Assembly (NCBI GenBank): GCA_016180435.1
Contig: JACPBG010000001.1
Span: forward strand, 8,358-72,357
Direction: 5' to 3'
Origin: Candidatus Sungiibacteriota bacterium
Lineage (GTDB): Bacteria; Patescibacteriota; Minisyncoccia; Sungbacterales; HO2-52-23
Length of the DNA: 64,000 bases
Shown here: positions 1 to 64,000 of the stretch, in pieces
Position numbering within the stretch: position 1 is the stretch's first letter
How the letters are laid out: every line of letters starts with the position of its first letter
Program-made: the position numbers and the translations under genes
The notes under the pieces: model-generated
What the model was told of the DNA's origin: nothing
Database searches by the model: none
The model's input: only the letters and a program-made list of their open reading frames with translations

Positions 1-43
1 GATTCTTGGCTCCTGCAAACTTTGGATTCCCGATTCGTCCCCA

Positions 44-2869
44 ATGAAGCGCGCGGGCAAGAACGGAGCAGACATCGGAGCAAATATTCTCTACGCCTAC
101 GAAAATGGAATTTTGAACACTTCAAAAAAACTCTGGAACACGAACGGCTCATTCGCATTTAGAGGAGCAATCGTTCCGGGAGTTAACGATGTTGCAGGTT
201 CATCGCTCTTTGATATCCAGAATCGTCTAAATGTAAACACTAACGGATGTTCTTTCCCTGCGGGATACGCAAGTTCAGTTCCCACCCCAACTCCAACTCC
301 TACACCTTTAACGACAACTTCTGGAAATGTTTATTATGTGGCGACGAATGGGAATGATGCCAATCCGTGTTCACAAACGCAGCCATGCAGAACCATCAAA
401 TGGGGCGCTACCAAATTAAAACCCGGAGATACATTATATATACGCGCTGGCACATACGACGAGACGGTTTATTGCGGAATTGATACGAATGGTTGTATTC
501 CAAGCGGAACATCTTGGGCGAGTCCGGTTACGGTTGCGGCGTATCCGGGGGAAATGGTAATTATTAGACCATCCTCCGGCTTGAGGGTGATAAATTTCGA
601 GTATCCGCAACAATACATTGTGATCAACGGATTCGTTATTGACGGGACGAACGTATCTAATCATGCTATACAATTCAATACAGGTTCTTTAGGCCATTTC
701 AGAATCTCAAATAATGACATTACATCTCCCGGAAACACATGCATCCAGATAGCGTCAGGAGTCAATTCAAATGAAATTCTAAATAACAAGATCCATAATT
801 GCGGAGTAAACAACGTAGCCTACCCGCCGGGATACAATTCAGTCTATGCTCAAAGTGATAACAATCTTATAGAGGGCAATGAGGTTTATCAAGGGCACGA
901 TGGTATCGCTATTTGGAATTCATTAGCGGGAGGGAACCCTACAAATAATATCGTTCGAAAAAATATCGTTCACGACATGGGCTTGCAGATTAGAGATGAT
1001 TCGCAATGCTATTTTTCTCATGGCACAAATAATCAGATTTATGACAATATTTGCTACAATGCTCCTATCGGCGTGCGGCTTTATGGCAATGCCAACGGAA
1101 TTAAAGTCTATAGCAATACCTTGATAGACGCGAAAAATTATTACACGACCAATAACGGAATAAGGGTCGAATCGAGCACTTCGAATAATTTTATTCGCAA
1201 CAATCTTGTCTATAATTTCGCAAATGCATTTAACATCGGCGGATCAAATAATATTCAGGATCATAATTTAGTGACCTCCCCGGCGATTAATACAGGAGCA
1301 ACTCTCGGCGTGCCTTATGACAAAGATTTTGATGGAGTCCAGCGTCCTCAGGGCTCCGCCTACGACATCGGAGCGTATGAATACGGCGGCGGCACTGTAT
1401 CTCCCACCCCAACCCCAACACCGACTCCCACACCGACACCAACACCCACTCCAATCGTTACAATCAGCTCCCTTACATCTCTCAAAACTCTCTCTCTCAT
1501 AACCATAGACGGCAGTTTGAATGAAAGTGTCTGGTCTTCTGCCAACTCCACAACTTTCACCAATCCAACCAGATCGAATAACACCGTCAAAGTCTCCACT
1601 CTCTGGGATGATACTAATCTTTACTTTGCATATGACGTCCTCGATTCCCAGCTGGAAGCTATGAATGTCATTACCGCACTCTATCAAGATGACGGAGCTG
1701 AAATATATCTTGACACTCAAAACGATAAGTCCACCGCCATGGATGCAGACGATTTTGTTTTATTTGCCAATATCAACGGTCTTGTTTCACCATCAACTAT
1801 TACCTCTCGAACTTTAGCCAAAACTGGAGGATATACTATGGAGATTAAAATCCCGTGGTCAACTGTCTTAACCATTCCTCAAGCGAATAAAATTCTCGGC
1901 CTTCTTCTTACAAATAACGATATGGACGGCGGAATCTCCCGGCAATTTGATTGGCAAAATATCATCTCAACCGGCAATTATTCTCAACCCAATCTTTGGG
2001 GCTCGCTTACTTTATCAGGAACGACTGTTGGCTTTAGCGTTACTCCAACCCCGACTCCCACCACAACCCCAACTCCAACGCCAGTAGTCTCAACCAAATT
2101 TTTAATAGGCGACCGCATTTATGTAGCATCCGGTCCTGTTAACGTGCGCGCGACGCCTGCAGGGACTCTTCTCGGCACTCAAGCGACTGGAGTCCAGGGA
2201 ACGATAACGGACGGACCGATCGCCGCAGTTCTTAGCGGAACTACATACAATTGGTGGAATATTAATTTTGATTCCGGAGTTGACGGCTGGTCTGTGGAGG
2301 ATTATTTGGTGAAGTATGTTGCGCCAACTCCTACGCCAACACCCACTCCGACTTCGCCGACGAGCGGAACCTCTCTTGGAAATCTTGCGGCATCTATGGC
2401 AGCAGGATCATGGGCGGATTTCACGATGGGTGGACTCAATTCTTCATTGGTCGGCGCCGCAAGTCCTAGTGTACCTTCGTTGCTTACATATGCTGCCCGC
2501 GGAGTGTGGGATCCGGTGCATAAAAAGATCCAATTTGCCGGCACCCCTCATACTGGCGGCCAGGTTATCTCCGGCGCTGGCGGACTAATTACCTGGGATA
2601 ATGCGACGAACCAATGGACAAAAGAAAGCTACAGTTGGAGTTCGGAGAACCCAGGCCATTCGTATTACCATGTCGCAGTTAATCAAAATAACGGGGATAT
2701 TTATTTCAGAAGTTTCTACTCATCGCAAATTTATCGCCGTTCGTATGGTTCGACAGGACAAGCGTCATGGCAGACCGGGCAAGTTGCCAACCATCCGAAT
2801 TCTGCAAACCAAGTGGCCGGCGTCAGCAGAGTGGGGCTTCACTTTCCGGGAATTACCAAAATTGGATAG
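44..2869 (+). CDS. Giant secreted/cell-surface protein, N-terminal part. The reading frame is still open at the window start, so the gene is probably 5'-truncated. Domains: right-handed parallel beta-helix (pectate-lyase-like), CBM9-like domain, SH3b-like domain and the start of a Kelch-like repeat region, separated by (PT)n linkers
   Basis: Beta-helix entry motif NPCSQTQPCRTIKWG and PbH1-like repeats NNxI/NNKI; CBM9-like segment DGSLNESVW...LWDDTNLYFAYDVLD...DGAEIYLD; SH3b-like block KFLIGDRIYVASGPVNVRA...YNWWNINFDSGVDGWSVEDYLVKY; four TPTPTP linkers; no in-frame stop between position 2 and 44. Confidence 0.7.
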   Translation: MKRAGKNGADIGANILYAYENGILNTSKKLWNTNGSFAFRGAIVPGVNDVAGSSLFDIQNRLNVNTNGCSFPAGYASSVPTPTPTPTPLTTTSGNVYYVATNGNDANPCSQTQPCRTIKWGATKLKPGDTLYIRAGTYDETVYCGIDTNGCIPSGTSWASPVTVAAYPGEMVIIRPSSGLRVINFEYPQQYIVINGFVIDGTNVSNHAIQFNTGSLGHFRISNNDITSPGNTCIQIASGVNSNEILNNKIHNCGVNNVAYPPGYNSVYAQSDNNLIEGNEVYQGHDGIAIWNSLAGGNPTNNIVRKNIVHDMGLQIRDDSQCYFSHGTNNQIYDNICYNAPIGVRLYGNANGIKVYSNTLIDAKNYYTTNNGIRVESSTSNNFIRNNLVYNFANAFNIGGSNNIQDHNLVTSPAINTGATLGVPYDKDFDGVQRPQGSAYDIGAYEYGGGTVSPTPTPTPTPTPTPTPTPIVTISSLTSLKTLSLITIDGSLNESVWSSANSTTFTNPTRSNNTVKVSTLWDDTNLYFAYDVLDSQLEAMNVITALYQDDGAEIYLDTQNDKSTAMDADDFVLFANINGLVSPSTITSRTLAKTGGYTMEIKIPWSTVLTIPQANKILGLLLTNNDMDGGISRQFDWQNIISTGNYSQPNLWGSLTLSGTTVGFSVTPTPTPTTTPTPTPVVSTKFLIGDRIYVASGPVNVRATPAGTLLGTQATGVQGTITDGPIAAVLSGTTYNWWNINFDSGVDGWSVEDYLVKYVAPTPTPTPTPTSPTSGTSLGNLAASMAAGSWADFTMGGLNSSLVGAASPSVPSLLTYAARGVWDPVHKKIQFAGTPHTGGQVISGAGGLITWDNATNQWTKESYSWSSENPGHSYYHVAVNQNNGDIYFRSFYSSQIYRRSYGSTGQASWQTGQVANHPNSANQVAGVSRVGLHFPGITKIG

Positions 2870-5800
2870 CGCGCGCTGGAGGATTCATTTATTGGGGCGG
2901 TGGAAACAGCGCTTCGGCCATGTATCGAATGGACGCATCCGGGAATGTCTCGACTATGCCGAATAGTCCTATCGGAACCGGAGTGAATACGGACGCTTCA
3001 ATTGTTCTTGCTCATCCAAACGGAAAGGATTTATTATTGTTCCAGGCTGGGACAGGGTCTGGTCAGGTTTATCAATTCAACGGAACCTCTTGGTCTAGCG
3101 CTGGAACACATCAGATCAACAGTGCGAACTGGTGGATCGGAACAACTATACCAGAATATGGGGTGATTGTTTTTATCGTCCATCCTGGAGGAACTGGAAC
3201 TCCTTACGCGAGGGTATACAAGCCATCTGGCACATCTTCAACCCCAACCCCCACGCCAACCCCCACACCCACACCAACCCCCACGCCAACTCCGACAGGC
3301 AGTTTAACTTTCGCACAAAAATGTGCCCAGGCAGGAGTACTGAATTGTTTTGGTTTTGATAGCACAAACGATCTCCGTTATACCTGGCCGACCGGAACAC
3401 CTTGCGACTCGGCGCTTTCAGGAAAAACTCGTTACACCATCAGCACCAGTCGAAGCGATCTCGGCAATGTCGCCGCGAATGTCCAAAATGGCAGTTGTTC
3501 ATTTCCGCAAATCGATTCCACTACGGTCAGTTCGGGAGCAGGTTCGCTTAAATTTACGATTCCTTCCAATAGCGGCGCTGATTCGAGCGGATATTTTACC
3601 GAGCCATTCGTAAGAAATGCCAATGGAACTTTCGCATACATTGGTCCGGGTTCACCTCTCGGAAACGTTGTGTACTTCCAATATAAACAGAGGTTTGATC
3701 CCAACTTCTTAAATACCGATTATCTTTGTACAGGCGGAGGATGCGGCGGATGGAAGCAAGTAATTTGGTATGGAAACCCGCCATTAGGATCATCATCTAG
3801 TGGCATTGAGGTTACTCAAAATAATGGTTGGCAACGTGATGTTCCGCAAATGTATGGTCAGCAAGGACATGATGACTATGGCATTCAGGATATCATTGGC
3901 TGTACCTATGCCAAAGCCACAAGCCTTGGGGGTGTTGGGTCAGGATATAGTTCACGCCCTAATTACCAATCTCCTCTCAACCCGACTTGCAAACACTATC
4001 TTCCAAATCAATGGATGGAATTTACTGGGAGAATAGAAGTTCGAGGAGCGAGCAATGCGCAAACAAGTAGAGTGCAGCTATGGATTGACGGACAGCCTGC
4101 TATTGATTATGGCCAGGCAAGAATTGCATGGGGCGGTTCTGACGGGGATGGTATCGGCTCATTCCTTTTGTCTCCGTATCACACAAATAAAGATCCATCG
4201 CAGGCACATCCTACCGGATACACTTGGTATGATGATGTAGTTGTTTCAACCCAGCCGATCGCGATGGCAAATGGTTCAGTACCTCCAACCCCAACTTCAA
4301 CGCCGACTCCCACCCCGACTCCTACTCCCACGCCGACACCAGCATCAACCAAATTCTCAATCAATGACCGAGTTCAAGTTACCAGCGGACCTCTCAATGT
4401 CCGAAGCACCGCCAACGGAACACTTCTTGGCACTCAAGCCACCGGAGCTTTGGGAACAGTCATTGGAGGCCCAACTAACGCCGGAGAATACAACTGGTGG
4501 AATATTAATTTTGACACAGGAGTGGACGGCTGGTCTGCTGAAGATTATTTGGTGAAATATGTTGCGCCTACGCCAACCCCAACCCCCACACCTACCCCAA
4601 CACCAACTCCTACACCTTTAACGACAACCACTGGAAATGTTTATTATGTTGCGACTACGGGAAGCGACTCAACGAGTTGCGGAACATCCTTATCTCCCTG
4701 CAGAACCATAACGTACGCGTACGGCAAGGTTGTCGCTGGAGATGTGATCATCGTAAAGCCCGGAATATACGCGGGAGAAACTAACTACATATATTCCACC
4801 GGAGAGAGAGCGTTTAACCTCAATAAAGCAGGAACCGCTTCCGCTCCGATCACAATCAAATCCGAAACTAAATGGGGCGCCGTTTTAGATGCGCTTGACG
4901 ATGTTAACCACCCTGCGGTTGTCAGGTTCGTCAGTAATTATAATGTTCTTCAGGACTTCAAACTCATTAATGGGCATCACAACGGCATTGTTCTTTACGG
5001 CAACTTCAATAAGATCATTGGGAACGAGATTGCTTACAACGGAATTAATGCCGATTCACTCTCATCATATGGCAAAGACGGTATTTACAGCGACAGCTAT
5101 ACAAATGGCAACCAATATACCGGCAATTACATCCATAATAACGGCCGTCCCTTCTGCCAGGGAGTCACTACGGTATCCTGCAATCTTGACCATGGGCTTT
5201 ATCTTACCGGTGACAACGAAATTGTCGCGAATAACATAGTCATCAATAACAGCGCTTATGGTATCCACATCGCCGGCTACCAGACCGTCAGCAACATGAA
5301 AGTATACAATAATATTTTCGCTTACAACGGACGGTCCGGACTTATATTTTGGCAGCCGGTAAGCAATATAGAAGTAAAAAACAATATTTTTTATAAAAAC
5401 GCCAATTACGCAATTAATACATATAAAACAAGCGGGTCAGGCATCATTATTGATAAAAATATTTTATTTGGAAATGTAAATGGTGCTTACAATTTAATTA
5501 GCATTACTTCCGGTGCCACATTTAACTATACACTTGGAACGAACTATATGTCTAACCCTTTGTTTGTTAATGAAACTTCTGATTTCCACCTCCAATCAAC
5601 CTCTCCTGCGATCAACGCCGGTGCGACTCTCTCTGAAGTAACCGCTGACTTTGATGGCGTCACCCGTCCTCAAGGCACTGCCTATGACATCGGAGCGTAT
5701 GAATATGGAGGAGTTGTGCCAACTCCAACCCCCACACCGACTTCCACGCCAACGCCCACTCCGACGCCGACTCCCATCCCAACTCCAGTTCCGGGCGGGA

Positions 5801-7596
5801 CAATTACTCTTATTAACTTCGGCTCGACTAGCGCGCAAAACACCTTTGGCTTAACCGGCTGGTCAACGCCTATTAAAGACATCTACACTGATTACCGAGC
5901 TATCGGACCCGGTGGGACAGCTATAGTGGTAGGCGACAACTGGACCTACAACTATCAGGGAGTAACCGGTTTAACAAGAACATTTTCTTCGGGAGAAAAG
6001 ATAATAGCAACCTGGTACAACAATACTGCTTCTTCCGTCACTTTCACCCCCAACATCAGCTTTACCGACCCGGACAGAATTTCCTCCGGAGCGGCAGGAA
6101 CCTGGTATCCGATGTCATCCGCCATTATTCCGGCTTTCGGCTCGGCAACAACCAACTTCACATTCACCTCTTCTTCTGCCGGAGCTTATTCCATTGTCAA
6201 TCTCAATAGCAATTACCAAAACACAGGCACGCTTATTGCTGACAAAATTGAACTTTTGCCGGTAGGAGTTTCAACTCCAACTCCAACTCTCACGCCTACA
6301 CCGACACCAACGCCGACACCGACTCCCACTCCCACTCCTGTTTCCACCAAATTCTCCATCAATGACCGAGTTCAGGTTTCTTCCGGACCTCTGAATGTCA
6401 GAAGCGCTGCCAACGGAACACTTCTCGGCACTCAAGCGACCGGAGCTTTGGGCACCGTCATCGGAGGCCCCACAAACGCTAACGGCTACAACTGGTGGAA
6501 TATCAACTACGATTCAGGAGTCGACGGATGGTCTGCCGAAGATTATCTAATTAAATACACCACGCCAACTCCAACACCGACGCCAACGCCTACGCCGACA
6601 TTGACGCCCACTCCAACTCCCACAACAACTATTTCAACAAACCTCGTTGGTTGGTGGAAGTTTGATGAAGGATCGGGATATGTTGCCGCTGATTTTTCCG
6701 GCAACTTCAATACCGGGGTGCTTTTAGGTTCAACCTGGACAGCAGGCAAGTTCGGCAATGCGGTTGCTTTGGATGGATTCAGCAATTACGTTCAAATACC
6801 CGACTCCAACAACTCCTTAGACGCAAGCCATATTACAATTTCCGCTTGGCTCAATAAATCATCAGACGCTCCAACTTGGGGGGATATCGTGGCAAGGCAA
6901 GCAGGCACAAGCTACGGAGACAACTACATTCTTTACTATAACGACAGCGCATCCGACGAATACGCTTTCGGGGTTCAGACCGCAGGAGGAGCAGATCACC
7001 TGATATCCGGGACTCCAAGCTCTGCAGATATGAATATATGGGTCCATATTGCCGCAACTTATGACGGTACCACTCTTAAGCTATACAGAAATGGAGTCCA
7101 AATTGCTTCTAAAGCTCATTTCTACGGAGGGAGTATTGTTTCAGAGACGAGCTCTGTAACAATAGGAGCCGGATTCAACGGCCCGGGAGCAGACGCAGGA
7201 ATTTCCGAATTCTCAAACATTAAAATAGACGATGTCCGCATTTACAATCGCGCGCTTTCGGCCCAGGAAGTTCTGGATATTTATAATTCGGCGGGCGGAG
7301 TTATTCCGACGCCGACTCTCACTCCCACTCCAACTCCCACCCCTTCGCCAGCTGGCGGACCAACACCGACTCCTACGCAAAACAAATTCATCATTGGCCA
7401 ACGCATTACTGTCATTACCAACAGACTCAATGTTCGTTCTTGCCCATCTCTACTTTGCAAGCGGCTTGGAAACCAGAAGAAAGGAGCAGCAGGGACAATT
7501 ATCGGAGGGCCGGTTAAAGCCGATGATTATATCTGGTGGCAAGTTAACTATGACACTGGAGCAGACGGCTGGTCCGTGGAGAATTGGCTTAAATAG
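2767..7596 (+). CDS. Giant secreted/cell-surface protein, continuation. It has no signal peptide of its own and probably joins the 44-2869 ORF through a frameshift near 2840-2870. Domains: Kelch-like repeats, a concanavalin/lyase-like beta-sandwich, three SH3b-like domains, a right-handed beta-helix (pectate-lyase fold) and a LamG (concanavalin A-like) domain, all linked by (PT)n
   Basis: Kelch-like GG/W repeats (FIYWGGGNSASAMYRMD, LLLFQAGTGSGQVYQFNG); SH3b-like KFSINDRVQV[TS]SGPLNVRS...YNWWNIN[FY]D[TS]GVDGWSAEDYL at about 4350-4560, 6340-6560 and 7380-7596; beta-helix NVYYVATTGSD..CRTITYAYGKVVAGDVIIVKPGIY plus NNI[VF]xNN repeats; LamG LVGWWKFDEGSG...AVALDGFSNYVQIPD...IDDVRIYNRALSAQEV; seven PT linkers; hydrophilic N-terminus MADRASCQPSEF. 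Confidence 0.7.
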   Translation: MADRASCQPSEFCKPSGRRQQSGASLSGNYQNWIARAGGFIYWGGGNSASAMYRMDASGNVSTMPNSPIGTGVNTDASIVLAHPNGKDLLLFQAGTGSGQVYQFNGTSWSSAGTHQINSANWWIGTTIPEYGVIVFIVHPGGTGTPYARVYKPSGTSSTPTPTPTPTPTPTPTPTPTGSLTFAQKCAQAGVLNCFGFDSTNDLRYTWPTGTPCDSALSGKTRYTISTSRSDLGNVAANVQNGSCSFPQIDSTTVSSGAGSLKFTIPSNSGADSSGYFTEPFVRNANGTFAYIGPGSPLGNVVYFQYKQRFDPNFLNTDYLCTGGGCGGWKQVIWYGNPPLGSSSSGIEVTQNNGWQRDVPQMYGQQGHDDYGIQDIIGCTYAKATSLGGVGSGYSSRPNYQSPLNPTCKHYLPNQWMEFTGRIEVRGASNAQTSRVQLWIDGQPAIDYGQARIAWGGSDGDGIGSFLLSPYHTNKDPSQAHPTGYTWYDDVVVSTQPIAMANGSVPPTPTSTPTPTPTPTPTPTPASTKFSINDRVQVTSGPLNVRSTANGTLLGTQATGALGTVIGGPTNAGEYNWWNINFDTGVDGWSAEDYLVKYVAPTPTPTPTPTPTPTPTPLTTTTGNVYYVATTGSDSTSCGTSLSPCRTITYAYGKVVAGDVIIVKPGIYAGETNYIYSTGERAFNLNKAGTASAPITIKSETKWGAVLDALDDVNHPAVVRFVSNYNVLQDFKLINGHHNGIVLYGNFNKIIGNEIAYNGINADSLSSYGKDGIYSDSYTNGNQYTGNYIHNNGRPFCQGVTTVSCNLDHGLYLTGDNEIVANNIVINNSAYGIHIAGYQTVSNMKVYNNIFAYNGRSGLIFWQPVSNIEVKNNIFYKNANYAINTYKTSGSGIIIDKNILFGNVNGAYNLISITSGATFNYTLGTNYMSNPLFVNETSDFHLQSTSPAINAGATLSEVTADFDGVTRPQGTAYDIGAYEYGGVVPTPTPTPTSTPTPTPTPTPIPTPVPGGTITLINFGSTSAQNTFGLTGWSTPIKDIYTDYRAIGPGGTAIVVGDNWTYNYQGVTGLTRTFSSGEKIIATWYNNTASSVTFTPNISFTDPDRISSGAAGTWYPMSSAIIPAFGSATTNFTFTSSSAGAYSIVNLNSNYQNTGTLIADKIELLPVGVSTPTPTLTPTPTPTPTPTPTPTPVSTKFSINDRVQVSSGPLNVRSAANGTLLGTQATGALGTVIGGPTNANGYNWWNINYDSGVDGWSAEDYLIKYTTPTPTPTPTPTPTLTPTPTPTTTISTNLVGWWKFDEGSGYVAADFSGNFNTGVLLGSTWTAGKFGNAVALDGFSNYVQIPDSNNSLDASHITISAWLNKSSDAPTWGDIVARQAGTSYGDNYILYYNDSASDEYAFGVQTAGGADHLISGTPSSADMNIWVHIAATYDGTTLKLYRNGVQIASKAHFYGGSIVSETSSVTIGAGFNGPGADAGISEFSNIKIDDVRIYNRALSAQEVLDIYNSAGGVIPTPTLTPTPTPTPSPAGGPTPTPTQNKFIIGQRITVITNRLNVRSCPSLLCKRLGNQKKGAAGTIIGGPVKADDYIWWQVNYDTGADGWSVENWLK

Positions 7597-7614
7597 ATAA
7601 TATATTAACAGCAG

Positions 7615-8625
7615 ATGACTAAATACGACTTCATTGGAATTGGGGATACGGCGGTGGATGCATTTATACGCCTGAAAGAGGCGTCGGTGCATTGCACTTT
7701 GGATCACGAAAAATGCGAGATTTGCCTTAAATTCGCGGATAAGATTCCGTATGAAGATGTTTATAGGATTCCGGCAGTGGGCAATGCGGCCAATGCCTCG
7801 GTCAGTGCCGCGCGTTTGGGACTTAAATCCGCCTTTGTTTCAAATGTGGGAGGGGATTATTACGGCGGCGAGTGCAAACGCGTGCTTGAGCAGGAAGGCG
7901 TGGCATCCGAGTTTGTTCGGGAACATGCCGGACAAAAGACCAATTATCACTATGTCTTATGGTACGAAGATGACCGGACGATTTTGATTAAGCACGAGGA
8001 ATATAAATATAAATTACCCGATATTGGAGAGCCAAAATGGGTTTACCTTTCTTCCACGGCAGAAAATTCTTTGGAATTTCACGGCGAGATTGAAAAATAT
8101 TTAAATTTGCATCAAAGCATCAAATTGGCTTTCCAGCCCGGCACTTATCAGATGCGTTTCGGAAAAGAAAAATTGGCGGAATTTTATCGCAGAGCCGAAG
8201 TGTTTTTTTGCAACAAAGAAGAATCCCAAAGGATTCTAAAAACCACGGAGGATGATATAAAAAAATTATTAAAAGCGATGGCGGATCTGGGACCGAAGAT
8301 CGTGGTTATAACCGACGGGAAAAAGGGAGCGTATGCATATGATGGTTTGACTTCGCTCACCACAGGTGGAGAATTTTGGTTTATGCCGCCCTATCCGGAT
8401 CCAAAGCCGCCTTTGGAACGTACCGGAGCCGGAGATGCGTTTTCATCCACTTTTACTGCGGCTTTGGCGTTGGACTTGGATGTTCCGACTGCCCTTCGCT
8501 GGGGTCCTATAAATTCAATGTCGGTGGTACAATATGTTGGGGCGCGAGAGGGACTTTTGACGCGTGAGAAATTGGAGGAATATTTGAAAAATGCGCCGAA
8601 AGATTATGTGCCGAGGAAAATATAG
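7615..8625 (+). CDS. PfkB-family carbohydrate kinase (ribokinase-like)
   Basis: N-terminal GxGD..VD motif, GNAANASVSAARLG, C-terminal anion-hole motif GAGDAF. Confidence 0.8.
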   Translation: MTKYDFIGIGDTAVDAFIRLKEASVHCTLDHEKCEICLKFADKIPYEDVYRIPAVGNAANASVSAARLGLKSAFVSNVGGDYYGGECKRVLEQEGVASEFVREHAGQKTNYHYVLWYEDDRTILIKHEEYKYKLPDIGEPKWVYLSSTAENSLEFHGEIEKYLNLHQSIKLAFQPGTYQMRFGKEKLAEFYRRAEVFFCNKEESQRILKTTEDDIKKLLKAMADLGPKIVVITDGKKGAYAYDGLTSLTTGGEFWFMPPYPDPKPPLERTGAGDAFSSTFTAALALDLDVPTALRWGPINSMSVVQYVGAREGLLTREKLEEYLKNAPKDYVPRKI

Positions 8626-8689
8626 TTAAAAATCCGAAGGAAGTCCGACTTCAATAATACCTATTGAAGTCGGACTTCAGAGCATTAAC

Positions 8690-9991
8690 ATGGCAATAGG
8701 AGATATTTTGGCGTATATACAGGCAAACGAAAAGACGTTTTCGCGGGAAACGCTTATTTCGCAATTGCGCAAATCCGGCTATCCGGAAGAAGAAATTCAG
8801 GCGGCGCTGAATTTGAAGTATTCAGCTGCTGATTCGGCTCCGGCGGCATCAATGGTTTCGGCAAAACCCGCGTGGAAAAAAATTCTGGCTTGGATTGGCG
8901 GGTTTTTTGTTGGCGGTATTGTATTCTGGATTCTTAGCACCATATTTGCGGGAGTTATTTTCGGACTTGCATACCGCGGCAATGCATCAATAATGAATTA
9001 TCCTATAGTATTTTTTGTCGCTGCAGCAGTTATTTTTACTGTCGCAATTTTTATTTTTATCCTCATACGCGCGCGTTATCCCCATTTTTCTTACGGTTTA
9101 TTGACCGCCACAATTATTTTTGCCCTGGTTTTTATCGGTAGCGTCATACTTTATTCTATCGTGTTTCAAAGTTTGGATTCAGCGCGGGGAAAAGCCCGCG
9201 ATGCGCGCCGAGTTGCGGATGTCAAACAATTGCAGTTAGCCCTTGAACTTTATTATGATGCCAATGGCGGCTATCCTGAAAATTTAGAATTACTTCAGCC
9301 CAAATTTATACCAACAATTCCTCGCGATCCAACCACCGGAATCGAATATATATATGAAAAGCGTCCAGACGGAAGTTATTATATGGCCGCAACACTTGAA
9401 GATTCTGAAAATTATGCGTTGCGCAATGATTTTAATATTGGAAATCAATTATATGAGGTTTCAGAAAGTCCTGGAGTGGTTTTTGATAAAAAACAGTTAC
9501 AACAAGGTGGCGATTCGGGATATGCTTTAAGTGGCCGTCCCTGGGGTCCGGAGCAGGCAACCGGTGCGCCGAATTCTCCGGCATCTTTGGGAGATCATCC
9601 GACGGCCTGGGCTTCGCTTACCGAGGATAATCAGGATGAATGGCTGCTTTTAACATATGAAAAATCTATTCCGGTTTCAGCTATTTTGGTTTATGAAAGC
9701 TATAATCCGGGCGCCTTGCGGCAAATTGACCAGGTTTCCGGAGAGCGCGTATACACATTGTGGAAAGGCGGGGATCCGGTTCAGGCATTGAAAGACGGAC
9801 GTTATGTCGCGCGCATTAAACTTAAGCAGCCGATCACGTTGAGTCAGATCCGGCTTGAAATAAAGTCCACTGAAATTCGCGGATGGAACGAAATAGACGC
9901 CGTGGGGGTGGAAGAGGCCAATGGGACGATTCATTGGGCTACGCGGGCGGAATCAAGCAGCACATATGCTGAACCAAATCCCGGTGGATAA
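8690..9991 (+). CDS. Polytopic membrane protein with an internal pseudopilin (GspG / type IV pilin)-like globular domain and a C-terminal domain of unknown function
   Basis: Four predicted TM helices, then ARGKARDARRVADVKQLQLALELYYDANGGYPENL...IPRDPTTG resembling the GspG core (..DMYKLDNGRYP...LPKDPWG). Confidence 0.45.
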   Translation: MAIGDILAYIQANEKTFSRETLISQLRKSGYPEEEIQAALNLKYSAADSAPAASMVSAKPAWKKILAWIGGFFVGGIVFWILSTIFAGVIFGLAYRGNASIMNYPIVFFVAAAVIFTVAIFIFILIRARYPHFSYGLLTATIIFALVFIGSVILYSIVFQSLDSARGKARDARRVADVKQLQLALELYYDANGGYPENLELLQPKFIPTIPRDPTTGIEYIYEKRPDGSYYMAATLEDSENYALRNDFNIGNQLYEVSESPGVVFDKKQLQQGGDSGYALSGRPWGPEQATGAPNSPASLGDHPTAWASLTEDNQDEWLLLTYEKSIPVSAILVYESYNPGALRQIDQVSGERVYTLWKGGDPVQALKDGRYVARIKLKQPITLSQIRLEIKSTEIRGWNEIDAVGVEEANGTIHWATRAESSSTYAEPNPGG

Positions 9992-10012
9992 CCGCATTAA
10001 CCCCGTATTTTA

Positions 10013-11974
10013 TTGGATATAAAAATATGTTATGTTGGAATAATCACTAAGATGGATGAGGAATTGCGCCAAAGATTAGAAGCAATTGAGAACCGCCTTT
10101 CGGCATTGGAGACGCGTTTTGATGTTGCGGCTGATCAGATTTCAGGTAAGGATTTTTTACCCCAGCCTCCTTCTTACACTCCTGAAAAACCGGCGCAAAA
10201 TCAATGGTGGCAGGTTCCTTCAGCACAGAGAACTGTATCTGAAAAATTGGGCATAGCGGAAAAAACCGGCGGCAGTGTAGAGTCCTATATCGGCCGATGG
10301 GTGCTTGGTGTAGTCGGGATTGTAGCTGTAATATTCGGAGCAAGTTTTTTGCTCAAATACGCTTTTGATAACAATCTTATAGGTCCGGCCGGGCGCGTGG
10401 CGCTGGGAATTATCGGCGGACTGATTTTTGTGGCGCTCGGCGAATTTTTTCGTCCGCGCCTTGCCAAGTACTCATATATTTTATCGGGCGGCGGCCTGGC
10501 GCTTTTTTACCTTTCAATCTACGGCGCTTTTCATTTTTACGGGCTTATCGGACAAGAAACTGCATTCGGCTTTATGATAGTTGTGACCATATTCGGCGTT
10601 GCGCTTTCCATTTGGGCTGATGCGGTTGAGCTTGCCGGTCTGGCCGCATTCGGCGGATTTCTAACTCCGTTTTTATTATCCGCCAAAGTCCCCAATGATA
10701 TGGCCTTTTTCTCGTACCTTGAGATATTGGCTCTAGGGATTTTTGCCACTGCTTTCTTTAAAAAATGGCATCAACTTACGCTTCTCGGGTTTATCGGCAT
10801 GATGATCAATTTTGCATCCTGGTACGGCGGGTATTATGATTCTTCAAGATTGGTTACGGCCCTTTTTGTTCTTTTTATGTTTTATGCCACTTTTCTTTTG
10901 GCGTCCTTTGCCGGAAATGTCATGTCGCGGCACGTATCCGATCCTGGGGATCTTTTTATCTTTACCATAAATCCGGCCTGGTTTTTCGGGTGGTGTTATT
11001 TTTTATTGCAGCGCGAATCGGATTATGAAAGGTTCCTGGGATTTTTGGCAGCCGGGCTTGGCGCGCTTTATATTTTCTTGGCTTATTTTGCCAATGCCTT
11101 GAATAAGGAGGACCGGCGTTTGCCCATGTTTTTGGGTGCGATTGCCGTAGTGTTTTTGACCATTGCGGTGCCGCTGGAGCTTGATCAAAACGCGATTACC
11201 ATTGCCTGGGCAGTGGAGGCAGCCGTACTTTTTGCGTTGGGCGTTATATTGCAAAATCCCGGCATGCGTATTTTTGGCGTTGGGGTCTTGGTGATCGCTC
11301 TGATACGTCTTTCATCATTTGACAGCGGTGCCGGGGATTTGGTTAATTTTTTGCCTATTTTCAATCGCCGCTTTTTCACTTATTTCATGACCATAGTTGC
11401 TTCGGGTGTAATGGCATATTTTTCGGTTCGAGAAAGAGAAAAATTCTCTTCATTTGAGCGCGGCATATCGCTGTTCCTGGGATCATTGGTTAATCTCCTG
11501 ATTCTTATTATAATCACCATGGAGATTTCCACGTTTTTTGATTCGCAGATAAATGACCTCAATAGGAAAGCGATGCTTGAACTTGAACGGGGAGCGCGCA
11601 GGGCGCCGATCACCCAGCAAACAACCCCGCCGTATTTGCAGGTGCCGTATCAGTATGAGGCTGAACGCCGCATACAGCAAAGCCAGGAATATCAATCATT
11701 GAATAATCAGCGCAATGCCTCTATTTCCGTTTTTTGGACCATATATGCGATTTTGCTTATAAGTTTCGGGGTAATGTACCAGAAGGCGTTTCTGCGCTGG
11801 TGGGCGCTTGGACTTTTCGGATTGACCATAGGGAAAGTATTTTTGTTTGACCTTGCCATATTGCCGACTCCTTATCGCATAATTTCATTTATGGTGCTTG
11901 GCATAATTTTGCTTTTGGCGTCATGGTTTTATTTCAAGCGCCAAAGATCGCTGGAAAATATCGCCGCATCCTAA
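10013..11974 (+). CDS. DUF2339-like integral membrane protein (N-terminal coiled coil followed by about 14 TM helices)
   Basis: N-terminal EELRQRLEAIENRLSALETRFD coiled coil; long string of hydrophobic helices; architecture typical of DUF2339. Confidence 0.45.
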   Translation: MDIKICYVGIITKMDEELRQRLEAIENRLSALETRFDVAADQISGKDFLPQPPSYTPEKPAQNQWWQVPSAQRTVSEKLGIAEKTGGSVESYIGRWVLGVVGIVAVIFGASFLLKYAFDNNLIGPAGRVALGIIGGLIFVALGEFFRPRLAKYSYILSGGGLALFYLSIYGAFHFYGLIGQETAFGFMIVVTIFGVALSIWADAVELAGLAAFGGFLTPFLLSAKVPNDMAFFSYLEILALGIFATAFFKKWHQLTLLGFIGMMINFASWYGGYYDSSRLVTALFVLFMFYATFLLASFAGNVMSRHVSDPGDLFIFTINPAWFFGWCYFLLQRESDYERFLGFLAAGLGALYIFLAYFANALNKEDRRLPMFLGAIAVVFLTIAVPLELDQNAITIAWAVEAAVLFALGVILQNPGMRIFGVGVLVIALIRLSSFDSGAGDLVNFLPIFNRRFFTYFMTIVASGVMAYFSVREREKFSSFERGISLFLGSLVNLLILIIITMEISTFFDSQINDLNRKAMLELERGARRAPITQQTTPPYLQVPYQYEAERRIQQSQEYQSLNNQRNASISVFWTIYAILLISFGVMYQKAFLRWWALGLFGLTIGKVFLFDLAILPTPYRIISFMVLGIILLLASWFYFKRQRSLENIAAS

Positions 11975-11988
11975 AATAGTCAGCATTT

Positions 11989-13272
11989 ATGAAAAACTTT
12001 TTATATATCATTATTCCATTTTTTATCGCGGTCGGATTTTTTTCGGTCAGCTGTCTTACTGTTTATGCTGATTTTGATTTGGCTCGCTGGGAATACCTTG
12101 CGCCGATTGAAGGCGGGCCGGGAGTCGGGTCCGGTTATGTTACGCTTGATATCCCCAGCGGATTATTTTCATACTTAAAATCAGATTTATCCGATCTTCG
12201 CGTGGTTAATGACGACGGAGAGGTGCCGTATGTTGCGGCAGTGGAGCGGGAAACTCAGTCAATTTTAAATATTCCGGCGCGAATGTTCAATCTTTCAACC
12301 GTCCCCGGAGATAACACCAGTTTCATGGTTGATCTTGGCCAGTCCGGACTTTTCCATAATTTTGTCACGGTACGAACATCTTCGGAAAATTTCCGGCGCA
12401 TGGCGGAGGTCGAGGGCAGTGATGACGCAAGTTCCTGGCGCATGCTGAATTCCAAAGGCCAGATATTTGATTATACCGTGCGCGACATCAGTCCGGTAAG
12501 CGTTGAATATCTTTCGGTTCCGTATCCGGAATCAACTTTCAGATATCTTTTGGTTACCATTCGCGACAATGGAGAGTCGCCGCTGAAAATCCACGGAGCG
12601 GAGGTGCGGCGCGAGGTAAAGCTTGAAGCACGGGAAATTTCATATACGCCGTCAATGGAGATTTCGGAAAACGTAAAGGATCGCGCGACCGAAGTGTTGC
12701 TTGATCTTGGAGCGCGGGGCATCCCGCATCGCAAGGCGCAGCTTGAAATTTCCTATGCAAATTTCAGCCGGGCAGTTGCTGTATTTGAAAGTGATGACAA
12801 GAAAGAGTGGCGCTCTTTGGGGCACGCCTATATTTTTTCGATAGATACGCCTAAATTTTATGGGAAACAGCTTGAATTTACATATTCGGAATCAAATAAG
12901 CAATACCTGAAATTTGCCATTTTGAACCGGGATGACAGGCCGTTGAGTGTATCTAAGGTTTTTCTCACCGGAGTTATGCGGCGCATTCTTTTCAGTTTTA
13001 ATCCTTCTAAGAAATATTATTTATATGCCGGAAATTCTAACGCGCGCCGGCCGCAATATGATATAGAAGCGATTTCCCAGTATGTTGATTCGGCGTCTCT
13101 ATTTAAGGTTATCGCCGGAGCTACGGAAAAGAATCTGGACTTTGAGCCGATCAAGCCGCCCTTATCCGAGCGCTCACCCTATGTTTTGCCGGTCACTCTT
13201 GGCTTCGTGGTCTTGGTGCTGGCGGCTTTGCTTCTACGCATATTTTTGAAAGTTAAGGGCAGCGCGACTTAA
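11989..13272 (+). CDS. DUF3999-like secreted protein with a C-terminal TM anchor (the usual neighbour of DUF2339)
   Basis: Signal peptide MKNFLYIIIPFFIAVGFFSVSCLTVYA; C-terminal TM YVLPVTLGFVVLVLAALLL; conserved pairing with the preceding gene. Confidence 0.4.
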   Translation: MKNFLYIIIPFFIAVGFFSVSCLTVYADFDLARWEYLAPIEGGPGVGSGYVTLDIPSGLFSYLKSDLSDLRVVNDDGEVPYVAAVERETQSILNIPARMFNLSTVPGDNTSFMVDLGQSGLFHNFVTVRTSSENFRRMAEVEGSDDASSWRMLNSKGQIFDYTVRDISPVSVEYLSVPYPESTFRYLLVTIRDNGESPLKIHGAEVRREVKLEAREISYTPSMEISENVKDRATEVLLDLGARGIPHRKAQLEISYANFSRAVAVFESDDKKEWRSLGHAYIFSIDTPKFYGKQLEFTYSESNKQYLKFAILNRDDRPLSVSKVFLTGVMRRILFSFNPSKKYYLYAGNSNARRPQYDIEAISQYVDSASLFKVIAGATEKNLDFEPIKPPLSERSPYVLPVTLGFVVLVLAALLLRIFLKVKGSAT

Positions 13273-13277
13273 GCGAT

Positions 13278-13368
13278 ATCAACGAATAACTAATCTTGTT
13301 ACGAATCAACGAATCATTTCTAAAAAATTCCGATTCGTAAATTCGCACGCGATTCGTTATTCGTTGAT
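13278..13368. repeat. Family E palindromic intergenic element, ACGAATA-rich. Terminal 13-bp inverted repeat ATCAACGAATAAC / GTTATTCGTTGAT
   Basis: Perfect terminal inverted repeat read directly; related copies at 19058-19152 and 60323-60392. Confidence 0.7.
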
Positions 13369-13377
13369 TTTTGCCCA

Positions 13378-14262
13378 ATGAGTTTAAACGAATATCTAAA
13401 GCAAGCTACAGACAACGGATGGGCAATCGGTCATTTTAACGCATCGGAACTTGACCAGATGCGTTCTATTTTGGATGCGTGTAAGGACGCGAGTTCTCCG
13501 GCTATGATCGGTACCTCGGAGGGTGAGAGTAAGCATTTGGGACTTGCGGAAGCAGTTGCTTTGCGTGACGCATTCAGAATTAAATACGGAATTCCTGTTT
13601 TTTTAAACGCCGACCATCATAAAAGCGCGGAAGCGGCCATAAAAGCAATTGATGCCGGATATGATTCGGTCCATATTGATCTTTCTTCGTTTCCCATGGA
13701 GGAAAATATCGCAGGCACCAAGATGGTAGTGGATTATGCACGTCAAAGAGAATCAAGAATCAAGAATCAAGAATCAAGAATTAGCGTGGAGGGCGAGCTC
13801 GGGTATCTTCGCGGAGAATCTAAAATTCATCATGAAAAAATTGAAGTAAAGCCGGAGGACTACACCAAAGTGGATCAGGCCAAAGAATTTGTGGCGCGTA
13901 CCGGAGTGGATCGCTTGGCGATTGTTATCGGAAATATCCACGGCATTGCGCCCTCGCATCCGCATCTGGATGTTCAGCGCGTGCTTGATATAAGGCGCGC
14001 TATTCCCAATAGCGTGGCATTAGTGTTGCATGGCGGATCCGGTATTCCGGATGGCGAAGTGGAGGAAGTAATTGGAGTCGGCATTGCCAATGTACATATA
14101 AATACCGAATTGCGCGTCGCGTACGTGCATGGAATGAAGCGCGGATTTGAGTTATATCCGAATGAGGTTTCGATGTATAAATTGGATCAGGAGGCCATTA
14201 AGGCCATGAAATTGGTGGTAAAAGAGAAATTGAAATTATTTGGAGCGGTGAATAAAATTTAG
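13378..14262 (+). CDS. fba: Fructose-bisphosphate aldolase, class II
   Basis: GHFNASELDQMRSILDA, NADHH, LVLHGGSGIPDGEV: class II ketose-bisphosphate aldolase signatures. Confidence 0.85.
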   Translation: MSLNEYLKQATDNGWAIGHFNASELDQMRSILDACKDASSPAMIGTSEGESKHLGLAEAVALRDAFRIKYGIPVFLNADHHKSAEAAIKAIDAGYDSVHIDLSSFPMEENIAGTKMVVDYARQRESRIKNQESRISVEGELGYLRGESKIHHEKIEVKPEDYTKVDQAKEFVARTGVDRLAIVIGNIHGIAPSHPHLDVQRVLDIRRAIPNSVALVLHGGSGIPDGEVEEVIGVGIANVHINTELRVAYVHGMKRGFELYPNEVSMYKLDQEAIKAMKLVVKEKLKLFGAVNKI

Positions 14263-14395
14263 CTCGGTATTGCTGTTTTGAAACACGACTCGGCCGCTCC
14301 TGCGGCGGCCTCGCTAAGGGTCGAGCAAAGTTTTGCGGCTTTGCCGCAAACCAAGCAACTTTGCTCTCCCATTGTTTCAAAACAGCAATACACTC
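14263..14395. repeat. Family A structured repeat, copy A1. Outer 17-bp inverted repeat ATTGCTGTTTTGAAACA/TGTTTCAAAACAGCAAT, two internal hairpins, core motifs CTAAGGGTCG and CTCCCATTGT
   Basis: Same architecture and core motifs as copies at 17868-18005, 28404-28545, 29893-30090 and 44164-44390. Confidence 0.75.
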
Positions 14396-14410
14396 GCTGA
14401 CGTATTTTTT

Positions 14411-15385
14411 ATGAAGGTATTTGTCACTCGCCAAATTCCAGATAGGGGAATAAATATGTTAAAGAAAAAGGGCCATGAGGCAGTTGTAAGCCCGCATGAT
14501 AGAGTCCTCAAAAAAGAGGAACTGATTGAATATCTGAAAAAAGATAAATATGATGCTGTATTGGCTCTGCTTACGGATAAAATTGATGCGGGCGTCTTGG
14601 ATGCAATGAAAGAAAGCGGAGTAAAAATTATCGCAAATTACGCGGTGGGGTTTGATAATATTGATGTAAAATCAGCCGGGGAGAGGGGAATTGTGGTCAC
14701 CAATACTCCCGGAGTTCTTACTGAAACAGTGGCCGAGCATACGTTTTCTTTGATGTTATCCATTGCGCATCGGATTCCGGAATCGGACAGATTTACCCGC
14801 GCCGGAAAATATCATGGCTGGGAGCCGATGATGCTTTTGGGAACTGACGTATCAAAAAAAACACTTGGCGTGGTGGGACTTGGCCGAATAGGATCAAGAG
14901 TGGCGTACCACGCCGCCAAAGGGTTTGAAATGAAGATACTTTATTATGATCCGAAACGCTCGGAAGAGTTTGAAAAAGAATATGGTGCGCAATATCGCGA
15001 AAATATTGATGATATTTTCCGTGAGTCGGATTTTGTTTCAATACACGTGCCGCTACTTCCGGCAACGCGTCATTTGGTTGATGCCAGGCGGCTCGGGCTT
15101 ATGAAAAAAACCGCGTATCTTATTAATACGTCGCGTGGCCCGATTGTGGATGAGACGGCTCTGGTTGCGGCATTGAAAAACAAAGTGATTCGTGGAGCCG
15201 CGCTGGATGTGTATGAAAATGAGCCAATGCTCTCGCCCGGTTTGGCCGAATGCGAAAACGCGATCTTAACCCCGCATACCGCATCCGCCACCGAAGAAAC
15301 GCGCCAAGCCATGGGAGAATTGGCAGCCAAAAATATCATTGAGGTGTTGGAAGGCCGTACCCCGCCGAACCTTGTAAAAATTTAA
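14411..15385 (+). CDS. D-isomer-specific 2-hydroxyacid dehydrogenase (glyoxylate/hydroxypyruvate reductase or PGDH-like). The start is moved to the second ATG because the first 26 codons of the track ORF overlap repeat A1
   Basis: NAD-binding GVVGLGRIGSRVA; catalytic region LINTSRGPIVDE...ALDVYENEP...LTPH. Confidence 0.8.
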   Translation: MKVFVTRQIPDRGINMLKKKGHEAVVSPHDRVLKKEELIEYLKKDKYDAVLALLTDKIDAGVLDAMKESGVKIIANYAVGFDNIDVKSAGERGIVVTNTPGVLTETVAEHTFSLMLSIAHRIPESDRFTRAGKYHGWEPMMLLGTDVSKKTLGVVGLGRIGSRVAYHAAKGFEMKILYYDPKRSEEFEKEYGAQYRENIDDIFRESDFVSIHVPLLPATRHLVDARRLGLMKKTAYLINTSRGPIVDETALVAALKNKVIRGAALDVYENEPMLSPGLAECENAILTPHTASATEETRQAMGELAAKNIIEVLEGRTPPNLVKI

Positions 15386-15429
15386 GGACTCTGATATGAT
15401 CCTCTTAGTTCTTACAAGAGGATTCAAAA

Positions 15430-15720
15430 ATGGAAAATCTGCTTTGGGCGTTTTTAGCTCTTCAGTGGTGGGAGTATGTGGTGCTTTTTATCATCATCTA
15501 TCTTCTTTTGGGGTTGTACGGAATGTCTATGTATTTTCGTAATGACCATACTTGTTGGGGAAATTTTTGGAAGGTTTCTTCAATTTGGTGGGTGCTACTG
15601 ATAGTTAATTTAAGCCAAGAAGTAATTCCATATTATCTGAAATGTAGAAAAGAGCATGTGAAAAAACGCGTGAAAGCCAAGATAAAAAAATACGGACTAT
15701 CCGAGTTAAAGACAGATTAA
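15430..15720 (+). CDS. Small hypothetical membrane protein
   Basis: Two hydrophobic helices; followed by an intrinsic terminator. Confidence 0.35.
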   Translation: MENLLWAFLALQWWEYVVLFIIIYLLLGLYGMSMYFRNDHTCWGNFWKVSSIWWVLLIVNLSQEVIPYYLKCRKEHVKKRVKAKIKKYGLSELKTD

Positions 15721-15722
15721 GC

Positions 15723-15753
15723 AGGGACGGCATTACCGTCCTCTTTTATTTTT
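15723..15753 (+). terminator. Rho-independent terminator (AGGGACGG-CATTA-CCGTCCT followed by a T-run)
   Basis: GC-rich 8-bp stem followed by CTTTTATTTTT. Confidence 0.7.
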
Positions 15754-15779
15754 CTAAAGGGCGTGCTATCATAGCATTT

Positions 15780-16484
15780 ATGCAGGAATTAAAGGCAAGT
15801 TCACGAACAGAATTAGGCAGGCGGGTAAAGCCCTTACGAAAGGATGGTTTTTTACCGGGCGTGGTGTATGGCGAGGGAGTGGCTTCCCGGCCGGTTTCGG
15901 TTCCTTATAAGGATTTTGATAAAGTATATAGGGAAGCCGGAGAATCAACCATTATTGAGTTGGATGTGGATGGAAAGCAATATAATGTGCTTATTCAGGA
16001 TATTGCGCGCGATCCTATGCGCGGGGATATGCTCCATGCGGATTTTTATGCCGTACGGATGGATAAGGTGATTCGCACTAAAGTCCGGGTGGCTTTTGTG
16101 GGTGAGTCGCCGGCAGTTAAAAACGACGGTGGGGTCTTGGTAAAAGTTATGCAGGAAATTGAGGTAGAGGCCTTGCCCAAAGACCTTACGCGCGAAATTC
16201 GGGTGGATGTATCAAAGCTTGTGGTTCTTGAATCAAGAATCACGGTAAAAGATATTGTTTTACCGCAAGGTGTAAAAGCGCTTGCCGCGCCGGATGATGT
16301 TTTGGTTCTAGTTGAGAAGCCGAGGGCCGAGGAGGAACTTGCGGCATTGAAACAAGCGCCGCTTGCGGAGCCGGTGGCGGAAGTTAAGACCGAGCAGGAG
16401 GCCAAACGCGAGGCCAAAGAAAAAGATAAAGACGAGGCAACGGAGGAAAAGGGAACTGGTAAGGAAGCGGGAGCCAAGGTATAA
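15780..16484 (+). CDS. rplY: 50S ribosomal protein L25 / general stress protein Ctc
   Basis: RVKPLRKDGFLPGVVYG...DFYAV: L25/Ctc family with an acidic C-terminal tail. Confidence 0.85.
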   Translation: MQELKASSRTELGRRVKPLRKDGFLPGVVYGEGVASRPVSVPYKDFDKVYREAGESTIIELDVDGKQYNVLIQDIARDPMRGDMLHADFYAVRMDKVIRTKVRVAFVGESPAVKNDGGVLVKVMQEIEVEALPKDLTREIRVDVSKLVVLESRITVKDIVLPQGVKALAAPDDVLVLVEKPRAEEELAALKQAPLAEPVAEVKTEQEAKREAKEKDKDEATEEKGTGKEAGAKV

Positions 16485-16492
16485 TAGCAAGT

Positions 16493-17851
16493 ATGCAATT
16501 CAAATCAAATAAGGCTATCTGGAAAACCTCATATTTATTGAGGATTTTTATCTTTGTACTTTGTTACGGACTTTTTTTTGTTCAGCCCGTTTTTGCTCAA
16601 GAATCGGCGCAGAAAAAGGCCGAATTAGAACGGCAGATCGGACAACTTGAGAAAGAGGCCGATGCTCTAGACAATCAGTTGCAGTCGGTACTTGTTGAAA
16701 AACGGTCGTTGGATAGCGAAAAAAAGACCCTGGATACGGAAATAAAGCGCCGGGAACTGGAAATAAGGCGTCTTACGCTTGTTTTGAAAAAAACCGCGTC
16801 CGAAATTCAGGAAAAAACTTCGGGCATCGGCGTGCTTACCCAAAAAATCGCAAAATCCCGCAGTGCGATTGCCGCCGGACTTTTTTCGCTATATACCTAT
16901 GACCACCATAATCCGTTTATCATGATTTTGGGATACGGGAAGATTTCAGATTTTTTCAGTTCGATAGAGGGTTTGACCAGAGTACAGGCGCGTATTCAGG
17001 CAACGCTTTATGATTTTAAAAAAGATCGCGAGTTATTGGCCAAGGAAAAGGAGGAACTCGAGGGATTCAAGGCCGAACAGCAGGGATTGCATTCTTTGCA
17101 GGAGGTTGAGCGCAGGTTTCTTGCGCAGAAGAAACAGGAGAAAGAGGAATTATTGAGATTAACCAAGGGTAAGGAAGCGATTTTCCAGCAGCTTTTGACA
17201 TCCAAAAAACGGGATCTGACAACGCTTAAAACACAGCTGTTTTATCTGGAAAAAACCGGAGTTACGGCCGAAGATGCGATACGTTTTGCCGAACTTGCGG
17301 CTAATCGCTCCGGCATAAGGCCTGCGTTTCTGCTGGCATTGCTTGAGGTGGAAACCGGAAAGCAATTTGAAGACGGAGTTATATCGGTTGGAACAAATCT
17401 CGGGACCGGAAATTGGAAAAGAGACCTTTATGACTGTTACCGAAGCATCGGGAAAAAGTCCGCGGCCGAATCCGAAAAAACCGCATTTTTTAAGATTGCG
17501 GGGGCCCTGAACCTGGATCCTGATAAAATGCCGGTTTCACGGCGTCCGTCATATGGTTGCGGAGGCGCCATGGGTCCGGCGCAATTTTTGCCGACAACCT
17601 GGCTGCGTTTTTCAAATAAAGTTGCAGAGCTCACCGGACATAATCCTCCTAATCCATGGAATGTTGAGGACGCATTTACCGCAGCTGCGGTTTTTCTGGC
17701 GGATGCAGGCGCCAAATCGCAAACCGTTGCCGGAGAATCGCGTGCCGCGCGAACCTATATATCCGGAAGCCCGTCCTGCAAGCGATATATCTGTAATACA
17801 TACGCCAACAGAATTGCGGCCCTCGCCCGCGATATAGATAGGATTTTGTGA
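16493..17851 (+). CDS. Coiled-coil protein with a C-terminal lytic murein transglycosylase (MltB-like) domain
   Basis: N-terminal TM segment, about 200 aa of coiled coil, then GCGGAMGPAQFLPTTW (MltB signature GAMGxxQFMPST). Confidence 0.6.
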   Translation: MQFKSNKAIWKTSYLLRIFIFVLCYGLFFVQPVFAQESAQKKAELERQIGQLEKEADALDNQLQSVLVEKRSLDSEKKTLDTEIKRRELEIRRLTLVLKKTASEIQEKTSGIGVLTQKIAKSRSAIAAGLFSLYTYDHHNPFIMILGYGKISDFFSSIEGLTRVQARIQATLYDFKKDRELLAKEKEELEGFKAEQQGLHSLQEVERRFLAQKKQEKEELLRLTKGKEAIFQQLLTSKKRDLTTLKTQLFYLEKTGVTAEDAIRFAELAANRSGIRPAFLLALLEVETGKQFEDGVISVGTNLGTGNWKRDLYDCYRSIGKKSAAESEKTAFFKIAGALNLDPDKMPVSRRPSYGCGGAMGPAQFLPTTWLRFSNKVAELTGHNPPNPWNVEDAFTAAAVFLADAGAKSQTVAGESRAARTYISGSPSCKRYICNTYANRIAALARDIDRIL

Positions 17852-17867
17852 TTGTGTGCGGTTTTCT

Positions 17868-18005
17868 CGGCAATTCCAATTTCAGACACGATGCGATTGC
17901 TCCAGCGGCAATCGCGCTAAGGGTCGGTCCGGTTTTCCGCTTTCAGCGGAACCCAGCAAACCGGACCTCCCATTGTCTGAAATTGAAATAGCCTCGACCG
18001 CGCAC
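17868..18005. repeat. Family A structured repeat, copy A2
   Basis: CAATTTCAGAC...GTCTGAAATTG outer inverted repeat; GCTAAGGGTCGG; CCTCCCATTGTCTGAAAT; two internal hairpins. Confidence 0.75.
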
Positions 18006-18023
18006 AATTATTTTAGGAGGGAT

Positions 18024-19046
18024 TTAAGTGTTAAATGCTTCAATGATATCGTCCACATTTCCCTCCAGTATTGATTCCAGATTATGCCATGATTTTTTGA
18101 TACGGTGATCGGTAACGCGGTCCTGGGGAAAATTATAAGTTCGAATTTTTTCCGAACGATCGGCCGTTCCTATCTGCTCGCGGCGTTTTTCGCCGATTTT
18201 TTTGGCTTCGGCCGCGTGTTTGTCTTCATACAATTTTGTGCGTAGAATATCCATGGCATGCTCCCGATTTTTTTGCTGGGAGCGGGATTCCTGCGAGGTT
18301 ATGACAAGGCCAGTCGGGAGGTGCGTCATGCGTACTGCGGTTTCGACTTTATTCACGTTTTGTCCTCCGGGTCCGGATGAGCGGAAAAATTCAACTTTTA
18401 CATCCTGTGGTTTTATTTCTATATCAATTTCACGGGCTTTGGGGAGTACCGCAACGGATGCGGTTGAGGTATGGATGCGGCCTGTTTTTTCGGTCTCCGG
18501 AATGCGTTGCACCCGGTGTACACCCGATTCGAATTGCAGGTAGGCATATGCGTTTTCGCCGTTTATTTCAAATATTATCTCTTTGAATCCGCCCAGGTCG
18601 CTTCGGGATTCATCCAGTGTCAAGATATTCCAGCCGCGTTTTTTGGCAAATTGGGCATACATGTGAAAAAGTTTTCCGGCAAAAAGTGAAGCCTCCTGGC
18701 CTCCGGCTCCGGCTCTGATCTCCATTATGACATCTTGCGGCAAATTTTCGGCGCCTGCGGCTGTTTTTTTCTCGAGCATCTTAAGTTCGCTTTTCAGCGA
18801 AATAAGTTCTTCTTCGGCAAGTTTTGCTATTTCCCCGTCCTTTTCCGGAGCAAGCATTTCTTCGGCCTCCTTAATTCTCTTCTGCAATTCTGATATTCGC
18901 GAAAGTTCAAAGATCCGTTTTTCAATTTTTGAAAATTCAATCGAGAGTTCTTTCACTTTTTGGGGGTCGCGGAGAATTTCGGGGTCGCCGAGTTTTTGCT
19001 GAAGCTCCTCTTTTTGCTGTTGTAGTTTTTGAAATTCAATTTCCAT
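18024..19046 (-). CDS. prfA: Peptide chain release factor 1 (class I release factor; RF1-like on motif content)
   Basis: GGQ motif SSGPGGQNVNK; RIPETEKTGRIHTS in the PxT (RF1) position rather than SPF; RTYNFPQDRVTDHRI matches RF1. Confidence 0.75.
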   Translation of the reverse strand: MEIEFQKLQQQKEELQQKLGDPEILRDPQKVKELSIEFSKIEKRIFELSRISELQKRIKEAEEMLAPEKDGEIAKLAEEELISLKSELKMLEKKTAAGAENLPQDVIMEIRAGAGGQEASLFAGKLFHMYAQFAKKRGWNILTLDESRSDLGGFKEIIFEINGENAYAYLQFESGVHRVQRIPETEKTGRIHTSTASVAVLPKAREIDIEIKPQDVKVEFFRSSGPGGQNVNKVETAVRMTHLPTGLVITSQESRSQQKNREHAMDILRTKLYEDKHAAEAKKIGEKRREQIGTADRSEKIRTYNFPQDRVTDHRIKKSWHNLESILEGNVDDIIEAFNT

Positions 19047-19057
19047 GTATAAATAAA

Positions 19058-19152
19058 ATCAACGAATATCGAATTTCGTACGAATATACGAATGGTTCGA
19101 CGTTGCTCACCATGAATTCGTATATTCGCGTTTGATTCGTTATTCGCTGATG
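19058..19152. repeat. Family E palindromic element (ACGAATA-rich), copy E2
   Basis: AATCAACGAATATCGAAT...ATTCGTATATTCG...GATTCGTTATTCGCTGATG, a long imperfect palindrome. Confidence 0.65.
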
Positions 19153-19359
19153 TTAATGTTTCTTTTTGGCCAATCTTTGTTTGAATTTCTCCACGCGGCC
19201 CGCGGTATCCACGAGTTTAGATCCCCCCGTATAAAAAGGGTGGCATTTTGAACATATTTCAATCTCCAGCTTTTCCTTGGCGGAACCCACCTGGAATTTG
19301 TGGCCGCAGGAACAATCAATTTTGGCCTGGTGATATTGAGGATGAATATCTTTTTTCAT
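19153..19359 (-). CDS. rpmE: 50S ribosomal protein L31
   Basis: MKKDIHPQY...CSCG...[10 protein letters not shown] zinc-ribbon L31. Confidence 0.9.
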
Positions 19360-19424
19360 ATGCGAATCTTATCATGCATTTAAACCCCTTGCAAGCGGTT
19401 TGAGGTTTTGTTATACTGTGCGGT

Positions 19425-20174
19425 ATGGCTGAATTATCAACAAATACGGCGGCACCTGATTTATCTTTTGAGCCGGCGGATGATGAAATAAAGGGTATGC
19501 TCAAAGCCGGAGTACATTGGGGACACGCCAAATCCAAAAATCACTCGGCTATGCAGCCGTATATTTTTGGAGTGCGCAATACCATCTCGGTTATTGATCT
19601 AACCAAGACCAAAGAAAAACTTGCCGCGGCCTTGGCATTTTTAAAAGGAGTTTCGCAGAAAAGCGGTTTAATCCTTTTGGTGGGTACGCGCCCGGCTGCG
19701 CGGAGGGTTTTGCTTGAATTAAAAGATCGGTTCGGCATGCCGTATTATGCCGAGCGCTGGATTGGAGGAACGCTTACGAATTTTAAAGAAATCTCAAAGC
19801 GCCTCTCCCAAATGGAAACCATGGAAAAAGAAAAGGCCTCGGGTGAGTGGGGAAAATATACCAAGAAAGAGCAGATGGAAAAAGGCAAGGATCTGGAAAA
19901 ATTGCAGAGAATGTTTGACGGAGTGCGGACTCTGAAACGGCTGCCGGATGCGCTGTTTATCGTGGATATAAATGAGGACATAACTGCGCTTCGCGAAGCC
20001 AAACGGCTGAAAATCCCGGTGGTTGCGTTATGTGATACTAATTCAGATATTGATTCGGTGACATATCCTATTCCTTCCAATGATGATGCTCTGCCCGCGG
20101 TGCGGTATATGTTAGGAAGGGTGGCGGAGGCGATGGGGGAAGGAATAAAGATGAGGGAGGTGAAAAGTGAATAG
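19425..20174 (+). CDS. rpsB: 30S ribosomal protein S2
   Basis: LKAGVHWGH, LLVGTRPAA, ERWIGGTLTNF. Confidence 0.9.
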   Translation: MAELSTNTAAPDLSFEPADDEIKGMLKAGVHWGHAKSKNHSAMQPYIFGVRNTISVIDLTKTKEKLAAALAFLKGVSQKSGLILLVGTRPAARRVLLELKDRFGMPYYAERWIGGTLTNFKEISKRLSQMETMEKEKASGEWGKYTKKEQMEKGKDLEKLQRMFDGVRTLKRLPDALFIVDINEDITALREAKRLKIPVVALCDTNSDIDSVTYPIPSNDDALPAVRYMLGRVAEAMGEGIKMREVKSE

Positions 20175-20308
20175 ATGCTCGCCATATCATATTTGGGTAT
20201 GATATGAATAGTTATTTTTGATTGTGGCAGAAGGATAATAATCGGACAGCGCTTAAGATGTGAATTGTATAATTTCTGTGTTAGAATTAATATAAAAGTA
20301 GCTTTATT

Positions 20309-20545
20309 ATGAGACATTCTTACACATTTAAAACTATTATACGTAGAGGACAGGATGGATACTGGATTGCTTCTGTCCCGGCTTTGCCTGGCTGTCATAC
20401 CCAAGCCAAGACCTATGAAGAATTGAGAAAAAGGATTAAAGAGGCGATTGGACTTTGTTTAGAAGCGGCAAAAGAAGATCATAGTTACCGTCTGACCTCT
20501 CAACCCGTTTTCATAGGGATGGAGGATGTGGCGGTTAGGGTATGA
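20309..20545 (+). CDS. hicB: HicB-family antitoxin
   Basis: GYWIASVPALPGCHTQAKTYEELRKRIKEAIGLCLE, the HicB N-terminal fold motif. Confidence 0.7.
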   Translation: MRHSYTFKTIIRRGQDGYWIASVPALPGCHTQAKTYEELRKRIKEAIGLCLEAAKEDHSYRLTSQPVFIGMEDVAVRV

Positions 20546-20769
20546 GTCGTCTCCCAATTCTTAGAGCGCGTGAAGTTATCCGAGCGCTGGAACGCGCCGG
20601 ATTTGTTAGTATAAGACAGAAAGGCAGTCATATTTTCCTTAGAAATCCTGTAACAAAACGCACTACAGTGGTGCCTATTCATGAACGAGAAGATATAGAT
20701 CGTGATTTTCTTGCTGAAATATTAACTGACGCTGGCATCGGTCAAGAAGAATTCCGCAAACTTATTTGA
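20542..20769 (+). CDS. hicA: HicA-family mRNA interferase toxin
   Basis: EVIRALERAGFVSIRQKGSHIFLRNP...VVPIH; 4-bp overlap with hicB. Confidence 0.7.
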   Translation: MSRLPILRAREVIRALERAGFVSIRQKGSHIFLRNPVTKRTTVVPIHEREDIDRDFLAEILTDAGIGQEEFRKLI

Positions 20770-20796
20770 AATAAGTATTAATAATTTATAGAAGTT

Positions 20797-21381
20797 ATGG
20801 TAACAGCCCAACAAATCAAGGAATTGCGTGAGAAGACCGGAGCGGGGATTTCGGATGTAAAAAAAGCTCTGGAAGATAGCGGAGGAGATATGGTAAAGGC
20901 CGAAGGCGCACTGGTGCGAAAACTCGGAGGATCGGCGTCCAAGCGCGCCGGACGCACCACCGGAGCAGGAATTGTGGACGTGTACCTTCATTCCAACGAA
21001 AAGATGGGGGTCATGATTGAGCTTTTTTGCGAAACCGATTTTGTGGCGCGAAATCCTGCGTTTAGGGAACTTGCGCATGATTTGGCTATGCAGGTTGCGG
21101 CCATGCGTCCGATTTATTTATCGTTTGATGCGGTGCCTCGGGATGTATGGGATTTGGAAAAGTCGCAGGTTGCGGATGAGGTAAAAAAAATGGGAAAACC
21201 CGCGCAGGTTGCGGAACAGATTATCGACGGGAAATTAAAGGCATTTTTTGGGGCAATTTCATTGCTGGAACAGCCGTTTGTTAAAGATCAGGATAAAACC
21301 ATTAAAGAGCTGATAAATGAGGCGATAGGGAAGTTCGGAGAGAATATTAAAGTGGGGAAATTCGTGAGATTTGAGATTTAA
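20797..21381 (+). CDS. tsf: Elongation factor Ts (short form)
   Basis: ITAQQIKELREKTGAGISDVKKALE (UBA-like N-terminus); GAGIVDVYLHSNEKMGVMIEL. Confidence 0.85.
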   Translation: MVTAQQIKELREKTGAGISDVKKALEDSGGDMVKAEGALVRKLGGSASKRAGRTTGAGIVDVYLHSNEKMGVMIELFCETDFVARNPAFRELAHDLAMQVAAMRPIYLSFDAVPRDVWDLEKSQVADEVKKMGKPAQVAEQIIDGKLKAFFGAISLLEQPFVKDQDKTIKELINEAIGKFGENIKVGKFVRFEI

Positions 21382-21695
21382 TGGGATTTGTTTATTCGGT
21401 AATATGCGTTTCGCTCAAGAGTTTCAGCGCAGAAAAATGGAGCCGAAAATACGGCGGGAATCCCACCGCGTTCTCCGCTCTCACACCCCGTTTATTAGAA
21501 GAAAGTCATCCTGAGAGAAGCGAAGGATCTCGTCGTTTGTTGGCGGAGCCGCGGTTTCCCTCACCGTATTTTCTCACCATTTTTTATCTGCGCTTCCACA
21601 ATTTCGCGAAATCGCATATTACCTTGCAAATTAGTTTTTGTATTAGAGAATCTAACGAATTTGTAGGGATGGCGAGGTTTGTATAAGGTAGCGCG

Positions 21696-22184
21696 TTGCG
21701 CTTTCATAAAATTATGATATTAAATCTGGCTTTAGGAATAATATTTTTGGGAAGTACTGCCGCGCTTTGGTATCTTGTTTCTAAAAGAATTCCTGTGCTT
21801 GTGGCGATCCCGGACGATGTAATTGCTAAACGCCTTGAGGAGGACTCGGCGCGGATTCGCGTGTTTCTCCTGCGTCTAAAATCGTTTTATACTGAAGGGC
21901 GAATTAAGGATTTTTTTTGGGGCATTGTCGCAAAGATTTTGCACCGCTCGCATATTATTTTGATGCGCGTTGATAATAGGACGGTTTCTCTCCTTAAGCG
22001 CGTTCGCGGAAATGGCGGAAGTCAAGGCGCGTCTAATGGCATTACAGTAGGGGAGGATGAATTGCAAAAATCATCCGTATCGGCGGTTGCTTCATTGCCG
22101 GATCCCATGTCGCATAAATCTCTTAAAATTGAGGAGGTACGTCCTCGCAAAAATGATGCTCGAGAAGAAGTACGACTTGTATGA
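21696..22184 (+). CDS. Hypothetical protein with an N-terminal TM helix
   Basis: ORF only; no recognisable motif. Confidence 0.3.
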   Translation: MRFHKIMILNLALGIIFLGSTAALWYLVSKRIPVLVAIPDDVIAKRLEEDSARIRVFLLRLKSFYTEGRIKDFFWGIVAKILHRSHIILMRVDNRTVSLLKRVRGNGGSQGASNGITVGEDELQKSSVSAVASLPDPMSHKSLKIEEVRPRKNDAREEVRLV

Positions 22185-22201
22185 TATAATTGATGATGGA
22201 C

Positions 22202-22379
22202 GCCGCCTTAGCTTAGTGGTAAAGCAGTGGTTTCTTGCCCTCCCACTTTTTATGCCAGAGTAGCTCAGTGGTAGAGCAGCGGTTTTGTAAACCGTTGGTC
22301 AGGGGTTCAAATCCTCTCTCTGGCTAAAAGTGGGAGGGTGAATAAACCACGTACGCAGGTTCGATTCCGGCAGGCGGCT
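22202..22379 (+). tRNA. tRNA-Lys(CUU) gene interrupted in the anticodon loop by a nested tRNA-Thr plus a 13-bp inverted repeat, about 107 nt in total. 5' half about 22202-22237, 3' half about 22344-22379
   Basis: Acceptor GCCGCCT/AGGCGGC (7/7); U8A9; D-arm GCTT-AGTGGTA-AAGC; anticodon stem GTGGT/ACCAC with loop TTCTT|..|AA; T-arm GCAGG-TTCGATT-CCGGC (one A.G mismatch); folded by hand. Confidence 0.6.
22254..22325 (+). tRNA. tRNA-Thr(UGU), intact, lying inside the tRNA-Lys anticodon loop
   Basis: Acceptor GCCAGAG/CTCTGGC; D-arm GCTC-AGTGGTA-GAGC; anticodon arm GCGGT-TTTGTAA-ACCGT; T-arm AGGGG-TTCAAAT-CCTCT; 72 nt. Confidence 0.8.
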
Positions 22380-22415
22380 CTTGACGCAAAGTTAATCTAA
22401 GGATAAGCTTAGAGC

Positions 22416-22634
22416 ATGAGCAATATCATCGGATTAAAAGAGCTTCGGGAAAATGTTGAGAATTACGTCTCCGAAATAAAGCGGGGAAAGTCATTTATTG
22501 TATTAAGGCGCTCCTTGCCCGTCTTTAAAATTTCTCCTCCGGATGAGGATGCGGAACTCTGGGAACAGGTGGCTGATTTTACTAAAATAAAGAAGGGCGG
22601 GGTTGAGATCAAAAATTTGCTTTCTCGTCTTTAA
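22416..22634 (+). CDS. Phd/YefM-family antitoxin
   Basis: IIGLKELRENVENYVSEIKRGKSFIVLRRSLPVFKI: Phd/YefM N-terminal pattern. Confidence 0.6.
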   Translation: MSNIIGLKELRENVENYVSEIKRGKSFIVLRRSLPVFKISPPDEDAELWEQVADFTKIKKGGVEIKNLLSRL

Positions 22635-22639
22635 ACTTT

Positions 22640-22882
22640 GTGGACAAAATTGAAAAGGCGCTTCAAAAGTTTAGCGCCTGGGAGCGCGTAGTGGTTAAGC
22701 AGTTGCTGGAAAAGTTACAATCAGGATCTATCGCAAGCCTTAATATCAAGAAACTCAAGGGGAGAGAGGATATTTTTCGCGTTCGCAAAGGCGATATCCG
22801 CATAATATACCGTCTGGATAAAAAGATGGGCATATTCGTTTTAGCAATTGAACGGCGCAAAGAAAATACTTATAAATTATAG
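22640..22882 (+). CDS. RelE/ParE-family toxin (GTG start overlapping the antitoxin stop)
   Basis: GDIRIIYRLDKKMGIFVLAIERRKENTY, the RelE/ParE C-terminal signature. Confidence 0.6.
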   Translation: MDKIEKALQKFSAWERVVVKQLLEKLQSGSIASLNIKKLKGREDIFRVRKGDIRIIYRLDKKMGIFVLAIERRKENTYKL

Positions 22883-22901
22883 GAGATAGATAATGACTAT
22901 A

Positions 22902-22985
22902 GGGTGTGTCGCATAGCGGCAATTGCTCGTGGCTGTAAACCACGCGTCCTAACGGACTACGGAGGTTCGAGTCCTCCCGCACCCA
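22902..22985 (+). tRNA. tRNA-Tyr(GUA), long variable arm
   Basis: Acceptor GGGTGTG/CGCACCC; anticodon arm CGTGG-CTGTAAA-CCACG; variable stem GTCC-TAAC-GGAC; T-arm GGAGG-TTCGAGT-CCTCC. Confidence 0.8.
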
Positions 22986-23000
22986 AAAATTAAATTATTT

Positions 23001-23591
23001 ATGAACGAATTTGTATTGTTCGCCAATCCTTGGTGGGTAAATCTTCTTATCGCCGTTCCAATTGCGACATATTATATATGGCGCAAGGAGGGACTGGCAA
23101 TTTCAAAATGGACTCTGGTTGCCTCCGGTTTGTTTGGAGTCGGATTTGGTTTTGTTGAGGCGTCGGTGGTTATATATCTTCGTGCCGCCGTAGGGCTTCT
23201 TCCCGGATATGGCGGAACACTTTCGGATGTTGCCAATCTTTCAGCAGATATTTACCAGCAAGCGCAAATTTTGGGCGAGTTGCCGAAAAGTTTGCTTGCG
23301 GTGGAACTATTTAGGGAAGCCGCCACTATGATTATGTTGATCAGTGTGGCGTTACTGGCTGTTAAATCCAGGCGCGAGCGTTGGGCCATATTTCTTTGGA
23401 CATTCGCCACTTGGGATATTTTCTATTATGTTGGTCTTTGGGCTACGGTTCGCTGGCCGTCTGCGCTTACGACTCCGGATGTTCTTTTTCTAATTCCGGT
23501 TCCGTGGTTTTCCCAGGTATGGTTTCCGATATTAGTAAGCGTAATGTCTATGGTTGCGGTTGCCGTAGCACGAAAGGATGCGAAGATATGA
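23001..23591 (+). CDS. Hypothetical integral membrane protein (about 5 TM helices)
   Basis: Hydrophobic helices only. Confidence 0.35.
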   Translation: MNEFVLFANPWWVNLLIAVPIATYYIWRKEGLAISKWTLVASGLFGVGFGFVEASVVIYLRAAVGLLPGYGGTLSDVANLSADIYQQAQILGELPKSLLAVELFREAATMIMLISVALLAVKSRRERWAIFLWTFATWDIFYYVGLWATVRWPSALTTPDVLFLIPVPWFSQVWFPILVSVMSMVAVAVARKDAKI

Positions 23592-23686
23592 AAAACAATT
23601 TTAACCTTGTATTTTTACGCGGGTTATGTTAATATGGTTCAAGTTCTTACTTCCTACATTCAGCCCTAAAGTGAAAAGGCAAATAA

Positions 23687-24538
23687 ATGCGAAGAGAGCT
23701 CATGGATTGTCATGTTCATCTTGATGAGATTGTGATTCATGATTGGTCGGCGGCAAGAAATTTGAAGACAGAAGCAGATCAAGTCCGTTGGAAAGGAGTT
23801 TCCATAAATCACCACGTTCGGCATATAGAAAAGGATAATCTTGATCAGATTTTTGCTATCTACGAAAATCCAGAGAGCATTTTGAAATTGCGAGATGCCG
23901 CTCCAAATTGCGATATTAAGGCAATGTATTTTGTCAGAGATGTTGCGGGCGTAAACGAAAACCTCCTAGCCGATCTTTTCAAAAATAATTTGCTGAATGC
24001 CCTCAAAGTCCATCCGGTAGTTGATAATTTTGAGCTTACTTCTGAAAATTTGCAGACAGTGCTCGGAGTTGCCCGTAAATTTCGGCTGCCGATTCTCTAT
24101 CATTCTGACGATCGGCGTTCTTCCATGCATCTTACGAGCCCAGAATTGCAAAAGAGGTTAGTGACAGAAAACTCCGACATTTTATTTATCATTGGTCATG
24201 GCGGCGCATATGCCCATCCGCGGCTTTGTGGAAATAATCTGCAAGTCGAATCCTATTGGAATGGTCCGCATTCGCGCAAAGATTTGATCAACAAAGCTCT
24301 GGAGTTAGCAGCCGAACAAGAAAATGTTTATTACGATCTTTCAGTGGCAACCAATGTTATAAAAGCCTCTCTCATTGCTAAGTTTTTAAATAGGCAGCGG
24401 GATGCTTCGGAAAAGATTTTAGTCGGAACCGATTTTCCCATAAAATTTTCTTCAGCACAGACCCAGCTTTGGTCGCTGGAAAACGCCGGTTTAAAAAAAT
24501 CACTCGTAGAAAAAATTTCTTCAAACAGACTTATTTAA
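23687..24538 (+). CDS. Amidohydrolase-2-family (TIM-barrel metal-dependent hydrolase) protein
   Basis: N-terminal DCHVHL (HxH metal ligands); C-terminal GTDFP. Confidence 0.45.
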   Translation: MRRELMDCHVHLDEIVIHDWSAARNLKTEADQVRWKGVSINHHVRHIEKDNLDQIFAIYENPESILKLRDAAPNCDIKAMYFVRDVAGVNENLLADLFKNNLLNALKVHPVVDNFELTSENLQTVLGVARKFRLPILYHSDDRRSSMHLTSPELQKRLVTENSDILFIIGHGGAYAHPRLCGNNLQVESYWNGPHSRKDLINKALELAAEQENVYYDLSVATNVIKASLIAKFLNRQRDASEKILVGTDFPIKFSSAQTQLWSLENAGLKKSLVEKISSNRLI

Positions 24539-24577
24539 TTGGGTCTGTTTTTTATTCCCGCAATCCGGTTTTTTAAA

Positions 24578-24602
24578 AATAATCGCGCATAGCGCGATTA
24601 TT
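24578..24602. terminator. Bidirectional hairpin AATAATCGCGC-ATA-GCGCGATTATT between convergent genes
   Basis: Perfect 11-bp stem with A/T-rich flanks. Confidence 0.5.
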
Positions 24603-24619
24603 AATGTGACTAATCAAAA

Positions 24620-24901
24620 CTATTTTTTACTTTTTGGTCCGCAGCGGTGTTTGAGCTGTTTCAGAACATATTGCTGAAGCATTTTCATGACATCCGGACG
24701 CAGGTTCTCTATCTGCGCCCCTAAGCGATTTGTTTCCGCCTCATCTTTTTTAAATTCCGGAGAATTTATTGAAGCAAGACGTTTTTTGACTTTTGATGCC
24801 TTAATTTCTTGGTCATGTATGTACTTAAGTAAAATTTTAAAGAACTTCTTATCGGAAATTGATTTATCGGCCAGTGCTTTTTCCAAAGATTTTAGGGTCA
24901 T
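24620..24901 (-). CDS. Hypothetical small basic protein
   Basis: ORF only. Confidence 0.3.
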   Translation of the reverse strand: MTLKSLEKALADKSISDKKFFKILLKYIHDQEIKASKVKKRLASINSPEFKKDEAETNRLGAQIENLRPDVMKMLQQYVLKQLKHRCGPKSKK

Positions 24902-25523
24902 TTCATTTCTCGCGTTTCTATCGGAACTGAATTTAGCATATCATGCCGTTTAGTTATTGGCAAGGACAACTCAATTTTTTAAAATTTCCCAAATATATTT
25001 TTTTCAAAACAAACGCTTAGAAATTTTGTAGAAAAAATGCTCTGTGGATAACCCGTATTTCCATTCGTAAAAATTTTATGTAAAATTAAAATGTCGGTAG
25101 AAAATTTTCTTAAACTACCGCTTTGACTACATCATTTTTAATTATTCCCGTCAAGGGATCGAGGTTCTTCATAAGAAATGTGTATTTAAATTTTGCCCGC
25201 GAGGCGATTTTTTGTCTACGCGGGCTATCATTTTCTTAAGGATCTGTCTAAATTTTCAATCCATAGTTGGGTGGAGTAGAAAATTTAGGAACAAACCCCC
25301 ACTAAAGCATTTAAATCATGCCTGTGCCTAGGGCGCATACATTAGAAGACCCTTAAGGCGAGCACTGGCAGGCATAAATTTTCCATTAACGGAGATCCGG
25401 AAACAAATCACGAAGCAAAGCGGCCAGGAAAGCCGGCTCTGCCGGAAGGATTCCGGCCGCGGAGCAAGTAGATTTGTCCGAATCGGAGTTCTGGAAAATT
25501 TATGGTTGCAGTGCGAGTGAATT

Positions 25524-28400
25524 ATGGCAATTCTCAAAATCAAAAAACGAAACGGGGATATAGTGGATTTTAAGCCGATAAAGATATCGGCGGCTATGGG
25601 CAAGGCCTTTATGGATGTGCGGGGGGGCATTCCGGATGAAAAACTGCAGGAAATGACCGGTGCAATAGTGCAGGAACTTGAAGGAATGTTTGCGGAAAAG
25701 AACCCGTCGGTGGAGGAGGTGCAGGATGTGGTTGAGCGCCGGATTATGCAGGAAGGATTTTTTGATGTTGCCAAGCACTATATATTATATCGGTATGATC
25801 ACGCCAAGCTTCGGGAGGAAAAAAAGAAAGATACGCTGGAAAAAATAGAGCGCAATGACCTTTTTGTAACCAAACGTTCAGGCAAGCGCGAGCGATTTTC
25901 GCCGTTTAAGCTTAAAAAAACATTATCGTATGCGGTGGAAGGTTATGAGGACGAAGTTGATATTGATGCTATTGCCACCCAGTGCCAATTGGAGCTTTAT
26001 GATGGAATAGAGGCGCGCGATATAATGCGCTCATTGGTTATGACTGCGCGTTCATTGATTGAATTGGATCCGGCTTATTCGCATATTGCGGCTCGGCTCC
26101 TGCGGTTTATGCTGTATAAAGATGTGATAGGCGCGGAGGTGATAAATTTTCATAATCTTTTACGGGGCTATCGTGATGCGTTCATCCGGAACATAAATTT
26201 TGGCATTAAGATCGGGCGCCTTGATCCGCGATTGCTTGAATTTGATCTGGAAGAACTTGCCGGGTCGCTGGTTATGGAGCGGGATGAATTGTTTAAGTAT
26301 TTGGGTATCCAGACCTTGTATGATCGGTATTTGCTGCAAAATCCGGATACGCGCGAGGTGCTTGAAACGCCGCAGGCATTTTGGATGAGGGTTGCTATGG
26401 GACTTGCAATTCTGGAGAACGATAAAACTGCTCGGGCCAAGGAATTTTATGAAGTCCTGTCCACCCTTCGTTTTGTTTCATCCACCCCGACCCTTTTTCA
26501 TGCGGGAACCGTGCATCCCCAGCTTTCCTCCTGCTATTTAAATACGGTTGAGGACTCGCTGGACCATATCTTTAAATGTATTTCGGATAATGCCCAGCTT
26601 GCCAAGTGGTCCGCGGGAATCGGCACGGATTGGACCAATCTGCGCGGCACCGGAGCGCTCATACGCGGAACCGGGGTTGAGTCGCAGGGGGTGATTCCGT
26701 TTTTGAAAATCGCCAATGACGCCACGCATGCCATAAATCGGAGCGGCCGGAGGCGCGGCGCGGCCTGCGCGTATTTGGAGACATGGCATGCCGATATTGA
26801 GGATTTCCTTGAACTTCGCAAAAATACCGGCGATGAACGCCGGCGCACTCCGGATATGGATACAGCCAACTGGATCCCGGATTTATTCATGAAACGGGTT
26901 AGGGAAGACGGAGAATGGACAATTTTCTCATCGGAAGAGACGCCGGATCTGCACCATATCTATGGCCAGGCGTTTGAGGAGAAATATGCCCATTATGAAG
27001 CATTGGCGCGCGAAGGCAGGATGAAATTGACGAGAACCGTCCGGGCCAGGGATTTATGGAAAAAAATGCTGGCCATGCTTTTTGAAACCGGACATCCGTG
27101 GATTACATTTAAAGACCCGTCCAATATCCGTTCTCCGCAGGATCATGCCGGGGTGATACATAATTCCAATCTTTGTACGGAGATTACTTTGAATACTTCG
27201 CCCGAGGAGACCGCGGTTTGCAATCTTGGTTCGGTTAATCTTGCCCGCCACATAAAGGAGCGCGCACTGGATGAAGCGCTTATGAAAAATACGGTTGAGA
27301 CAGCCATGCGGATGCTTGATAATGTGATTGACGTCAATTTTTATCCGACAGTTGAGGGCCAAACCTCAAATATGCGCCACCGTCCGGTGGGGATTGGCGT
27401 CATGGGTTTGCAGGATGCGCTTTTTATGCTGGATATTCCGTTTGATTCGGAGGATGCGGTTAGGTTTTCGGATCAAAGTCTGGAATTGGTTTCATACCAC
27501 GCGATTGCAACTTCGGCGCGTCTGGCGGCCGAGCGCGGGGCCTACGGGAGTTATAAAGGATCCAAATGGGATAGAGGAATTTTACCGCAGGATACTCTGG
27601 ATATTTTGGAACATGAGCGGGGGATTCCGATTGATGTGCCGCGCGAAGGGCGGTTGGATTGGAGTGCGGTTCGCGAATTGATTAAAGAATATGGCATGCG
27701 CAATTCAAATTGTTTGGCGATCGCGCCCACGGCCACAATTTCCAACATCTCCGGATGCTTTCCGTCAATCGAGCCGATTTACAAAAATATCTATGTCAAA
27801 TCAAATGTCAGCGGGGACTTTATAGTTGTAAATCCGTACCTTATCGAGGATCTGAAAAAATTAAATCTCTGGGATTATGAAATGCTTGCCAAGATCAAGT
27901 TTTATGACGGAAGCATCAAGGAGATACCGCAAATTCCGGAGCATATACGCGCTAAATACAAGGAGGTTTTTGATATTGATCCGAAATGGCTCATTAGGGC
28001 TGCTGCGTATCGGGGACGTTGGATTGATCAATCGCAGTCCTTAAATATATTTTTCATAGGAACTTCGGGTAAACAATTAAGTGAGATATATATGTATGCG
28101 TGGGAAATGGGGTTAAAGACAACATATTATTTGCGGACGCTGGCCGCATCCCAGGTAGAAAAATCAACCGTGGATGCAGTGAAATTCGGATCAACCCATG
28201 TGCGTAAGCATGAAGAAAAAGAAGTTGCGGCAAATTTGCCGATTCAAGAATCCGTATCTTCCGTTCGTGAGCCGGTAGCCGTAGTAGCTTCGTTGCCTAT
28301 GGCGCCGCCGCCTATGGCATCCGTCGGAGTGTTGGCCGGATCAAGCGGAGCAATAAATTTATGTAGAGTTGATGATCCAAATTGTGAAGCATGTCAGTAG
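25524..28400 (+). CDS. nrdA: Ribonucleoside-diphosphate reductase alpha subunit, class Ia, with an N-terminal ATP-cone
   Basis: ATP-cone AILKIKKRNGDIVDF; active-site NLCTEITL / CNLGSVNL; C-terminal redox pair C..C (CRVDDPNCEAC). Confidence 0.9.
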   Translation: MAILKIKKRNGDIVDFKPIKISAAMGKAFMDVRGGIPDEKLQEMTGAIVQELEGMFAEKNPSVEEVQDVVERRIMQEGFFDVAKHYILYRYDHAKLREEKKKDTLEKIERNDLFVTKRSGKRERFSPFKLKKTLSYAVEGYEDEVDIDAIATQCQLELYDGIEARDIMRSLVMTARSLIELDPAYSHIAARLLRFMLYKDVIGAEVINFHNLLRGYRDAFIRNINFGIKIGRLDPRLLEFDLEELAGSLVMERDELFKYLGIQTLYDRYLLQNPDTREVLETPQAFWMRVAMGLAILENDKTARAKEFYEVLSTLRFVSSTPTLFHAGTVHPQLSSCYLNTVEDSLDHIFKCISDNAQLAKWSAGIGTDWTNLRGTGALIRGTGVESQGVIPFLKIANDATHAINRSGRRRGAACAYLETWHADIEDFLELRKNTGDERRRTPDMDTANWIPDLFMKRVREDGEWTIFSSEETPDLHHIYGQAFEEKYAHYEALAREGRMKLTRTVRARDLWKKMLAMLFETGHPWITFKDPSNIRSPQDHAGVIHNSNLCTEITLNTSPEETAVCNLGSVNLARHIKERALDEALMKNTVETAMRMLDNVIDVNFYPTVEGQTSNMRHRPVGIGVMGLQDALFMLDIPFDSEDAVRFSDQSLELVSYHAIATSARLAAERGAYGSYKGSKWDRGILPQDTLDILEHERGIPIDVPREGRLDWSAVRELIKEYGMRNSNCLAIAPTATISNISGCFPSIEPIYKNIYVKSNVSGDFIVVNPYLIEDLKKLNLWDYEMLAKIKFYDGSIKEIPQIPEHIRAKYKEVFDIDPKWLIRAAAYRGRWIDQSQSLNIFFIGTSGKQLSEIYMYAWEMGLKTTYYLRTLAASQVEKSTVDAVKFGSTHVRKHEEKEVAANLPIQESVSSVREPVAVVASLPMAPPPMASVGVLAGSSGAINLCRVDDPNCEACQ

Positions 28401-28403
28401 ATG

Positions 28404-28545
28404 GCTCGGTATCACTATTTCAAAACACGCTCGTTTTTGCCAGCGCAAAAACTCGTTAAGGGTCGGACAAGTTTTCGCCGTCTGTAGACGGCGAACCATG
28501 CAAACTTGTCCTCCCATTGTTTTGAAATAGCGATACGCTCGCCCA
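28404..28545. repeat. Family A structured repeat, copy A3
   Basis: CTATTTCAAAACA/TGTTTTGAAATAG outer inverted repeat; GTTAAGGGTCGG; CCTCCCATTGT; hairpins TTTTTGC-CAGC-GCAAAAA and TCGCCGTC-TGTA-GACGGCGA. Confidence 0.75.
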
Positions 28546-28559
28546 TAAGCATTGCTTAT

Positions 28560-28748
28560 TGTAGCCGCTTGGCGGCTTCCAAAATAGTTCCCGAGCTTGG
28601 TCGAGGGACTACTTTTAGAGAAGTAAGCAAGGCAATCAAAGTTTGAGTACTCGGACCATGCCGCCGCGCCTCCTGATTGTTTCAAAATCATATTACCTCG
28701 GCCGCATCGCTCGCTTAAATGGTTTTCGCATGGTAGCCGCTTCGCGGC
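28560..28748. repeat. Partial or rearranged family A/D element flanked by direct repeats GTAGCCGCTTGGCGGC / GTAGCCGCTTCGCGGC
   Basis: Contains the D-module AGTTCCCGAGCTTGGTCGAGGGACTAC and the A 3' core GAGTACTCGGACC...CCTCCTGATTGTTTCAAAAT; 16-bp direct repeats at both ends. Confidence 0.55.
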
Positions 28749-28828
28749 CCTTACGATTCGCAATTTTGAGATTAGTTATTTGAGATTATTTAGGATTTAG
28801 AAATTAGGATTTAGGATTTTAGTTTTAT

Positions 28829-29869
28829 ATGCCCATAACCAAAACCACTCAAAAAGTAGATGTAAACCGGCGCCGGATCATAAACGGCGCTGATGCGGAT
28901 GTGATGCAGCTCTATCCCATCAGGCATAAATTTGCCTGGGACGCTTATTTGGCGGCAAATGCCAATCACTGGCTGCCTACCGAGATGAGCATGCAAAAGG
29001 ACGTGGAGCAGTGGAAGTCAAAAACCGTTCTTTCCGATGATGAGCGCTTAGCGCTTAAAGTGGTGCTTGGTTTTTTTACCACCGGCGACTCCATCGCGGC
29101 CAATAATATTATTATGGCGATTTATCGCCACATCACTTCCCCGGAGTGCCGTATGTATTTATTGCGCCAGGGATTCGAGGAAGCGGTTCATACCCACTCC
29201 TATCAATATATTGTGGAGAGTTTGGGATTGGATGAGGGGGAAATTTTCAATATGTACCGTGAAATTGATGCGATTTATGACAAAGACGTTTTTATTTTGG
29301 GATTTAATGAGGGAATTTTTAATAATCAATTTAAAACCGGAACATTTGAAGCTGATCAGAAATTTCTTGAGAATCTGATCGTATCCTATTTAATTATGGA
29401 GGGCATTTTTTTCTACAGCTCGTTTGCCGTTATGTTCGGATTTCAGCGCCAAAACAAGATGGCGGGATCAGCCGAGCAGATACAATATATTATGCGCGAT
29501 GAATCCCAGCATCTTAATTTCGGGATTGAGATGATAAATGCAATTAAGCAGGAGGAGCCGCAATTGTGGACCCCGGAGTTCCAGCAGCGCGCCGTTGATC
29601 TGATAAAAAAAGGGGTGGTGCTTGAATATACGTTTGCGCAAGAGGTTTTTCCGCGCGGGATCTTTGGCATGAATTCAGAGGGTTTCCGTAAATATATCGA
29701 GCATATTGCGGATAGGCGCCTGGCGCGTATAGGGCTTTCCCAGCAATATGGAAGTCCCAATCCCTTTCCTTGGATGTCGGAGGCCATAGATCTTTCTAAA
29801 GAGAAGAATTTTTTTGAAACCAGAGTCACCGAATACCAGACAGGCGGGGCCCTTAATTTTGATTTTTGA
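28829..29869 (+). CDS. nrdB: Ribonucleoside-diphosphate reductase beta subunit (di-iron/tyrosyl radical)
   Basis: EEAVHTHSYQYI and ESQHLNFG iron-ligand motifs. Confidence 0.9.
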   Translation: MPITKTTQKVDVNRRRIINGADADVMQLYPIRHKFAWDAYLAANANHWLPTEMSMQKDVEQWKSKTVLSDDERLALKVVLGFFTTGDSIAANNIIMAIYRHITSPECRMYLLRQGFEEAVHTHSYQYIVESLGLDEGEIFNMYREIDAIYDKDVFILGFNEGIFNNQFKTGTFEADQKFLENLIVSYLIMEGIFFYSSFAVMFGFQRQNKMAGSAEQIQYIMRDESQHLNFGIEMINAIKQEEPQLWTPEFQQRAVDLIKKGVVLEYTFAQEVFPRGIFGMNSEGFRKYIEHIADRRLARIGLSQQYGSPNPFPWMSEAIDLSKEKNFFETRVTEYQTGGALNFDF

Positions 29870-29892
29870 GCGGCATTATCAGTAATTTTAAT

Positions 29893-30090
29893 TTCAGACA
29901 CGATTCGCGCTCTCCTGTGGAGCGCTCACTAAAGGTCGGACGCGAAACCGAGCACTCAAATTATTATATTGATGATAGTTCCCGAGTTTATCGAGGGACT
30001 ACCATAATTTATGGCATTATTGATTATCGGAGTGCTCGGACCGAGCTTTCGCGCCCTCCCATTGTCTGAAATTAAAATTACTGAACGCCT
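29893..30090. repeat. Family A structured repeat, long variant, copy A4, carrying a central D-type module
   Basis: TAATTTTAATTTCAGACAC / GTCTGAAATTAAAATTA outer inverted repeat; CTAAAGGTCGG; CCTCCCATTGTCTGAAATT; central TTCCCGAGTTTATCGAGGGACTACC. Confidence 0.75.
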
Positions 30091-30177
30091 CTCCTGGTTT
30101 TTGTTAATAGTTTGCTCATTGTAGCCGTTTAAGACGGCTGTTAATTTAATACGAATTAGTGCGGGGTTATATATTTT

Positions 30178-31035
30178 TCATATCCTAAACCGATTTTTCA
30201 ACATTTTTCGGGCATAAGCCGGGAGTTTGAATGAAGCTATAAATTTTTTAAGCCCTTTTTCGTTCATTTCCGCAAAATACTTATCTCCGAAATCCCCCAG
30301 GCCGGGTACGATAAAGCCGCGTTTATCCAATTTTTTGTCCAACGCTCCGGTTATGATCCGGATTTTAGGATATTTTTGTTTGATTCGGGTGACTCCTATC
30401 GGAGCGGCCACTACTGAATTGATGATTATATTTTGAGTTAGTGCGCCGCATTTTTTGATCCTTAGAACAGCATCCAGAATGGTATGGCCGGTTGCCAGCA
30501 TGGGGTCGGCGATGATTATCACGTCGTTTTTTTCCAGCGCGGGACATAGCTCATAGTTAACAACCGGGTGTAAAGTTTTTTCATCCCGCTGGGAGCTTAA
30601 GTGGTAAAATCGCCTGACACCCAAATTGCGATAACTTTTGCCAAAGGCCAGACCGGAACGCCAGGGCATCAGCACTATTATTCGGGCGCGGCTGCGGACA
30701 CCGGTTATATCTGCGGTCCTGGAGGCCAGCGCTTTTAAAATCCCTTCGGCAGCTTTTCTGAATTCTTTTCCTTTGGTTTGCCGTCTCCAGGGAGATTTCG
30801 GATATCCCTTTCTTAGGATATTAAATTTTTTTTGAAATTCGGGCCGATTTTGGATTAGGACTTCGCAAGAGTTGTTTTTTACCCCGTTAGAACGCCGCCG
30901 ACTTCTGCTCGCCTCGCTAAAGCTATGGCGAAGCGGGTCGGTGGTAACGGCAGAGATAGCCGATGGGGATATAATACTCCCATTGGCAGGTTGCGAAGCG
31001 CCCGTTCTAATGGGGTTTGCCATTTGCATCAGCAT
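30178..31035 (-). CDS. upp: Uracil phosphoribosyltransferase. The start is uncertain; the ORF extends upstream through the family B repeat
   Basis: Alignable along its length to UPRT: ...IIIADPMLATGHTI...IVPGLGDFGDKYF. Confidence 0.8.
   Translation of the reverse strand: MLMQMANPIRTGASQPANGSIISPSAISAVTTDPLRHSFSEASRSRRRSNGVKNNSCEVLIQNRPEFQKKFNILRKGYPKSPWRRQTKGKEFRKAAEGILKALASRTADITGVRSRARIIVLMPWRSGLAFGKSYRNLGVRRFYHLSSQRDEKTLHPVVNYELCPALEKNDVIIIADPMLATGHTILDAVLRIKKCGALTQNIIINSVVAAPIGVTRIKQKYPKIRIITGALDKKLDKRGFIVPGLGDFGDKYFAEMNEKGLKKFIASFKLPAYARKMLKNRFRI
30882..31015. repeat. Family B element, copy B1. Terminal inverted repeat CCCCGTTAGAACG / CGTTCTAATGGGG; conserved 5' GAACGCCGCCGACT; internal TATAAT-containing palindrome GGGGATATAATACTCCC
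   Basis: Read directly; second copy at 53702-53803. Confidence 0.7.
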
Positions 31036-31059
31036 GGTTTTATTATAATATAGAATGGT

Positions 31060-31782
31060 ATGCAGGAAAAATTCATACACAATGAGAAAATGCATCAGGT
31101 CGGAGGCAAGTATCTCGGAGATTTGGTATACGGCGCGAATGATGGAATAGTTACGACATTTGCCGTGATTTCAGGAGCAGCCGGAGCCGGCCTTTCTTCG
31201 GGTATTGTCGTGATTTTAGGGTTGGCCAATCTTTTGGGTGATGGAATCTCCATGGGGCTTTCCAATTTTCTTTCGCTCCGCTCCGAAAGGGATTTTCATC
31301 GTATGGAACGCAGCCGTGAATATATGGAAATCGAAAAATTTCCCCATGAGGAGCGGGAAGAGGTCCGGGTTGCTTTGCGAAAATGGGGGATAACGGAAGA
31401 GCATATTCCGGTTATGGTGGAATCCATAACACGCGATAAAAAGAGATGGGTTGATTTTATGATGGTGGAGGAACTGGGTATAGTTGAGGACCGGATTGAT
31501 TCGCCGCTGACACACGGGTTTATGACTTTTGCGGCGTTCCTTATCGCCGGAATTTTACCGCTCATTCCTTATTTATTCGGAGTGGAGGAGGATCTGCAGT
31601 TTCTCGTATCTTTTATGGCTACTGCGCTTGCGCTTTTTGCGGTTGGCGCTGCCCGTTCATTGGTGATCAAGATGCCGTGGTTTCGCGCCGGACTTGAAAT
31701 GCTGATGGTTGGCGGTCTGGCAACGGGCGCGGCATATATGATGGGAGGTATAGTAAAAGCGTTATGGGGAATTGTGATTTAA
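31060..31782 (+). CDS. VIT1/CCC1-family iron/manganese transporter
   Basis: LVYGANDGIVTTFAVISGAAGAG...GDGISMGLS: VIT family signature; C-terminal TM helices. Confidence 0.75.
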   Translation: MQEKFIHNEKMHQVGGKYLGDLVYGANDGIVTTFAVISGAAGAGLSSGIVVILGLANLLGDGISMGLSNFLSLRSERDFHRMERSREYMEIEKFPHEEREEVRVALRKWGITEEHIPVMVESITRDKKRWVDFMMVEELGIVEDRIDSPLTHGFMTFAAFLIAGILPLIPYLFGVEEDLQFLVSFMATALALFAVGAARSLVIKMPWFRAGLEMLMVGGLATGAAYMMGGIVKALWGIVI

Positions 31783-31837
31783 CAGATAGCATCTGGCGTG
31801 CTATCTTTTATATGGGCGTTTCTATCGATCGTATCTT

Positions 31838-31918
31838 GAAGAGTATTGTTCGAGCGAAGTCGAGAACTTTCCTAAGGTAGCCGCGCTCGAGAGCCAGCGC
31901 GGAATTATCCAGTTAAAC
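31838..31918. repeat. Family C 80-nt element, copy C1, immediately upstream of ppiB
   Basis: AGAGTATTGTTCGAGCGAAGTCGAGAACTTTCCTAAGGTAGCCGCGCTCGAGAGCCAGCGCGGAATTATCCAGTTAAAC; about 95% identical to 58432-58512. Confidence 0.8.
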
Positions 31919-31920
31919 TC

Positions 31921-32580
31921 ATGGCAAATTCTAATGCTAAAATTTTCGTAATAATTATAGCGATTTTAATTATAGCAGCTGGGATTCATTATATAACTAC
32001 GCAATATTCCGGAGGAGGGGAGGATGTTTCTAATCAAACTGTTTCTGCGCTGGCGCCGGAATCCGCCAAAAATTTTATGTATAAAATAACTATTGAGACC
32101 AATAAGGGAAAAATCCAATTTGAAACGTATGATGCGGATGCGCCCAAAGCCGTGGAAAATTTTGTGGCTCTTGCGGATAAAGGGTATTACAACGGCGTAA
32201 TTTTTCACCGCGTTATTAAAGGATTCATGATACAGGGCGGCGATCCTTTTTGTGCGTCAAGTCCCGCCGATGATAAGGGGCCGTGCGGCACCGGAGGGCC
32301 GGGATATAAATTTGCGGACGAATTGGATTCGACAGCCGAATCGTACAAAAATGGATATAAAAAAGGCGTGGTGGCCATGGCTAATGCCGGTCCGGATACT
32401 AACGGCAGCCAGTTTTTTATAATGCTGGAAAATTATCCGTTGCCGAATAACTATACGATTTTCGGAAAAGTTGTTTCCGGCCAAGATGTAGTGGATGCTA
32501 TTGGCGGCGTTAAAACAGGCGCGGGAGATCGCCCGGTTGATGCCGTAATTATGCAGAAAGTCACCGTGGATAAATTATGA
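31921..32580 (+). CDS. ppiB: Peptidyl-prolyl cis-trans isomerase, cyclophilin type, membrane-anchored
   Basis: HRVIKGFMIQGGDP...GVVAMANAGPDTNGSQFFI; N-terminal TM helix. Confidence 0.85.
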   Translation: MANSNAKIFVIIIAILIIAAGIHYITTQYSGGGEDVSNQTVSALAPESAKNFMYKITIETNKGKIQFETYDADAPKAVENFVALADKGYYNGVIFHRVIKGFMIQGGDPFCASSPADDKGPCGTGGPGYKFADELDSTAESYKNGYKKGVVAMANAGPDTNGSQFFIMLENYPLPNNYTIFGKVVSGQDVVDAIGGVKTGAGDRPVDAVIMQKVTVDKL

Positions 32581-32801
32581 GAATTAGTTTGATAGTAAAA
32601 CCCGGTGCTGGAAAAAATCAGGTGATTAAAAAATCAGAGGGCGTTTTAGCCGTATACGTTACCGCAGCGCCGGAGAAGGGCAAAGCCAATGGGGCCGTTA
32701 TCAAGCTCTTGGCGGATTATTTCGGAATTGCCAAAAGCCGGATTCGTATTATTTCCGGGTTTTCCTCAAAGAACAAAATTGTGAAAATTTTAAGTATGTA
32801 A
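32577..32801 (+). CDS. DUF167 (YggU/UPF0235)-family protein
   Basis: ISLIVKPGAGKNQV...VYVTAAPEKGKANGAVIKLLADYFG. Confidence 0.7.
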   Translation: MRISLIVKPGAGKNQVIKKSEGVLAVYVTAAPEKGKANGAVIKLLADYFGIAKSRIRIISGFSSKNKIVKILSM

Positions 32802-32815
32802 TATTATAAGCCAAT

Positions 32816-32898
32816 TTTATTCTTCGAGCCTGTCGAGAAGTACATTATGGATTAAGGTAATTTCTCGACGCGCCGCCGCTGCGGCTTGCTCGAAAAAT
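32816..32898. repeat. Family D palindromic element (TTCGAG-N5-TCGAGAAGTAC ... AAGGTA ... TTCTCGAC ... CTCGAA) upstream of the cupredoxin gene
   Basis: ATTCTTCGAGCCTGTCGAGAAGTACATTATGGATTAAGGTAATTTCTCGACGCGCCGCCGCTGCGGCTTGCTCGAAAAA. Confidence 0.65.
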
Positions 32899-32907
32899 AA
32901 CTTATGT

Positions 32908-33465
32908 ATGCATAAACAAAATTTAAATAAGGGATTTGGATTGACCGCCGCCATAATTGTTGTGGCACTGGCGTTTATTATAGCCAGCGGATCATATTTG
33001 GCAATCAAGCGCCAAGCCGAGCAGGCGCGTGAAACCCAAGAAAAGGCGCTTAGCGATGGCGATGCTAAACTGAAAGAAATGCGCATGATGCGGAGCGAGA
33101 TGATGGGTGATAATGAGGGCGCCATAAAAACGGATACCGGAAAAGGAATGATGGTGCCGGGTTATGAGGGCATGATGAGTGATAAAGAAGTAACGCATTT
33201 GGTCAATCTGACCGCAACTAATTTTGCTTTTTCGCAATCGCTAATCAGGGTGAAAAAAGGGGAAAAGATTGAACTTACCTTTGAAGTTACGCAGGGATTC
33301 CATAATTTCGTGGTAGATGAGTTTAAGGCGCGCACCAAGCAAATGAATGCCGGAGGAAAAGAAACCATTGAATTTATCGTCAATAAGGCCGGAACCTTTG
33401 AATATTATTGCAGCGTAGGAAGCCATAGGCAGATGGGAATGAAGGGGAAGCTGGTTGTGGAGTGA
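32908..33465 (+). CDS. Cupredoxin (plastocyanin/azurin-like blue-copper) domain protein, membrane-anchored
   Basis: FHNFVVDE...YYCSVGSHRQMGMKGKLVV (His/Cys/His/Met type-1 Cu ligands); N-terminal TM helix. Confidence 0.7.
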   Translation: MHKQNLNKGFGLTAAIIVVALAFIIASGSYLAIKRQAEQARETQEKALSDGDAKLKEMRMMRSEMMGDNEGAIKTDTGKGMMVPGYEGMMSDKEVTHLVNLTATNFAFSQSLIRVKKGEKIELTFEVTQGFHNFVVDEFKARTKQMNAGGKETIEFIVNKAGTFEYYCSVGSHRQMGMKGKLVVE

Positions 33466-33509
33466 TATTTTATTTTTGTATCGAGGTTTTTTGGTTGTGA
33501 GCATATATT

Positions 33510-33539
33510 CGTCATCCCGTTGACAAAATAGCACACGCT
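33510..33539 (+). promoter_or_regulatory. Sigma70-like promoter TTGACA-N18-TATATT with the 15-bp palindrome AGCACACGCTGTGCT in the spacer, overlapping the -10 element
   Basis: Consensus -35 and near-consensus -10 read directly; perfect dyad AGCACA-CGC-TGTGCT. Confidence 0.55.
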
Positions 33540-33594
33540 GTGCTATATTGTTTTTAGTACATTATCATAAAATCATTTGAAGAAGGGGTAAAAA

Positions 33595-33909
33595 ATGAAG
33601 AAAGAAATTCGAAAGACGGCGCACGGAACGTTTCACCAAGATTATTGTGGACTTTGGCATTACACATATGAAGAATGTTTCGGTACTGTGAGTCAGGCGG
33701 CAGAAGATGCAGTCAAAAACCGCCCCAAAGGTGCCACGTGGTTCTGGTTTAATGATACACCTGCACATATCAGGCCGGACGACAGCGCTCCAACGCTTGT
33801 AGGGCGTTGGGAACTATGGAGGCAAGATTATCAATGCGATCCCAAAATTTTGTGGGAGCGACTACGTGGTTATGTTTCAGATAGCAGGGCTGGGGCTATA
33901 AGAGCATAA
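33595..33909 (+). CDS. Hypothetical protein
   Basis: ORF downstream of the promoter; Cys/His/Trp-rich. Confidence 0.35.
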   Translation: MKKEIRKTAHGTFHQDYCGLWHYTYEECFGTVSQAAEDAVKNRPKGATWFWFNDTPAHIRPDDSAPTLVGRWELWRQDYQCDPKILWERLRGYVSDSRAGAIRA

Positions 33910-33986
33910 GGAAACAACTGTATCATTTATCTGATGCAGTATTTTATTGCTAAATTTATGGAGCATGATATAAAGATATCAGTACT

Positions 33987-34520
33987 TTGCAAGATTATTG
34001 CGGTAAAAAATTGGCCAAGATTAAAGCCAAGCCCAAATTAAAAGATTACGTTTTAGTGGTAACATGTGTTGTGATAAGAAAAGTGCGCGGAAAGGGACCG
34101 AAGGTTCTCATCATAAAGCGTTCTATGCGCGAAAAGGAGGGTCCTGGGCTTTGGGGGATTCCTGGCGGACGAATTACTCCTGCGGATTGGATAAAACTCG
34201 ATTCAGAGGGACTTTCGCATGAATTATGGGTGGGTGCGCTTAAACGTGCTTGTTGCCGAGAGCTTAAAGAGGAAACGAGCCTTATGGCGCCGGTGCTTAA
34301 TTTGCTTGTAGGAGAGGAGCGTTTGTTTTTCCGCAAATCCGGCGAACCATCCGTTTTTTTTACGTTTTGGACTCAAAAAACTCAATGGGGGAAGGTATGT
34401 CTGGATAAGGGCGGATTGGTTTATAAATGGATATCGCCTAAGGATCTGGAAAAGTATTCATTCATCGGGGACGTGAAAAACATTATAAAGATTGCATTAA
34501 ATTTTGCCGCCATGGCGTAA
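33987..34520 (+). CDS. NUDIX hydrolase
   Basis: Nudix box GALKRACCRELKEETSL (GX5EX7REUXEEXGU). Confidence 0.7.
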   Translation: MQDYCGKKLAKIKAKPKLKDYVLVVTCVVIRKVRGKGPKVLIIKRSMREKEGPGLWGIPGGRITPADWIKLDSEGLSHELWVGALKRACCRELKEETSLMAPVLNLLVGEERLFFRKSGEPSVFFTFWTQKTQWGKVCLDKGGLVYKWISPKDLEKYSFIGDVKNIIKIALNFAAMA

Positions 34521-34845
34521 ATACGCCGGCGGATTTTTTATCTTTCGTCCGCCAGAAAACGCGGCAGTTTGCTGCCGCGATGAATGGCGGAAACGAAAGA
34601 TAACCCCTCACCAATTTTGCCATGATATGCCGCTTAACGCCCATGGGCAGACCAACATGTAAATCGGGTGCGAAGCGCGCGTGCCGCACAGGCACATCCT
34701 GTTATGGGCGAAGCGCTTCGCGATCCGCCATCTCGCAAAATTGGTGACGGGGTTCTATAGATAGAATCTCGGCAGCTTTCTGTTGAGAAATTCAATTTGA
34801 CATAAATTATTCCCCATAGTACTTTTTATATACGGACATTGTCAA

Positions 34846-35301
34846 TTGAAAGGAGTTGTGAACGTGATGGGGCAAACGCTGGTTTTGATTAAGCCGGACG
34901 CCGTAAAGATGAATCTTGCCATAGCGATAATGAAAGAGTTCTGGAAAGAGGATTTTCGTTTGGTTGCCGCGTGTTGTAAAATTCCAACGGTAGAACTCGT
35001 TGAGGCGCATTACCGGGAAAAGTTTTTGGAATGTCCCGAACTTCGCGCTCCGGTTATAGAATATTTCATGTCTGGCATGATATTTGCAGTAATACTAGCG
35101 CGAGAGGATGCGGTTGCCAAAGCGCGTATGCTTGTCGGTCCCATAACAAATGCTCCGGCCGGGACTATACGTGGAGATTTTCGGAAAGATCAGAGTGATG
35201 CTTTGTACACTTTAGTGCATGCGTCTGATTCGCCGGAAGCGGCGGAGCGTGAAATAGGCATATGGTTTTCTGCATCATACGCGGAGCCAAAATGGAGGTG
35301 A
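34846..35301 (+). CDS. ndk: Nucleoside diphosphate kinase (true start probably at ATG 34867)
   Basis: TLVLIKPDAV...GTIRGDF...LVHASDSPEAAEREIGIWF (active-site His). Confidence 0.85.
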   Translation: MKGVVNVMGQTLVLIKPDAVKMNLAIAIMKEFWKEDFRLVAACCKIPTVELVEAHYREKFLECPELRAPVIEYFMSGMIFAVILAREDAVAKARMLVGPITNAPAGTIRGDFRKDQSDALYTLVHASDSPEAAEREIGIWFSASYAEPKWR

Positions 35302-35563
35302 AAAGTATGGTCGATAAAGAATATAGAGAACAACTTTTTGCCGAAGCGATTGCGCAACATCGCAATTCGCTTTTTCCAAAAGAACGCGCTGCTGCATTGC
35401 AGAACGCTCAAAGATGTTTAGAGCTGCTAAAAGGGGTTCAAAGCATTAGTGATGCGGCAACAAGTCGGGTATCAATTACGGTGAACCGCTATACTGTTCT
35501 TCTGCCGGAATACCTACATTTCGATACGGCGGGGGAGCATTTCCGCGCCGCGGGCATCAGGAT

Positions 35564-36739
35564 TTAAATCCGCTCCACTTCTGCGCGTTTTATCGCGCCG
35601 CTAATCAGCGTTGTTAACTTGAGCTTCTGCTCAAGTTTTTTTATTTCCGCAAGTTTTCCTTCCGCAGTCGGATGCGCAGGAATAAAAAGCGTACAGCAAT
35701 CTTCCTGCGGTTTTATGGAAATGGCATATGTCCCGATTTTTTTGGCGCGCTCGATTATTTCTTCTTTGTCCATGCCAATCAGGGGACGTAATATTGGAAT
35801 TTTGGTGACTTCTTCAATTATGGCAAGGTTTCTTGCGGTTTGGGATCCGACCTGTCCCAATGCTTCGCCGGTTACCAATGTCTCGCAGTGTTCTTTTTGC
35901 GCAATGCGTTCAGCAATTTTCATCATCGCACGGCGATATAAGAGTATGCGATATTTAGGGTCTGCATGCAATTTTATTTTTAACTGTATACCGGAAAACG
36001 GCATAAAATATATTTTAAGCGAGGGCTGGAAGCGCAAAAATTCCCGCGCAAGCTCACGCACTTTTTCCACGCTTTTTTGCGATACCAGGGGAAAGCTATG
36101 GAAGTGAAGCCATATATTTGCGGCGCCGCGCCGCGCGATCATGTGCGACGCGACCGGCGAATCAATGCCTCCGGATATCAGAGTTAAAACCCCGCCTTGC
36201 GTACCCGCCGGAAGCCCGCCCGCGCCTTTTTCTTTTTTGAAATAAAGAAACCACCCGGCATTTCGGCGCTCAATAAAAATTTCTTTGTCAGGATCATCAA
36301 GATTTACGCGGCGTTTTATATGCGGCGCGATATTCTCAATTATATTCTCGCGGCTTTCGCTATCGTTTCCGGATTTTCCAATTCGCATGGCAAATGTTTC
36401 TTTTTCGCCTATCCAATCGCGCCAATGCGCTTTGATAAATTTTTGGATATCCGACAATTCTCTATTCCGGAAAAAATATGCCTCGCTAAACCAGGAGATG
36501 CCGAATAGTCCTTTGAGGACATCTCCTGTTTTTTCGGCATCTGTTGATTCAACGAAAATCCGTTCGCGCAGCAGATGGACTTTATATGTGATGCCGGCAT
36601 TTTTAAACAACTGCACGGCATTATCAATCAGGCGTTTGCGCATGATGCTTTCTACCCCGCGGGATTTCAAAAACATCTCGCCAAAGGCAAGCAGGAATCC
36701 GTGTTTTAGGACATCAGTATTTACCATACTAATCAGCAT
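35564..36739 (-). CDS. thiI: tRNA 4-thiouridine(8) synthase ThiI (THUMP plus PP-loop)
   Basis: PP-loop LISGGIDSPVASHM; THUMP-like N-terminus. Confidence 0.8.
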   Translation of the reverse strand: MLISMVNTDVLKHGFLLAFGEMFLKSRGVESIMRKRLIDNAVQLFKNAGITYKVHLLRERIFVESTDAEKTGDVLKGLFGISWFSEAYFFRNRELSDIQKFIKAHWRDWIGEKETFAMRIGKSGNDSESRENIIENIAPHIKRRVNLDDPDKEIFIERRNAGWFLYFKKEKGAGGLPAGTQGGVLTLISGGIDSPVASHMIARRGAANIWLHFHSFPLVSQKSVEKVRELAREFLRFQPSLKIYFMPFSGIQLKIKLHADPKYRILLYRRAMMKIAERIAQKEHCETLVTGEALGQVGSQTARNLAIIEEVTKIPILRPLIGMDKEEIIERAKKIGTYAISIKPQEDCCTLFIPAHPTAEGKLAEIKKLEQKLKLTTLISGAIKRAEVERI

Positions 36740-36899
36740 ACTACACGCGGTCGTCCAGTTTTACTTGACAGTGTTGGATAAAATATGGTATAATTATATC
36801 ATTGAACTTTGATAATTTTTTGAAAGTTTGAATTATATTCTTCGAGCGAAGTCGAGAAGATACCTGTGATACCGATTCATTTGCAAGTCGGAGGTTAAT

Positions 36900-36949
36900 T
36901 TTACGGCAGTAAAAAAAGCGTAATGGTGTGCTTTTTTTACTGCCGTAAA
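36900..36949. promoter_or_regulatory. Perfect 19-bp-stem hairpin TTACGGCAGTAAAAAAAGC-N10-GCTTTTTTTACTGCCGTAA in the divergent thiI/lipoprotein intergenic region
   Basis: Read directly; symmetric A/T runs make it look like a bidirectional terminator even though it sits between divergently transcribed genes. Confidence 0.5.
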
Positions 36950-36988
36950 CCCATGTGCGGCGGTAAAATTTAAAACAAGGAGGTATTT

Positions 36989-37837
36989 ATGGGACGAATA
37001 GTTCTTGTTATGGTTTTGGTTTTTTCTGTAGCCGGATTGTCTGGCTGTACGAAAAAAGATAAGTCGGCGACAGTTGAGCGGCCGAAAATTGGATCGGCTG
37101 AACGGCCGCAGGCATATCTTGAGCCGGCTACCGAAAGGGTGCCGGAGCAACGGACTCCGGTGTTGACTGCGGAGGAGAAAGAAAGGGAAGCGGCGGCCAA
37201 AAGAATGGCGGATATAAACGAAATTCGCACCCTGATTCAAGTTCTCAGGGGTGAACGAGATTTCAATACGCCAGTATCGACAGAACCGGCTTGGGTAACC
37301 GAGATGAAAACTGGCATTTCTCCGTCCGTATCTGCTTGCCGAGCATATGATCGCTATCAAAATGGCAGTATGGTAATTGGTGCGATGGAAAGGATCAATC
37401 CCCCAATTACTTCTATTGAAATTCCGGAGACCGAAAGCGGGGTTAGGACACTGGTTGCAAATGCCGGGCTCGCAGCTGCGCGTGAGTTACTCGCAGCTCT
37501 GCAAAAACCTTATCCTGTTATGACTTGCGGTCGTGGTGAGCGGTCATTCAACACTAATGATCCGCTGGTTGTTGCCAAAAATATAGCGGAGGTTTTGATG
37601 GAGATCGGCAAGGAACCAAGCGACATTGGTTTAAAAGGAGGGAGACTGCGGAAGGAAACTCTTTTAGCCGTGAAAGCTCGCCTTACAACGATCCGCAAAA
37701 TGATCGAAAACGGCGAAGCGAGCAAGTCCGATGGCGGCGGAGAGTTTAATTATCTCGCAAGCGACGCCGTTAAGAATTGGCATTTTACGCCGGGCGAGAT
37801 CGGCCTTACCAAAGAAGAGACCGCGCAGATTCGATAA
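36989..37837 (+). CDS. Lipoprotein of unknown function
   Basis: Lipobox VAGLSGC after an N-terminal hydrophobic segment. Confidence 0.5.
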   Translation: MGRIVLVMVLVFSVAGLSGCTKKDKSATVERPKIGSAERPQAYLEPATERVPEQRTPVLTAEEKEREAAAKRMADINEIRTLIQVLRGERDFNTPVSTEPAWVTEMKTGISPSVSACRAYDRYQNGSMVIGAMERINPPITSIEIPETESGVRTLVANAGLAAARELLAALQKPYPVMTCGRGERSFNTNDPLVVAKNIAEVLMEIGKEPSDIGLKGGRLRKETLLAVKARLTTIRKMIENGEASKSDGGGEFNYLASDAVKNWHFTPGEIGLTKEETAQIR

Positions 37838-37970
37838 CCGCCCCTAAATCCGCGCAGATCAAAGGCACGTGTGGCAGATTACCCACGTGCCTTTAAATTT
37901 ATAAAATTTTGTTGTTGACAAAATTCAGAGCAGACGTTATTATGCGGCTATAGTTCTTTGGGAGAAAACC

Positions 37971-38531
37971 ATGCCGATCCGGTTTAAATTGGAAAAGAAT
38001 AAAACACTAATGTTTCAAGAGGGTCCATGTGTCTTGCTGGAAGATACCGAGGGGCGCGGAATTTGGATGCCGGTGTTCATAGGACGATCAGAATTTGATT
38101 ATATCATATGGGCATTAAATGGGTTTGCCCCGCCGAGGCCTGTTATACACGACCTGTTTAAAACGGTCGTAGAGAAATTGGGAGGGGCGGTAGAAAAAGT
38201 TTTGGTGACCAAACTTGAGAATAACACTTTTTTTTCAGAACTGCACTTGCGAAAACCGGATGGGAGCGTGGTGCAAATTGATTCACGGACCAGCGATGCC
38301 ATTGCGCTTGCCCTGCGATTTGGATGTCCAATTTTGGTGGAGGAGGAAGTAGTCAATAATTTGTTGGAGGTTTCGGTGACAGAAACTAAAACCGGTGTTA
38401 CGCTGGCATATAACTCACAGGCGCCGGGCAATCTCGACTTGGAGTCCTTGCCAATGCACGACAAGGACGCAATGAAAAAATATTTTAAGCAAATCGGAAA
38501 TAAATCTCCTGATAAAGACAAACTATCATAA
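37971..38531 (+). CDS. Bifunctional nuclease domain (DUF151/BFN) protein
   Basis: GRGIWMPVFIG..E...I..A...RP..HDL...V: DUF151 pattern. Confidence 0.6.
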   Translation: MPIRFKLEKNKTLMFQEGPCVLLEDTEGRGIWMPVFIGRSEFDYIIWALNGFAPPRPVIHDLFKTVVEKLGGAVEKVLVTKLENNTFFSELHLRKPDGSVVQIDSRTSDAIALALRFGCPILVEEEVVNNLLEVSVTETKTGVTLAYNSQAPGNLDLESLPMHDKDAMKKYFKQIGNKSPDKDKLS

Positions 38532-38589
38532 AAAAACCGCCATTTTCGGCGGTATTTAATTATTCTTTTAAATAGAGTATGATATTTCT

Positions 38590-40143
38590 ATGCGAAAACT
38601 TCTTAAATTGAGATATATTTTACCTCCGGCTGTTATTTTGATTGCCGCAGGATTTTGGTATTTCCGCGGATCGGGCGAGCCGAAAATTGAATTTGTGGAG
38701 GCGCGGCGTATGGATATTTTTCAGGAAGTCAGCGTTACCGGCAAAGTAAATCCGGCCAAGACCTTGAATCTTTCTTTTGAAAAGCCCGGGCGGGCCGTAA
38801 ATGTTCCGGTTAAGGTGGGGGATCGGGTATCGCCGGGCACCTTGCTGGTAGCGCTTGATCGGGCATCGCTTCTGGCGGAATTGCGCGAAGTTGAGGCAGT
38901 ATATGAGATCGCAAAAATAAAACTTGATGAGGCGCGCCGCGGCATAAGGCCGGAGGAAATCAGAATTTATGAGGTTAAAGTTGCAAGTGCGGAACTTGCC
39001 GAGGAAGATGCGCGCCGGAATTTATTAAGCAAACTGGATGATTCATTCACCCGGGCGGATGATGCGGTGCGCGTTAAGACGGACCAATTTTTTATAAATT
39101 CGCGCAGCGCCAATCCGGAACTTATGTTCCGTTCCCCGAATTCTTCTCTGGAAACCTCAATAAAACAAGAACGGGTTGCACTGGAAGGTATTTTGAACGC
39201 ATGGAGCCAAGACGTGCCGCTATATTCATTGGGCGGCAATTTGGGAGCATATCATGATGAGGCCATTCAAAATTTGCAGCGTGTACGATCGTTTCTTGAT
39301 TCCGCCGCGTTATTGCTGAATTTACTGACTACCACGGCGTCATTGACTCAAACTGCGATTGACGGATATCGCACCGATGTATCAACGGCGCGCACTAACA
39401 TAAATACCGCGCTTTCTAATCTTGTGTCGGCTGTTGAAAAATTACGCAGCGCACAATCCGCCCTGGCAATTGCCGATCAGGAATTATTATTAAAGCAGGC
39501 CGGATCTACGCAGGAGCAAATCGCATCTGCCGAAGCCGAAACCCGGCGCGTTTCAGCTCAAGCCGATCGTCTGCGGGCAGAATTATCTAAATCGGAACTT
39601 TACTCTCCAATAATCGGAGTGGTAACCGATCTTGATATTGATATCGGTGAAATCGTTGCGGCAAATGTTCCGGTCATAACCTTGATTTCCGATGCGCAAT
39701 TTGAGATTGAGGCCAATATTCCGGAGGCGGATATTGCCAAAGTAAAAGTTTCGAGTTCTGTGAAAATAACGCTGGATGCTTATGGAAGCGGGATTGTTTT
39801 GGAAGGGAAGGTCGTATTTATTGATCCGGCTGAAACCGTGATTGATGGGGTCGCAACTTATAAAACCAAGATTGAATTTTTGAAGCCGGACGAACGGGTG
39901 CGTTCCGGCATGACCGCCAATCTTGATGTTTTCGGAGAACGCCGGAACGGGGTCATTGCCGTGCCGCAACGCGCGGTTTTTTCCCGCGTCTCGGAAAAAT
40001 TCGTACGGATACTTGAGGCCGACGGCAAAACAATCCGGGAACAAAAAGTTGAAACAGGCCTGCGCGGATCGGACGGGAATATTGAAATAGTATCAGGCCT
40101 TAATGAAGGGGAAAAAGTAGTTATATTTTCTCCGATCGATTAA
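38590..40143 (+). CDS. HlyD/MacA-family periplasmic adaptor (membrane fusion protein) with a long coiled coil
   Basis: N-terminal TM helix; biotinyl-lipoyl-like hairpin, about 250 aa of coiled coil, C-terminal beta-barrel region LTLISDAQFEIEANIPE. Confidence 0.7.
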   Translation: MRKLLKLRYILPPAVILIAAGFWYFRGSGEPKIEFVEARRMDIFQEVSVTGKVNPAKTLNLSFEKPGRAVNVPVKVGDRVSPGTLLVALDRASLLAELREVEAVYEIAKIKLDEARRGIRPEEIRIYEVKVASAELAEEDARRNLLSKLDDSFTRADDAVRVKTDQFFINSRSANPELMFRSPNSSLETSIKQERVALEGILNAWSQDVPLYSLGGNLGAYHDEAIQNLQRVRSFLDSAALLLNLLTTTASLTQTAIDGYRTDVSTARTNINTALSNLVSAVEKLRSAQSALAIADQELLLKQAGSTQEQIASAEAETRRVSAQADRLRAELSKSELYSPIIGVVTDLDIDIGEIVAANVPVITLISDAQFEIEANIPEADIAKVKVSSSVKITLDAYGSGIVLEGKVVFIDPAETVIDGVATYKTKIEFLKPDERVRSGMTANLDVFGERRNGVIAVPQRAVFSRVSEKFVRILEADGKTIREQKVETGLRGSDGNIEIVSGLNEGEKVVIFSPID

Positions 40144-40168
40144 GAATGGCTGGTTTTACCAAATATAA

Positions 40169-40209
40169 ATGTTCATCTTAAAAAGCGTACGCTCTTTAAG
40201 ATGAACATT
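40169..40209 (+). promoter_or_regulatory. Perfect 15-bp-stem hairpin AATGTTCATCTTAAA-(AAGCGTACGCT)-TTTAAGATGAACATT that contains the ATG start codon of the ABC ATPase gene in its 3' arm
   Basis: Read directly; the loop is itself the palindrome AGCGTACGCT. Confidence 0.6.
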
Positions 40210-40935
40210 TTAGATATGTCACTTATTGAGGTTTCAAATCTTGAAAAAACCTACATAAATGAAGGTGTTTCAACACCTGCACTCCAAGGGGTTTCTTTTC
40301 GCATAGAAAAAGGAGAATTCGTCGCGATTATGGGGCCGTCCGGCTCCGGAAAATCCACTTTACTGCATATTTTGGGATTTCTTGATCAGCCTACGGCCGG
40401 AGAATATCTTTTTGACGGCAAGTCCGCGGATGAATATTCGGAGGAGGATTTGGCGCGTATCCGAAATAAACGAATGGGATTTGTGTTTCAAGCGTTCAAC
40501 CTGCTTCCGCGAACAAGCATTTTGGAAAATGTAAAATTACCGCTCCTTTATTCAGATATTCCTGAATCGCGTTGGAGGAAGCTGGCGCAAAACGCGATTG
40601 AAGCAGTCGGCCTTTTGCACCGGATTGATCATGAATCATCCCGGTTGTCCGGCGGTGAAAAACAACGAGTTGCGATTGCGCGCGCGCTTGTGCTGAATCC
40701 CGATGTGATTTTTGCGGATGAACCCACCGGCAACCTTGATTCCAAATCCGGCAAAGTGATCATGGAAATTTTGCAAAAACTTCATGAAGAAAACGGCCAC
40801 ACCATAATTTTAATCACGCATGAAACATATACGGCGGAGCACGCCGGAAGAATTATTACCATGCGCGACGGCGAAATTGAAAGCGATAGAAAAGTTGAGA
40901 AAAGGCATGAGGCAAGAGACGGATTCCGTAAATAA
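40201..40935 (+). CDS. ABC transporter ATP-binding protein (MacB/LolD-type)
   Basis: Walker [10 protein letters not shown]; signature [15 protein letters not shown]; Walker [12 protein letters not shown]. Confidence 0.85.
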
Positions 40936-41038
40936 AAATCCTAATTGTTCTAATTAATCTAATTATTCTAATCAATTTATTATTAGAAATCGTGATCTGA
41001 TTAGGTCAATTAGAATAATTAGAAATTAGAATAATTTC
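40936..41038. repeat. Palindromic CTAATT/AATTAG-repeat spacer between the ABC ATPase and permease genes
   Basis: Left half has 3x CTAATT; right half has 3x AATTAG arranged as an inverted repeat. Confidence 0.6.
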
Positions 41039-42277
41039 ATGACCTTTCTCCATACATTCAAAACATCCTTGGTGGGTTTGAAAACTCACCGTATGCGTTC
41101 AACCCTCACAATCCTTGGGGTGGTTATCGGCATTGCCTCTATTATTGCAGTCGTATCCATAGGTAGCGGCGCGCAGGAACTGATTCTGGGGCAAATCCAG
41201 GGACTTGGGTCAAAAACCATTGCGGTAATTCCGGGACGTGAACCAAGCGGTCCGTCGGATTTTGCGCAGATATTCAGCAATTCGCTTACGGAGCGGGATT
41301 TGGATGCGCTTAAGCGCAAAGAGAACGTTCCGACCGCCAGCCGTATTATGCCGGTGGTATTCGGGTCGGAAACCGCATCTTTTGGAAATGAAACATTTCG
41401 GCCTACAATTTTTGGCGGTTCTGATCTACTTGCACAAATTTTCGATCTTTACCCGGAACGCGGACTCTTTTTCACGGATGATGATGTTCGGGCGCGAGCC
41501 GAGGTGGTTGTCATAGGATCGAAAGTCAAGGAGGAGCTTTTTGGAGAATCGGATGCGATCGGAGAGCGCATAAAAATTAAAGGCAAAAATTACCGTGTGA
41601 TCGGCATTTTATCTGCCAAAGGCCAGGTATCGTTTTTTAACTTTGACGAAATGGCCATGATGCCCTATACCACGGCTCAGCAGTATATTTTCGGCATTAA
41701 ATACTTTCATCGTTTTATAATTGAAGCGCAATCGGATGGAGTTATCGGTCGGACCGTGCGTGATATTGAGGCAACGCTGCGAGAAAATCATGGTATAACC
41801 GATCCGGAAAAGGATGATTTCTTTGTACAGGCGCAGTCCGATATTGCTTCGCGCCTAGGAACTATTACCGACGTATTAACCCTATTCTTGGTGGCAATCG
41901 CCGCAATTTCTTTGGCGGTGGGAGGAATCGGCATCATGAATATAATGCTTGTATCCGTAACCGAGCGTACGCGGGAGATTGGACTTCGCAAAGCGCTTGG
42001 AGCAACGCGCCGCGATATTCTTGCACAATTTTTAACCGAGGCCATTATTTTAACCGGGGTCGGCGGTGTAATTGGGATTTTGGGCGGCGCCAGCATTTCT
42101 CTTGCCGCGTCTATCGCATTGTCCGCGTTTTTATCGCTGGGATGGACATTTTCTTTTCCAATGTCCGCGGCTCTTATCGGTTTTGCGGTATCCTGCGGCG
42201 TGGGACTTGTTTTCGGACTTTACCCGGCGCGCAAAGCCGCGGGACTAAATCCAATAGACGCGTTACGCTATGAATAG
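41039..42277 (+). CDS. ABC transporter permease, FtsX/MacB-like
   Basis: N-terminal TM, large periplasmic domain, C-terminal three TM helices with the FtsX-like motif ERTREIGLRKALGA. Confidence 0.8.
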   Translation: MTFLHTFKTSLVGLKTHRMRSTLTILGVVIGIASIIAVVSIGSGAQELILGQIQGLGSKTIAVIPGREPSGPSDFAQIFSNSLTERDLDALKRKENVPTASRIMPVVFGSETASFGNETFRPTIFGGSDLLAQIFDLYPERGLFFTDDDVRARAEVVVIGSKVKEELFGESDAIGERIKIKGKNYRVIGILSAKGQVSFFNFDEMAMMPYTTAQQYIFGIKYFHRFIIEAQSDGVIGRTVRDIEATLRENHGITDPEKDDFFVQAQSDIASRLGTITDVLTLFLVAIAAISLAVGGIGIMNIMLVSVTERTREIGLRKALGATRRDILAQFLTEAIILTGVGGVIGILGGASISLAASIALSAFLSLGWTFSFPMSAALIGFAVSCGVGLVFGLYPARKAAGLNPIDALRYE

Positions 42278-42389
42278 GATAAAGTAAACCCCTCATCTAT
42301 TAGGAACATTTCAATATTCTGCCTAAAGCCCGTTGGCTCGGCCAATTAGGGAAGAATGTTGGAATATTTACGGCGTATGATATTTTACT

Positions 42390-43526
42390 ATGATTGAATT
42401 TGAAATTCTTAAAAAATCTAGGATAAGCGATGCGCGGCTTGGAATTTTGAAAACGCAGCACGGAGAAGTTGAAACCCCGGCCTTTGTTCCGGTGGCAAGC
42501 CAGGCCTCAGTCAAAACATTAACCAGCCGCGAAGCGGAAGATGCGGGATGCCGGATTTTAATTGCCAATACATTTTTATTGCATGACAGGCCGGGTGAGG
42601 GGATTGTGAAGCGTGCCGGAGGACTGCATAATTTTATGCAATGGCCCCGGCCTTTGATGACTGATTCGGGCGGGTTTCAGGTTTTCAGTTTGGGATTTGG
42701 CAAGGATTTGGGAATTGGTAAAATTGCGGCGCGTAATACATCCCCGCATATTAAAAAAGGCGTAAACCCTGCGGCTGTTAAAATAGCGGATGACGGCGCG
42801 TATTTTAAGTCGCCTTTTGACGGTAAGACCATATTTTTGGGACCCCAAGAGTCCATGAAAATTCAAGGCGATCTCGGGGCAGACATTATTTTTGCGTTTG
42901 ACGAGTGTACTCCGCCCGGGGTGGATCGCGCCTACATGGAACGGTCGTTAAAACGCACACACGCTTGGGCAAAAATATGTTTGGAGGAGAAAAAAGAAAA
43001 TCAGGCGATTTTTGGCATAACTCAAGGTTCGAAATTTAGGGATTTGCGCGAGAAAAGTGCGAAGTTCATCAGCTCTTTGCCATTTGATGGATTCGGCATA
43101 GGCGGGGATTTAGGCGAAAATAAACATATGACCGAAAAAATACTTTTTTGGACCATGAGGCATCTTAATCCCCGAAAACCAAGGCATCTTTTGGGAATCG
43201 GGCATTTGGACGATATAGCGCGCATAATCCGTCGCGGAATTGATCTTTTTGATTGCACGGCGCCAACGCATTATGCGAGGAATGGCGTGGCATTCACAAG
43301 CGCCGGAAAAATGGATATGCGTAAATCCGCATTTCTTAAGGATAAAAAACCGCTTGATTTGAAATGCAAATGCGAGGTGTGCGGCACATATTCTCGTTCA
43401 TATCTTTCGCATTTGGTACGCTCCGGAGAAATTACCGGTCTGCGTCATTTGACATTCCACAACCTTTTTTATTTCAACGCGTTTGTCACGGGAATCAGAA
43501 AAAAAATAAAAAACGGAACATTTTGA
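42390..43526 (+). CDS. tgt: Queuine tRNA-ribosyltransferase
   Basis: LMTDSGGFQVFSLG; zinc site CKCEVCGTYSRSYLSHL. Confidence 0.85.
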   Translation: MIEFEILKKSRISDARLGILKTQHGEVETPAFVPVASQASVKTLTSREAEDAGCRILIANTFLLHDRPGEGIVKRAGGLHNFMQWPRPLMTDSGGFQVFSLGFGKDLGIGKIAARNTSPHIKKGVNPAAVKIADDGAYFKSPFDGKTIFLGPQESMKIQGDLGADIIFAFDECTPPGVDRAYMERSLKRTHAWAKICLEEKKENQAIFGITQGSKFRDLREKSAKFISSLPFDGFGIGGDLGENKHMTEKILFWTMRHLNPRKPRHLLGIGHLDDIARIIRRGIDLFDCTAPTHYARNGVAFTSAGKMDMRKSAFLKDKKPLDLKCKCEVCGTYSRSYLSHLVRSGEITGLRHLTFHNLFYFNAFVTGIRKKIKNGTF

Positions 43527-43578
43527 TATTTTAATAAGAAATTTTACTATTCTCAAATTCTCAAGAATTTGAGAATAG

Positions 43579-44157
43579 ATGTGCGATATGAAATTACAAT
43601 TTAAGCATTATTTGATCATCGGTTTCGCGCTTATTGCCGTGCATGCCCTGATTTTATATTTCATGGGCCAGGTATTGATCTGCAAATGCGGATATATAAA
43701 ATTATGGCACGGTATTACATATAGTTCGGAAAATTCACAGCATCTCGCGGATTGGTACACTTTTTCACATATAATTCATGGCTTTGCGTTTTATTGGATC
43801 ACACGGCTTCTGGGCCGCAAACGCGGGTGGTCCATGGGTTTGATGCTGGTTTTGGCGCTTGTTGCCGAAATTTCCTGGGAGATATTTGAAAATACAGATT
43901 TTATCATCAATCGCTATCGTGAAGTTACCATTTCGCTTGATTATTACGGAGACAGCGTAATAAATTCGGTTTTTGACGTGCTTTTTATGACGCTGGGTTT
44001 TGGTATGGCGGCATTTCTTCCGGTATGGAGCATTGTTGCGCTTACGATTTTACTTGAGATCTTTGTCGGTTACTTCATCCGTGACAACTTAACCCTCAAT
44101 ATTATTATGCTTTTATATCCCATGGACTGGATTTTGCGGTGGCAACAGGGAGGGTGA
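43579..44157 (+). CDS. DUF2585 (UPF0314)-like membrane protein
   Basis: SENSQHLADWYTFSHIIHGF motif; four TM helices. Confidence 0.45.
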   Translation: MCDMKLQFKHYLIIGFALIAVHALILYFMGQVLICKCGYIKLWHGITYSSENSQHLADWYTFSHIIHGFAFYWITRLLGRKRGWSMGLMLVLALVAEISWEIFENTDFIINRYREVTISLDYYGDSVINSVFDVLFMTLGFGMAAFLPVWSIVALTILLEIFVGYFIRDNLTLNIIMLLYPMDWILRWQQGG

Positions 44158-44163
44158 ACTGAA

Positions 44164-44390
44164 AAACTCGGTGCCATGCGTTTTTTAACAGGCTTCGGCG
44201 GCTCCAGCGGCCGCCTGCAGGGTCGGGCGAAACGCCGAGCACTCAATTTATTTATAGACAGATATTCTTTGAGCTTGTCGAAAAGTTACCTTAGAAAATG
44301 TCTGTGAAAGTACTTCTTGAGTGCCCGGACCAAGCCATTTCGCCCTTCCATTGTTAAAAAACGCACGACACCGAGTTTTTAGTAATAGAA
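44164..44390. repeat. Family A structured repeat, long variant, copy A5, with a central D-type module
   Basis: AAAACTCGGTG...GCGTTTTTTAACA / TGTTAAAAAACGC...CACCGAGTTTT outer inverted repeat; GCAGGGTCGGGCGAAACGCCGAGCACTC; GAGTGCCCGGACC...CCTTCCATTGT; central TTTGAGCTTGTCGAAAAGTTACCTTAG. Confidence 0.7.
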
Positions 44391-44467
44391 AATATGGAGT
44401 TTTCTTGATGTAGCGCTATTTTGACAGTTTGGGTCGCTTTATGTTATGCCAAGCATAGGCATGTAGT

Positions 44468-45655
44468 TTGTTTTTTAAAAAAAGGAGCATAATTATGCGG
44501 GGTATTGATAAGGCCTACTGCAATGCTGCAATCAAGGCGGTTTTGGGGGGATATCGTGCGTTTATGCAAACAGGAGTGGGCGAGTTGTTACAGCCGGTCA
44601 CGACCTACGGCAAGGGAGATACATTGGGACTTGACGCGGTGCCTGAAATAGCGATTGTATCGCATCTCGAAGAATTTGACGATCTTGCAATCATTGTTAC
44701 TGAGGAGCGAGGAACGCGGGAGAAAGTTCACTTTGTAAATGCCAGCGATCCAAAAAGGTTTTCTACCGTGTTTTTAAGCGATCCATTCGATCGTTCCAAT
44801 GCCATGCAAAAGTTTCTTGCACGGATAAAGGATGGACAACGTCTTGCGCAAGATGTTTTTGCCGAGGCATGCATGCGCCAACAATGGGAGCAGACGTTTG
44901 GATCGCCGGCGGGGGTTACCGGAGCTTGTTCTGCCATTACTTGTATTCGCGGAGGCATACCTGTTTTTGCTGTTATAGTGAATTTTGTGACGCAGGAATT
45001 GTTTGTCGCATGCGGCGCCGGCACCCGACGTTTCGATGTTAAGGACGGATCTTTGTCGCCGACGCTCAATGATGTATTGGCATTAGGCCAGAAGATTTAT
45101 TTTGATGGAAATTATGGATTGGACCGCAATAGTATGAAGCGGTTTGTTACTTTTTTAGGCAAGAGCGGATATCGCGAGAATTTTAATCAGTCATCGCTTC
45201 ATAATAATGAATGCCTGGACAAATATCTGCATTATGATCAGCCTGGAGGACCGTTGCGGCCGCTATATCTTTCACGGGATCTATATACGGAACAGCCGTC
45301 GGTAGGATTTATTCTTGCTAACGGCGAGAAAATCGGTGAATGGATTCATTGGCTTCCGTTTGTGCAGTATGCGCATCTGGAGCATGATCAAAGCGAATGC
45401 GCATTGCGCATCTACGAAGTTCATCAGGAGCGACCCATGATGAAAGATGGAGTTTTGATGGCGACCGGCGGTGCTTATAGTGTTTTTAAGCCCATCGATC
45501 CGCAACAAGATGATGTGGTGACGCTGGATGTGGCAAGCTTTGCCCATTTTCCGAATCCATCTCGTATTCGTGCTACCCTTATTGTTTCACCACGCGACAA
45601 TGAGTGGGTAAAGGGTGTTGTGACGCGACAAGGGTTCCGGGAGGTGCGGTTTTAG
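44468..45655 (+). CDS. Hypothetical protein, possibly in the inositol-monophosphatase/FBPase-like superfamily
   Basis: Degenerate DPxDxS motif FLSDPFDRSNA; otherwise no assignment. Confidence 0.3.
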   Translation: MFFKKRSIIMRGIDKAYCNAAIKAVLGGYRAFMQTGVGELLQPVTTYGKGDTLGLDAVPEIAIVSHLEEFDDLAIIVTEERGTREKVHFVNASDPKRFSTVFLSDPFDRSNAMQKFLARIKDGQRLAQDVFAEACMRQQWEQTFGSPAGVTGACSAITCIRGGIPVFAVIVNFVTQELFVACGAGTRRFDVKDGSLSPTLNDVLALGQKIYFDGNYGLDRNSMKRFVTFLGKSGYRENFNQSSLHNNECLDKYLHYDQPGGPLRPLYLSRDLYTEQPSVGFILANGEKIGEWIHWLPFVQYAHLEHDQSECALRIYEVHQERPMMKDGVLMATGGAYSVFKPIDPQQDDVVTLDVASFAHFPNPSRIRATLIVSPRDNEWVKGVVTRQGFREVRF

Positions 45656-45828
45656 ATTGGCGTTATCTGTGTATTGTTATATGCCGGCTCATTCCGTAGT
45701 AGATTATATTTCCCGCATGCTCTCGTGCGGGTTTTTTCTCATTATTTATCGTGTGAATAACTAAGTCGCGGGAAGACGAATTTATGGTATAATAGAAAAG
45801 GTCGTAATATTTAACTCATTTAGATACT

Positions 45829-46701
45829 ATGCCACAACAATCTGCCAATAGCCTTATTTCAACATTTATTACGCTTACTCTGATACTTGGTTTTGCGGGT
45901 TACAGTTTGGTAAATCTTGAAATTGTTTCCGGAGTAACACTTGTAGTGTGGCTTTTTCTTTTGCTGGCCGTAATTTTACTGCTATCGGGCCTTAAAATCG
46001 TGGATCAGTATGAGCGGGGAGTGGTGTTAACGCTTGGAAAATATACGAGCACGCGCCAGCCCGGCCTTACCTGGGTTTTAATCGGCGTACAGCGGATGAT
46101 GAAAATTGATATGCGGATTACCACGATTGACATCCCTCAACAGGAAGTAATTACCAGAGACAATGTGCCGGTTGGAATTAACGCGGTGGTTTATTTTAAT
46201 ATTGAATCCGCGGAGAATGCGATCTTGAATATCCAGGATTACACTACGGCCGTATCCAATTATGCGCAGGCGGTATTACGTGATGTTATCGGCGGGATTG
46301 AACTTGATTCACTGCTTTCGGAACGGGAAAAAACCGCCCAAGACATTAAAAAAATAGTGGATGAGGCAACCAAGGTCTGGGGCTTGAATGTGACGGATGT
46401 AAAAATTCAGGACATTGAACTTCCGGCTGACATGAAGCGGGTTATGGCCAAACAAGCGGAATCCGAACGGGAGCGGCGCGCCGTTATTATCCGTGCCGAA
46501 GGAGAATATACGGCTGCGGAACGGCTCGCGCAAGCGGCCGAGCGATTAAGCGCAATTCCGGGCGGCCTTTCCATGAGAACTCTACAGACAATTGAAAAAA
46601 TAAATCCTGATCCATCTAAAACCGTCATCTTCGCGCTTCCCATAGAATTTTTTGAGGGAATTAAATCGCTCTCGCAATTTCTTAAAGATAAAACCAAATA
46701 G
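45829..46701 (+). CDS. SPFH/Band-7 (stomatin/prohibitin-like) membrane protein
   Basis: VDQYERGVVLTLGKY...ITRDNVPVGINAVVYF...VLRDVIG; N-terminal TM helix. Confidence 0.8.
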   Translation: MPQQSANSLISTFITLTLILGFAGYSLVNLEIVSGVTLVVWLFLLLAVILLLSGLKIVDQYERGVVLTLGKYTSTRQPGLTWVLIGVQRMMKIDMRITTIDIPQQEVITRDNVPVGINAVVYFNIESAENAILNIQDYTTAVSNYAQAVLRDVIGGIELDSLLSEREKTAQDIKKIVDEATKVWGLNVTDVKIQDIELPADMKRVMAKQAESERERRAVIIRAEGEYTAAERLAQAAERLSAIPGGLSMRTLQTIEKINPDPSKTVIFALPIEFFEGIKSLSQFLKDKTK

Positions 46702-46712
46702 AGAGCGTGATA

Positions 46713-46742
46713 AAAAATCGCGGGTTTCCGCGATTTTTTATA
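46713..46742 (+). terminator. Rho-independent terminator AAAAAATCGCGG-GTTT-CCGCGATTTTTT
   Basis: Perfect stem plus a T-run. Confidence 0.75.
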
Positions 46743-46767
46743 ATCCCTGCTGGAGGCCCATGTGCGG

Positions 46768-46795
46768 TTGACTTTTTATCGTTTTTTGATATAAT
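46768..46795 (+). promoter_or_regulatory. Sigma70-like promoter TTGACT-N16-TATAAT with an extended -10 TG
   Basis: Read directly upstream of the radical SAM gene. Confidence 0.55.
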
Positions 46796-46853
46796 AGGCA
46801 CATAAATTTTCGTTCTTTGACTTATATCCGATTAGTAAAAAGGGGCAAAAAAT

Positions 46854-48740
46854 ATGAATCAAAAAATGGTTGGGTGGATTGCTGCGGTTTTTTTATTTTT
46901 CAGTTCAGTATCAATTCAAGCTCAACGCGTAATTGAAGTTTTTGGTACATATGGAGGAACTTCTGTCCGCTTGGCAAACGAGGAAATCTTTGATGTCAGA
47001 CCGGGAGAAACGCGTTTTTTCCATTCCGATTTGCCCGCAACGCTATCCACGCGAGCTGAATCATTGGGTTGGCAGAAGCGAACCGTAAATCCTGAATGGG
47101 ATATAAAAATTTCATTCAGAGAACTGGATCCGACTAAACCGGAACGTTTGTTTTGTATCGCGGCTTTAATCGGAAAACGCAACAGAAACGGGAAAGTTTT
47201 GTTGTTTTCGCCTGAATTGTTTGAGAGAACATATCCAGGAAGGCCTCCGATATATTATTTGTCATCCGTATTGCGATCCAAGGGTTTTGATGTTCTTACG
47301 GTGGACGTGGATATAGTTGGGCGGAAGAAATTTATAAAACTGTTGCGCGACTTTAAGCCAGATATAATCGGCGGAACTTCTTTATCAGTCCAAATCAATG
47401 AAGCGATGAGTTTAATGGAGTTGGCAAAACGGGAATGTCCGCGTGTGATAACTATACTTGGTGGTAATCACGCAACAGCTGCCGGTGAATATCTTTACCC
47501 AATCCATGCGTCCTATCTTGATGCGGTGGTCGTGGGAGAAGGTCTTACGACGATTGAATTTATCGCCGGCGCAGTTAAGGGAAGAAAATGGGACTCGGTC
47601 CGAAATGAAATACCCGGATTACTGCAGTGGGATGGAAATAGAATAATTCGAAATAAGCCGGCTCTCGCGGAGGACCCCAATAAATTTTCTCCGGACTTTC
47701 CGTATCATCCCACATACAATTTCCCGATTTTTAATCTGGACAATGGAACTCCACGTAAGACGTTTCAGGCCATGACGGCTTTTGGTTGTCAAAACGCCTG
47801 CTTCTTTTGCTTCAGTTCAACTAATCTGCGTGGCGAGGCAACAAGGGTGGAACGGCGCATGAGTTTGAGTTCGGTTGAGGCAATTCTCCGACGGGCTTCG
47901 GAACAGGGGTATGAAGCCGTCTACATTGATGACGACACATTCACGCGAGATCGCGAACACGCGCTTGAAGTTACTCGTCTCTGTAAAAAGTACAACTTGA
48001 TTTTTGGTTGCCATACCAGGCCGGATTGCGAAGATGAATCACTTATCCGCGAATTCGCCGCCAATGGCTGCCGCTATATGTTCAGCGGCTTTGAGACCAT
48101 TGTCCCCGAAATCCTTAAGGGAGCCAACAAAACGCATGACCCGATTGGTTATCGTGATGCATACCTGCGATCCTATCGCCTTAAAAACGAAACTGGTATT
48201 CTTGTTTCGGCCTATTTGATTCATGGAATGCCGCGGGTGGTGAATGACAACCGGGTCAGGTATGAAATTGATACTTTAGAGGACAGCCGGGCCTCCATTG
48301 AATTTGCAGTTCGTGAGTTAAATCCAACCTACTTATCCATGAATGTATTGAGGTTCTTGCCAGATGTGCCGTTTTCTTTCGCCCGTCAGTTTGACTTTCT
48401 TCGTCCGATTTCCGGTCCTCTTCATGGAGGATATTGGGACAAAAAATGGCTGGAAGCGAATGATAAAAAAGACCCTCGATGTTTTCATCCCATCCTTCGT
48501 GCCTTTGAGGGCAGTGGATCCGCGATTCCGGTCCATATGACACCGGAACGGTGTTATAAGATTCTTCAAAATGCGGTTGAAATTGTGAATCGGAAAAACG
48601 CGGAAGCGGGGCGGAACCAAACAATAATCGTGGTAGACCCATGGTTTGAGGAACGGTTCCTGCACGCTGATTATTCAGGTGGAATCCGGACCCACTATCT
48701 TGCGCCTTTCGAGACGATTGAGATGACCAAATCAATCTAA
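46854..48740 (+). CDS. B12-binding radical SAM protein with an N-terminal hydrophobic, signal/anchor-like segment
   Basis: B12-binding domain DVLTVDVDIVG...PDIIGGTSLS...ILGGNHATAA; radical SAM cluster motif CQNACFFC (Cx3Cx2C). Confidence 0.7.
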   Translation: MNQKMVGWIAAVFLFFSSVSIQAQRVIEVFGTYGGTSVRLANEEIFDVRPGETRFFHSDLPATLSTRAESLGWQKRTVNPEWDIKISFRELDPTKPERLFCIAALIGKRNRNGKVLLFSPELFERTYPGRPPIYYLSSVLRSKGFDVLTVDVDIVGRKKFIKLLRDFKPDIIGGTSLSVQINEAMSLMELAKRECPRVITILGGNHATAAGEYLYPIHASYLDAVVVGEGLTTIEFIAGAVKGRKWDSVRNEIPGLLQWDGNRIIRNKPALAEDPNKFSPDFPYHPTYNFPIFNLDNGTPRKTFQAMTAFGCQNACFFCFSSTNLRGEATRVERRMSLSSVEAILRRASEQGYEAVYIDDDTFTRDREHALEVTRLCKKYNLIFGCHTRPDCEDESLIREFAANGCRYMFSGFETIVPEILKGANKTHDPIGYRDAYLRSYRLKNETGILVSAYLIHGMPRVVNDNRVRYEIDTLEDSRASIEFAVRELNPTYLSMNVLRFLPDVPFSFARQFDFLRPISGPLHGGYWDKKWLEANDKKDPRCFHPILRAFEGSGSAIPVHMTPERCYKILQNAVEIVNRKNAEAGRNQTIIVVDPWFEERFLHADYSGGIRTHYLAPFETIEMTKSI

Positions 48741-48784
48741 ATTCAAAAGCCCGAAGATTAAAATTTATTAATCTCTGGGCTTTT

Positions 48785-49516
48785 TTATTTAATCTCTTTA
48801 AGAAATCCTTCAACGAGTTTTACCGTTTCATCCGTGCTTTGGAACACCGATTTCCAGATCACCACAATATCCGCATCGTTGAATATGGATCGCTGAACTT
48901 CGCGGATAGTATCTCCTCCGGCAATTGAAATCATAATGTCATAATTTCCCTTGATGCGCCGGATTTCGTGAAGCGGGATTTGTTTTTCCCGGTTAAATTG
49001 TTCCTCATCCACGCCGCGGTGTAAAATTACCACCTGCGGTATTTTTTTAAGCGCGCGCAAAACAGTTAACGGAAATTCCACGTTCATCATGTCAAGCATG
49101 GCGTCAATCCCGCGTGCTTCGCAATCCGCCATAAACGCATTAAGGGTTTCAATGGGCGCGCTTCCCAAGGCAATGGCAGCGCTTGCTCCGGCATCTGCCG
49201 CAAGTTCAACCTCGGTTTCACCCCGATCCATGGTTTTTAGATCCGCGACCACATACGGCAAAATTCCGCTTCCCTCCAAATGCTCGGCATACCACTGATA
49301 AATTTGCCTGATTCCGCCGGCGCCATAGCGTTTAATAAGCGGAGTGCCGGCTTCCACAATTATACGATCACTCAAAGGCAATTGTTCTATAATTCCTTTG
49401 GCATCTGCCAGCGTGTTATTTAGGGCAATTTGCAAATAGCGTTTTTTGCGGTCCAATATTGATTTAGTTCGATGGCTCATATCTGTAATATTATCACAAC
49501 CCTTGTTTTGCGTCAT
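48785..49516 (-). CDS. 3-hexulose-6-phosphate synthase-like (orotidine-5'-phosphate-decarboxylase fold)
   Basis: YLQIALN..., IIVEAGTPLIKRYG, VVADLKTMDRG: HPS signatures. Confidence 0.65.
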   Translation of the reverse strand: MTQNKGCDNITDMSHRTKSILDRKKRYLQIALNNTLADAKGIIEQLPLSDRIIVEAGTPLIKRYGAGGIRQIYQWYAEHLEGSGILPYVVADLKTMDRGETEVELAADAGASAAIALGSAPIETLNAFMADCEARGIDAMLDMMNVEFPLTVLRALKKIPQVVILHRGVDEEQFNREKQIPLHEIRRIKGNYDIMISIAGGDTIREVQRSIFNDADIVVIWKSVFQSTDETVKLVEGFLKEIK

Positions 49517-49552
49517 TAGGTGCCAAATATCGGTGCTTCATAAGCATATACA

Positions 49553-49592
49553 AAAAACATTCCAATATTCTCAAGAATATTAGAATGTTTTT
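49553..49592. terminator. Bidirectional terminator hairpin AAACATTCCAATATTCT-CAAG-AGAATATTAGAATGTTT flanked by A-run and T-run
   Basis: Read directly; one mismatch in the stem. Confidence 0.6.
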
Positions 49593-49614
49593 GATACCGA
49601 AAAAATCGCAAACG

Positions 49615-50670
49615 TTAGATAACCAGTAACCGGGAAAGTGTCAGGGTGTTGGCGAAATAAACACTTCCGGCTAAAAGAAGCAAAAGAAGCGCAGCATAGG
49701 CGATATGGCGCGGATGGCGTTTTTCAATTTCCAAAAACAGGGTTAGCATAAGGGAGAAAAAAATCAGTCCACCGAGTATTATATATATGGCGTAGGTTAT
49801 ATGGCGCGGCGAGGTGAAAAGTTTTTCAAGAAGTGTTGCCTTGCCCTCCAAACTTTCTTTTGAAAGTTGGGAGGGTAAAAGCCCCGGAGCGGGAATTTTC
49901 GATTCCGGCTCGGTATTTGCCACCTCCGTATTTTTTACAGCCACAAACATATTATTTTCCTCAATGGTTTCAAGATGTGCTGCGGCAACCGTCTGCGTGG
50001 TTACCGGAGACGGGGGAATGGCAGGTCGGGGCGGCTTGCCCTCCAAACTTTCTTTTGAAAGTTGGGGGGGTGAAGGCGCAGGTTTTGATGCCGGAGGGAC
50101 TTGTGAAACAAATGCGACAGTCTGAACCGGCCTCCCGAACATCTGCACCACGAAAATCGTATCACGGCCCTGATATGTGCCCCGAGCCGTGGCAATTCCG
50201 ATTTCGGTAAAGTTGCCATTCAGGATATTGGCTCTATGTCCGGGAGAATTCATCCAGGCGCGCTCAACATCGATTGAGTCCGTAAAATTAACCGCCAGAT
50301 TTTCTCCGGCATAACTGAAGCGATACCCGGTCTCTCCAAACCAATACCAGGGCGATTTTCCGTCAGGCGAGGTATGAGCAAAATATCCTTGGGCTGCCAT
50401 ATCCAGGGCTTTGCGTCGTGCCGTTTCTTCCAGTATCGGATTTACGGTCAATGAAGGAAGGGAGGAGGTTTGCCTGTCAACATTGGCAAGTTCCACTAAA
50501 ACCTTGGGAAGTATGAGCGCGTAAAAATCGCCGGTGCGGAATAAAAACGGGAGGAAAAAAAGCATCACGATGATCACGGCAAGCATAAAAACGCTCGGTT
50601 CGCCAAAAATATGCGGACGAAATTTATTTTCCGCATGCGGTATAAAATATTTTTTTAAGTATTTTTTCAC
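49615..50670 (-). CDS. CAP/SCP (PR-1-like, YkwD-family) domain protein with N-terminal TM helices and an internal 31-bp in-frame duplication
   Basis: YFAHTSPDG...GENLA...NSPGHRANILNGNFTEIGIA; duplicated peptide LSKESLEGK. Confidence 0.7.
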   Translation of the reverse strand: MKKYLKKYFIPHAENKFRPHIFGEPSVFMLAVIIVMLFFLPFLFRTGDFYALILPKVLVELANVDRQTSSLPSLTVNPILEETARRKALDMAAQGYFAHTSPDGKSPWYWFGETGYRFSYAGENLAVNFTDSIDVERAWMNSPGHRANILNGNFTEIGIATARGTYQGRDTIFVVQMFGRPVQTVAFVSQVPPASKPAPSPPQLSKESLEGKPPRPAIPPSPVTTQTVAAAHLETIEENNMFVAVKNTEVANTEPESKIPAPGLLPSQLSKESLEGKATLLEKLFTSPRHITYAIYIILGGLIFFSLMLTLFLEIEKRHPRHIAYAALLLLLLAGSVYFANTLTLSRLLVI

Positions 50671-50785
50671 CCTTTAATTATATCACATTTCTTGGTTAAA
50701 ATCAAATTCCCGCGTATATACGCGGGAATTTTGCTGATTTTAATAAACCAAGTTTCCAATTGGAAACTTGGTTTATTAATTATAT

Positions 50786-51988
50786 TTACGGAAGAGTTCG
50801 CCTGCGATATGATCGGAAAATTAGCATAATGATAAGCAGGATTGCAATACCGATAAGCGTCCACACCCATCCTGATATTTTAATACCCGACGAAATCACT
50901 TGGGCGGTTTCTGCCGCGGCTGTATTCTGATTTTTTGTCCCTATGCTGGCAGTTTCTCCTTCCTCATTTATTGAAGAACCCGCCGCTTCATCCATAATCG
51001 TTTCGCCCGCTGTTTCGGCACTGGCAATACTTTCCGTTTCTCCCGTAATACTTTGCCCGGCCACCATCGGTTCGCCCGTTCCGGTTTCTTCGCCTATGAC
51101 GGAAACCCCGCCGTTAATTGTTGATGCGCCCGGAGGTTTTGTCCCGGAAGTAGTAAAGCTTTGTTCAAAACTCACCGTATCGGGAGACGCGTGAGAAATT
51201 GTACGGTAGTAATACGTTGTTCCGGGCAAAAGGCCGGTTAGAACAACCGAATGGAATGTAACGCCGCTAAGTGAAGCTGGAGTGTCAAATTCCGGTGTTG
51301 AAAAAGCATATCCGTAATTGGGGGATATGGAAAAATTGAAAGTTCCTGAAATCGTGTCATATATCACTCGGCTGGTTGAGATAAAACTTGTAAGCCAGGT
51401 TATCGTTGCCGTGGTTTCTCCGACAGATACATCCCGTTCGTTATTAATGACAAGGCCTTGAATTCCACTACCTCCGCCGCCGCCACCTCCGCCACCGCCC
51501 CCTCCCGCCTCTTCTTCGCCGCCGCCTTCATCACCGTTAAATCCGATAAGAATATCAAAACCAAGTGATTTTTCCTGATAGGAATTATTTGCGCCCGGAA
51601 CAAATCGCACCAAGAAATCATATTGCGTTTGGGCGCCCCCGCCCGCAAGATCCGAGAGAGATATTTCTCCGGCGGTCAAAAATTCCGCAAGCGTTGTGGT
51701 CGCGTAGCGTAAAATCCCGTTTTCGTATATTCCGATTTCAAAAACATCGGCTAGCCCGTCCGGGTCGCTTTCGTTTATCGCTTCCACAATGATCGTTTTG
51801 GAGTCCGGCGTATTATTTTTTACTTTTGCCCACCGGTTTACTTCCGATCCCGGCAGAAAATTGGCCTCGTTAAAAAGCGGGGTTGCCTCAAATGTAACCT
51901 CCAAATCATCCGGGGCCGCCAAGACAGCCGGAGCCCACAAAAGCGCGGTTATTACGAATATCAAATTGTATTTTATGTATTTCTTCAT
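50786..51988 (-). CDS. Secreted surface protein: Sec signal peptide, Gly13 tract, FN3-like domain, Thr/Glu-rich spacer, C-terminal TM anchor
   Basis: Signal peptide MKKYIKYNLIFVITALLWAPAVLA; GGGGGGGGGGGGS; TATITWLT...TTYYYR; C-terminal WVWTLIGIAILLIIMLIFRSYRRR. Confidence 0.5.
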   Translation of the reverse strand: MKKYIKYNLIFVITALLWAPAVLAAPDDLEVTFEATPLFNEANFLPGSEVNRWAKVKNNTPDSKTIIVEAINESDPDGLADVFEIGIYENGILRYATTTLAEFLTAGEISLSDLAGGGAQTQYDFLVRFVPGANNSYQEKSLGFDILIGFNGDEGGGEEEAGGGGGGGGGGGGSGIQGLVINNERDVSVGETTATITWLTSFISTSRVIYDTISGTFNFSISPNYGYAFSTPEFDTPASLSGVTFHSVVLTGLLPGTTYYYRTISHASPDTVSFEQSFTTSGTKPPGASTINGGVSVIGEETGTGEPMVAGQSITGETESIASAETAGETIMDEAAGSSINEEGETASIGTKNQNTAAAETAQVISSGIKISGWVWTLIGIAILLIIMLIFRSYRRRTLP

Positions 51989-53859
51989 ATGTTTGCTTGC
52001 CCCGTTAGACTTGCCCCGTTGGGAGCTTGCTCTCCTATGGGGTCTTCTCCGGAAGGTTCTAGGGGGGGTTCTTCTTGGGGCGGCTCAATTATTTCTACTG
52101 GTTCAGGTGCCTCAATTGCTTCTTCTATTAGCGGAGGAAGTTCATTCACCGTGTCCTCCGGTTCAGCCGGAGAAGTTTCTTCCGGAGTTGAAGTTGTTTC
52201 AATTGTCTCCGGCTCTTTGGCATTTTCTTCTTCGGGTATAATAGCCTCGGCTTCGGATTCGCTGGCATCCGCTGGCGTATCGTTGTTTTCATCAGTCGGT
52301 AAAACCGCCTCTTCCGCAGCCGGTTCTTCCGTCAGCAGGGTTTCCTCTGTCGGCAAAGTATCTTCCGTTGTTACTATTTCCTCCGTATCTTCCGGAGGTA
52401 TTACGGTTTCTTCTCCCGCCGTTGGGATCGATTCATCTGTTATCGGCTCGGTTGTAATTTCTTCATCGGGTATCCTGGTTTCAGTCACTGGTTCGGTCGT
52501 TGTTGATTGAGTTTCCGGCAAATCCCCGGTTAGAATTATGACGTTATCGGGCAACGGCTCGCTATCCTCAGCGGCCTCCTCTAAAATAATTGCCGGCGTT
52601 GAAGAATTATCAATTTTATTCATCCGTCCCGGAGTCGGGATCGGGTCAACCCAGTCGCCGATGCCGTCCGGAATTCGCGCGTATGACTTGTTGGGCGGAA
52701 CGCCGCCGCACTCACCCGACGCATCGGTGGAATTTTCATCACCGGGACTTGGCTCAATTTCACAAAAATCATTGTCTTCGTATTCATACGAGTCCATCAA
52801 TACATTATCACTATTAAACAGTCGCACCGTATCTCCGGTATTGTTAAGAATCGGCTTATTCATATAGATAACCAGCCAGCTTTTGCCTCCGATAATGGTT
52901 GTAGCGGGCGCTGTATTCAGCGCGGTGATAACTACTTTATTGCCCTCGCCGTCAGTAGCATCTCGGGTGTACCAGCCGGCCACATCTATTGGCTCGGTGC
53001 TGTTGTTGTAAATTTCAATCCATTCTCCTTGCGGCATATCGCTTGCGTCATTGCCAAAATCAAATCCATAAGCAACGCCGTCCGGCCTTGGCAAGAATTC
53101 ATTTAATACCACCATCCTGGCCGTGATAATAAAGCTCATTCTTTCCTCATCCGTAAATCCTCCGGCGCCATAAGAAGCGACATTGGTTTGCCATCCTTTG
53201 AATACAATGTCAAACCGGCATTCCGCTCCGTTAGTGAAAGAATCTTCGTCCACCGGCAGTTCAATGTTGAATTTCCAAGTCCCCAAAGCAGTTAAAGCGG
53301 AAGTAGCAAGCGACATCAAATCGCCCTCATATTTCTCAACTCCGTTTAATTTCGCCTGAATATTAAGCGCGTCGCAAAAATCATCTTCGTCAGAAATTTC
53401 TTCGGCGCCCAGAGTGTATTGGAAGTCCATTCCGCCGCTGTTAAGCAAAACCGAACTTTTGGAAACGGTTTCGTCCAGGCCTATGGATCCTTCATATTCA
53501 TAAGAGCTTAGGGCAAAATCAAGCGAAGCGGCGGTAAAAATGTTATTGGATGACCCCTCGGTGTCGCTGTAATAAGCCAGGGTTTGTCCTATCGCGAAAA
53601 GGCCGGTCCAATTCAAGGAAAATATAAGAAGCAATGCCACGCTCTTAAATAGCGGGGCTATTTGCAGGGCGCCGGTTTCTTGTTTCGGGATTCTTTTTAC
53701 TCCGTTAGAACGCCGCCGACTCTGTGGGCGGTAAAGTATAGAATAAGCTTGGGGGAGTATAATGCTCTCATAAATGGGTCGTGAAGCATCCGTTCTAACG
53801 GGGCTTATCGGTATCCGGATTGAACCGTCTTTTAATTTTTTAAACGCGATTTTTTTCAT
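51985..53859 (-). CDS. Large secreted protein with a SipW-cognate-type N-terminal region, a lamin-tail domain (LTD) and a long acidic Thr/Glu/Pro-rich C-terminal tail
   Basis: TasA-class leader LAYYSDTEGSSNNIFTAASLDFAL; LTD: VLNEFLPRPDGVAYGFDFGNDASDMPQGEWIEIYNNSTEPIDVAGWYTRD; the predicted N-terminus overlaps repeat B2, so the true start is uncertain. Confidence 0.6.
   Translation of the reverse strand: MKKIAFKKLKDGSIRIPISPVRTDASRPIYESIILPQAYSILYRPQSRRRSNGVKRIPKQETGALQIAPLFKSVALLLIFSLNWTGLFAIGQTLAYYSDTEGSSNNIFTAASLDFALSSYEYEGSIGLDETVSKSSVLLNSGGMDFQYTLGAEEISDEDDFCDALNIQAKLNGVEKYEGDLMSLATSALTALGTWKFNIELPVDEDSFTNGAECRFDIVFKGWQTNVASYGAGGFTDEERMSFIITARMVVLNEFLPRPDGVAYGFDFGNDASDMPQGEWIEIYNNSTEPIDVAGWYTRDATDGEGNKVVITALNTAPATTIIGGKSWLVIYMNKPILNNTGDTVRLFNSDNVLMDSYEYEDNDFCEIEPSPGDENSTDASGECGGVPPNKSYARIPDGIGDWVDPIPTPGRMNKIDNSSTPAIILEEAAEDSEPLPDNVIILTGDLPETQSTTTEPVTETRIPDEEITTEPITDESIPTAGEETVIPPEDTEEIVTTEDTLPTEETLLTEEPAAEEAVLPTDENNDTPADASESEAEAIIPEEENAKEPETIETTSTPEETSPAEPEDTVNELPPLIEEAIEAPEPVEIIEPPQEEPPLEPSGEDPIGEQAPNGASLTGQANI
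53702..53803. repeat. Family B element, copy B2. Inverted repeat CCGTTAGAACG / CGTTCTAACGG; shared 5' GAACGCCGCCGACT; internal GGGGGAGTATAATGCTC
   Basis: Read directly; lies at the 5' end of the LTD-protein ORF. Confidence 0.7.
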
Positions 53860-53861
53860 GA

Positions 53862-54416
53862 TTACTCGCTTGCTATTTCTAATGTTTTATTCTTTTTGGC
53901 TTTTTTAATCTCCTCCCATATTTTTTGGGTTTGATCCCAGACAATAATCAGGGCCGGAATAATAATCAGCGCCAAAAATCCGTAAGTCGTGCGCGCGGTT
54001 TCAATCGCATACCCCAGATACGGGATGCTCAAATACACTTTACCTATGACCTGATTTTGCAGAACTTCTCGGGTGTCTTGTTCTTCGTTGGCGTCTCCTT
54101 TGGTGATATATATCGGATTGCCTCGCTCCACCCGCATTTCAACGATCCGGTGGGTAGTCGGCACTTTCTGCCCTTTCGCGTTTTTGAAATTTCCGTTAAA
54201 AGTAAGCACATCTCCGATTTCGTAAGACGAGGCCGATTTAATTAGCACAACGCTTCCGGTTTTTATGGCGGGCTCCATTGAACCGGAACTCACTACCCGG
54301 AATTGATACATCCCCGGAATAGGGAACGCGGAAATTACGATAATCAAAGCTATAGCCGCCAGCGCCGCCGTAAAAATATAGTATCCGTATGTTCCTAATT
54401 GTTTTATTTTTGCCAT
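53862..54416 (-). CDS. sipW: Signal peptidase I, SipW/Sec11 (archaeal/ER) type
   Basis: Catalytic VVSSGSMEPAI; THRIVE (His); ITKGDAN; N- and C-terminal TM helices. Confidence 0.75.
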   Translation of the reverse strand: MAKIKQLGTYGYYIFTAALAAIALIIVISAFPIPGMYQFRVVSSGSMEPAIKTGSVVLIKSASSYEIGDVLTFNGNFKNAKGQKVPTTHRIVEMRVERGNPIYITKGDANEEQDTREVLQNQVIGKVYLSIPYLGYAIETARTTYGFLALIIIPALIIVWDQTQKIWEEIKKAKKNKTLEIASE

Positions 54417-54652
54417 TACGTCTCTAATTTTAGGAGGTCGGACCTCCCGGAATTTCGCAGTGTTATTGAGGTCCGACCTCTAAATATTTGCAAAATACTA
54501 ACGGGATTACATTTCAAGGGCTTTAATCCCGCTCTTGAAAAATCCTATGCGTTTAAACTTTTTGAAATTCTTTAAGGCCTTTATTACTCCGCCTTTTGTC
54601 ACAAGCAAAAAGCGAAGCAAAAAGGACTCAATTTCGTGCGGGGCAAGTCGCT

Positions 54653-55456
54653 TTAATCAAAATCCGGATCACCGAGTTCAACATCCGCGCATTTGAAATT
54701 CGGATTGTTGCGGACCTGTTCCGCGTAAAGCACCACATCCGCGCTGAACGAATCGGTCTGCGCGTCATCCTGCACGCCGGAACCATCACACGAAATTGCT
54801 CCGGTGTCGTGGTTTACGGTTTGCGTGCCAACACACCACGCCATTCCGATGTTGCGCGTTGCCGCGGGGCCGGTAGGCGAAAGCGGGTCGGTGCCGGACT
54901 GCGAGTCAGCAATATCAAGATCGTAGAAGACGTCAAAGAATGAGAGCAAATCAAAATCAGGATCGCCCTGAATTTTTAGTGGTTTTTCGTCGTCATCCGG
55001 ATCATACGTTCCGTCCGAATCGTCGTCCTGCCAGCCGAAGACATGGATATACTTTGAGAGTTCTCCTTTGTCTTCGGTGTCATCGCCCGCATCTCCTTCC
55101 GCGTCATTCAGATCGTGCTCATCATCTTCTTTGTTCGTTACCAAAAGACAAGCCCAGGCCGGATTGTCATCCGCGTGCAAGCTGATATGGCGAGTGCCAT
55201 AATCCCCGGGCTTAATGTCTTCAAAAGTGAAAAACTTTTGATTCGTCAAATTCCGTGAAGTCCACGCCGTACCTTGTACTTCAACATCCTGTCCGTTGTA
55301 AGTCGCGCCAAAACTGTCCACCTTAAGATCAATAGACCCCGCAGTAAACACGTTTCCGGTTGAGGTCTCGGTGTCGTTGAAGAATGCTATGGTGGCGCCG
55401 GTTACCAAGGCGGCAATGGCCACCACCATAGATCCGCTAATAATAATTTTTTTCAT
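54653..55456 (-). CDS. TasA/camelysin-family secreted protein with a SipW-cognate signal peptide (acidic)
   Basis: MKKIIISGSMVVAIAALVTGATIAFFNDTETSTGNVFTAGSIDLKVD; IKPGDYGTRHISL; C-terminal SADVVLYAEQ. Confidence 0.7.
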   Translation of the reverse strand: MKKIIISGSMVVAIAALVTGATIAFFNDTETSTGNVFTAGSIDLKVDSFGATYNGQDVEVQGTAWTSRNLTNQKFFTFEDIKPGDYGTRHISLHADDNPAWACLLVTNKEDDEHDLNDAEGDAGDDTEDKGELSKYIHVFGWQDDDSDGTYDPDDDEKPLKIQGDPDFDLLSFFDVFYDLDIADSQSGTDPLSPTGPAATRNIGMAWCVGTQTVNHDTGAISCDGSGVQDDAQTDSFSADVVLYAEQVRNNPNFKCADVELGDPDFD

Positions 55457-55483
55457 GGTTGTGTTTAATTAACCAAGAAAAGA

Positions 55484-56419
55484 TTAGTCAACCTCAAACG
55501 GATCAGGGTTATTTCTGTGCTGTTCAACCTCAAACGTAACATCTCCGGACAAGCTGTCGGTTTGAACATCGTTACCTGTGGTCAAAGGAAGTTCCCAGGC
55601 AAGACCCAAATAATAGGTTGTTGAACCAACCATTCGGCCGTCTGCGGCTAAACCATGGCAAACGCCATAGTCATTGTGGCCGTCAGCATTTACTTCATCG
55701 TCATCTGCTAAATCTGCACAGGAATCTTCGTCATCCACGGACGCATTATATGCGCCTATCAAAACTTCAGAAAGTTCAAGCTCTGAACTCAAGCTCCACG
55801 GATGTCCCTCAACGCCATTCAAAACATTGTCTCCTTCCTCTTCGTCGTCGCAGTCAGGTACTGGAACTCCTGCCGCATTAACACATTGAAATCCAGGCAC
55901 TGATCCCTGATCAAGCCACATAGAGAAGTGAGGAAGCATTGCTCCCAAGAGTTCTCCGTCACCATCGGGGTCGCAATTCGCTTCTGCCTCTGTTTCAGGT
56001 TCAGTGCAAGAGTTATCCGCGCTAACCATTCTGCCCATCAAAATTCTTCCCCACGCATCGTTGTCATAAACATGAAGAGAAATTGTGTCTTCTCCTTTGT
56101 CTCCCGGTTTAATGTCCGTGAAAGAAAAGAATTTGTGAACACCGTCAACTAAATCACTTTCTCGCCATTGACCAACGCCAACGCCAGCCGCATTAACTTC
56201 TCCGCAACCAACATCTACATAACCATTGTCATCAGCGCCTTCGACATCCCCCACATAATTGTAATAATGACACTCACTGTCCACTTTCAAATCAATCGCT
56301 CCGGCGGTGAAAGTATTGCCGGTGGAGGTTTCGGTGTCCGAGAAGAAGGCCGTGGTGGCTCCCACCACAACCGCGGCCACTGCCGCGATAACTGACAAAC
56401 TTAATATAATCTTTTTCAT
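55484..56419 (-). CDS. TasA/camelysin-family secreted protein with a SipW-cognate signal peptide (paralog)
   Basis: MKKIILSLSVIAAVAAVVVGATTAFFSDTETSTGNTFTAGAIDLKVD; IKPGDKGEDTISL; C-terminal SGDVTFEVEQ. Confidence 0.7.
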   Translation of the reverse strand: MKKIILSLSVIAAVAAVVVGATTAFFSDTETSTGNTFTAGAIDLKVDSECHYYNYVGDVEGADDNGYVDVGCGEVNAAGVGVGQWRESDLVDGVHKFFSFTDIKPGDKGEDTISLHVYDNDAWGRILMGRMVSADNSCTEPETEAEANCDPDGDGELLGAMLPHFSMWLDQGSVPGFQCVNAAGVPVPDCDDEEEGDNVLNGVEGHPWSLSSELELSEVLIGAYNASVDDEDSCADLADDDEVNADGHNDYGVCHGLAADGRMVGSTTYYLGLAWELPLTTGNDVQTDSLSGDVTFEVEQHRNNPDPFEVD

Positions 56420-56783
56420 AATAATAAAAGCAGTTATTTAGTGTTTTTCAGTTAGTTTATACCCCATACCGTATGGCACGGGAGCTATTACGCCCGTGCG
56501 CCATTTGGCACAGGGCCTACTCTCTGAAAAACAGTTTTAGTTTATAATGATTTTCTACCCACACTGAACATAATTCAGATCTTAATTAGTGTGGGGGTTT
56601 CCCGGCATCGACCTTTCCCTCCTAAAAACCCAGGCGTAATCCCTCTATATTATTAAAAGGATTACGCCTGCGTTCCAAGTCATATCTATTAAGATTGGGT
56701 ACATCTTATCATACAACAGTAATGAAGTCAAGCATGCGCTCGCTTATGCGGTATTCGGGCATTGTAATTTCAGACACGATTCG

Positions 56784-57413
56784 TTAAAGAGTGGTATGAT
56801 CTGTCGGACTTTTAACTTCGGAAGATGATTTTCCCATCACCAGCTCCAGTAACTGGTTTTTTTGGGTTATAACTCCGCCGAGCACCAGTATAGCCGCCAG
56901 GAATATTACTACATAGTATATGCTGTTTTGATATAACAATCCACCAAAATAATAAAACAAGAAAAGTCCGGGTGCGGAACCGATCAAGGATGATAAGAAA
57001 AATTTCCAGGAACTCATGCGGGTAAGTCCCGCGGCGTAACTTATGTAATCAAACAAGGAATTGGTGCAAAGGCGCAGCACCACCATGCCCCAGAATTTTT
57101 TCTTTTCGGAAAGCGTTGATTCCCATTGTTCAATTTTTTCCAAAGATGCGATCCGGCGCACTACCGGTTCGCGGAAATAGCGCGCGATCCAAAATGCCAG
57201 CATAGCGCCCAGCATTATGCCCGCCTCCCCATATATAAATCCCCAAACCCAGCCGAATGCCAAAAGTCCGGCAATATCAAAAATCGCACCCGGGATCGGC
57301 GGAATAATAATGGATAGGGGACGGAGCAGAATAAAGATCAGCGGCGCCAAAACCGGGTTATTATTCAGCATGGAGACAAGCATTTCCTGCATGCTATATA
57401 ATGGTATCATCAT
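56784..57413 (-). CDS. DedA/TVP38 (VTT-domain) family membrane protein
   Basis: Conserved glycine motif region ...FDYISYAAGLTRMSSWKFFLSSLIGSAPG... Confidence 0.65.
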   Translation of the reverse strand: MMIPLYSMQEMLVSMLNNNPVLAPLIFILLRPLSIIIPPIPGAIFDIAGLLAFGWVWGFIYGEAGIMLGAMLAFWIARYFREPVVRRIASLEKIEQWESTLSEKKKFWGMVVLRLCTNSLFDYISYAAGLTRMSSWKFFLSSLIGSAPGLFLFYYFGGLLYQNSIYYVVIFLAAILVLGGVITQKNQLLELVMGKSSSEVKSPTDHTTL

Positions 57414-57488
57414 CCATCCGCTTGTAAAACTGCCCGGATCGTAATAAACTTAAAAATAATCTGAAGTTCTTTGTCATACGGGGGTTAA

Positions 57489-58346
57489 ATGGCTCCGGCC
57501 GAGTCAGAGATTATTCGCTGGCGCGTATTTTTAATTGTGGCTCGGGCCTGGTTGGCGTTGATCATTGCCTTAGCGCTTTTAACATTATTGTTGGTTAATA
57601 TTGTTTCCGTAACTAAATTATCCTCGGCCTATGCGTGGCTTGCCGGATGTATAATTTTCTTGCATCACGCGAAATGCATTATAGCTGAACGAATTGGTTT
57701 GTCTCGATACTCCCGGAATATTCCCGAAAAAATAATGGCCGAATTCAGATACGTAAAAGAGAAAAGCGGAATTTCATATTCAATACCAATTTATATGAAG
57801 CCGGATAGTGTCGCACGAGCAGCGATTTATGGATTCGGGATCCCATATATATCGGCAGTGACGGTTTCTACCGGTATTTGCAATATTACGCCGCATGAAT
57901 GGCGGGGGGTTTTTGCGCATGAATTTGCGCACATAAAAATCATGAACTCGTACGGAATATTATCATTAACGCTGCTCATTAAACTTCTTTCTATTTATTG
58001 CGGAATTTTTTGGGTTACTGAAATTCTGGAATTTTATGATGACTATGCTTTAGCCACAGTGTGTGCCATAATTTTTCTTTATTATATAAACCCGCTGCTT
58101 TTAGCGGTTCTCAATTATGGTATTAGTTTTCCCATAAATCGCCGATTTGAATATGCGGCCGACGCCTTTGGCGCATACATTCTGGGATCAGCCGATCACG
58201 TCATTGATGTCTTAAAGATTTTTAAAAAGATCAATCATGGCGGCGGTGCGGAAAACTCACCCGGATTTATACCCGCAGAAATTACGCACCCGTCTTTGGA
58301 TAAGCGCATATCTGCGCTGGAGAAACTAAAAACTAAGCCGTCTTGA
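57489..58346 (+). CDS. Membrane-embedded HExxH zinc metalloprotease (M48/M56-like)
   Basis: FAHEFAHIK within a polytopic membrane protein. Confidence 0.5.
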   Translation: MAPAESEIIRWRVFLIVARAWLALIIALALLTLLLVNIVSVTKLSSAYAWLAGCIIFLHHAKCIIAERIGLSRYSRNIPEKIMAEFRYVKEKSGISYSIPIYMKPDSVARAAIYGFGIPYISAVTVSTGICNITPHEWRGVFAHEFAHIKIMNSYGILSLTLLIKLLSIYCGIFWVTEILEFYDDYALATVCAIIFLYYINPLLLAVLNYGISFPINRRFEYAADAFGAYILGSADHVIDVLKIFKKINHGGGAENSPGFIPAEITHPSLDKRISALEKLKTKPS

Positions 58347-58431
58347 ATTAAGACGGCCTTTAAATTAATGAAACTCCGACCTGCAAGCAGGTCGGTATCA
58401 AAGGAAACTTCTCGATTCGCTTTGCTCTCTC

Positions 58432-58512
58432 GAAGAGTATTGTTCGAGCGAAGTCGAGAATTTTCCTGAGGTAACCGCGCTCGAGAGCCAGCGCGGAATT
58501 ATCAAGTTAAAC
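58432..58512. repeat. Family C 80-nt element, copy C2, upstream of atpB
   Basis: AGAGTATTGTTCGAGCGAAGTCGAGAATTTTCCTGAGGTAACCGCGCTCGAGAGCCAGCGCGGAATTATCAAGTTAAAC. Confidence 0.8.
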
Positions 58513-58565
58513 CGAGAACAAATCCTGCATTTGATTCGTCGGATGAATATGATATGCTTTAACTT

Positions 58566-59327
58566 ATGCTTCATATATCTATTGCTGCGGAAAAATTGTT
58601 TGAAATTTTCGGGCTGGCCATTACCAACACTCTTTTGATGAGCTGGATTACGGCTTTACTTCTTATCGCCGGTGCGGTTTTTTTATATCGGCGTATGGCC
58701 CAAATTCCGGCGGCGTTCCAAAATATTTTTGAGTCGGCGGTTGAGTGGATTCTTGGCATGATGGAGGGAATTTTCGGATCGCGCCAAACCGCCGAGAAAT
58801 ATTTCCCGATTATTGCAACAATTTTTATTTTTATTTTGGTTTCAAACTGGCTGGGTATTTTGCCCGGGATCGGTTCAGTGGGATTTTCCGAGCCGGTTTT
58901 AAATATACATGAAGAAACCGGGCACGGCGCAGCCAGATTTATTCCTTTATTCCGTTCCTCGGCCAGCGATTTGAATTTCACGCTCGCTTTGGCGATTTTG
59001 GCCATAGTTATCGTAAATATAATGGGCATACGCTCCTCGGGTCTAGGTAGGCATTTGTCACGCTTTTTTACCCTAAAAAGTCCTGTGGATTTCTTCGTTG
59101 GGATACTTGAATTTATCGCCGAATTTGCTAAAATTGTATCATTCTCGTTCCGGCTTTTCGGGAACGTATTTGCCGGGGAAGTATTGCTTGCGATCACTGC
59201 GTTTCTGGTCCCATATTTTATTCCTGTTCCGTTTCTGATGCTGGAGGTGTTTGTGGGATTCATACAGGCGCTGGTATTTTCAATGCTGACCATGGTGTTT
59301 ATAAGTTTAGCAGTTAGTCATCATTAA
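58566..59327 (+). CDS. atpB: F0F1 ATP synthase subunit a
   Basis: FRLFGNVFAGEVLL; five TM helices. Confidence 0.85.
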   Translation: MLHISIAAEKLFEIFGLAITNTLLMSWITALLLIAGAVFLYRRMAQIPAAFQNIFESAVEWILGMMEGIFGSRQTAEKYFPIIATIFIFILVSNWLGILPGIGSVGFSEPVLNIHEETGHGAARFIPLFRSSASDLNFTLALAILAIVIVNIMGIRSSGLGRHLSRFFTLKSPVDFFVGILEFIAEFAKIVSFSFRLFGNVFAGEVLLAITAFLVPYFIPVPFLMLEVFVGFIQALVFSMLTMVFISLAVSHH

Positions 59328-59425
59328 TATTATTTGTACACGAATCCACCAATGAGCACACAAATCCACTAATGATTAAAAAGTATTCATGATTCGTGGA
59401 TTAGTGTATCAATTCGTGGATTAGT

Positions 59426-59665
59426 GTGTTTATTTTTATGGATGCAGAATCAATTCGTCTGCTTGCAACCGCCGGAGCGATCGCGGTTGGAGCAACCGCC
59501 CCGGCCATAGCCATCGGCTATATGGCCGCCAAGGGATTGGAAGCCATCGGTCGAAATCCGGAGGCCGCTCCCAAGATCCAGACCGCCATGATTCTTTCAA
59601 TTGCGTTCGCGGAAGCCATCGCGATTTACGCGCTGGTAGTGGCGCTGATTATTAAATTCGTATAA
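59426..59665 (+). CDS. atpE: F0F1 ATP synthase subunit c
   Basis: GRNPEA...[16 protein letters not shown] hairpin proteolipid. Confidence 0.85.
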
Positions 59666-59717
59666 ATGTGATGCCAATCCGATGCGAATTTAATGCCAAT
59701 TTAGCGAATTGCCAATA

Positions 59718-59777
59718 ATTATTCTTCGAGTGTAATCGAGAAGTACCTTAAGGTATTATTCTCGACAAGCTCGAATG
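59718..59777. repeat. Family D palindromic element upstream of atpF (about 56-bp near-palindrome centred on CTTAAG)
   Basis: TTCTTCGAGTGTAATCGAGAAGTACCTTAAGGTATTATTCTCGACAAGCTCGAATG. Confidence 0.7.
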
Positions 59778-59800
59778 ATAACTGATTCGCAATTTGTAGA

Positions 59801-60322
59801 TTGGCATCATTGCTGATGAGCGAGCTTATTCATAATTTCGGGATTGACTGGAAATTGCTTCTGGCCCAAGCAGTAAATTTTTTAATCTTACTTTTTATTT
59901 TAAAACGCTTTGCCTATGAGCCGATTTTGAAAATGCTGCGTTCCCGTAAAGAGGGAATAGAAAAAGGATATGAATTTATGCGCGAAGCGGACGAACGGCT
60001 TCGCGGCGTGGACAAATTTCGCGAGGACAAGATGAAGGAGGCGAATCAGGAGGCGCTGTTGATAGTAAAGCGCGGGGAGGAGTCGGGAAAAGAACGGCAG
60101 GCAGAAATTATCGTGTCAGCCAATAAAAAGGCCGAATCGGTTATGCTTGAAGCCAAGCGAATTATAGGCGAGGAACGCGCCAAACTGGAAGAAAGCGTAT
60201 CGCGTGATGCGGAGGTCCTGGTGCGATCCGGGCTTGAAAAGGTGCTTGGCAAAGTCCCCGCGGAAGTGAGAGATAAAGAGTTGATTCATGAAGCAATGAG
60301 GGAATTAAAGGTAGTACGTTAA
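59801..60322 (+). CDS. atpF: F0F1 ATP synthase subunit b
   Basis: N-terminal TM helix plus a long charged helix; position in the operon. Confidence 0.75.
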
Positions 60323-60392
60323 ATCAACGAATAACGAATCCGAAACGAATATACGAATTCGTTTATTCGTAAAAGATTCGCTATTCGATGAT
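60323..60392. repeat. Family E palindromic element (ACGAATA-rich), copy E3, between atpF and atpH
   Basis: AAATCAACGAATAACGAATCCGAAACGAATATACGAATTCGTTTATTCGTAAAAGATTCGCTATTCGATGAT. Confidence 0.65.
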
Positions 60393-60394
60393 GG

Positions 60395-60775
60395 ATGAAG
60401 TACTCATCAAAACAATACGCTTCCGTTATTCTTTCCGCATTTGACGGAAAATCGGAAAAAGAGCGGAAAGAAATTTTGAAGAGATTTGTGGATGTTCTTG
60501 CCAAGAACCGCGATATGGCGCGGCTGGGAGCAATTTTGCGTGAAATTGAGCGCGAGTTTTTAAAAAAATCCGGCAGGAAAAAGATATGGGTTGAATCCGT
60601 ATCTCCCGTATCGGATGATTTGCGCCAAGAAATTGAAAAGACAGTTGCAGGAAAAACCTATTTATATGAGAAAATAAACCCATCGCTTCTGGCCGGTCTC
60701 AGGATTTTGATTAACGACGAGCTTTTGATTGACGCCAGCGCCAAGCGGCAAATTGATAAATTATTTTTGAAATAA
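60395..60775 (+). CDS. atpH: F0F1 ATP synthase subunit delta (OSCP), short form
   Basis: ASVILSAF...LLAGLRILINDELLIDASAKRQIDKL; position in the operon. Confidence 0.7.
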   Translation: MKYSSKQYASVILSAFDGKSEKERKEILKRFVDVLAKNRDMARLGAILREIEREFLKKSGRKKIWVESVSPVSDDLRQEIEKTVAGKTYLYEKINPSLLAGLRILINDELLIDASAKRQIDKLFLK

Positions 60776-60931
60776 TTTTTTAGGGTTTATCCCCGCACCA
60801 AATATTTGGTGCGGGGATAAATTACGGAGTATTCTATCATCTTATGCTTACCAGCGACCGCTGGTAAGCATAAGATGATAAGTTGTAGTAAGATGATAAG
60901 TTGTAGAATGTTGGATAAAAAATGAGCAGAG

Positions 60932-61522
60932 TCACTCTGCTCTAAAAAAAATTAGCATCAGCGTAAGGGTAATGGTGGTCATGATAACGGCGCGTAGCGC
61001 ATATAGAAACGGAAGCAGTTTTCTATCCATAATGGCCGCTATTGCGCCAGTTAAGTTCGCGGCCTGAATAAGGCCCCAGACAAGAAAGGACTCGGTATTC
61101 CCGGAAGTAATAATTTTTTCCATCATCGGGAAATAGCCGATTATGAGCAGTGTTTGAACGGCAAAAAATGCAGCCGTGTGGTTTCTTTTCCAGACCCATA
61201 TGCTCAAAATTAGAAAAATTGCGATTGCACAATATGTTTCAAATGTGCTTAACGGCAAAATTTTCCAGCCGTTAACCGCAATGATAACCACCATTATCAG
61301 TCCGACATACAAAACATCACACACATTGCAAGGATTATTGCGCCAGTTGCTATTTTCATGCAGAAGATAGCTTGCCAAACTGATTGAAATAGCCAGAAAA
61401 AAGATAAACCATGTCATGAATGCGGGTTCAACTTGTCCGGTGCGGATTAAATGTATGTAGAATATCATGGCAAGTGTTTGAAAAAAAATAATCATCCCTG
61501 GCGCAATTTTTTTCACGAACAC
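60932..61522 (-). CDS. Hypothetical integral membrane protein (about 6 TM helices)
   Basis: Hydrophobic helices only. Confidence 0.35.
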   Translation of the reverse strand: MFVKKIAPGMIIFFQTLAMIFYIHLIRTGQVEPAFMTWFIFFLAISISLASYLLHENSNWRNNPCNVCDVLYVGLIMVVIIAVNGWKILPLSTFETYCAIAIFLILSIWVWKRNHTAAFFAVQTLLIIGYFPMMEKIITSGNTESFLVWGLIQAANLTGAIAAIMDRKLLPFLYALRAVIMTTITLTLMLIFFRAE

Positions 61523-61639
61523 CGCTTTCCGCTAAAACGAGCTCCTTATAGCATATCAAATTTATACAAATAGTCAATAGTTGGTTGATCTAATACGCCT
61601 TTCCTTGTAAGAAGGTTTTTTTTAAATTATCATTGAAGT

Positions 61640-63862
61640 ATGGCGCATAAAAATAAACGGAAAAATGGGCGAGAAGCTGATAATCGTAAGCAGGAAGCCG
61701 GAAGCAGGAAGCAAGACGCTACACCAGCTTGGCATGCGGATTTGCATCCCGAAACCAAAAAAAGTATTGCGGCTGTTTTTTGTTTTGTCGCGGCAGTCAT
61801 ACTGGCCTTGAGTTATGCGGGGAAAGGCGGAAGCGTAGGGGGGGCACTTTATCGCTTCATGCATTTTCTTATCGGGTCCGGTTATTTTTTTGCTCCGCTT
61901 ACGCTGTTATTGATCGGATTTTCGCTGATTTGGACACGGCGCGAGAAAGTCCTCGGCGCAACCATGGCCGGCGGCGCGGTATTTTTCATATCCATTCTTT
62001 CAATTTTTGAGATTTTATTCGGGGAGCGCGCCGGCGGGTTTATAGGCAGGGCTGCGGGAGGCACGCTTTTTCGTCTGTTTGATTTTTGGGGCGGACTTGT
62101 GATCAGTATAGGAATTTTAGCCGTTTCATTCCTGCTCATTTTCAATATACCGATTTGGCGCGATAAAAAAGAAACGGCGGATGAGGAAGAAGCGGAAAGC
62201 CAAGCCGCGCCATCCGATGCCGAAGGACTTATCGCCACCCTAAAGGAGGCCTTAAAAGAAATAAAAGGGGGTGGAGAAAATACCGAGGTGCGCCAGGCCA
62301 TTCCGGATGCTCCGCAAAAAACCACTATAACCGAGGTGCGGCGCGATTTTGCGGCACAATCCGCTTTGCCGCTTGCCGATTCATATAAAGGCGAATCGCT
62401 GATCCCTCTTCGAAAAATCGCCAAAAAATTTGATTATAAAAAGCCGCCTTTGGAACTTTTGCAGGGGGATCGCGGAACTCCTTCATCCGGAGATATTAAG
62501 GCCAACGCAAATATTATCAAACGCACTCTTGAGAATTTTGGAATAGATGTGGAAATGGGCGAGGTTTCGGTGGGACCCACAGTTACGCAATACACGCTTC
62601 GTCCGGCCGAGGGGGTTAAGCTTGCCAGGATCATAGCGCTTCATAATGATTTATCGCTTGCGCTTGCCGCGCATCCGATCAGAATTGAGGCGCCGATTCC
62701 GGGGCGTTCGCTCGTGGGCATTGAGGTTCCGAACCGATCCATTTCTTTGGTCGGACTCAAAGCGCTTGTTGAGCATAAAATTTTTCAGGAATCAACCCAG
62801 CCGCTTTTATTATCTATCGGACGCGATGTTTCCGGAGGCCCTATTTTTGCGGATCTTTCCAAAATGCCGCATCTTTTGATAGCCGGCGCCACCGGAGCGG
62901 GCAAATCAGTATGCATTCATACGATTCTTGCCTCATTTATATATCGCAATCCGCCCGAGATTCTGCGCTTTATTCTGGTTGATCCCAAACGCGTGGAGCT
63001 TTCAATATATAACGATATACCGCACCTTTTGACTCCGGTTATTACCGATCCTAAAAAAACCATACAGGCGCTTCGCTGGGCAACCAAGGAAATGGACAGG
63101 AGGTATGATCTTTTGTCACAAAGCCATACCCGCGATATCGCAAGTTATAATGCCGCAATTGCTAAATTGCCGGATGAAGAGCTATTGCCGTATCTTGTAA
63201 TTATTATTGACGAACTTGCGGATTTAATGGCCACATTTCCGCGCGAAGTGGAGTCATCAATTATCCGTTTGGCGCAAATGGCGCGGGCAGTCGGCATTCA
63301 TTTAATCGTATCCACTCAGCGGCCCTCGGTGGAAGTTATTACCGGACTTATCAAGGCAAATATTACTTCGCGTATCGCGTTTCAGGTTGCTTCGCAAGTT
63401 GATTCGCGCACCATTTTGGATATGTCCGGAGCGGAAAAACTTTTAGGAAACGGGGATATGCTGTTTTTGGCCGGTGATACCGCAAAACCGCGCCGTATCC
63501 AAGGCGCATTTGTGTCGGAGCAGGAAGTAAAAAAGGTGGTGGGATTCTTGAGGGAAGAGATGGAGGCGCCGGAATATGACGAGAAAATTTTAGAAACAAA
63601 AATGGAGGAATCAGACAGCGCGGAAGATGATTTTGGCGATGATGATCCGCTCTATGATGAAGCCCGAGAATTAGTAATGGAGGCGGGCAAGGCCTCGGCC
63701 TCATATCTTCAGAGGCGTCTCCGGGTGGGATATGCCCGTGCGGCGCGGCTTCTGGATATAATGGAGTCGCGTGGAGTGGTGGGGCCGGGAGATGGCGCAA
63801 AGCCAAGGGAAGTTTTTGGTAAATCCGCAGGTGTTGATGAGAATGAGGTGATGGAAGTATAA
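61640..63862 (+). CDS. ftsK: DNA translocase FtsK (N-terminal TM helices, motor domain, C-terminal gamma/winged-helix domain)
   Basis: Walker A LLIAGATGAGKSV; RFILVDPKRVEL; IIIDELADLM; gamma-domain ASASYLQRRLRVGYARAARLLDIME. Confidence 0.9.
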   Translation: MAHKNKRKNGREADNRKQEAGSRKQDATPAWHADLHPETKKSIAAVFCFVAAVILALSYAGKGGSVGGALYRFMHFLIGSGYFFAPLTLLLIGFSLIWTRREKVLGATMAGGAVFFISILSIFEILFGERAGGFIGRAAGGTLFRLFDFWGGLVISIGILAVSFLLIFNIPIWRDKKETADEEEAESQAAPSDAEGLIATLKEALKEIKGGGENTEVRQAIPDAPQKTTITEVRRDFAAQSALPLADSYKGESLIPLRKIAKKFDYKKPPLELLQGDRGTPSSGDIKANANIIKRTLENFGIDVEMGEVSVGPTVTQYTLRPAEGVKLARIIALHNDLSLALAAHPIRIEAPIPGRSLVGIEVPNRSISLVGLKALVEHKIFQESTQPLLLSIGRDVSGGPIFADLSKMPHLLIAGATGAGKSVCIHTILASFIYRNPPEILRFILVDPKRVELSIYNDIPHLLTPVITDPKKTIQALRWATKEMDRRYDLLSQSHTRDIASYNAAIAKLPDEELLPYLVIIIDELADLMATFPREVESSIIRLAQMARAVGIHLIVSTQRPSVEVITGLIKANITSRIAFQVASQVDSRTILDMSGAEKLLGNGDMLFLAGDTAKPRRIQGAFVSEQEVKKVVGFLREEMEAPEYDEKILETKMEESDSAEDDFGDDDPLYDEARELVMEAGKASASYLQRRLRVGYARAARLLDIMESRGVVGPGDGAKPREVFGKSAGVDENEVMEV

Positions 63863-63914
63863 AATTAAATTTGAATATCTGAATAAAAAATAATTTCCAA
63901 ACAAGCTTCGTATC

Positions 63915-64000
63915 ATGCCCCCTATTTTTATTAATTCAGAGTCATTGGGTTCTCGCCTTATCGCCTTGCGCGAGAAAGAAAAGCTGACACAAGATCAGGT
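63915..64000 (+). CDS. Possible HTH (XRE-like) protein, 5' fragment truncated by the window end
   Basis: MPPIFINSESLGSRLIALREKEKLTQDQ resembles an XRE helix-turn-helix N-terminus. Confidence 0.3.
   Translation, partial: MPPIFINSESLGSRLIALREKEKLTQDQ

Follow-up and report, generated by a model that had tools for sequence, protein, structure and literature searches.

REP sequences are palindromes of 20-40 nt that carry an unpaired GTAG or CGTC tag, and a REPIN is composed of two such units in inverted orientation; REP, REPIN and BIME elements are moved by RAYTs, which are Y1 (tyrosine) transposases whose genes are flanked by the repeats. The ERIC/IRU, Correia (NEMIS), RUP and BOX families are MITE-like bacterial repeats, imperfect palindromes of 100-200 bp, which lie in transcribed intergenic regions and fold in mRNA; these families have conserved terminal inverted repeats and Correia elements, in addition, a TA duplication. 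The genomes of Patescibacteria are among the smallest and most compact of bacterial genomes. REPs are located downstream of ORFs, between unidirectional and convergent genes, and the phyla listed for tagged REPs do not include Patescibacteria (PMC3733652).

Here we describe family A, a repeat present in the 64-kb stretch of DNA that was analysed (hereafter referred to as the window). Family A matches no described RNA or repeat family in the searches made and is confined, as far as sampled, to Patescibacteria. Gains and losses at the 3′ ends of genes involve the entire unit of family A, its copy number differs greatly between related genomes, and its fold is kept by Watson-Crick compensatory change. 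On balance, we take family A to be a new non-autonomous structured palindromic repeat of Patescibacteria (CPR) with a lifestyle like that of MITEs, REPINs or ERIC elements.

The window contains five full copies (A1 to A5), all on the + strand, and family A makes up about 0.9 kb of its 64 kb (Table 1). When folded as single strands, the five copies had z-scores of -7.1 to -10.4 relative to dinucleotide shuffles. They begin 0-9 nt past the stop codon of an upstream + strand gene, namely fba, a gene for an SLT-domain protein, nrdA, nrdB and a gene for a DUF2585 protein. The original prediction had listed five copies, all placed right after stop codons, and two partial ones. All five were found on the + strand where it put them, and a covariance model recovers exactly these five. 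The limits of A2 are wider than first noted because an extra outer stem tier is part of the inserted unit. Both partial copies are real: the one near 28560-28748 is 91% identical to a copy at another locus (L019:1693-1757) over 28655-28719, and the one first placed at 56745-56790 is a 5′ fragment with slightly shifted limits.

Table 1. Positions in the window of family A copies, and of the helices of copy A1
Feature	Position	Strand	Context and details
A1, short form	14263..14396	+	Between fba (stop TAG 14260-14262) and the 2-hydroxyacid dehydrogenase gene ghrB (ATG 14411); ends CTCG at 14263-14266 and 14393-14396; 155 bits, E 9e-38
A1 outer stem P1, 5′ arm	14267..14285	+	Pairs with 14373-14391, 19 bp
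A1 hairpin P2	14289..14313	+	CUCG-GCCGC-UCCUGCG-GCGGC-CUCG; base is a C-G / U.C / C.U / G-C motif
A1 P3, 5′ strand UAAGGG (core 1 as first described)	14315..14320	+	Pairs with CCC(A)UUG 14368-14374
A1 stem P4 and hairpin P5	14323..14366	+	P4 14323-14332 with 14357-14366; P5 14333-14349; bulge ACCAAGCA 14350-14357
A2, two-tier long form	17852..18008	+	Convergent SLT-domain gene (stop TGA 17849-17851) / prfA (stop at 18024); outer tier TTGTGTGCGGTT...GACCGCGCACAA; inner CTCG at 17866-17869 and 17993-17996
A3, short form	28405..28541	+	4 nt past nrdA stop (28398-28400); 137 bits
5′-truncated copy	28588..28719	+	Family-D hairpin and 3′ half of a long-P5 copy (...GAGTACTCGGACCATGCC...CCTCCTGATTGT...CCTCGGCCGCATCGCTCGCTTAAA)
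A4, long variant	29879..30084	+	9 nt past nrdB stop; 72.5 bits, local, 76-nt insert; outer arm a perfect 22 bp, TCAGTAATTTTAATTTCAGACA; P5 longer by about 76 nt, ending in family-D hairpin CCCGAG-TTTAT-CGAGGG (29983-30000)
A5, long variant	44162..44380	+	4 nt past DUF2585 gene stop; 54.8 bits; outer palindrome AAAAACTCGGTG...CACCGAGTTTTT, terminator-like on both strands; P5 longer by about 78 nt
5′ fragment of a long-form copy, 47 nt	56737..56783	+	CGCTCGCTTATGCGGTATTCGGGCATTGTAATTTCAGACACGATTCG; breaks off right at the stop codon of - strand gene 56784-57413; antisense to flanking genes

The family A unit is 135-220 bp in size. An outer stem (P1, 15-22 bp) closes a three-way junction, from which a hairpin (P2) and a composite arm (P3-P4-P5) protrude. 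ACACG(A) lies directly inside P1 and is followed by P2, the loop of which reads YCCNGCG and the base of which is (C/U)UCG...CUC(G/A) in about 45 of 50 copies. In helix P3, UAAGGG is paired with CCC-(A)-UUG, with a bulged A. Past P3, a small UC/U loop leads to stem P4, which is built around hairpin P5 and carries the one-sided bulge ACCAAGCA; this P4/P5 bulge is AACCAAGCAA in 20 of the 50 copies, and close variants of it are also present. The constant unpaired motifs are thus ACACG, the YCCNGCG loop, the ACCAAGCA bulge and repeated CUCG/CUCG 2x2 loops. The CUCG motif (CTCG in DNA) is also found at the base of P2, where the flanking pair covaries, and inside P4 of one subfamily. In long forms, one or two further P1 tiers are added outward, each marked by CUCG on both strands (A2, L003, L011 and L017). 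The unit can also be extended by 60-80 nt, either in P5 (A4 and A5) or in P2 (L102 and L035).

The conserved cores had been described as single-stranded, and this proved partly right: the CUAAGGG and CCCAUUG cores pair with each other as P3. In divergent copies, which were not picked through the exact search pattern, P3 covaries and is replaced by other pairs (UCAGAC/GUC-A-UGG, CACGGG/CCC-A-GUG or UGA/UCA). The additional family-D module predicted in A4 and A5 is present in both extensions as a hairpin of the type CC-CGAG-N5-CGAG-GG, with compensatory change between the two (CCCGAG..CGAGGG in A4 versus TTTGAG..CGAAAAG in A5). Separate GTAG-tagged hairpins lie 10-25 nt downstream of many family A copies.

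Further copies were sought by one exact-pattern scan of 185,579 species genomes, which returned 40 loci. True copies account for 37 of them and come from 15 MAGs, all of Patescibacteria/Parcubacteria type; the remaining three are chance matches in other phyla. A covariance model was built from 36 copies (three short window copies and 33 from other genomes). Applied to these loci, it identified 50 copies beyond the window in 15 Patescibacteria MAGs, 13 of them divergent; one MAG, GW2011_GWA2_45_30 (LCKU01), has at least 23 copies among its loci. Applied to the window with filters off, it returned exactly the five copies (E 9e-38 to 7e-12), the next-best match being a plain hairpin (E 0.02). No family A copy was found in IMG/VR viral contigs, PLSDB plasmids or GenBank phages. 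Rfam 15 at gathering threshold matched two tRNAs only in the whole window and, at E <= 10 in the region 14200-18100, nothing on A1 or A2 on either strand. The literature on CPR repeats, MITEs and structured RNAs yielded no published description of family A. The original prediction, that the stems differ between copies and pairing is preserved, thus extends to 50 further copies with massive covariation, and no Rfam family accounts for the elements.

To follow individual sites, we used 80 metagenome loci carrying homologues of the gene upstream of A2 (40-85% identity, good synteny), in which the model found five matches in 499 kb. A2 is absent from the closest relative (L045/L046, 85%), where 16 nt separate the convergent SLT and prfA genes. 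The empty site in L045 reads gtgA|TTATaggagg, that is, TGA-ttataggaggaggatt-stop, and between those same bases the window has the full two-tier palindrome TTGTGTGCGG...CCGCGCACAA. The alignment therefore defines a unit of 157 bp with an end repeat of at most 3 bp and with the CTCG motifs internal. CTCG...CTCG was rejected as a target-site duplication, both CTCG motifs being inside the unit that is missing from the empty site. At this one resolved empty site the target duplication is 0-3 bp (AT/ATT), and insertion and precise deletion both fit; the copy in L049 has no target-site duplication.

Other spacers display a similar patchiness. Between fba and ghrB, the window has A1, L045 has an orthologous copy (L045:4038-4194) and the distant L102 has a copy too; the corresponding spacer of about 14 further syntenic loci measures 5-60 nt and is either empty or occupied by unrelated palindromes. 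The SLT|prfA spacer of L085 contains a divergent copy in the opposite orientation. The rpsB|tsf spacer contains a full copy in L049, a decayed copy missed by the model in L045 and, in the window, a hairpin and a hicBA pair. The same spacers are thus filled independently in different lineages. At a further orthologous site, a sense copy in L003 corresponds to an oppositely oriented copy of another subfamily in L016, and nrdA is directly followed by a copy in another genome too (L001:7881-8000). At the sites examined, gene spacers in most relatives are 5-16 nt long and contain no element.

Presence or absence at orthologous sites and variable copy number between relatives are what is expected of a mobile repeat, and the clean indel, the patchiness, the independent fillings of spacers and the truncated and decayed copies directly support this reading. 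Several observations argue against it. Pairing is kept between A1 and its orthologous copy in L045 through several double substitutions, which could equally mean a host-level function. The arms have no conserved sequence, unlike transposase-bound terminal inverted repeats, and the loci searched yielded no autonomous element that shares the ends of family A. No near-identical copy pairs, and so no sign of a recent burst, were seen. Nor was strain polymorphism seen in the window species for A2 and A5, as all Logan contigs carry both; short-read contigs of this species end at the copies flanking nrdB, and its nrdB contigs are only 1.2 kb long. Of the two natures originally proposed, functional RNA or MITE-like element, it is the mobile one that is supported, whereas a sense-strand RNA is not supported by the type of covariation (see below). 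The term MITE holds in the sense of a mobile repeat but not in its classical sense, as the arms are unconserved, no fixed target-site duplication is seen and no parent transposon was found.

The search for a mobilising enzyme covered 40 window ORFs between about 13.4 and 59.3 kb, which were compared with NCBIfam or Pfam (the scan took in neither the ORFs at 44-13272 nor those past 59.8 kb, and only part of those between 15430 and 24538). No transposase, reverse transcriptase or recombinase was detected among them, and the genes scanned are Patescibacteria housekeeping genes. The ORFs tested next to copies in L002 and L019 (Pfam) likewise included none of these, those flanked by copies being pilus genes. 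Clustering of 305 ORFs around copies yielded shared housekeeping genes only and no recurring partner gene. A tblastn search with E. coli RayT of 0.9 Mb of loci (no whole genomes) gave a best E of 0.3, and no complete parent element, with matching ends and a gene for a transposase, was found in this limited sample of about 0.9 Mb. Candidate identities of other kinds were also dropped: self-cleaving ribozymes (hammerhead, twister, pistol, hatchet and HDV-like) had no Rfam match and none was recognized by eye, and likeness to parS, attC or an anti-Shine-Dalgarno sequence, judged by eye, failed on relevant bases that are not conserved or are wrongly arranged.

The fold is maintained by extensive covariation. 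RNAalifold detected compensatory change at 34 of 41 pairs in the 36-copy alignment; in the 50-copy alignment, changes on both sides were seen at 39 of 41 pairs, and 92.1% of cells were paired versus 62.1% in shuffles. The covariation score was 0.70, compared with 0.18 in shuffles and at most 0.12 with slid partners. All 15 model pairs of P1 vary, 14 of them with double changes, and double changes occur in all 17 pairs of P4 and P5. Mutual information recovered all helices, together with one pair at the base of P2 (CG:25, UA:20) and two beyond the outer CUCG. Pseudoknot pairing of the P2 loop with the P4/P5 bulge was rejected, as no Watson-Crick covariation was seen outside the nested helices; a weak association links columns 47-208.

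The type of covariation is unusual for an RNA. Among 2050 cells, 1805 are Watson-Crick, 27 G-U, 47 A-C and 73 U-C/C-U, so that G-U amounts to 1.3% of pairs and is rarer than A-C. The U-C/C-U cells probably come mostly from the conserved CUCG/CUCG loops (C-G, U.C, C.U, G-C). Double changes make up most of the differences even between the most similar copies, and G-U intermediates are rare. On the complement strand, the CUCG/CUCG loops become CGAG/CGAG, that is, tandem G-A in a pyrimidine-GA-purine context, which is a stable motif in DNA and RNA. Of 54 copies, 44 fold with lower energy as the reverse complement (Wilcoxon p = 5.5e-7; mean -69.4 kcal/mol versus -65.0 kcal/mol for the described strand), in line with the tandem G-A reading of these loops. 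Near-pure Watson-Crick covariation is not what selection on a sense-strand RNA leaves behind: such an RNA is expected to have frequent G-U pairs and a sense strand at least as stable as the antisense strand, and neither was found. The covariation is consistent with pairing being selected on both strands, or on the complement, and would also fit arm-to-arm correction of quasi-palindromes during replication.

The alternative that survives best is that family A is a cis-acting 3′-UTR RNA of the upstream gene, kept because the host benefits from the sense-strand fold. We regard this reading as possible but doubtful; it is compatible with a mobile origin. The roles proposed for such an RNA, with equal hesitation, are those of a terminator, a block to 3′ exonucleases, a target of RNase III or RNase E, or a protein-binding site. 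Position and orientation argue for it. Copies begin 0-20 nt past stop codons and, in counts that rest on crude ORF calls around 50 copies, the upstream gene is on the same strand as the element in 41, tandem-gene spacers contain 24 sense versus 5 antisense copies, and 13 copies are in convergent spacers versus 3 in divergent ones. Orthologous copies follow fba and nrdA in different genomes, and constant unpaired motifs combined with covarying stems usually mark a functional RNA. By contrast, the rarity of G-U pairs and of G-U intermediates between close copies, and the lower stability of the sense-strand fold, speak against it, as do three antisense copies that separate cistrons of a type IV pilus operon and the lack of any element at the same sites in most relatives.

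The evidence for termination itself is divided. T runs follow some copies (A5, L028 and L085) and canonical terminators in the window are not above chance (32 versus 25.6 +/- 5 expected), both of which would suit a cis-acting role. However, A3 and A4 are followed by no such run, and many copies have no U tract. Intrinsic terminators consist of a G+C-rich hairpin with a U tract right behind it; family A does not have this form, and its elements were not called in the terminator scan of the window. A riboswitch or leader of the downstream gene can be dismissed, as A2 and A4 lie between convergent genes. Orientations are mixed within single contigs, and the bias therefore follows transcription, not replication; a replication-strand bias of the IS200/IS605 type was rejected for this reason and because GC skew just tracks gene direction. 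The sense bias between tandem genes points to some transcript-level selection. A role in cis of transcribed copies as mRNA 3′ structures is plausible and may explain the orientation bias. The nearness to stop codons is accounted for by original spacers that were tiny and by the constraint that the start region of the next gene downstream must stay intact.

Less probable still is that the complement strand is the functional one, either as a multi-copy gene for a trans-acting structured RNA or as a folded single-stranded DNA site. This reading, which we consider improbable, draws on the better fold of the complement, on the recurrence of the CGAG/CGAG tandem G-A in P1, P2 and a P4 variant, and on a TATAAG-like hexamer recognized by eye just upstream, in that orientation, of short-form LCKU01 copies. 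On the complement G-U (47) also exceeds A-C (27), but the excess is just 1.7-fold, no promoter or terminator is conserved across copies, and within one and the same element the family-D hairpin has its G-A motif on the other strand; patchiness and decay, moreover, argue against an essential RNA. Most improbable of all is that family A belongs to a known class of recombination or replication sites (an integron attC, an IS200/IS605-derived PATE or a site like a single-strand origin), since a folded strand-asymmetric palindrome directly past ORFs, a target duplication that is not obvious and ORF-element-ORF-element arrays in L002 are offset by flanking genes that are housekeeping or operon genes and not cassettes, by mixed orientation within single contigs, by the absence of a Y1 transposase from the 0.9 Mb of loci searched and of copies from plasmids and phages, and by differences in cores and end hairpins that are set out below.

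Returning to the mobile repeat, the following picture would account for these features. Propagation would need a folded single strand, and the fold would be kept for that reason. The folded strand would most likely be the complement, on which the CUCG/CUCG loops are tandem G-A pairs, and an enzyme encoded elsewhere in the genome would recognize the constant motifs. Arm-to-arm correction of quasi-palindromes may explain the missing wobble pairs. Copies would persist only where a compact genome tolerates them, directly past stop codons, and mostly in the orientation in which the weaker fold enters the mRNA; those that persist would probably also act as 3′ hairpins.

The constancy of the loops implies that something reads the three-way junction specifically. 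A bolder proposal, to which we give little credence, is that the core (YCCNGCG, ACCAAGCA, ACACG and tandem G-A/CUCG) is the recognition structure of an undescribed mobility or RNA-protein system specific to Patescibacteria. Such a system may use the core as the folded ssDNA substrate of a new transposase or nuclease, or as an RNA, present in multiple copies, through which a CPR-specific factor is brought to many mRNAs. Were this so, the element would be more than a passive hairpin repeat.

Some lineages of Patescibacteria carry dozens of copies of 135-220 bp despite gene spacers of 5-16 nt at the sites examined. Contigs break at copies, making family A one cause of fragmented assemblies in these organisms. 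It also provides a ready marker of lineage and strain history and might supply terminators or mRNA 3′ structures to organisms about whose gene regulation almost nothing is known, and it points to an enzyme or factor that reads a conserved three-way junction. For the discovery of RNA motifs it advises caution: strong covariation alone does not prove that RNA is the selected molecule.

Among known systems, integron attC sites have R''/L''...L'/R' sites with a GTTRRRY core and lie in cassette arrays beside intI; the five window copies have no GTTRRRY/RYYYAAC cores, and family A copies have fba, nrdA, nrdB, prfA and pil genes as neighbours. Family A resembles IS200/IS605-derived PATEs and other elements transposed as single-stranded DNA in having neither clear conservation of the terminal-inverted-repeat type nor clear target duplication, and in that folding of one strand seems to matter, the stems carrying strand-marking mismatches. 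Unlike PATEs, however, it has no similar pair of subterminal hairpins (P2 and P5 are unrelated), no fixed 4-5-nt target on its left, where there are just stop codons with no shared motif, an orientation that is independent of the direction of replication, and no TnpA or TnpB found near its copies. It differs from classical, DDE-derived MITEs in that the sequence of its terminal arms is not conserved (column entropy 1.4-1.9 bits). With the structured RNAs of Rfam 15 it shares the conserved loops and level of covariation of a genuine structured RNA, but it matches no family and wobble pairs are almost absent.

In its distribution, family A is closest to REP/REPIN/BIME and ERIC/Correia-type elements. 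In contrast to ERIC- and Correia-type elements, family A has arms of free sequence, in which pairing alone is conserved, and a branched core with constant loops. ERIC, Correia, RUP and BOX elements are nevertheless like family A in their length variants by internal insertion and in their presence or absence between relatives, and in that they may affect mRNA ends. A family A unit has four to six times the length of a REP and no GTAG or CGTC tag at its foot, and its core is an asymmetric three-way junction and not two inverted REPs as in a REPIN; a RAYT was not found in the 0.9 Mb of loci searched. Like REPs, REPINs and BIMEs, it is extragenic, multi-copy and hairpin-forming, forms a mosaic with other small hairpin modules (the GTAG hairpins near its copies), keeps its pairing over long periods with no obvious target duplication, and lies mostly 3′ of ORFs, the location that is typical of REPs.

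The fba and ghrB genes are separated by a spacer that, in relatives lacking family A there, carries other, unrelated palindromic insertions (L058:150-200, L092:3940-4030 and L081:450-640, all on contigs syntenic with the window). It therefore seems that hairpin elements of different kinds have repeatedly landed in the short gene spacers of Patescibacteria. In the window, a perfect hairpin and a toxin-antitoxin pair occupy the spacer between rpsB and tsf (table); among the relatives, the same spacer holds a family-A copy in L049 (9079-9230) and a decayed one in L045 (about 9430-9540). The type IV pilus operon of LCKU01000009 contains three antisense family-A copies, each separating successive cistrons, and a fourth, in sense orientation, that follows pilB. 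The repeat also fragments short-read assemblies. Four nrdB contigs of the window species from the public Logan assemblies (L041-L044) are 1.2 kb long and end on both sides of nrdB, at break points that coincide with the flanking family-A copies.

Coordinates of the features (window positions unless a contig is named)
Feature	Position	Details
rpsB-tsf spacer	20175-20797	perfect hairpin CCATATCATA...TATGATATG; hicB/hicA pair
hicB/hicA toxin-antitoxin pair	20309-20545, 20542-20769	Pfam HicB_lk_antitox 1.2e-6, HicA_toxin 1.1e-18
99-nt repeat, two copies	31834-31932, 58428-58526	89% identity
Shorter relatives of the 99-nt repeat	36828-36865, 59712-59749	
39-nt direct repeat	13333-13371, 19116-19154, 60357-60395	ATTCGTAAATTCGCACGCGATTCGTTATTCGTTGATTTT; 72-82% identity
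GTAG-tagged hairpin	28561-28578, 28733-28748, 30121-30139, 31877-31905, 44410-44420	
Two very large ORFs	44-7596	941 aa, 1609 aa
Type IV pilus operon	L002:2751-6694 (LCKU01000009)	pilM, pilO-like, pilB

Within the two large ORFs are 2-kb repeats and long tracts rich in Thr and Pro (ACNCCN repeats). These ORFs account for the negative GC skew in the first 8 kb of the window and probably encode cell-surface proteins. Copies 1 and 3 of the 39-nt direct repeat lie just upstream of plus-strand gene starts (13378 and 60395). Copy 2 falls between prfA and rpsB, which diverge from each other; its distance is ~70 nt to the start of prfA (19046) and ~270 nt to that of rpsB (19425). The repeat may serve as a promoter motif or as part of a leader.

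The 99-nt repeat is located upstream of genes and is composed of a hairpin of the family-D type (GTT-CGAG-CGAAGT-CGAG-AAC) and a GTAG-tagged hairpin whose loop contains CGAG. This repeat, family A and family D have in common the hairpin motif CGAG...CGAG (tandem G-A). A family-D-like hairpin is also included in an intergenic 140-nt stretch (window 59669-59807) that is 86% identical to L040:2675-2813 from the GW2011_GWA2_45_30 MAG. Outside repeats, the two genomes display no other nucleotide-level similarity, and the stretch is another repeat family common to both.

Besides family A, a second small repeat was observed, a REP-like hairpin carrying an unpaired GTAG tag. It is usually preceded by TTTTCTTAWT (for example, TTGTAGCCGC-TTGG-GCGGCT) and lies 10-25 nt 3' of many family-A copies in seven contigs from other genomes or metagenomes (L005, L006, L008, L009, L018, L019 and L040). 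The frequent order of a family-A copy followed by a GTAG-tagged hairpin creates mosaics, an arrangement that resembles that of BIMEs.

Follow-up and report, generated by a model that had tools for sequence, protein, structure and literature searches.

A tRNA-Thr(UGU) gene nested inside a second tRNA gene of a Sungbacteria genome, and related inverted-repeat cassettes in other Patescibacteria

The closest described counterparts of the locus reported here are the intervening sequences (IVSs) of 23S and 16S rRNA genes, together with the short non-intron insertions reported in CPR rRNA genes (PMC11270868): elements of about 100-200 bp whose complementary ends form a long stem at the tip or base of a stem-loop in a structured RNA, which occur sporadically and are thought to have spread horizontally. 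RNase III excises IVSs, the cut ends are not rejoined, and reduced genomes often contain them. In the Patescibacteria, tRNA genes also harbour group I introns that target the anticodon loop, including positions 35/36, and that ARAGORN mis-calls with wrong anticodons such as Arg(GCG) (PMC13011429). Integrase-encoding islands and prophages likewise use tRNA genes as targets, often at the anticodon loop, and bring tRNA sequence that keeps the target functional; they span kilobases, encode an integrase, duplicate nothing of the gene but its 3' part, in direct orientation, and leave a hybrid gene in its place. Miniature inverted-repeat transposable elements (MITEs) are about 100 bp long, have terminal inverted repeats and no coding capacity, and are present or absent among strains. 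Finally, the halves of the split tRNAs of Nanoarchaeum are held together by complementary arms.

The insertion that we describe has the size, complementary ends and stem position of an rRNA IVS; unlike an IVS it resides in a tRNA, which is useless in two pieces if cut in the anticodon loop, it brings a complete replacement gene, and its cleavage by RNase III is putative. It shares the phylum and the anticodon-loop target of the group I introns, but it has no ribozyme core, does not end in G and leaves exons that cannot be restored. As in archaeal introns and Nanoarchaeum split tRNAs, a GC-rich helix lies beside the anticodon stem, near 37/38; unlike these, the locus has no canonical bulge-helix-bulge (BHB), belongs to a bacterial genome and has parallels in which the outer gene cannot be completed. 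In contrast to islands and prophages, the cassette holds a whole independent tRNA flanked by inverted repeats, and the gene that it enters stays disrupted. Like a MITE it has a related copy with other cargo in an intergenic region (contigs L022 and L025); it differs from MITEs in lacking a target-site duplication, in its single copy in the stretch analysed, for which no autonomous partner was found, and in its presumed functional tRNA cargo and cognate-gene targeting. Our literature searches on nested or intron-encoded tRNAs in bacteria found no description of such an arrangement, in agreement with the initial annotation of this DNA, which knew of no bacterial precedent.

The window analysed is a 64-kb stretch of a Sungbacteria genome, and the parts of the locus and its downstream neighbours described below lie on its forward strand. 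As the initial annotation had read it, and as sequence, ARAGORN and Rfam agree, an intact tRNA-Thr(UGU) (22254..22325) sits between the halves of another tRNA gene. An extended -10 element, TGaTATAAT (22182..22190), which is conserved in the relatives L001 and L037, probably serves as the promoter of the resident tRNA gene; nothing else upstream of the nested unit resembles a promoter, and a strict two-hexamer scan of the same strand between 22000 and 23100 yielded no further promoter. The outer 5' part (22202..22233) comprises the 5' strand of the acceptor stem, the D arm, the 5' strand of the anticodon stem and U32 U33; from 22202 the sequence reads GCCGCCT-TA-GCTT-AGTGGTA-AAGC-A-GTGGT-TTCTTG. 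The junction bases CTTG (22234..22237) are delimited by the predicted fold and by comparison with the empty site GTGGTTT-TG-TAAACCAC of L037. They are followed by the left arm of the inverted repeat, CCCTCCCACTTTT (22238..22250), a spacer TAT ahead of G1 of the inner tRNA (22251..22253), the inner tRNA itself, the right arm AAAAGTGGGAGGG (22326..22338) and TGAA (22339..22342), which comparison with the ends of the L024 and L022/L025 elements marks as an outer extension of the right arm. The two arms are complementary at 13/13 positions, exactly as previously noted, and the parts of the insert had been listed correctly except that the spacer is one T longer than the AT given; in L021, too, '(T)AT' stands in front of the inner tRNA copies. 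The outer 3' part (22343..22379) contains (U36)A37A38, the 3' strand of the anticodon stem, a 4-nt variable loop, the T arm, the 3' strand of the acceptor stem and U73, so that the sequence after the right arm runs TGAATAA, then ACCAC-GTAC-GCAGG-TTCGATT-CCGGC-AGGCGGC-T to 22379. The T arm is thus present as described, but its stem GCAGG/CCGGC is not fully paired, with an A:G mismatch in the middle.

The nested pair is genuine. Logan assemblies made independently from at least five sequencing runs show the identical arrangement, and so does every other assembly fetched for the locus. Some Logan contigs (L034, L035, L036, L087 and L089) do break or branch inside both tRNAs, as repeated tRNA sequence confuses k-mer graphs, and this would be a reason to suspect an assembly artefact or a one-off local rearrangement. 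Since the 178-nt arrangement was recovered as one continuous sequence from independent runs as well as in the NCBI metagenome-assembled genome, and since parallel cases come from JGI and ENA assemblies of other sites, we give this suspicion next to no credence.

The outer gene had been taken for a tRNA-Lys(CUU), an assignment that comparison with relatives overturns. In the closest relatives, L001 (7100-7171) and L037 (3492-3563), the syntenic gene, which lies in the shared order tsf, hypothetical gene, tRNA, ParE pair and tRNA-Tyr, is uninterrupted, has the loop TTTGTAA (UUUGUAA in the RNA) and is called tRNA-Thr(tgt); it scores 63.4 bits in Rfam, and its acceptor stem, D arm and anticodon stem match those of the outer gene. 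Overall, the outer halves are 94% identical to it: the 5' part differs from L001/L037 at one of 32 positions (and is 32/32 identical to contig L036), the 3' part has three differences from L037 over its length, and the downstream flank is 89% identical to that of L037. Judged by these alignments, the outer gene is a resident tRNA-Thr(UGU), and its 'CUU' anticodon is an accident of the junction, being present only where U32 U33 meet CTTG (22234..22237). A lysine-type body with the A73 discriminator and A37 is lacking, as the discriminator is U (22379) and a splice at 37/38 would leave G37; G1-C72, C2-G71 and U73 are threonine-type features, which we take to match the identity elements of ThrRS. 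The last of the three options in the initial annotation, that a tRNA module had inserted into and disrupted a gene now surviving as a pseudogene, was right in kind but wrong about which gene was hit.

In contig L036 the upstream sequence of the window leads into a tRNA-Thr(UGU) of the outer type that is intact and whose 3' half differs. We considered this as an empty allele of the locus and rejected it, since all contigs with the exact antitoxin of the window have the nested form; that the contig shares exactly the 32-nt 5' half suggests a path of a k = 31 graph into another tRNA-Thr locus. If the L036 gene is a paralogue in the same genome, the cargo need not be essential. The U55C-type T loop of L037 was likewise dismissed as a sign of decay, as the plain tRNA-Thr(UGU) of L093 shares the TCCGA-type T loop.

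The inner tRNA scores 72.6 bits against Rfam RF00005 (E = 6e-14; threshold 29), is called Thr(tgt) by ARAGORN and is presumed to be the working gene. Its identity is 86% with the cargo tRNA of L021 and 83% with the gene resident in the L039 lineage, against no more than 69-75% with host-type genes. Similarly, the tRNA-Thr(GGU) cargo of L021 matches the resident gene of the L053, L090 and L093 lineages at 96% and its own host gene at only 73%. Cargo tRNAs thus resemble resident genes of other lineages (83-96% identity), and by these comparisons the cargo of the window is shown to be an intact tRNA-Thr(UGU) of a different sequence type.

The inverted repeat lies well beyond chance. Among 123 tRNAs predicted by ARAGORN in the fetched loci, flanks complementary over 13 nt were exclusive to nested tRNAs, compared with at most 7-8 nt in ordinary ones. 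The terminal repeat of the window (13/13 bp) can be extended to about 16-17 bp, and repeats of up to 17-19 bp occur in L024 and L025; in RNA, U22236 and G22237 can lengthen the stem by two G.U pairs. The 178-nt RNA is predicted to fold into a double cloverleaf (-84.7 kcal/mol, z = -7.1) in which, in both the minimum-energy and the centroid structure, 7 bp, a 1x2 internal loop and 16 bp form a nearly continuous helix. The identical 13-mer CCCTCCCACTTTT bounds the cassettes of L020/L021/L023 and L024 as well as a tRNA-less repeat in L022/L025. The right end of the window element, AAAAGTGGGAGGGTGAA, is also the right end in L024, where there is in addition a degenerate second copy, AAAAGTGGCGGGGTGAA, and the repeat of L022/L025 ends in GGGAGGGGATGAA, paired with TTCATCCCCTCCC; the arm consensus is about TTCA-CCCyCsCACTTTT. 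A perfect TTATCCACA box adjoins the L022/L025 repeat, and we considered whether the repeat is part of a replication origin, for which the neighbouring genes give no support. A search of the 64-kb window with the arms returned a single cassette copy; near matches at 7842 (inside a PfkB kinase gene), 38174 and 49863 were attributed to chance. Viral contigs were scanned three times, with both arms under strict matching, with the right end as a 17-mer and with relaxed arms; no cassette was found, the only matches being chance hits to Shine-Dalgarno-like sites, coding sequence and the T arm of an unrelated tRNA.

Scanning metagenomes for both arms uncovered parallel cases, and the nested arrangement that was to be looked for in other genomes does recur: cassettes with the same or covarying arms lie inside cognate tRNA genes in at least three further Patescibacteria lineages. 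In the first case (E2; L020, L021 and L023), the same 13-mer arms enclose another tRNA-Thr(UGU), and the resident tRNA-Thr(UGU) around it, at the orthologous locus linked to tsf, has decayed. In the second (E3; L020 and L021), a tRNA-Thr(GGU) replaces the anticodon arm of a resident tRNA-Thr(GGU); the E3 arms, TCCCGCTCTTT/AAAGAGCGGGA, are two compensatory changes away from CCCACTTT/AAAGTGGG, and the nested unit contains a fragment of an intermediate copy. L020 and L021 accordingly have two cassettes within 400 nt. In the third (L024), the same arms surround a tRNA-Arg(CCG) inside multi-level tRNA-Arg fragments, and in L022/L025 the same arms surround a non-tRNA cargo in an intergenic region. 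The insertion points are the anticodon loop (window and E2), the base of the anticodon stem (E3) and the D and T loops (L024), with stems of 11-16 bp. Relatives with empty sites are available for comparison (L037/L001, L049-52, L023 and L083/84). A single ancient insertion common to the window and L021 is unlikely, as each host gene has uninterrupted orthologues in closer relatives. Sampling through rpmG covered six lineages and turned up nested tRNAs in just one of them, so the cassette is rare. That the target is always cognate possibly reflects selection for complementation, guidance by homology or a bias of our search.

The parallel cases bear directly on whether the outer RNA is a genuinely interrupted tRNA, which an archaeal-type endonuclease and ligase, or an unknown bacterial route, would splice to a tRNA-Lys(CUU) or tRNA-Thr with the inner tRNA as an intron passenger. 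With introns and overlaps allowed, ARAGORN does call the outer gene as tRNA-Lys(ctt) with a 107-nt intron, in line with the reading of the initial annotation; the call is misleading, given that the uninterrupted orthologue is tRNA-Thr(UGU). Of 54 spliced constructs, 53 were called tRNAs, and, assessed by stepping the ARAGORN threshold and by cloverleaf folding, the spliced outer sequence is both accepted by ARAGORN and still folds as a cloverleaf. The arms would keep the outer halves together in the manner of Nanoarchaeum, exact excision at the L021 junction (TTTG|...|TAA) would restore UGU, and in a hand-drawn structure a 3-nt bulge UAA and a 3-bp UUC/GAA helix adjoin the anticodon stem. However, even this drawing gives only a relaxed BHB (3 bp plus U.U, with a 2-nt bulge), the predicted fold of the window contains no two 3-nt bulges 4 bp apart, and that of E3 is a continuous helix with no BHB. 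Moreover, the window junction cannot give UGU, a CUU product would carry a threonine-type body with U73, and the T stem is mismatched. The host is a bacterium, with a tRNA-Tyr whose long variable arm is typical of bacteria, and none of 63 selected open reading frames (ORFs) of the window encodes an EndA-type or RtcB-type protein (55 of the 63, including all those not identified by inspection, were scanned against Pfam). Splicing cannot yield a tRNA in E2 or E3, because the outer gene of E2 lacks the 3' strand of the anticodon stem and most of the variable loop and that of E3 lacks the anticodon arm. Taken together, these results make an interrupted tRNA very improbable.

The same evidence speaks against the archaeal-style intron and the split tRNA that the initial annotation had entertained: complementary sequences do lie beside the halves, but the halves are 107 nt apart on one strand under one promoter. 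Its further conclusion that the insert is not a bacterial group I intron is borne out. RF00028 gave no match, even at E <= 10, in 22150-22430 or in L021 and L024, and Rfam searches at the gathering threshold and at E <= 10 detected only tRNAs and no other RNA or ribozyme family. The insert is 107 nt long, 72 of which are tRNA, whereas a group I core usually takes at least 200 nt; U36 precedes the insert, yet the insert ends in U or A, not G. Neither does the locus resemble a tRNA-targeting integrative element, as the ORFs examined in the window include no integrase, the ends are inverted rather than direct repeats, and what is carried is an entire tRNA of another sequence.

Next to the splicing readings stands the possibility that the double-cloverleaf precursor has been exapted as a useful scaffold, for example protecting the tRNA-Thr, timing its release or supplying stable tRNA halves. 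The state of the outer halves is informative here, and the distribution of the insertions among strains speaks for mobility of the cassette. L020 and L023 are sister strains (56 SNP columns versus 15 and 14), and the GGU insert (E3) is present in L021 and L020 but absent from L023; SNPs 56 nt upstream and 141 nt downstream of the insert agree with the strain tree. The presence and absence of the GGU insert among near-identical strains runs against the strain phylogeny. As for the outer halves, their decay is evident from the mismatched T stem of the window and from the truncated 3' remnant of E2, which has 4 variable columns in 27 nt compared with a background of 2.3% (P = 0.003), in contrast to 0 variable columns in the 103 nt of cargo and arms. 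A scaffold role would fit the unchanged outer 5' half of E2 (0/34 variable columns), the identity of the E3 outer halves to the intact allele, and the position of the E3 repeat helix exactly at the former anticodon stem, which preserves the cloverleaf outline. However, 3' remnants decay, close relatives manage without the nested arrangement, and the conservation of the 5' half concerns very few sites and may reflect young age or a promoter-proximal position. We regard a selected scaffold as distinctly improbable.

A different possibility is that the cassette is no mobile unit but a scar of DNA repair, in which transformed foreign tRNA sequence was captured at breaks in cognate genes by homology- or microhomology-mediated repair and the arms arose by fold-back or template-switch synthesis. 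Several observations are of the kind that such a process would leave. Insert positions vary, and so does the loss of host sequence: 2-4 nt are gone in the window and about 10 nt in E2, while E3 has lost the entire arm and L024 about 5 nt of its D loop. The target is not duplicated: no consistent direct repeat was seen at four junction pairs, and in the window just 'TG' flanks the arms, for which a G.U extension of the stem is an equally good reading. Cargo and host have the same anticodon loop, and those of E3 agree over all 22 nt of the anticodon arm, which would offer microhomology. The ORF set of the 64-kb window contains no transposase, integrase, homing endonuclease or reverse transcriptase. 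Finally, the L024 lineage is polymorphic for a palindromic micro-insertion of 19 nt in a pseudo-anticodon loop, which shows that palindrome-creating mutation operates there. Against this, fold-back synthesis would not repeat the 13-mer CCCTCCCACTTTT in three unrelated lineages with different cargos, would not put the same arms around the non-tRNA cargo of L022/L025, and would not produce the identical E3 insert in two strain backgrounds. On balance, a repair scar appears unlikely.

The account that we consider probable is that an inverted-repeat cassette of about 105-111 bp, carrying a foreign tRNA-Thr(UGU), has split the resident tRNA-Thr(UGU) in its anticodon loop and replaced it, in a manner similar to IVSs and MITEs. 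Presumably without a promoter of its own, the cassette would be transcribed from the promoter of the host tRNA gene. The repeat stem may keep the inner cloverleaf from pairing up with the outer halves, to which it is homologous. The inner tRNA would be freed by RNase P and RNase Z, possibly helped by RNase III acting on the stem of 20+ bp, and the outer halves would then be discarded. The cassette probably is, or recently was, mobile, and would behave like an rRNA IVS or a MITE that can survive in an essential tRNA gene because it brings the replacement. Candidate routes of insertion are recognition of the arms by a nuclease or transposase acting in trans, and break repair or template switching at tRNA loops.

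More tentatively, and with rather less confidence than we would need to expect it, the cassettes may represent a class of selfish element of Patescibacteria that has not been described before. Such a miniature element would home into tRNA genes, evade counter-selection because it carries a working copy of the tRNA that it destroys, and so replace essential tRNA genes horizontally between lineages, with the arms as the site of an unknown trans-acting nuclease or recombinase. Since the cargo of such a selfish element recreates its target, repeated hits would give nested, Russian-doll-like wrecks such as those of L021 and L024.

If the replacement account is correct, a tiny insertion that complements the damage it does can put a foreign version in the place of an essential, single-copy tRNA gene, even in a highly reduced genome. 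This would constitute a route for the horizontal replacement of core translation components, of which we found no description in the literature, and would mean that intervening sequences affect tRNA genes as well as rRNA genes. The finding also has a practical side: tRNA finders run with intron options report such loci as intron-bearing tRNA-Lys(CUU) or tRNA-Arg(GCG), and such mis-calls can contaminate censuses of bacterial tRNA introns and the tRNA repertoires of Patescibacteria. With their conserved sequence, the arms offer a simple query for surveying whole databases and a lead to the enzyme by which the cassette is moved or processed.

The toxin-antitoxin neighbourhood pointed out in the initial annotation is real, with HicAB at 20309-20769 and, outside the cassette, a Phd-like antitoxin and ParE-family toxin pair at 22416..22882 (Pfam ParE_toxin). 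These genes are unrelated to the insert, because the insert-free relative L037 has the same ParE pair. Further downstream lies a tRNA-Tyr(GUA) (22902..22985; ARAGORN, Rfam 51.9 bits) with a long variable arm of the bacterial type. The Thr-Tyr tRNA neighbourhood is a conserved bacterial one, and here the ParE pair lies between the two.

At positions 22202-22379, a resident, single-locus tRNA gene is interrupted by a cassette in which inverted arms flank an entire foreign cognate tRNA. ARAGORN detects this inner gene, an intact tRNA-Thr(UGU) spanning 22254-22325 whose Rfam RF00005 score is 72.6 bits; it follows a TAT spacer and lies between a left arm at 22238-22250 (CCCTCCCACTTTT) and its perfect complement, a right arm at 22326-22338 (AAAAGTGGGAGGG). 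The outer 5' half starts at 22202 and supplies acceptor strand GCCGCCT, the D arm (GCTT/AAGC) and anticodon-stem strand GTGGT, and the outer 3' half, ending at 22379, supplies ACCAC, a 4-nt variable loop, the T arm (GCAGG-TTCGATT-CCGGC) and acceptor strand AGGCGGC. The nesting described in the initial annotation is thus borne out by the sequence, by ARAGORN and Rfam, and by independent Logan assemblies of several sequencing runs, in which the arrangement is identical; of its details, the inner gene and the perfect 13-bp arms stand, but the spacer is TAT rather than AT and the outer T stem has an A:G mismatch mid-stem. Since the nested form is also found in every contig that carries the window's exact antitoxin gene and reaches sufficiently far upstream, the arrangement is genuine, and it has become fixed in this population.

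A default ARAGORN run reports the inner gene only; with introns and overlaps permitted, the program adds a tRNA-Lys(ctt) with a 107-nt intron, the outer gene as initially read, and 53 of the 54 spliced outer constructs are taken as tRNAs. The 178-nt RNA is predicted to fold into a double cloverleaf (-84.7 kcal/mol, z = -7.1 versus shuffles), with 7 bp (GUGGUUU/AAACCAC) and 16 bp (the arms lengthened by G.U pairs) forming a nearly unbroken helix. This does not agree with an archaeal-style intron or split tRNA, as had been proposed: the predicted helix is nearly continuous instead of bulge-helix-bulge, of which hand drawing yields a relaxed imitation only, and the window ORFs include no EndA or RtcB. 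Transposase, integrase, reverse transcriptase and homing endonuclease genes are likewise absent from these ORFs. The source is a Candidatus Sungbacteria (Parcubacteria/Patescibacteria) MAG whose class II tRNA-Tyr (22902-22985) and rpsB, tsf, Thr, Tyr gene order are bacterial in type. A group I intron was rejected (insert too small, no terminal G, no Rfam match); no Rfam family besides tRNA gave a match, E ≤ 10 included, and three scans of viral contigs returned nothing relevant.

What the outer gene encodes was settled by synteny. The one close genome reached by EF-Ts search is Parcubacteria GW2011_GWA2_45_30 (L001; EF-Ts identity 87%), and a longer contig of the same lineage (L037) was reached via look-up of the adjacent hypothetical protein. 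At the syntenic site both have a single uninterrupted tRNA (GCCGCCT-TA-GCTT-AGTGGCA-AAGC-A-GTGGT-TTTGTAA-ACCAC-GTAC-GCGGG-TCCGATT-CCTGC-AGGCGGC-T), which ARAGORN calls tRNA-Thr(tgt), which scores 63.4 bits with Rfam and which is 94% identical to the window's outer halves; 3' of it follow the same Phd/ParE pair and then tRNA-Tyr, with 89% downstream DNA identity. Comparison of the empty site, GTGGTTT-TG-TAAACCAC, with the filled one, GTGGTTT-CTTG[arm-TAT-tRNA-arm]TGAA-TAAACCAC, identifies the 'CUU' anticodon as a product of junction bases. The outer gene body is also threonine-type in G1-C72, C2-G71 and U73, which we take to be threonine identity elements. On sequence grounds, therefore, the outer gene is a resident tRNA-Thr(UGU) and not the tRNA-Lys(CUU) first proposed, and the disrupted pseudogene among the earlier options was right in kind once the gene is re-identified. 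C replaces the near-universal U55 in the T loops of plain tRNA-Thr(UGU) genes of two Parcubacteria lineages (TCCGATT, L037 3492-3563; TCCGAAT, L093 1574-1646), apparently a lineage trait and not decay.

The inner tRNA is only 69-75% identical to the host gene, and hence no copy of it; its best matches are the L021 cargo (86%) and the resident tRNA-Thr(UGU) of Paceibacterota lineage L039 (83%). One contig, L036, matches the window at 100% up to GTGGTTT (22233) and then diverges, carrying at 1368-1467 an intact outer-type tRNA-Thr(UGU) (73.8 bits) with another 3' half and, 2 nt on, a tRNA start (GCCCGAGTAGTTCAACGGCAGAAC...). Two readings offer themselves, a strain variant or a paralogous locus entered via a 32-nt repeat. 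Given Logan's k = 31 and a shared 5' half of exactly 32 nt, the simplest account is a graph path that leads into a second tRNA-Thr locus; the genome would then possess a further UGU gene, and the cargo would not have to be essential.

Cassettes of the same family turn up elsewhere, their arms conserved or covarying. When metagenome contigs were scanned, in a single pass, for both arms 60-90 nt apart, six loci were returned. Three (E2; L020, L021 and L023) are strains of one AT-rich lineage in which the same 13-mers surround a different tRNA-Thr(UGU), inserted after TTTG in the anticodon loop of the resident tRNA-Thr(UGU), at a locus orthologous to that of the window (tsf, hypothetical gene, Thr, Tyr, Thr(GGU), rpmG, Trp). 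Missing from the host 3' remnant are the anticodon-stem strand and most of the variable loop, so that it can never form a tRNA. Comparison of the three strains gives this remnant 4 variable columns in 27 nt, where the background is 2.3% (P = 0.003), and cargo plus arms 0 in 103 nt: the host halves decay and the cargo is conserved, its stems showing compensatory changes from one cassette to another. In the lineage nearest to E2 (L049-52) the gene is uninterrupted here and has the same T arm.

A further locus (E4; L024 and contigs L077-L082) lies in a GC-rich genome, where relatives of the neighbouring protein are mostly Patescibacteria. Here the same arms, lengthened to AAAAGTGGGAGGGTGAA as in the window, surround a tRNA-Arg(CCG) that lies within another tRNA-Arg copy, in its D loop; this second copy has a T-loop insertion too and, in some strains only, a 19-nt palindromic anticodon-loop insertion (GGAGTTTATCCGCCGCAGGCGG region; polymorphic among the contigs, none in L080/L082). 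The result is a multi-level tRNA-Arg(CCG) wreck with insertions in D, anticodon and T loops (e.g. L077 2060-2520), surrounded by more tRNA fragments and a degenerate arm; a relative (876-kb contig) has a plain tRNA-Arg(CCG) in the same place. Finally, in L025 (2150-2257) and L022 (1-108) the same arms, 19 bp long (TTCATCCCCTCCCACTTTT), enclose 67 nt of AT-rich DNA without a tRNA, in an intergenic position with divergent genes either side. Just outside this copy lies a perfect DnaA-box-like TTATCCACA, and 2.6 kb away a free-standing 23S_rRNA_IVP-family gene.

A second cassette type (E3) occupies the resident tRNA-Thr(GGU) 400 nt downstream of E2 in L021 (2817-3017) and L020 (2380-2580, reverse strand), but not in L023 (13166-13240). 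The entire anticodon arm of the host (positions 27-43) is swapped for an insert that reads TCCCGCTCTTTAT, a 26-nt tRNA 5' fragment, TCCCCCACTTTAT, a complete tRNA-Thr(GGU) and CCTAATAAAAGAGCGGGA; the fragment shows that a previous copy of the cargo type had already been hit at this position, so that the copies are nested like Russian dolls. Relative to CCCACTTT/AAAGTGGG, the outer arms TCCCGCTCTTT/AAAGAGCGGGA carry two changes, each compensated in the partner arm. In the predicted fold, the repeat helix, topped by the inner cloverleaf, serves as the anticodon arm of an outer cloverleaf. The cargo (L021 2894-2968) shares only 73% identity with its own host gene, but 96% with the tRNA-Thr(GGU) that is the ordinary resident in the L053 (2377-2450), L090 (297-370) and L093 (1887-1960) lineages, whose unusual T loop TGCAAAT it also has. 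Genes of this kind, with T loop TGCAAAT or TGCAAGT and a short D loop (AGGCAGCA), are ordinary residents in several Paceibacterota lineages.

SNPs over 3.7 kb pair L020 with L023 as sister strains (56 columns single out L021, versus 15 and 14 for the others). Nevertheless, it is L020 and L021 that have the E3 insert in common, and the SNPs closest to it (56 nt upstream, 141 nt downstream) fit the strain tree. The insert was thus gained, lost or converted in a tract of less than ~340 nt, a distribution in three consensus contigs that is suggestive of a mobile or homing-type element. Conserved arms and a copy with other cargo favour a trans-mobilised, MITE-like element. Room is left for DNA entry by break repair or template switching, with which variable loss of host bases, absent target duplications and loop-centred insert positions are consistent.

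Once inserted, such a MITE-like cassette would lack a promoter of its own. No promoter-like element is seen apart from the extended -10 of the host gene (TGaTATAAT, 22182-22190), 11 nt 5' of outer G1, from which we infer that the cargo is co-transcribed with the outer 5' half as leader. Paired with each other, the arms would prevent wrong pairing between the inner cloverleaf and the outer halves homologous to it, and RNase P and RNase Z would set the cargo free, possibly assisted by RNase III because the stem plus stacked acceptor helix exceeds 20 bp; the outer pieces would be waste.

The closest described analogue is the rRNA intervening sequences, which are short, stem-bounded, RNase III-cut and located at helix tips. 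These are frequent in reduced genomes, and CPR rRNA genes carry short non-intron insertions at stem-loop tips or bases (PMC11270868). A tRNA cut in the anticodon loop cannot work in pieces, which would be why only cognate-tRNA cassettes are seen. We rate the insert as intervening-sequence or MITE-like, here self-complementing and located within a tRNA gene; there is a substantial, though less than even, chance that it belongs to a new class of selfish elements that replace tRNA genes. In the literature searched, no comparable case of a nested, intron-encoded or replacement tRNA came up for bacteria, the nearest published work being on group I introns in Patescibacteria tRNA genes (PMC13011429).

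Among 123 ARAGORN-predicted tRNA genes in the fetched loci, of which only those with full flanks were scored, exact complementarity between the 30-40-nt flanks is at most 7-8 nt for ordinary genes and 13 nt for tRNAs between 13-mer arms (the window locus, E2 and E4). When rpmG neighbourhoods were sampled in six Parcubacteria/Paceibacterota lineages, only that of L021 had nested genes, which makes the arrangement sporadic. That tRNA-Thr predominates among the cassettes may be an effect of the query used. In the L096-L103 lineage the usual Thr-Tyr-Thr-rpmG-Trp order is broken, rpmG having no upstream tRNA-Thr and tRNA-Tyr lying on the opposite strand ~1.3 kb off. In the window, a HicB/HicA toxin-antitoxin pair (20309-20769) between rpsB and tsf is missing from the matching L037 interval, and an ORF with a bifunctional nuclease domain (PF02577; 37971-38531) lies near the tRNA-modification genes TGT (42390-43526) and ThiI (35564-36739, minus strand), with no evident link to the cassette.

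What the first reader, a model, noticed from the sequence alone, without database searches (positions are those of the whole stretch)
30882..31015. Family B: an inverted-repeat element (CCCCGTTAGAACG...CGTTCTAAYGGGG) carrying TATAAT-centred palindromes, sitting at the 5' ends of upp and the LTD-protein gene
Two copies (30882-31015 and 53702-53803) share 25 nt at the 5' end (CCGTTAGAACGCCGCCGACT) and a mirror-image 3' end. Each contains a palindrome built around TATAAT (GGGGATATAATACTCCC and GGGGGAGTATAATGCTC). In both cases the element lies just inside the longest predicted ORF at the gene's 5' end. It contributes an implausible N-terminal extension with the shared peptide SRRRSNGVK. This suggests the true starts lie downstream, and that the element is a mobile promoter or 5'-UTR cassette that can be read through. 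A remnant (AACGGGGCAAG x2) occurs at 51995-52020.
Basis: partly seen in the sequence, partly recalled or inferred. Interest (0 to 1): 0.55.

Follow-up and report, generated by a model that had tools for sequence, protein, structure and literature searches.

The report
Mobile palindrome inserted in-frame in genes
Two copies of a small (104/134 bp) mobile palindromic DNA element have landed inside the first codons of two genes of a Candidatus Sungbacteria genome without breaking the reading frame. [quoted passage not shown]

Summary
Two related elements (window 30882-31015 and 53700-53803, both minus strand) have 13-14-nt terminal inverted repeats (CCCCGTTAGAACG/CGTTCTAACGGGG), internal palindromes and short flanking direct repeats.

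The elements are mobile and are read through, but they are not promoter or 5'-UTR cassettes, and the true starts are not downstream. Orthologs that lack the element conserve the residues on both sides:
- upp: MLKQIA|KNISGEVLVQ versus window MLMQMA[46 aa]KNNSCEVLIQ
- LTD gene: ...DGSIRIPI|RKILKKETGALQ versus ...DGSIRIPI[36 aa]KRIPKQETGALQ

A syntenic DNA empty site shows a clean 138-nt insertion in upp.

About 46 further copies occur in Saccharibacteria, Parcubacteria and groundwater metagenomes. They are flanked by TNAA/TNAA repeats, and length plus repeat is usually a multiple of 3 (108/138). Three of the six frames are open. Copies lie in-frame within dnaG, aspS, alr, a Mur ligase gene and others, or in tiny gaps at stop or start codons.

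Best reading: a non-autonomous MITE of the Rickettsia-palindromic-element kind, previously undescribed in the literature I could search. The mobilising enzyme is unknown. The fixed orientation relative to the target is unexplained.

The parts
30878..31015 (-). Copy 1 insertion: the 134-nt element (30882-31015) plus the TAAA that follows it on the gene strand. Total 138 nt, or 46 codons, inserted after codon 6 of upp.
   Evidence: 106 bits. The empty site in syntenic L075 shows exactly 138 extra nt.
31003..31016 (-). Copy 1, 5' terminal inverted repeat ACCCCATTAGAACG. It carries one A.C mismatch against its partner.
30881..30894 (-). Copy 1, 3' terminal inverted repeat CGTTCTAACGGGGT
30959..30987 (-). 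Copy 1 internal palindrome P3 (GCCAATGGGAG-TATTATA-TCCCCATCGGC).
30895..30944 (-). Copy 1 internal palindrome P4 (CCACCGAC...GTCGGCGG), including the 30-nt hairpin extension that defines the 134-nt subtype.
30178..31035 (-). upp (uracil phosphoribosyltransferase) CDS, 285 codons, starting MLMQMA. It is interrupted in-frame by copy 1.
   Evidence: In the AlphaFold model the element-encoded N-terminal stretch, about the first 49 residues, has pLDDT <50 and the rest >90.
31042..31047 (-). TATAAT 6 nt upstream of the upp ATG. It is the likely native -10 box, lies outside the element, and is conserved in the element-free ortholog L075.
   Evidence: Read from the sequences shown; inference.
53696..53803 (-). 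Copy 2 insertion: the 104-nt element (53700-53803) plus TAAA. Total 108 nt, or 36 codons, inserted after codon 18 of the LTD gene, in the n-region of its SipW-type signal peptide.
   Evidence: 92 bits. Orthologs lack the 36 aa.
53791..53804 (-). Copy 2, 5' terminal inverted repeat GCCCCGTTAGAACG
53699..53712 (-). Copy 2, 3' terminal inverted repeat CGTTCTAACGGAGT. The GGAG in place of GGGG gives one mismatch.
53748..53774 (-). Copy 2 internal palindrome P3, degenerate. Its loop is CATTATA, which reads TATAATG on the plus strand.
53713..53731 (-). Copy 2 internal palindrome P4 (CCGCC-CACAGAGT-CGGCGG)
51985..53859 (-). Lamin-tail-domain (LTD) protein CDS, 624 codons, starting MKKIAFKK immediately after sipW. 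It is interrupted in-frame by copy 2.
51995..52020 (-). Possible solo-end remnant: tandem AACGGGGCAAG x2, forming the last codons of the LTD gene. It resembles the right end plus flank of a sister subfamily (L047 7527-7544, CTTCTAACGGGGGCAAG). Not statistically secure.
   Evidence: not detected.

Best explanation
Family B is a non-autonomous, palindromic mobile DNA element: a MITE of the 'protein-coding palindrome' kind typified by Rickettsia palindromic elements (RPEs). It is spread across Patescibacteria/CPR lineages. The window comes from Candidatus Sungbacteria.

Anatomy:
- 13-14-bp terminal inverted repeats, (A)CCCCGTTAGAACG...CGTTCTAACGGGG(T).
- Two internal palindromes, P3 and P4.
- Optional extra hairpins that produce size classes of 104, 123 and 134 nt.

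It inserts at R-T-N-A-A sites and leaves a 3-4-nt direct repeat (TAAA, TGAA or TCAA).

Why it does not break genes:
- Element plus repeat is usually a multiple of three (108 or 138 nt).
- Three of the six reading phases have no stop codon.
- An insertion into a gene in one of those phases therefore adds a 36- or 46-residue hydrophilic peptide instead of disrupting the gene. The sense frame reads (V)NPVRTGAS.PADGSI.LPSAIS..TAD.SRRRSNGV. One antisense frame reads FTPLERRRLLSAV..EIADGSVMLPSAG.EAPVLTGF.

In the window, both copies are recent, lineage-specific, in-frame insertions just downstream of the genuine start codons of upp (after codon 6) and of the LTD gene (after codon 18, in the signal-peptide n-region). 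They are most likely translated as disordered N-terminal inserts.

Shown here: insertion relative to orthologs, the DNA empty site, terminal repeats, co-varying flanking repeats, the in-frame state, and the cross-phylum distribution.

Inferred: mobilisation in trans by an unidentified enzyme, actual translation of the insert, and selective neutrality.
For: 1. Insertion into coding sequence.
- Upp ortholog P0002 (84% identity) and six further orthologs lack the 46 aa but match on both sides.
- DNA of syntenic L075 (VIT1-upp-nrdB) reads ATAGCAAAAAACATC where the window has ATGGCAAA[134 nt]TAAAAAACAAC.
- LTD orthologs P0122, P0123 and P0132 conserve the residues before the insertion point and lack the 36 aa. 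P0123 also matches after the insertion point.

2. It is a family.
- Six copies in GTDB genomes of Saccharibacteria, Parcubacteria and Patescibacteria.
- About 38 copies in 35 metagenome contigs.
- More divergent subfamilies share the core CCCCGTTAGAA, with compensatory changes in the terminal repeats (GTTACAAG/CTTGTAAC; TCCC/GGGA).

3. Flanking direct repeats.
- TAAA/TAAA in 26 of 39 copies and TGAA/TGAA in 3 of those 39. The divergent subfamilies add 2 more TGAA/TGAA and one TCAA/TCAA.
- The left-right association has p = 4e-6.

4. In-frame copies inside real genes, confirmed by Pfam.
- dnaG, aspS, alr, a Mur-ligase gene, a histidine-kinase gene and a ComF-like gene.
- The AspRS alignment to PDB 6hhv shows roughly 37 extra residues exactly at the element.
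- No copy whose length is not a multiple of three lies inside a gene. Those copies sit at stop or start codons.

5. Frames and structure.
- Three of six frames are open in about two thirds of copies.
- The element-encoded part of Upp has pLDDT <50, whereas the UPRTase fold is >90.

6. No strand bias in wobble pairs.
- 60 G.U against 66 A.C, with weak covariation. This fits a DNA palindrome rather than a strand-specific RNA.

7. Subfamily relationships.
- The two window copies belong to different subfamilies. Each is closer to copies in other organisms than to the other window copy: interior identity is 80-84% and 71-76% to foreign copies, against 46% between the two.
Against: - No transposase or autonomous partner with the same terminal repeats was found. 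I could only inspect about 0.55 Mb of fetched DNA and did not annotate it systematically.
- The orientation of the element relative to the asymmetric TNAA site is fixed in 37 of 39 copies. Deviations from TNAA occur only on the left flank (8 of 8). In the upp empty site the right-hand T is not target-derived. This is not what a symmetric cut-and-paste DDE transposon is expected to give.
- Internal palindromes are conserved across phyla at about 80% nucleotide identity. That could mean function rather than recent spread.
- Translation of the insert is inferred, not observed.
- Peptide-level database searches recovered few additional host proteins. The abundance of intragenic copies is therefore documented only for about a dozen genes.
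Confidence: 0.8

Rival explanations
1. One reading: a mobile promoter or 5'-UTR cassette. The TATAAT palindrome would drive or regulate the downstream gene, and the real start codon would lie downstream of the element.
For: - TATAAT is present in the P3 loop of both window copies.
- Both copies sit near gene 5' ends.
- In some loci the element lies just upstream of a start codon, and its GGGG end could act as a Shine-Dalgarno mimic: L001 GGGGTAAAACACCATG and L061 GGGGTGAAAAACATG.
Against: - Orthologs conserve the coding sequence upstream of the element, and there is no start codon downstream.
- TATAAT is on the antisense strand and is not conserved in the family.
- The promoter scan found no site inside the element.
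- Many copies are mid-gene or in the opposite orientation.
Confidence: 0.03
2. An intervening sequence removed after transcription. The 14-bp terminal stem would juxtapose the flanking TNAA repeats, and the element would be excised from the mRNA or bypassed by the ribosome. Essential proteins would then be made without the insert.
For: - Copies lie inside essential single-copy genes (dnaG, aspS, alr) in tiny genomes.
- There is a strong terminal stem and identical short repeats at both junctions, reminiscent of take-off/landing or splice-site ambiguity.
Against: - Every intragenic copy has a length that is a multiple of three and is free of stops in the host frame. Copies with other lengths, or with stops, are found only outside genes. 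That is the signature of translation, not excision.
- There is no strand bias in G.U pairs.
- No ribozyme or intron family matches.
Confidence: 0.05
3. A structured non-coding RNA or cis-regulatory RNA motif, a relative of Rfam RAGATH-4, rather than a DNA-level mobile element.
For: - RAGATH-4 is the best Rfam match. It aligns over its full length (1-131) on the same antisense strand for two copies, at 20.5 and 25.9 bits. The aligned segments include AUAG..AUGGG...CCCAU and GGGUUUA.
- Folding z-scores are about -4.
- P3 shows some compensatory changes.
Against: - The scores are far below the gathering score of 104.4.
- Bona fide RAGATH-4 (146-152 bits) are single-copy loci in a fixed neighbourhood (RAGATH-16, RAGATH-36, tRNA arrays) of 50-130-kb phage contigs. 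They are not dispersed or intragenic.
- Wobble pairs show no strand preference.
- The covariation comes mostly from one inherited pair (57-83).
- Host genes are functionally unrelated.
Confidence: 0.05
4. A retron-related element. The terminal stem would be a1/a2, the unpaired G after the 5' arm would be the branching G, and copies would be spread by a retron-type reverse transcriptase.
For: - In L061 the element lies 12 nt upstream of a retron-type RT gene (NCBIfam retron_St85_RT, 120.7 bits).
- The architecture resembles a retron ncRNA: a 13-bp terminal stem, a nearly invariant G next to it, and hairpins.
Against: - The RT score is below the family cut-off of 235.
- It is the only RT in about 0.3 Mb of element-bearing DNA.
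- In L061 the element is flanked by TGAA/TGAA. Removing it restores a canonical GGGAGGTGAAAAACATG ribosome-binding site and start. It therefore looks like one more ordinary insertion.
- Dispersed copies are full-length, including both arms, which msDNA would not give.
Confidence: 0.02
5. A domesticated peptide module. The inserted 36-46 residues would confer a selected function, such as a localisation or interaction tag, on the host proteins.
For: - The peptide sequence is conserved among copies.
- Both window copies lie at N-termini. One lies in a signal-peptide n-region, where added positive charge (SRRRS) might matter.
Against: - The peptide conservation simply mirrors nucleotide conservation.
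- Two unrelated peptides (sense and antisense frames) are used in host proteins, a third frame is also open, and many copies are intergenic.
- The insert is predicted to be disordered.
- The closest orthologs do without it.
Confidence: 0.05

Closest known systems
Rickettsia palindromic elements (RPE; Ogata et al. 2000 Science 290:347; Ogata et al. 2002 Genome Res 12:808; summarised in PMC10969869)
   Same: - 100-150-bp palindromic repeats that insert in-frame into unrelated, often essential, protein-coding genes of small reduced genomes.
- Each carries an open frame that encodes a conserved peptide.
- They also occur in intergenic DNA.
- No transposase has been identified.
   Different: - No sequence relationship was tested or is apparent.
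- The host is Patescibacteria/CPR rather than Rickettsia, with copies in several CPR lineages (Saccharibacteria, Parcubacteria, Sungbacteria) instead of one genus.
- There are clear 13-14-bp terminal inverted repeats and a defined TNAA flanking repeat with fixed orientation.
- Host proteins are read through in at least two frames, on both strands.
Bacterial MITEs in general, for example Correia/NEMIS, RUP and ERIC (review PMC10969869)
   Same: - Small size, terminal inverted repeats and short flanking direct repeats.
- No coding capacity for a transposase.
- Multiple size classes produced by internal indels.
- Presence/absence polymorphism and occasional in-frame fusions.
   Different: - No cognate insertion sequence is known.
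- Insertion is orientation-specific relative to an asymmetric target, and only the left flank deviates. That is atypical for DDE-mobilised MITEs.
- Copy number per genome is low (2 in 64 kb), but the phylogenetic spread is wide.
Rfam RF03153 RAGATH-4 RNA
   Same: - Best, but sub-threshold, Rfam match.
- Similar overall shape: a terminal stem enclosing two or three hairpins.
- A few shared sequence blocks.
   Different: - 20-26 bits against a gathering score of 104.4.
- True RAGATH-4 are single-copy, syntenic loci in large phage genomes. They are not dispersed repeats inside host genes.
IS200/IS605-derived palindrome-associated elements (PATEs) and other single-strand or site-specific integrating elements (from my own knowledge of the family)
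   Same: - Orientation-specific insertion next to a short specific tetranucleotide.
- The element's own end carries a similar tetranucleotide.
- Conserved hairpins.
   Different: - IS200/IS605 ends are not terminal inverted repeats.
- No HUH transposase or TnpB was seen.
- Wobble pairs show no strand bias.

Membership tests
MITE (miniature inverted-repeat transposable element) | Small size (<~300 bp) with no transposase gene | tested here: met
   Copies are 50-134 nt. Only short frames that read through the element are present.
MITE (miniature inverted-repeat transposable element) | Terminal inverted repeats | tested here: met
   A 13-14-bp stem is 98.8% paired over 35 copies, although the search pattern required it. 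Model-found divergent copies keep it through compensatory changes.
MITE (miniature inverted-repeat transposable element) | Target-site duplication | tested here: inconclusive
   Flanks are TNAA/TNAA and co-vary (p = 4e-6). The upp empty site shows that 3 nt (AAA) were duplicated. The right-hand T is not target-derived, and only the left flank deviates.
MITE (miniature inverted-repeat transposable element) | Multiple dispersed copies and presence/absence polymorphism | tested here: met
   About 46 copies lie in unrelated contexts. The element is absent from the syntenic upp locus L075 and from the LTD orthologs.
MITE (miniature inverted-repeat transposable element) | A cognate autonomous insertion sequence with the same terminal repeats | not tested
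   Only fetched loci were scanned for terminal-repeat pairs. None were 0.7-3 kb apart in a way that enclosed a transposase, but the ORFs were not annotated. Collection scans are limited to patterns of 600 nt or less.
Rickettsia palindromic elements (RPE) | Palindromic repeat of ~100-150 bp inserted in-frame in protein-coding genes and encoding a conserved peptide | tested here: met
Rickettsia palindromic elements (RPE) | Sequence homology to RPE-1..10, or occurrence in Rickettsia | not tested
The hosts here are CPR bacteria, so membership in the RPE families proper is not claimed.
Rfam RAGATH-4 (RF03153) | Score at or above the curated gathering score (104.4 bits) | tested here: not met
   20.5 and 25.9 bits. 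Genuine members score 146-152 bits.
Sigma-70 promoter cassette | -35 and -10 hexamers with correct spacing, oriented towards the downstream gene | tested here: not met
   The scan found no site inside the element. The TATAAT is on the opposite strand and is not conserved.
Retron ncRNA (msr-msd) | Located immediately next to a retron reverse-transcriptase gene | tested here: not met
   Only 1 of about 46 copies (L061) is next to such a gene. No other RT motif occurs in any locus or in the window.
Self-splicing intron or ribozyme | Match to a catalytic RNA family; tolerated in any phase or length inside genes | tested here: not met
   No Rfam hit. Intragenic copies all have lengths that are multiples of three and are stop-free.

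The most novel reading that the evidence does not exclude
The family is an active, horizontally spreading mobile palindrome that has adapted to the gene-dense genomes of CPR bacteria by being compatible with reading frames. Its features would be a length that is a multiple of three, three stop-free phases, and ends that can mimic a ribosome-binding site or supply a stop codon. It would integrate by an orientation-specific, non-DDE mechanism, either site-specific or single-strand recombination at a TNAA core, using an enzyme not yet linked to any MITE. It would then be a cross-phylum source of peptide insertions in essential proteins such as DnaG, AspRS and Alr.
Probability: 0.25. Interest if true: 0.7.

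Novelty: new member of a known kind. Interest (0 to 1): 0.6.

Why it matters
**Annotation.** It corrects two gene models. The N-terminal 'extensions' are real coding sequence interrupted by a mobile insert, and the starts should not be moved downstream. NCBI's Upp start is probably 4 codons too late.

**Biology.** 'Protein-coding palindromes' were described as a peculiarity of Rickettsia. An unrelated family doing the same thing in Saccharibacteria, Parcubacteria and Sungbacteria, inside dnaG, aspS and alr, suggests a general route by which selfish DNA persists in very compact, reduced genomes. It also shows that this route generates insertions in core proteins.

**Practical uses.**
- The elements are handy markers of recent DNA exchange among CPR lineages.
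- They are a confounder for homology-based annotation, for indel-based phylogenetic markers and for structure prediction of CPR proteins.

**Open mechanism.** The fixed orientation relative to the TNAA target points to an integration mechanism that is not yet understood.

Tried and rejected
- **RNAalifold on the family alignment** recovered only the terminal stem. I defined P2-P4 by hand. Covariation turned out weak and without strand bias, so I dropped the 'conserved structured RNA' idea that the cross-phylum conservation first suggested.
- **Peptide searches.**
  - The 38-aa consensus was too short for the tool.
  - The profile search of the 5.8-billion-protein set returned 1 hit from 55 candidates. 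It did not even recover P0001 or P0121, so it says nothing about abundance.
  - The exhaustive search of representatives gave only 9 hits. About six of these carry a recognisable copy of the peptide, including P0243, P0245/P0246, P0248 and P0249.
- **Viral contigs.** No copy of the element was found.
- **RAGATH-4.** The term is absent from the searchable literature. The 2017 motif paper does not mention RAGATH in its main text, and no supplement is held. The 2015 paper is not held. I therefore fetched genuine RAGATH-4 loci from phage contigs and showed that they behave differently.
- **Integron attC.** The repeat contains GTTAGAA/TTCTAAC, reminiscent of core and inverse-core sites. The order is reversed, copies are not in arrays, and they lie inside genes. 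Rejected on the sequence alone.
- **Intein.** The insert is too small and has no intein boundary residues.
- **Alternative genetic code.** Not needed, because long ORFs read normally with table 11.
- **Exact transposition chemistry.** I could not decide between a duplication of 2, 3, 4 or 5 nt. Perfect repeats make the registers indistinguishable, and only the upp empty site is informative.
Full report
**1. The observation**

Both reported copies are present. The two host genes are on the minus strand.

On the minus strand, copy 1 (window 30882-31015, 134 nt) reads CCCCATTAGAACGG...GGCGTTCTAACGGGG. Copy 2 (53700-53803, 104 nt) reads CCCCGTTAGAACGG...GGCGTTCTAACGGAG. They align along their whole length apart from a 30-31-nt indel.

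- The 11-mer of the terminal repeat is over-represented: 5 matches against 0.77 expected.
- Both copies fold much better than shuffled controls (z about -4).
- At its gathering thresholds, Rfam finds only two tRNAs in the window.
- The ORF tables confirm that both elements lie in the 5' part of the longest ORFs of upp (30178..) and of a lamin-tail-domain (LTD) gene (51985-53859). Both are read in the same frame, giving ...SRRRSNGVK.

**2. The element is not private to this genome**

A gapped terminal-repeat pattern scanned over one genome per GTDB species returned 39 stretches. Those matching on both strands, plus L017, which matched on one strand only, are true homologs. They are three Saccharibacteria, two Parcubacteria and one Patescibacteria MAG.

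The same idea applied to JGI metagenomes gave 35 contigs with about 38 copies. After removing duplicates there are 39 distinct copies. Lengths are mostly 104 nt, and also 134, 123, 122, 131 and 102-107 nt.

A covariance model built from 35 copies finds exactly two copies in the window, at 106 and 92 bits, both on the minus strand. In the fetched loci it finds further, more divergent subfamilies. These share only the core CCCCGTTAGAA, sometimes with compensatory changes in the two arms.

No copy is in IMG/VR viral contigs.

**3. Both window copies are in-frame insertions into coding sequence**

The window organism is Candidatus Sungbacteria. P0001 and P0121 are 100% identical to the window proteins and lie on a 364,844-bp contig.

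*upp.* The closest Upp ortholog is P0002 (84% identity, 239 aa). It begins MLKQIAKNISGEVLVQNRPEL. The window ORF reads MLMQMA-[NPIRTG...SNGV, 46 aa]-KNNSCEVLIQNRPEF. Other orthologs also lack the 46 residues.

The contig encoding P0002 is syntenic (VIT1-upp-nrdB). Its DNA reads ...AAAACCATGCTAAAACAAATAGCAAAAAACATC.... The window reads ...AAAACCATGCTGATGCAAATGGCAAA[CCCC-134 nt-GGGG]TAAAAAACAAC.... That is a clean 138-nt insertion, with three A's duplicated.

No ATG, GTG or TTG lies in frame between the element and the conserved Upp core. A TATAAT sits 6 nt upstream of the ATG in both genomes. The start is therefore upstream of the element, at 31035.

*LTD gene.* Orthologs P0122, P0123 and P0132 begin MxKIxFKKxKDGSIRIP. 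P0123 then continues directly, IRKILKKETGALQIAPLF. The window has MKKIAFKKLKDGSIRIPI-[36 aa]-KRIPKQETGALQIAPLF. This insertion lies in the n-region of a SipW-type signal peptide.

An AlphaFold model of the annotated Upp gives pLDDT <50 for the element-encoded N-terminal stretch, about the first 49 residues. The UPRTase fold scores >90.

**4. The same holds elsewhere, including in essential genes**

ORFs that span a copy, checked with Pfam, show in-frame copies in the following genes:
- DNA primase, splitting the DNAG_N domain.
- Aspartyl-tRNA synthetase, within the OB fold.
- Alanine racemase, between the N and C domains.
- A Mur-ligase-like protein.
- A histidine kinase N-terminus.
- A ComF-like protein.

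Alignment of the AspRS to PDB 6hhv shows that query residues 55-94 correspond to three residues of the solved chain.

Some host genes read the element in the sense frame. Others (dnaG, aspS, a second LTD gene) read it in an antisense frame, FTPLERRR...APVLTGFT.

Across copies, three of the six frames are stop-free in about two thirds of the copies. The other three are closed by TAG or TAA in the repeats and flanks.

Copies whose length plus four is not a multiple of three are never intragenic. Instead, copies sit exactly at the stop codon of the upstream gene (the flanking TAA is the stop in at least 7 loci). Others supply a TAG stop from the repeat, or lie 3-18 nt upstream of a start codon.

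Seven of ten independent subfamily archetypes have a length that is a multiple of three. Counting the L047 outer element as an eleventh archetype that is not, the tally is 7 of 11. By my estimate p is roughly 0.02-0.04. I treat this as suggestive only.

**5. Ends and target**

Of 39 copies, 26 are flanked TAAA/TAAA and 3 TGAA/TGAA. The divergent subfamilies add two more TGAA/TGAA, one TCAA/TCAA and one GCAAG/GCAAG. The left-right association has p = 4e-6. The flank is therefore a duplication or a shared recombination core.

Three features are unusual:
- The element's internal asymmetry is oriented the same way relative to TNAA in 37 of 39 copies.
- All 8 imperfect cases deviate on the left flank, and the right flank always keeps T-N-A-A.
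- In the upp empty site the target has C where the right junction has T.

I could not decide between a 2-, 3- or 4-nt duplication, nor identify the enzyme. No transposase was recognised. The only notable neighbour is a retron-type reverse transcriptase in L061. There the element sits between a canonical GGGAGG ribosome-binding site and the ATG, flanked TGAA/TGAA, like any other insertion. No other RT motif exists in any locus.

**6. RNA or DNA?**

The hand-defined structure has a terminal stem P1, a small P2, an 11-bp P3 with a 7-nt loop, and P4 with or without a 30-nt extension. It is 92% paired. Covariation is weak and dominated by one inherited pair.

G.U pairs (60) and A.C pairs (66, which would be G.U on the other strand) are balanced. 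This is what decaying DNA palindromes give, not a strand-specific RNA.

The best Rfam match is RAGATH-4, at 20.5-25.9 bits against a gathering score of 104.4. Genuine RAGATH-4 loci, which I fetched from IMG/VR, score 146-152 bits. They are single-copy, syntenic loci next to RAGATH-16, RAGATH-36 and tRNA arrays in large phage contigs. That is a different behaviour. I treat the resemblance as a lead at most.

**7. The promoter idea**

The TATAAT is the P3 loop read on the plus strand, which is antisense to both genes. The family consensus loop is CATTACA, or TGTAATG on the other strand. The scan finds no promoter-like site inside the element. The one site found, at 31017-31046 on the plus strand, belongs to the divergent VIT1 gene and lies outside the element.

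**8. Age and spread**

The two window copies belong to different subfamilies. Each is closer to copies in other organisms than to the other window copy. Copy 1 interior identity is 84% to L044 and 80% to a Saccharibacteria copy. Copy 2 is 76% to L062. Between the two window copies it is 46%.

Both insertions are absent from orthologs at 77-84% protein identity, so they are relatively recent. Each has one mismatch in its terminal stem. Nucleotide identity of 80% between elements in lineages whose proteins are far more diverged implies either horizontal spread or strong constraint.

**9. Comparison with what is known**

Functionally this matches Rickettsia palindromic elements: palindromic repeats of about 100-150 bp that insert in-frame into unrelated genes and encode a conserved peptide (PMC10969869, citing Ogata et al. 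2000 and 2002).

Formally it meets the MITE criteria that could be tested: size, terminal repeats, dispersed polymorphic copies and flanking repeats. It has no known autonomous partner.

Searches of the held literature for MITEs or palindromic elements in CPR/Patescibacteria returned nothing relevant.

I therefore file it as a new member of a known kind, with an unexplained orientation-specific integration.

**10. Verdict**

Confidence is 0.8 for the explanation that this is a non-autonomous, ORF-compatible mobile palindrome, translated as a peptide insert.

Noticed in passing
window 29879-30084 (related pieces at 14263-14397, 17866-17989, 28409-28542, 56755-56783): A second repeat family: a ~206-nt element with perfect 22-nt terminal inverted repeats (TCAGTAATTTTAATTTCAGACA / TGTCTGAAATTAAAATTACTGA), lying between the convergent nrdB and upp genes. 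The syntenic locus L075 has only ~10 nt there against ~308 nt in the window, so this too looks like an insertion.
   Followed up: partly
window 31834-31932 and 58428-58526 (partial copies at 36828-36865 and 59712-59749): A 99-nt repeat, 89% identical between the two copies. The first copy runs into the start of the peptidyl-prolyl isomerase gene (31921). It contains the hairpins TTCGAGCGAAGTCGAGAA and CCGCGCTCGAGAGCCAGCGCGG.
   Followed up: no
window 13333-13371, 19055-19155, 60321-60395: An ATTCGT-rich inverted and direct repeat family (ATTCGTATATTCG...GATTCGTTATTCG) occurring at three places.
   Followed up: no
window 1-7600: Pro/Thr-linker repeats (ACNCCN period) and ~2-kb internal duplications (for example 4283-4582 versus 6281-6580, 79% identical) in what look like giant surface-protein genes.
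   Followed up: no
window 31021-31035 (minus strand): NCBI's protein (P0001, 281 aa) starts at the third ATG (MANPIRTG). Alignment with orthologs (MLKQIAK...) supports the first ATG at 31035 (MLMQMA, 285 aa). A TATAAT lies only 6 nt upstream of it, which suggests a leaderless or very short-leader mRNA. The arrangement is conserved in L075.
   Followed up: partly
L047 7296-7544 (same arrangement in L065 2300-2540): Nested insertion: the 123-nt element (flanked TAAA) sits inside a 112-nt sister element. The sister element has ends CCCCGTTAGAAGT/ACTTCTAACGGGG and is flanked GCAAG/GCAAG.
   Followed up: partly
L061 275-1611: One copy lies between the ribosome-binding site and the start of a retron-type reverse transcriptase gene (best NCBIfam match retron_St85_RT, 120.7 bits, below its cut-off). 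A perfect 30-nt palindrome (CATTCTCACATTCTGCAGAATGTGAGAATG) lies just upstream.
   Followed up: partly
L060 251-544: A group I intron (Rfam RF00028, 62.4 bits) lies on the same CPR contig that carries three copies of the element, one of them inside dnaG.
   Followed up: no
L077-L089 (IMG/VR contigs of 50-130 kb): Genuine RAGATH-4 RNAs lie ~175 nt from RAGATH-16. In three of the eight loci scanned (L082, L084, L087), the longer ones, they are also within ~2.4 kb of RAGATH-36 and near tRNA arrays. This is a conserved non-coding RNA cluster in a clade of large phages.
   Followed up: partly
L057 3383 and L050 3349: Long upstream ORFs (497 and 211 codons) run into the element and end at the TAG inside its terminal repeat (CCC CGT TAG). 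In L057 the element appears to have replaced the gene's original C-terminus and stop codon. In L050 a 487-codon antisense ORF reads through the same copy, so that 211-codon ORF may be spurious.
   Followed up: no
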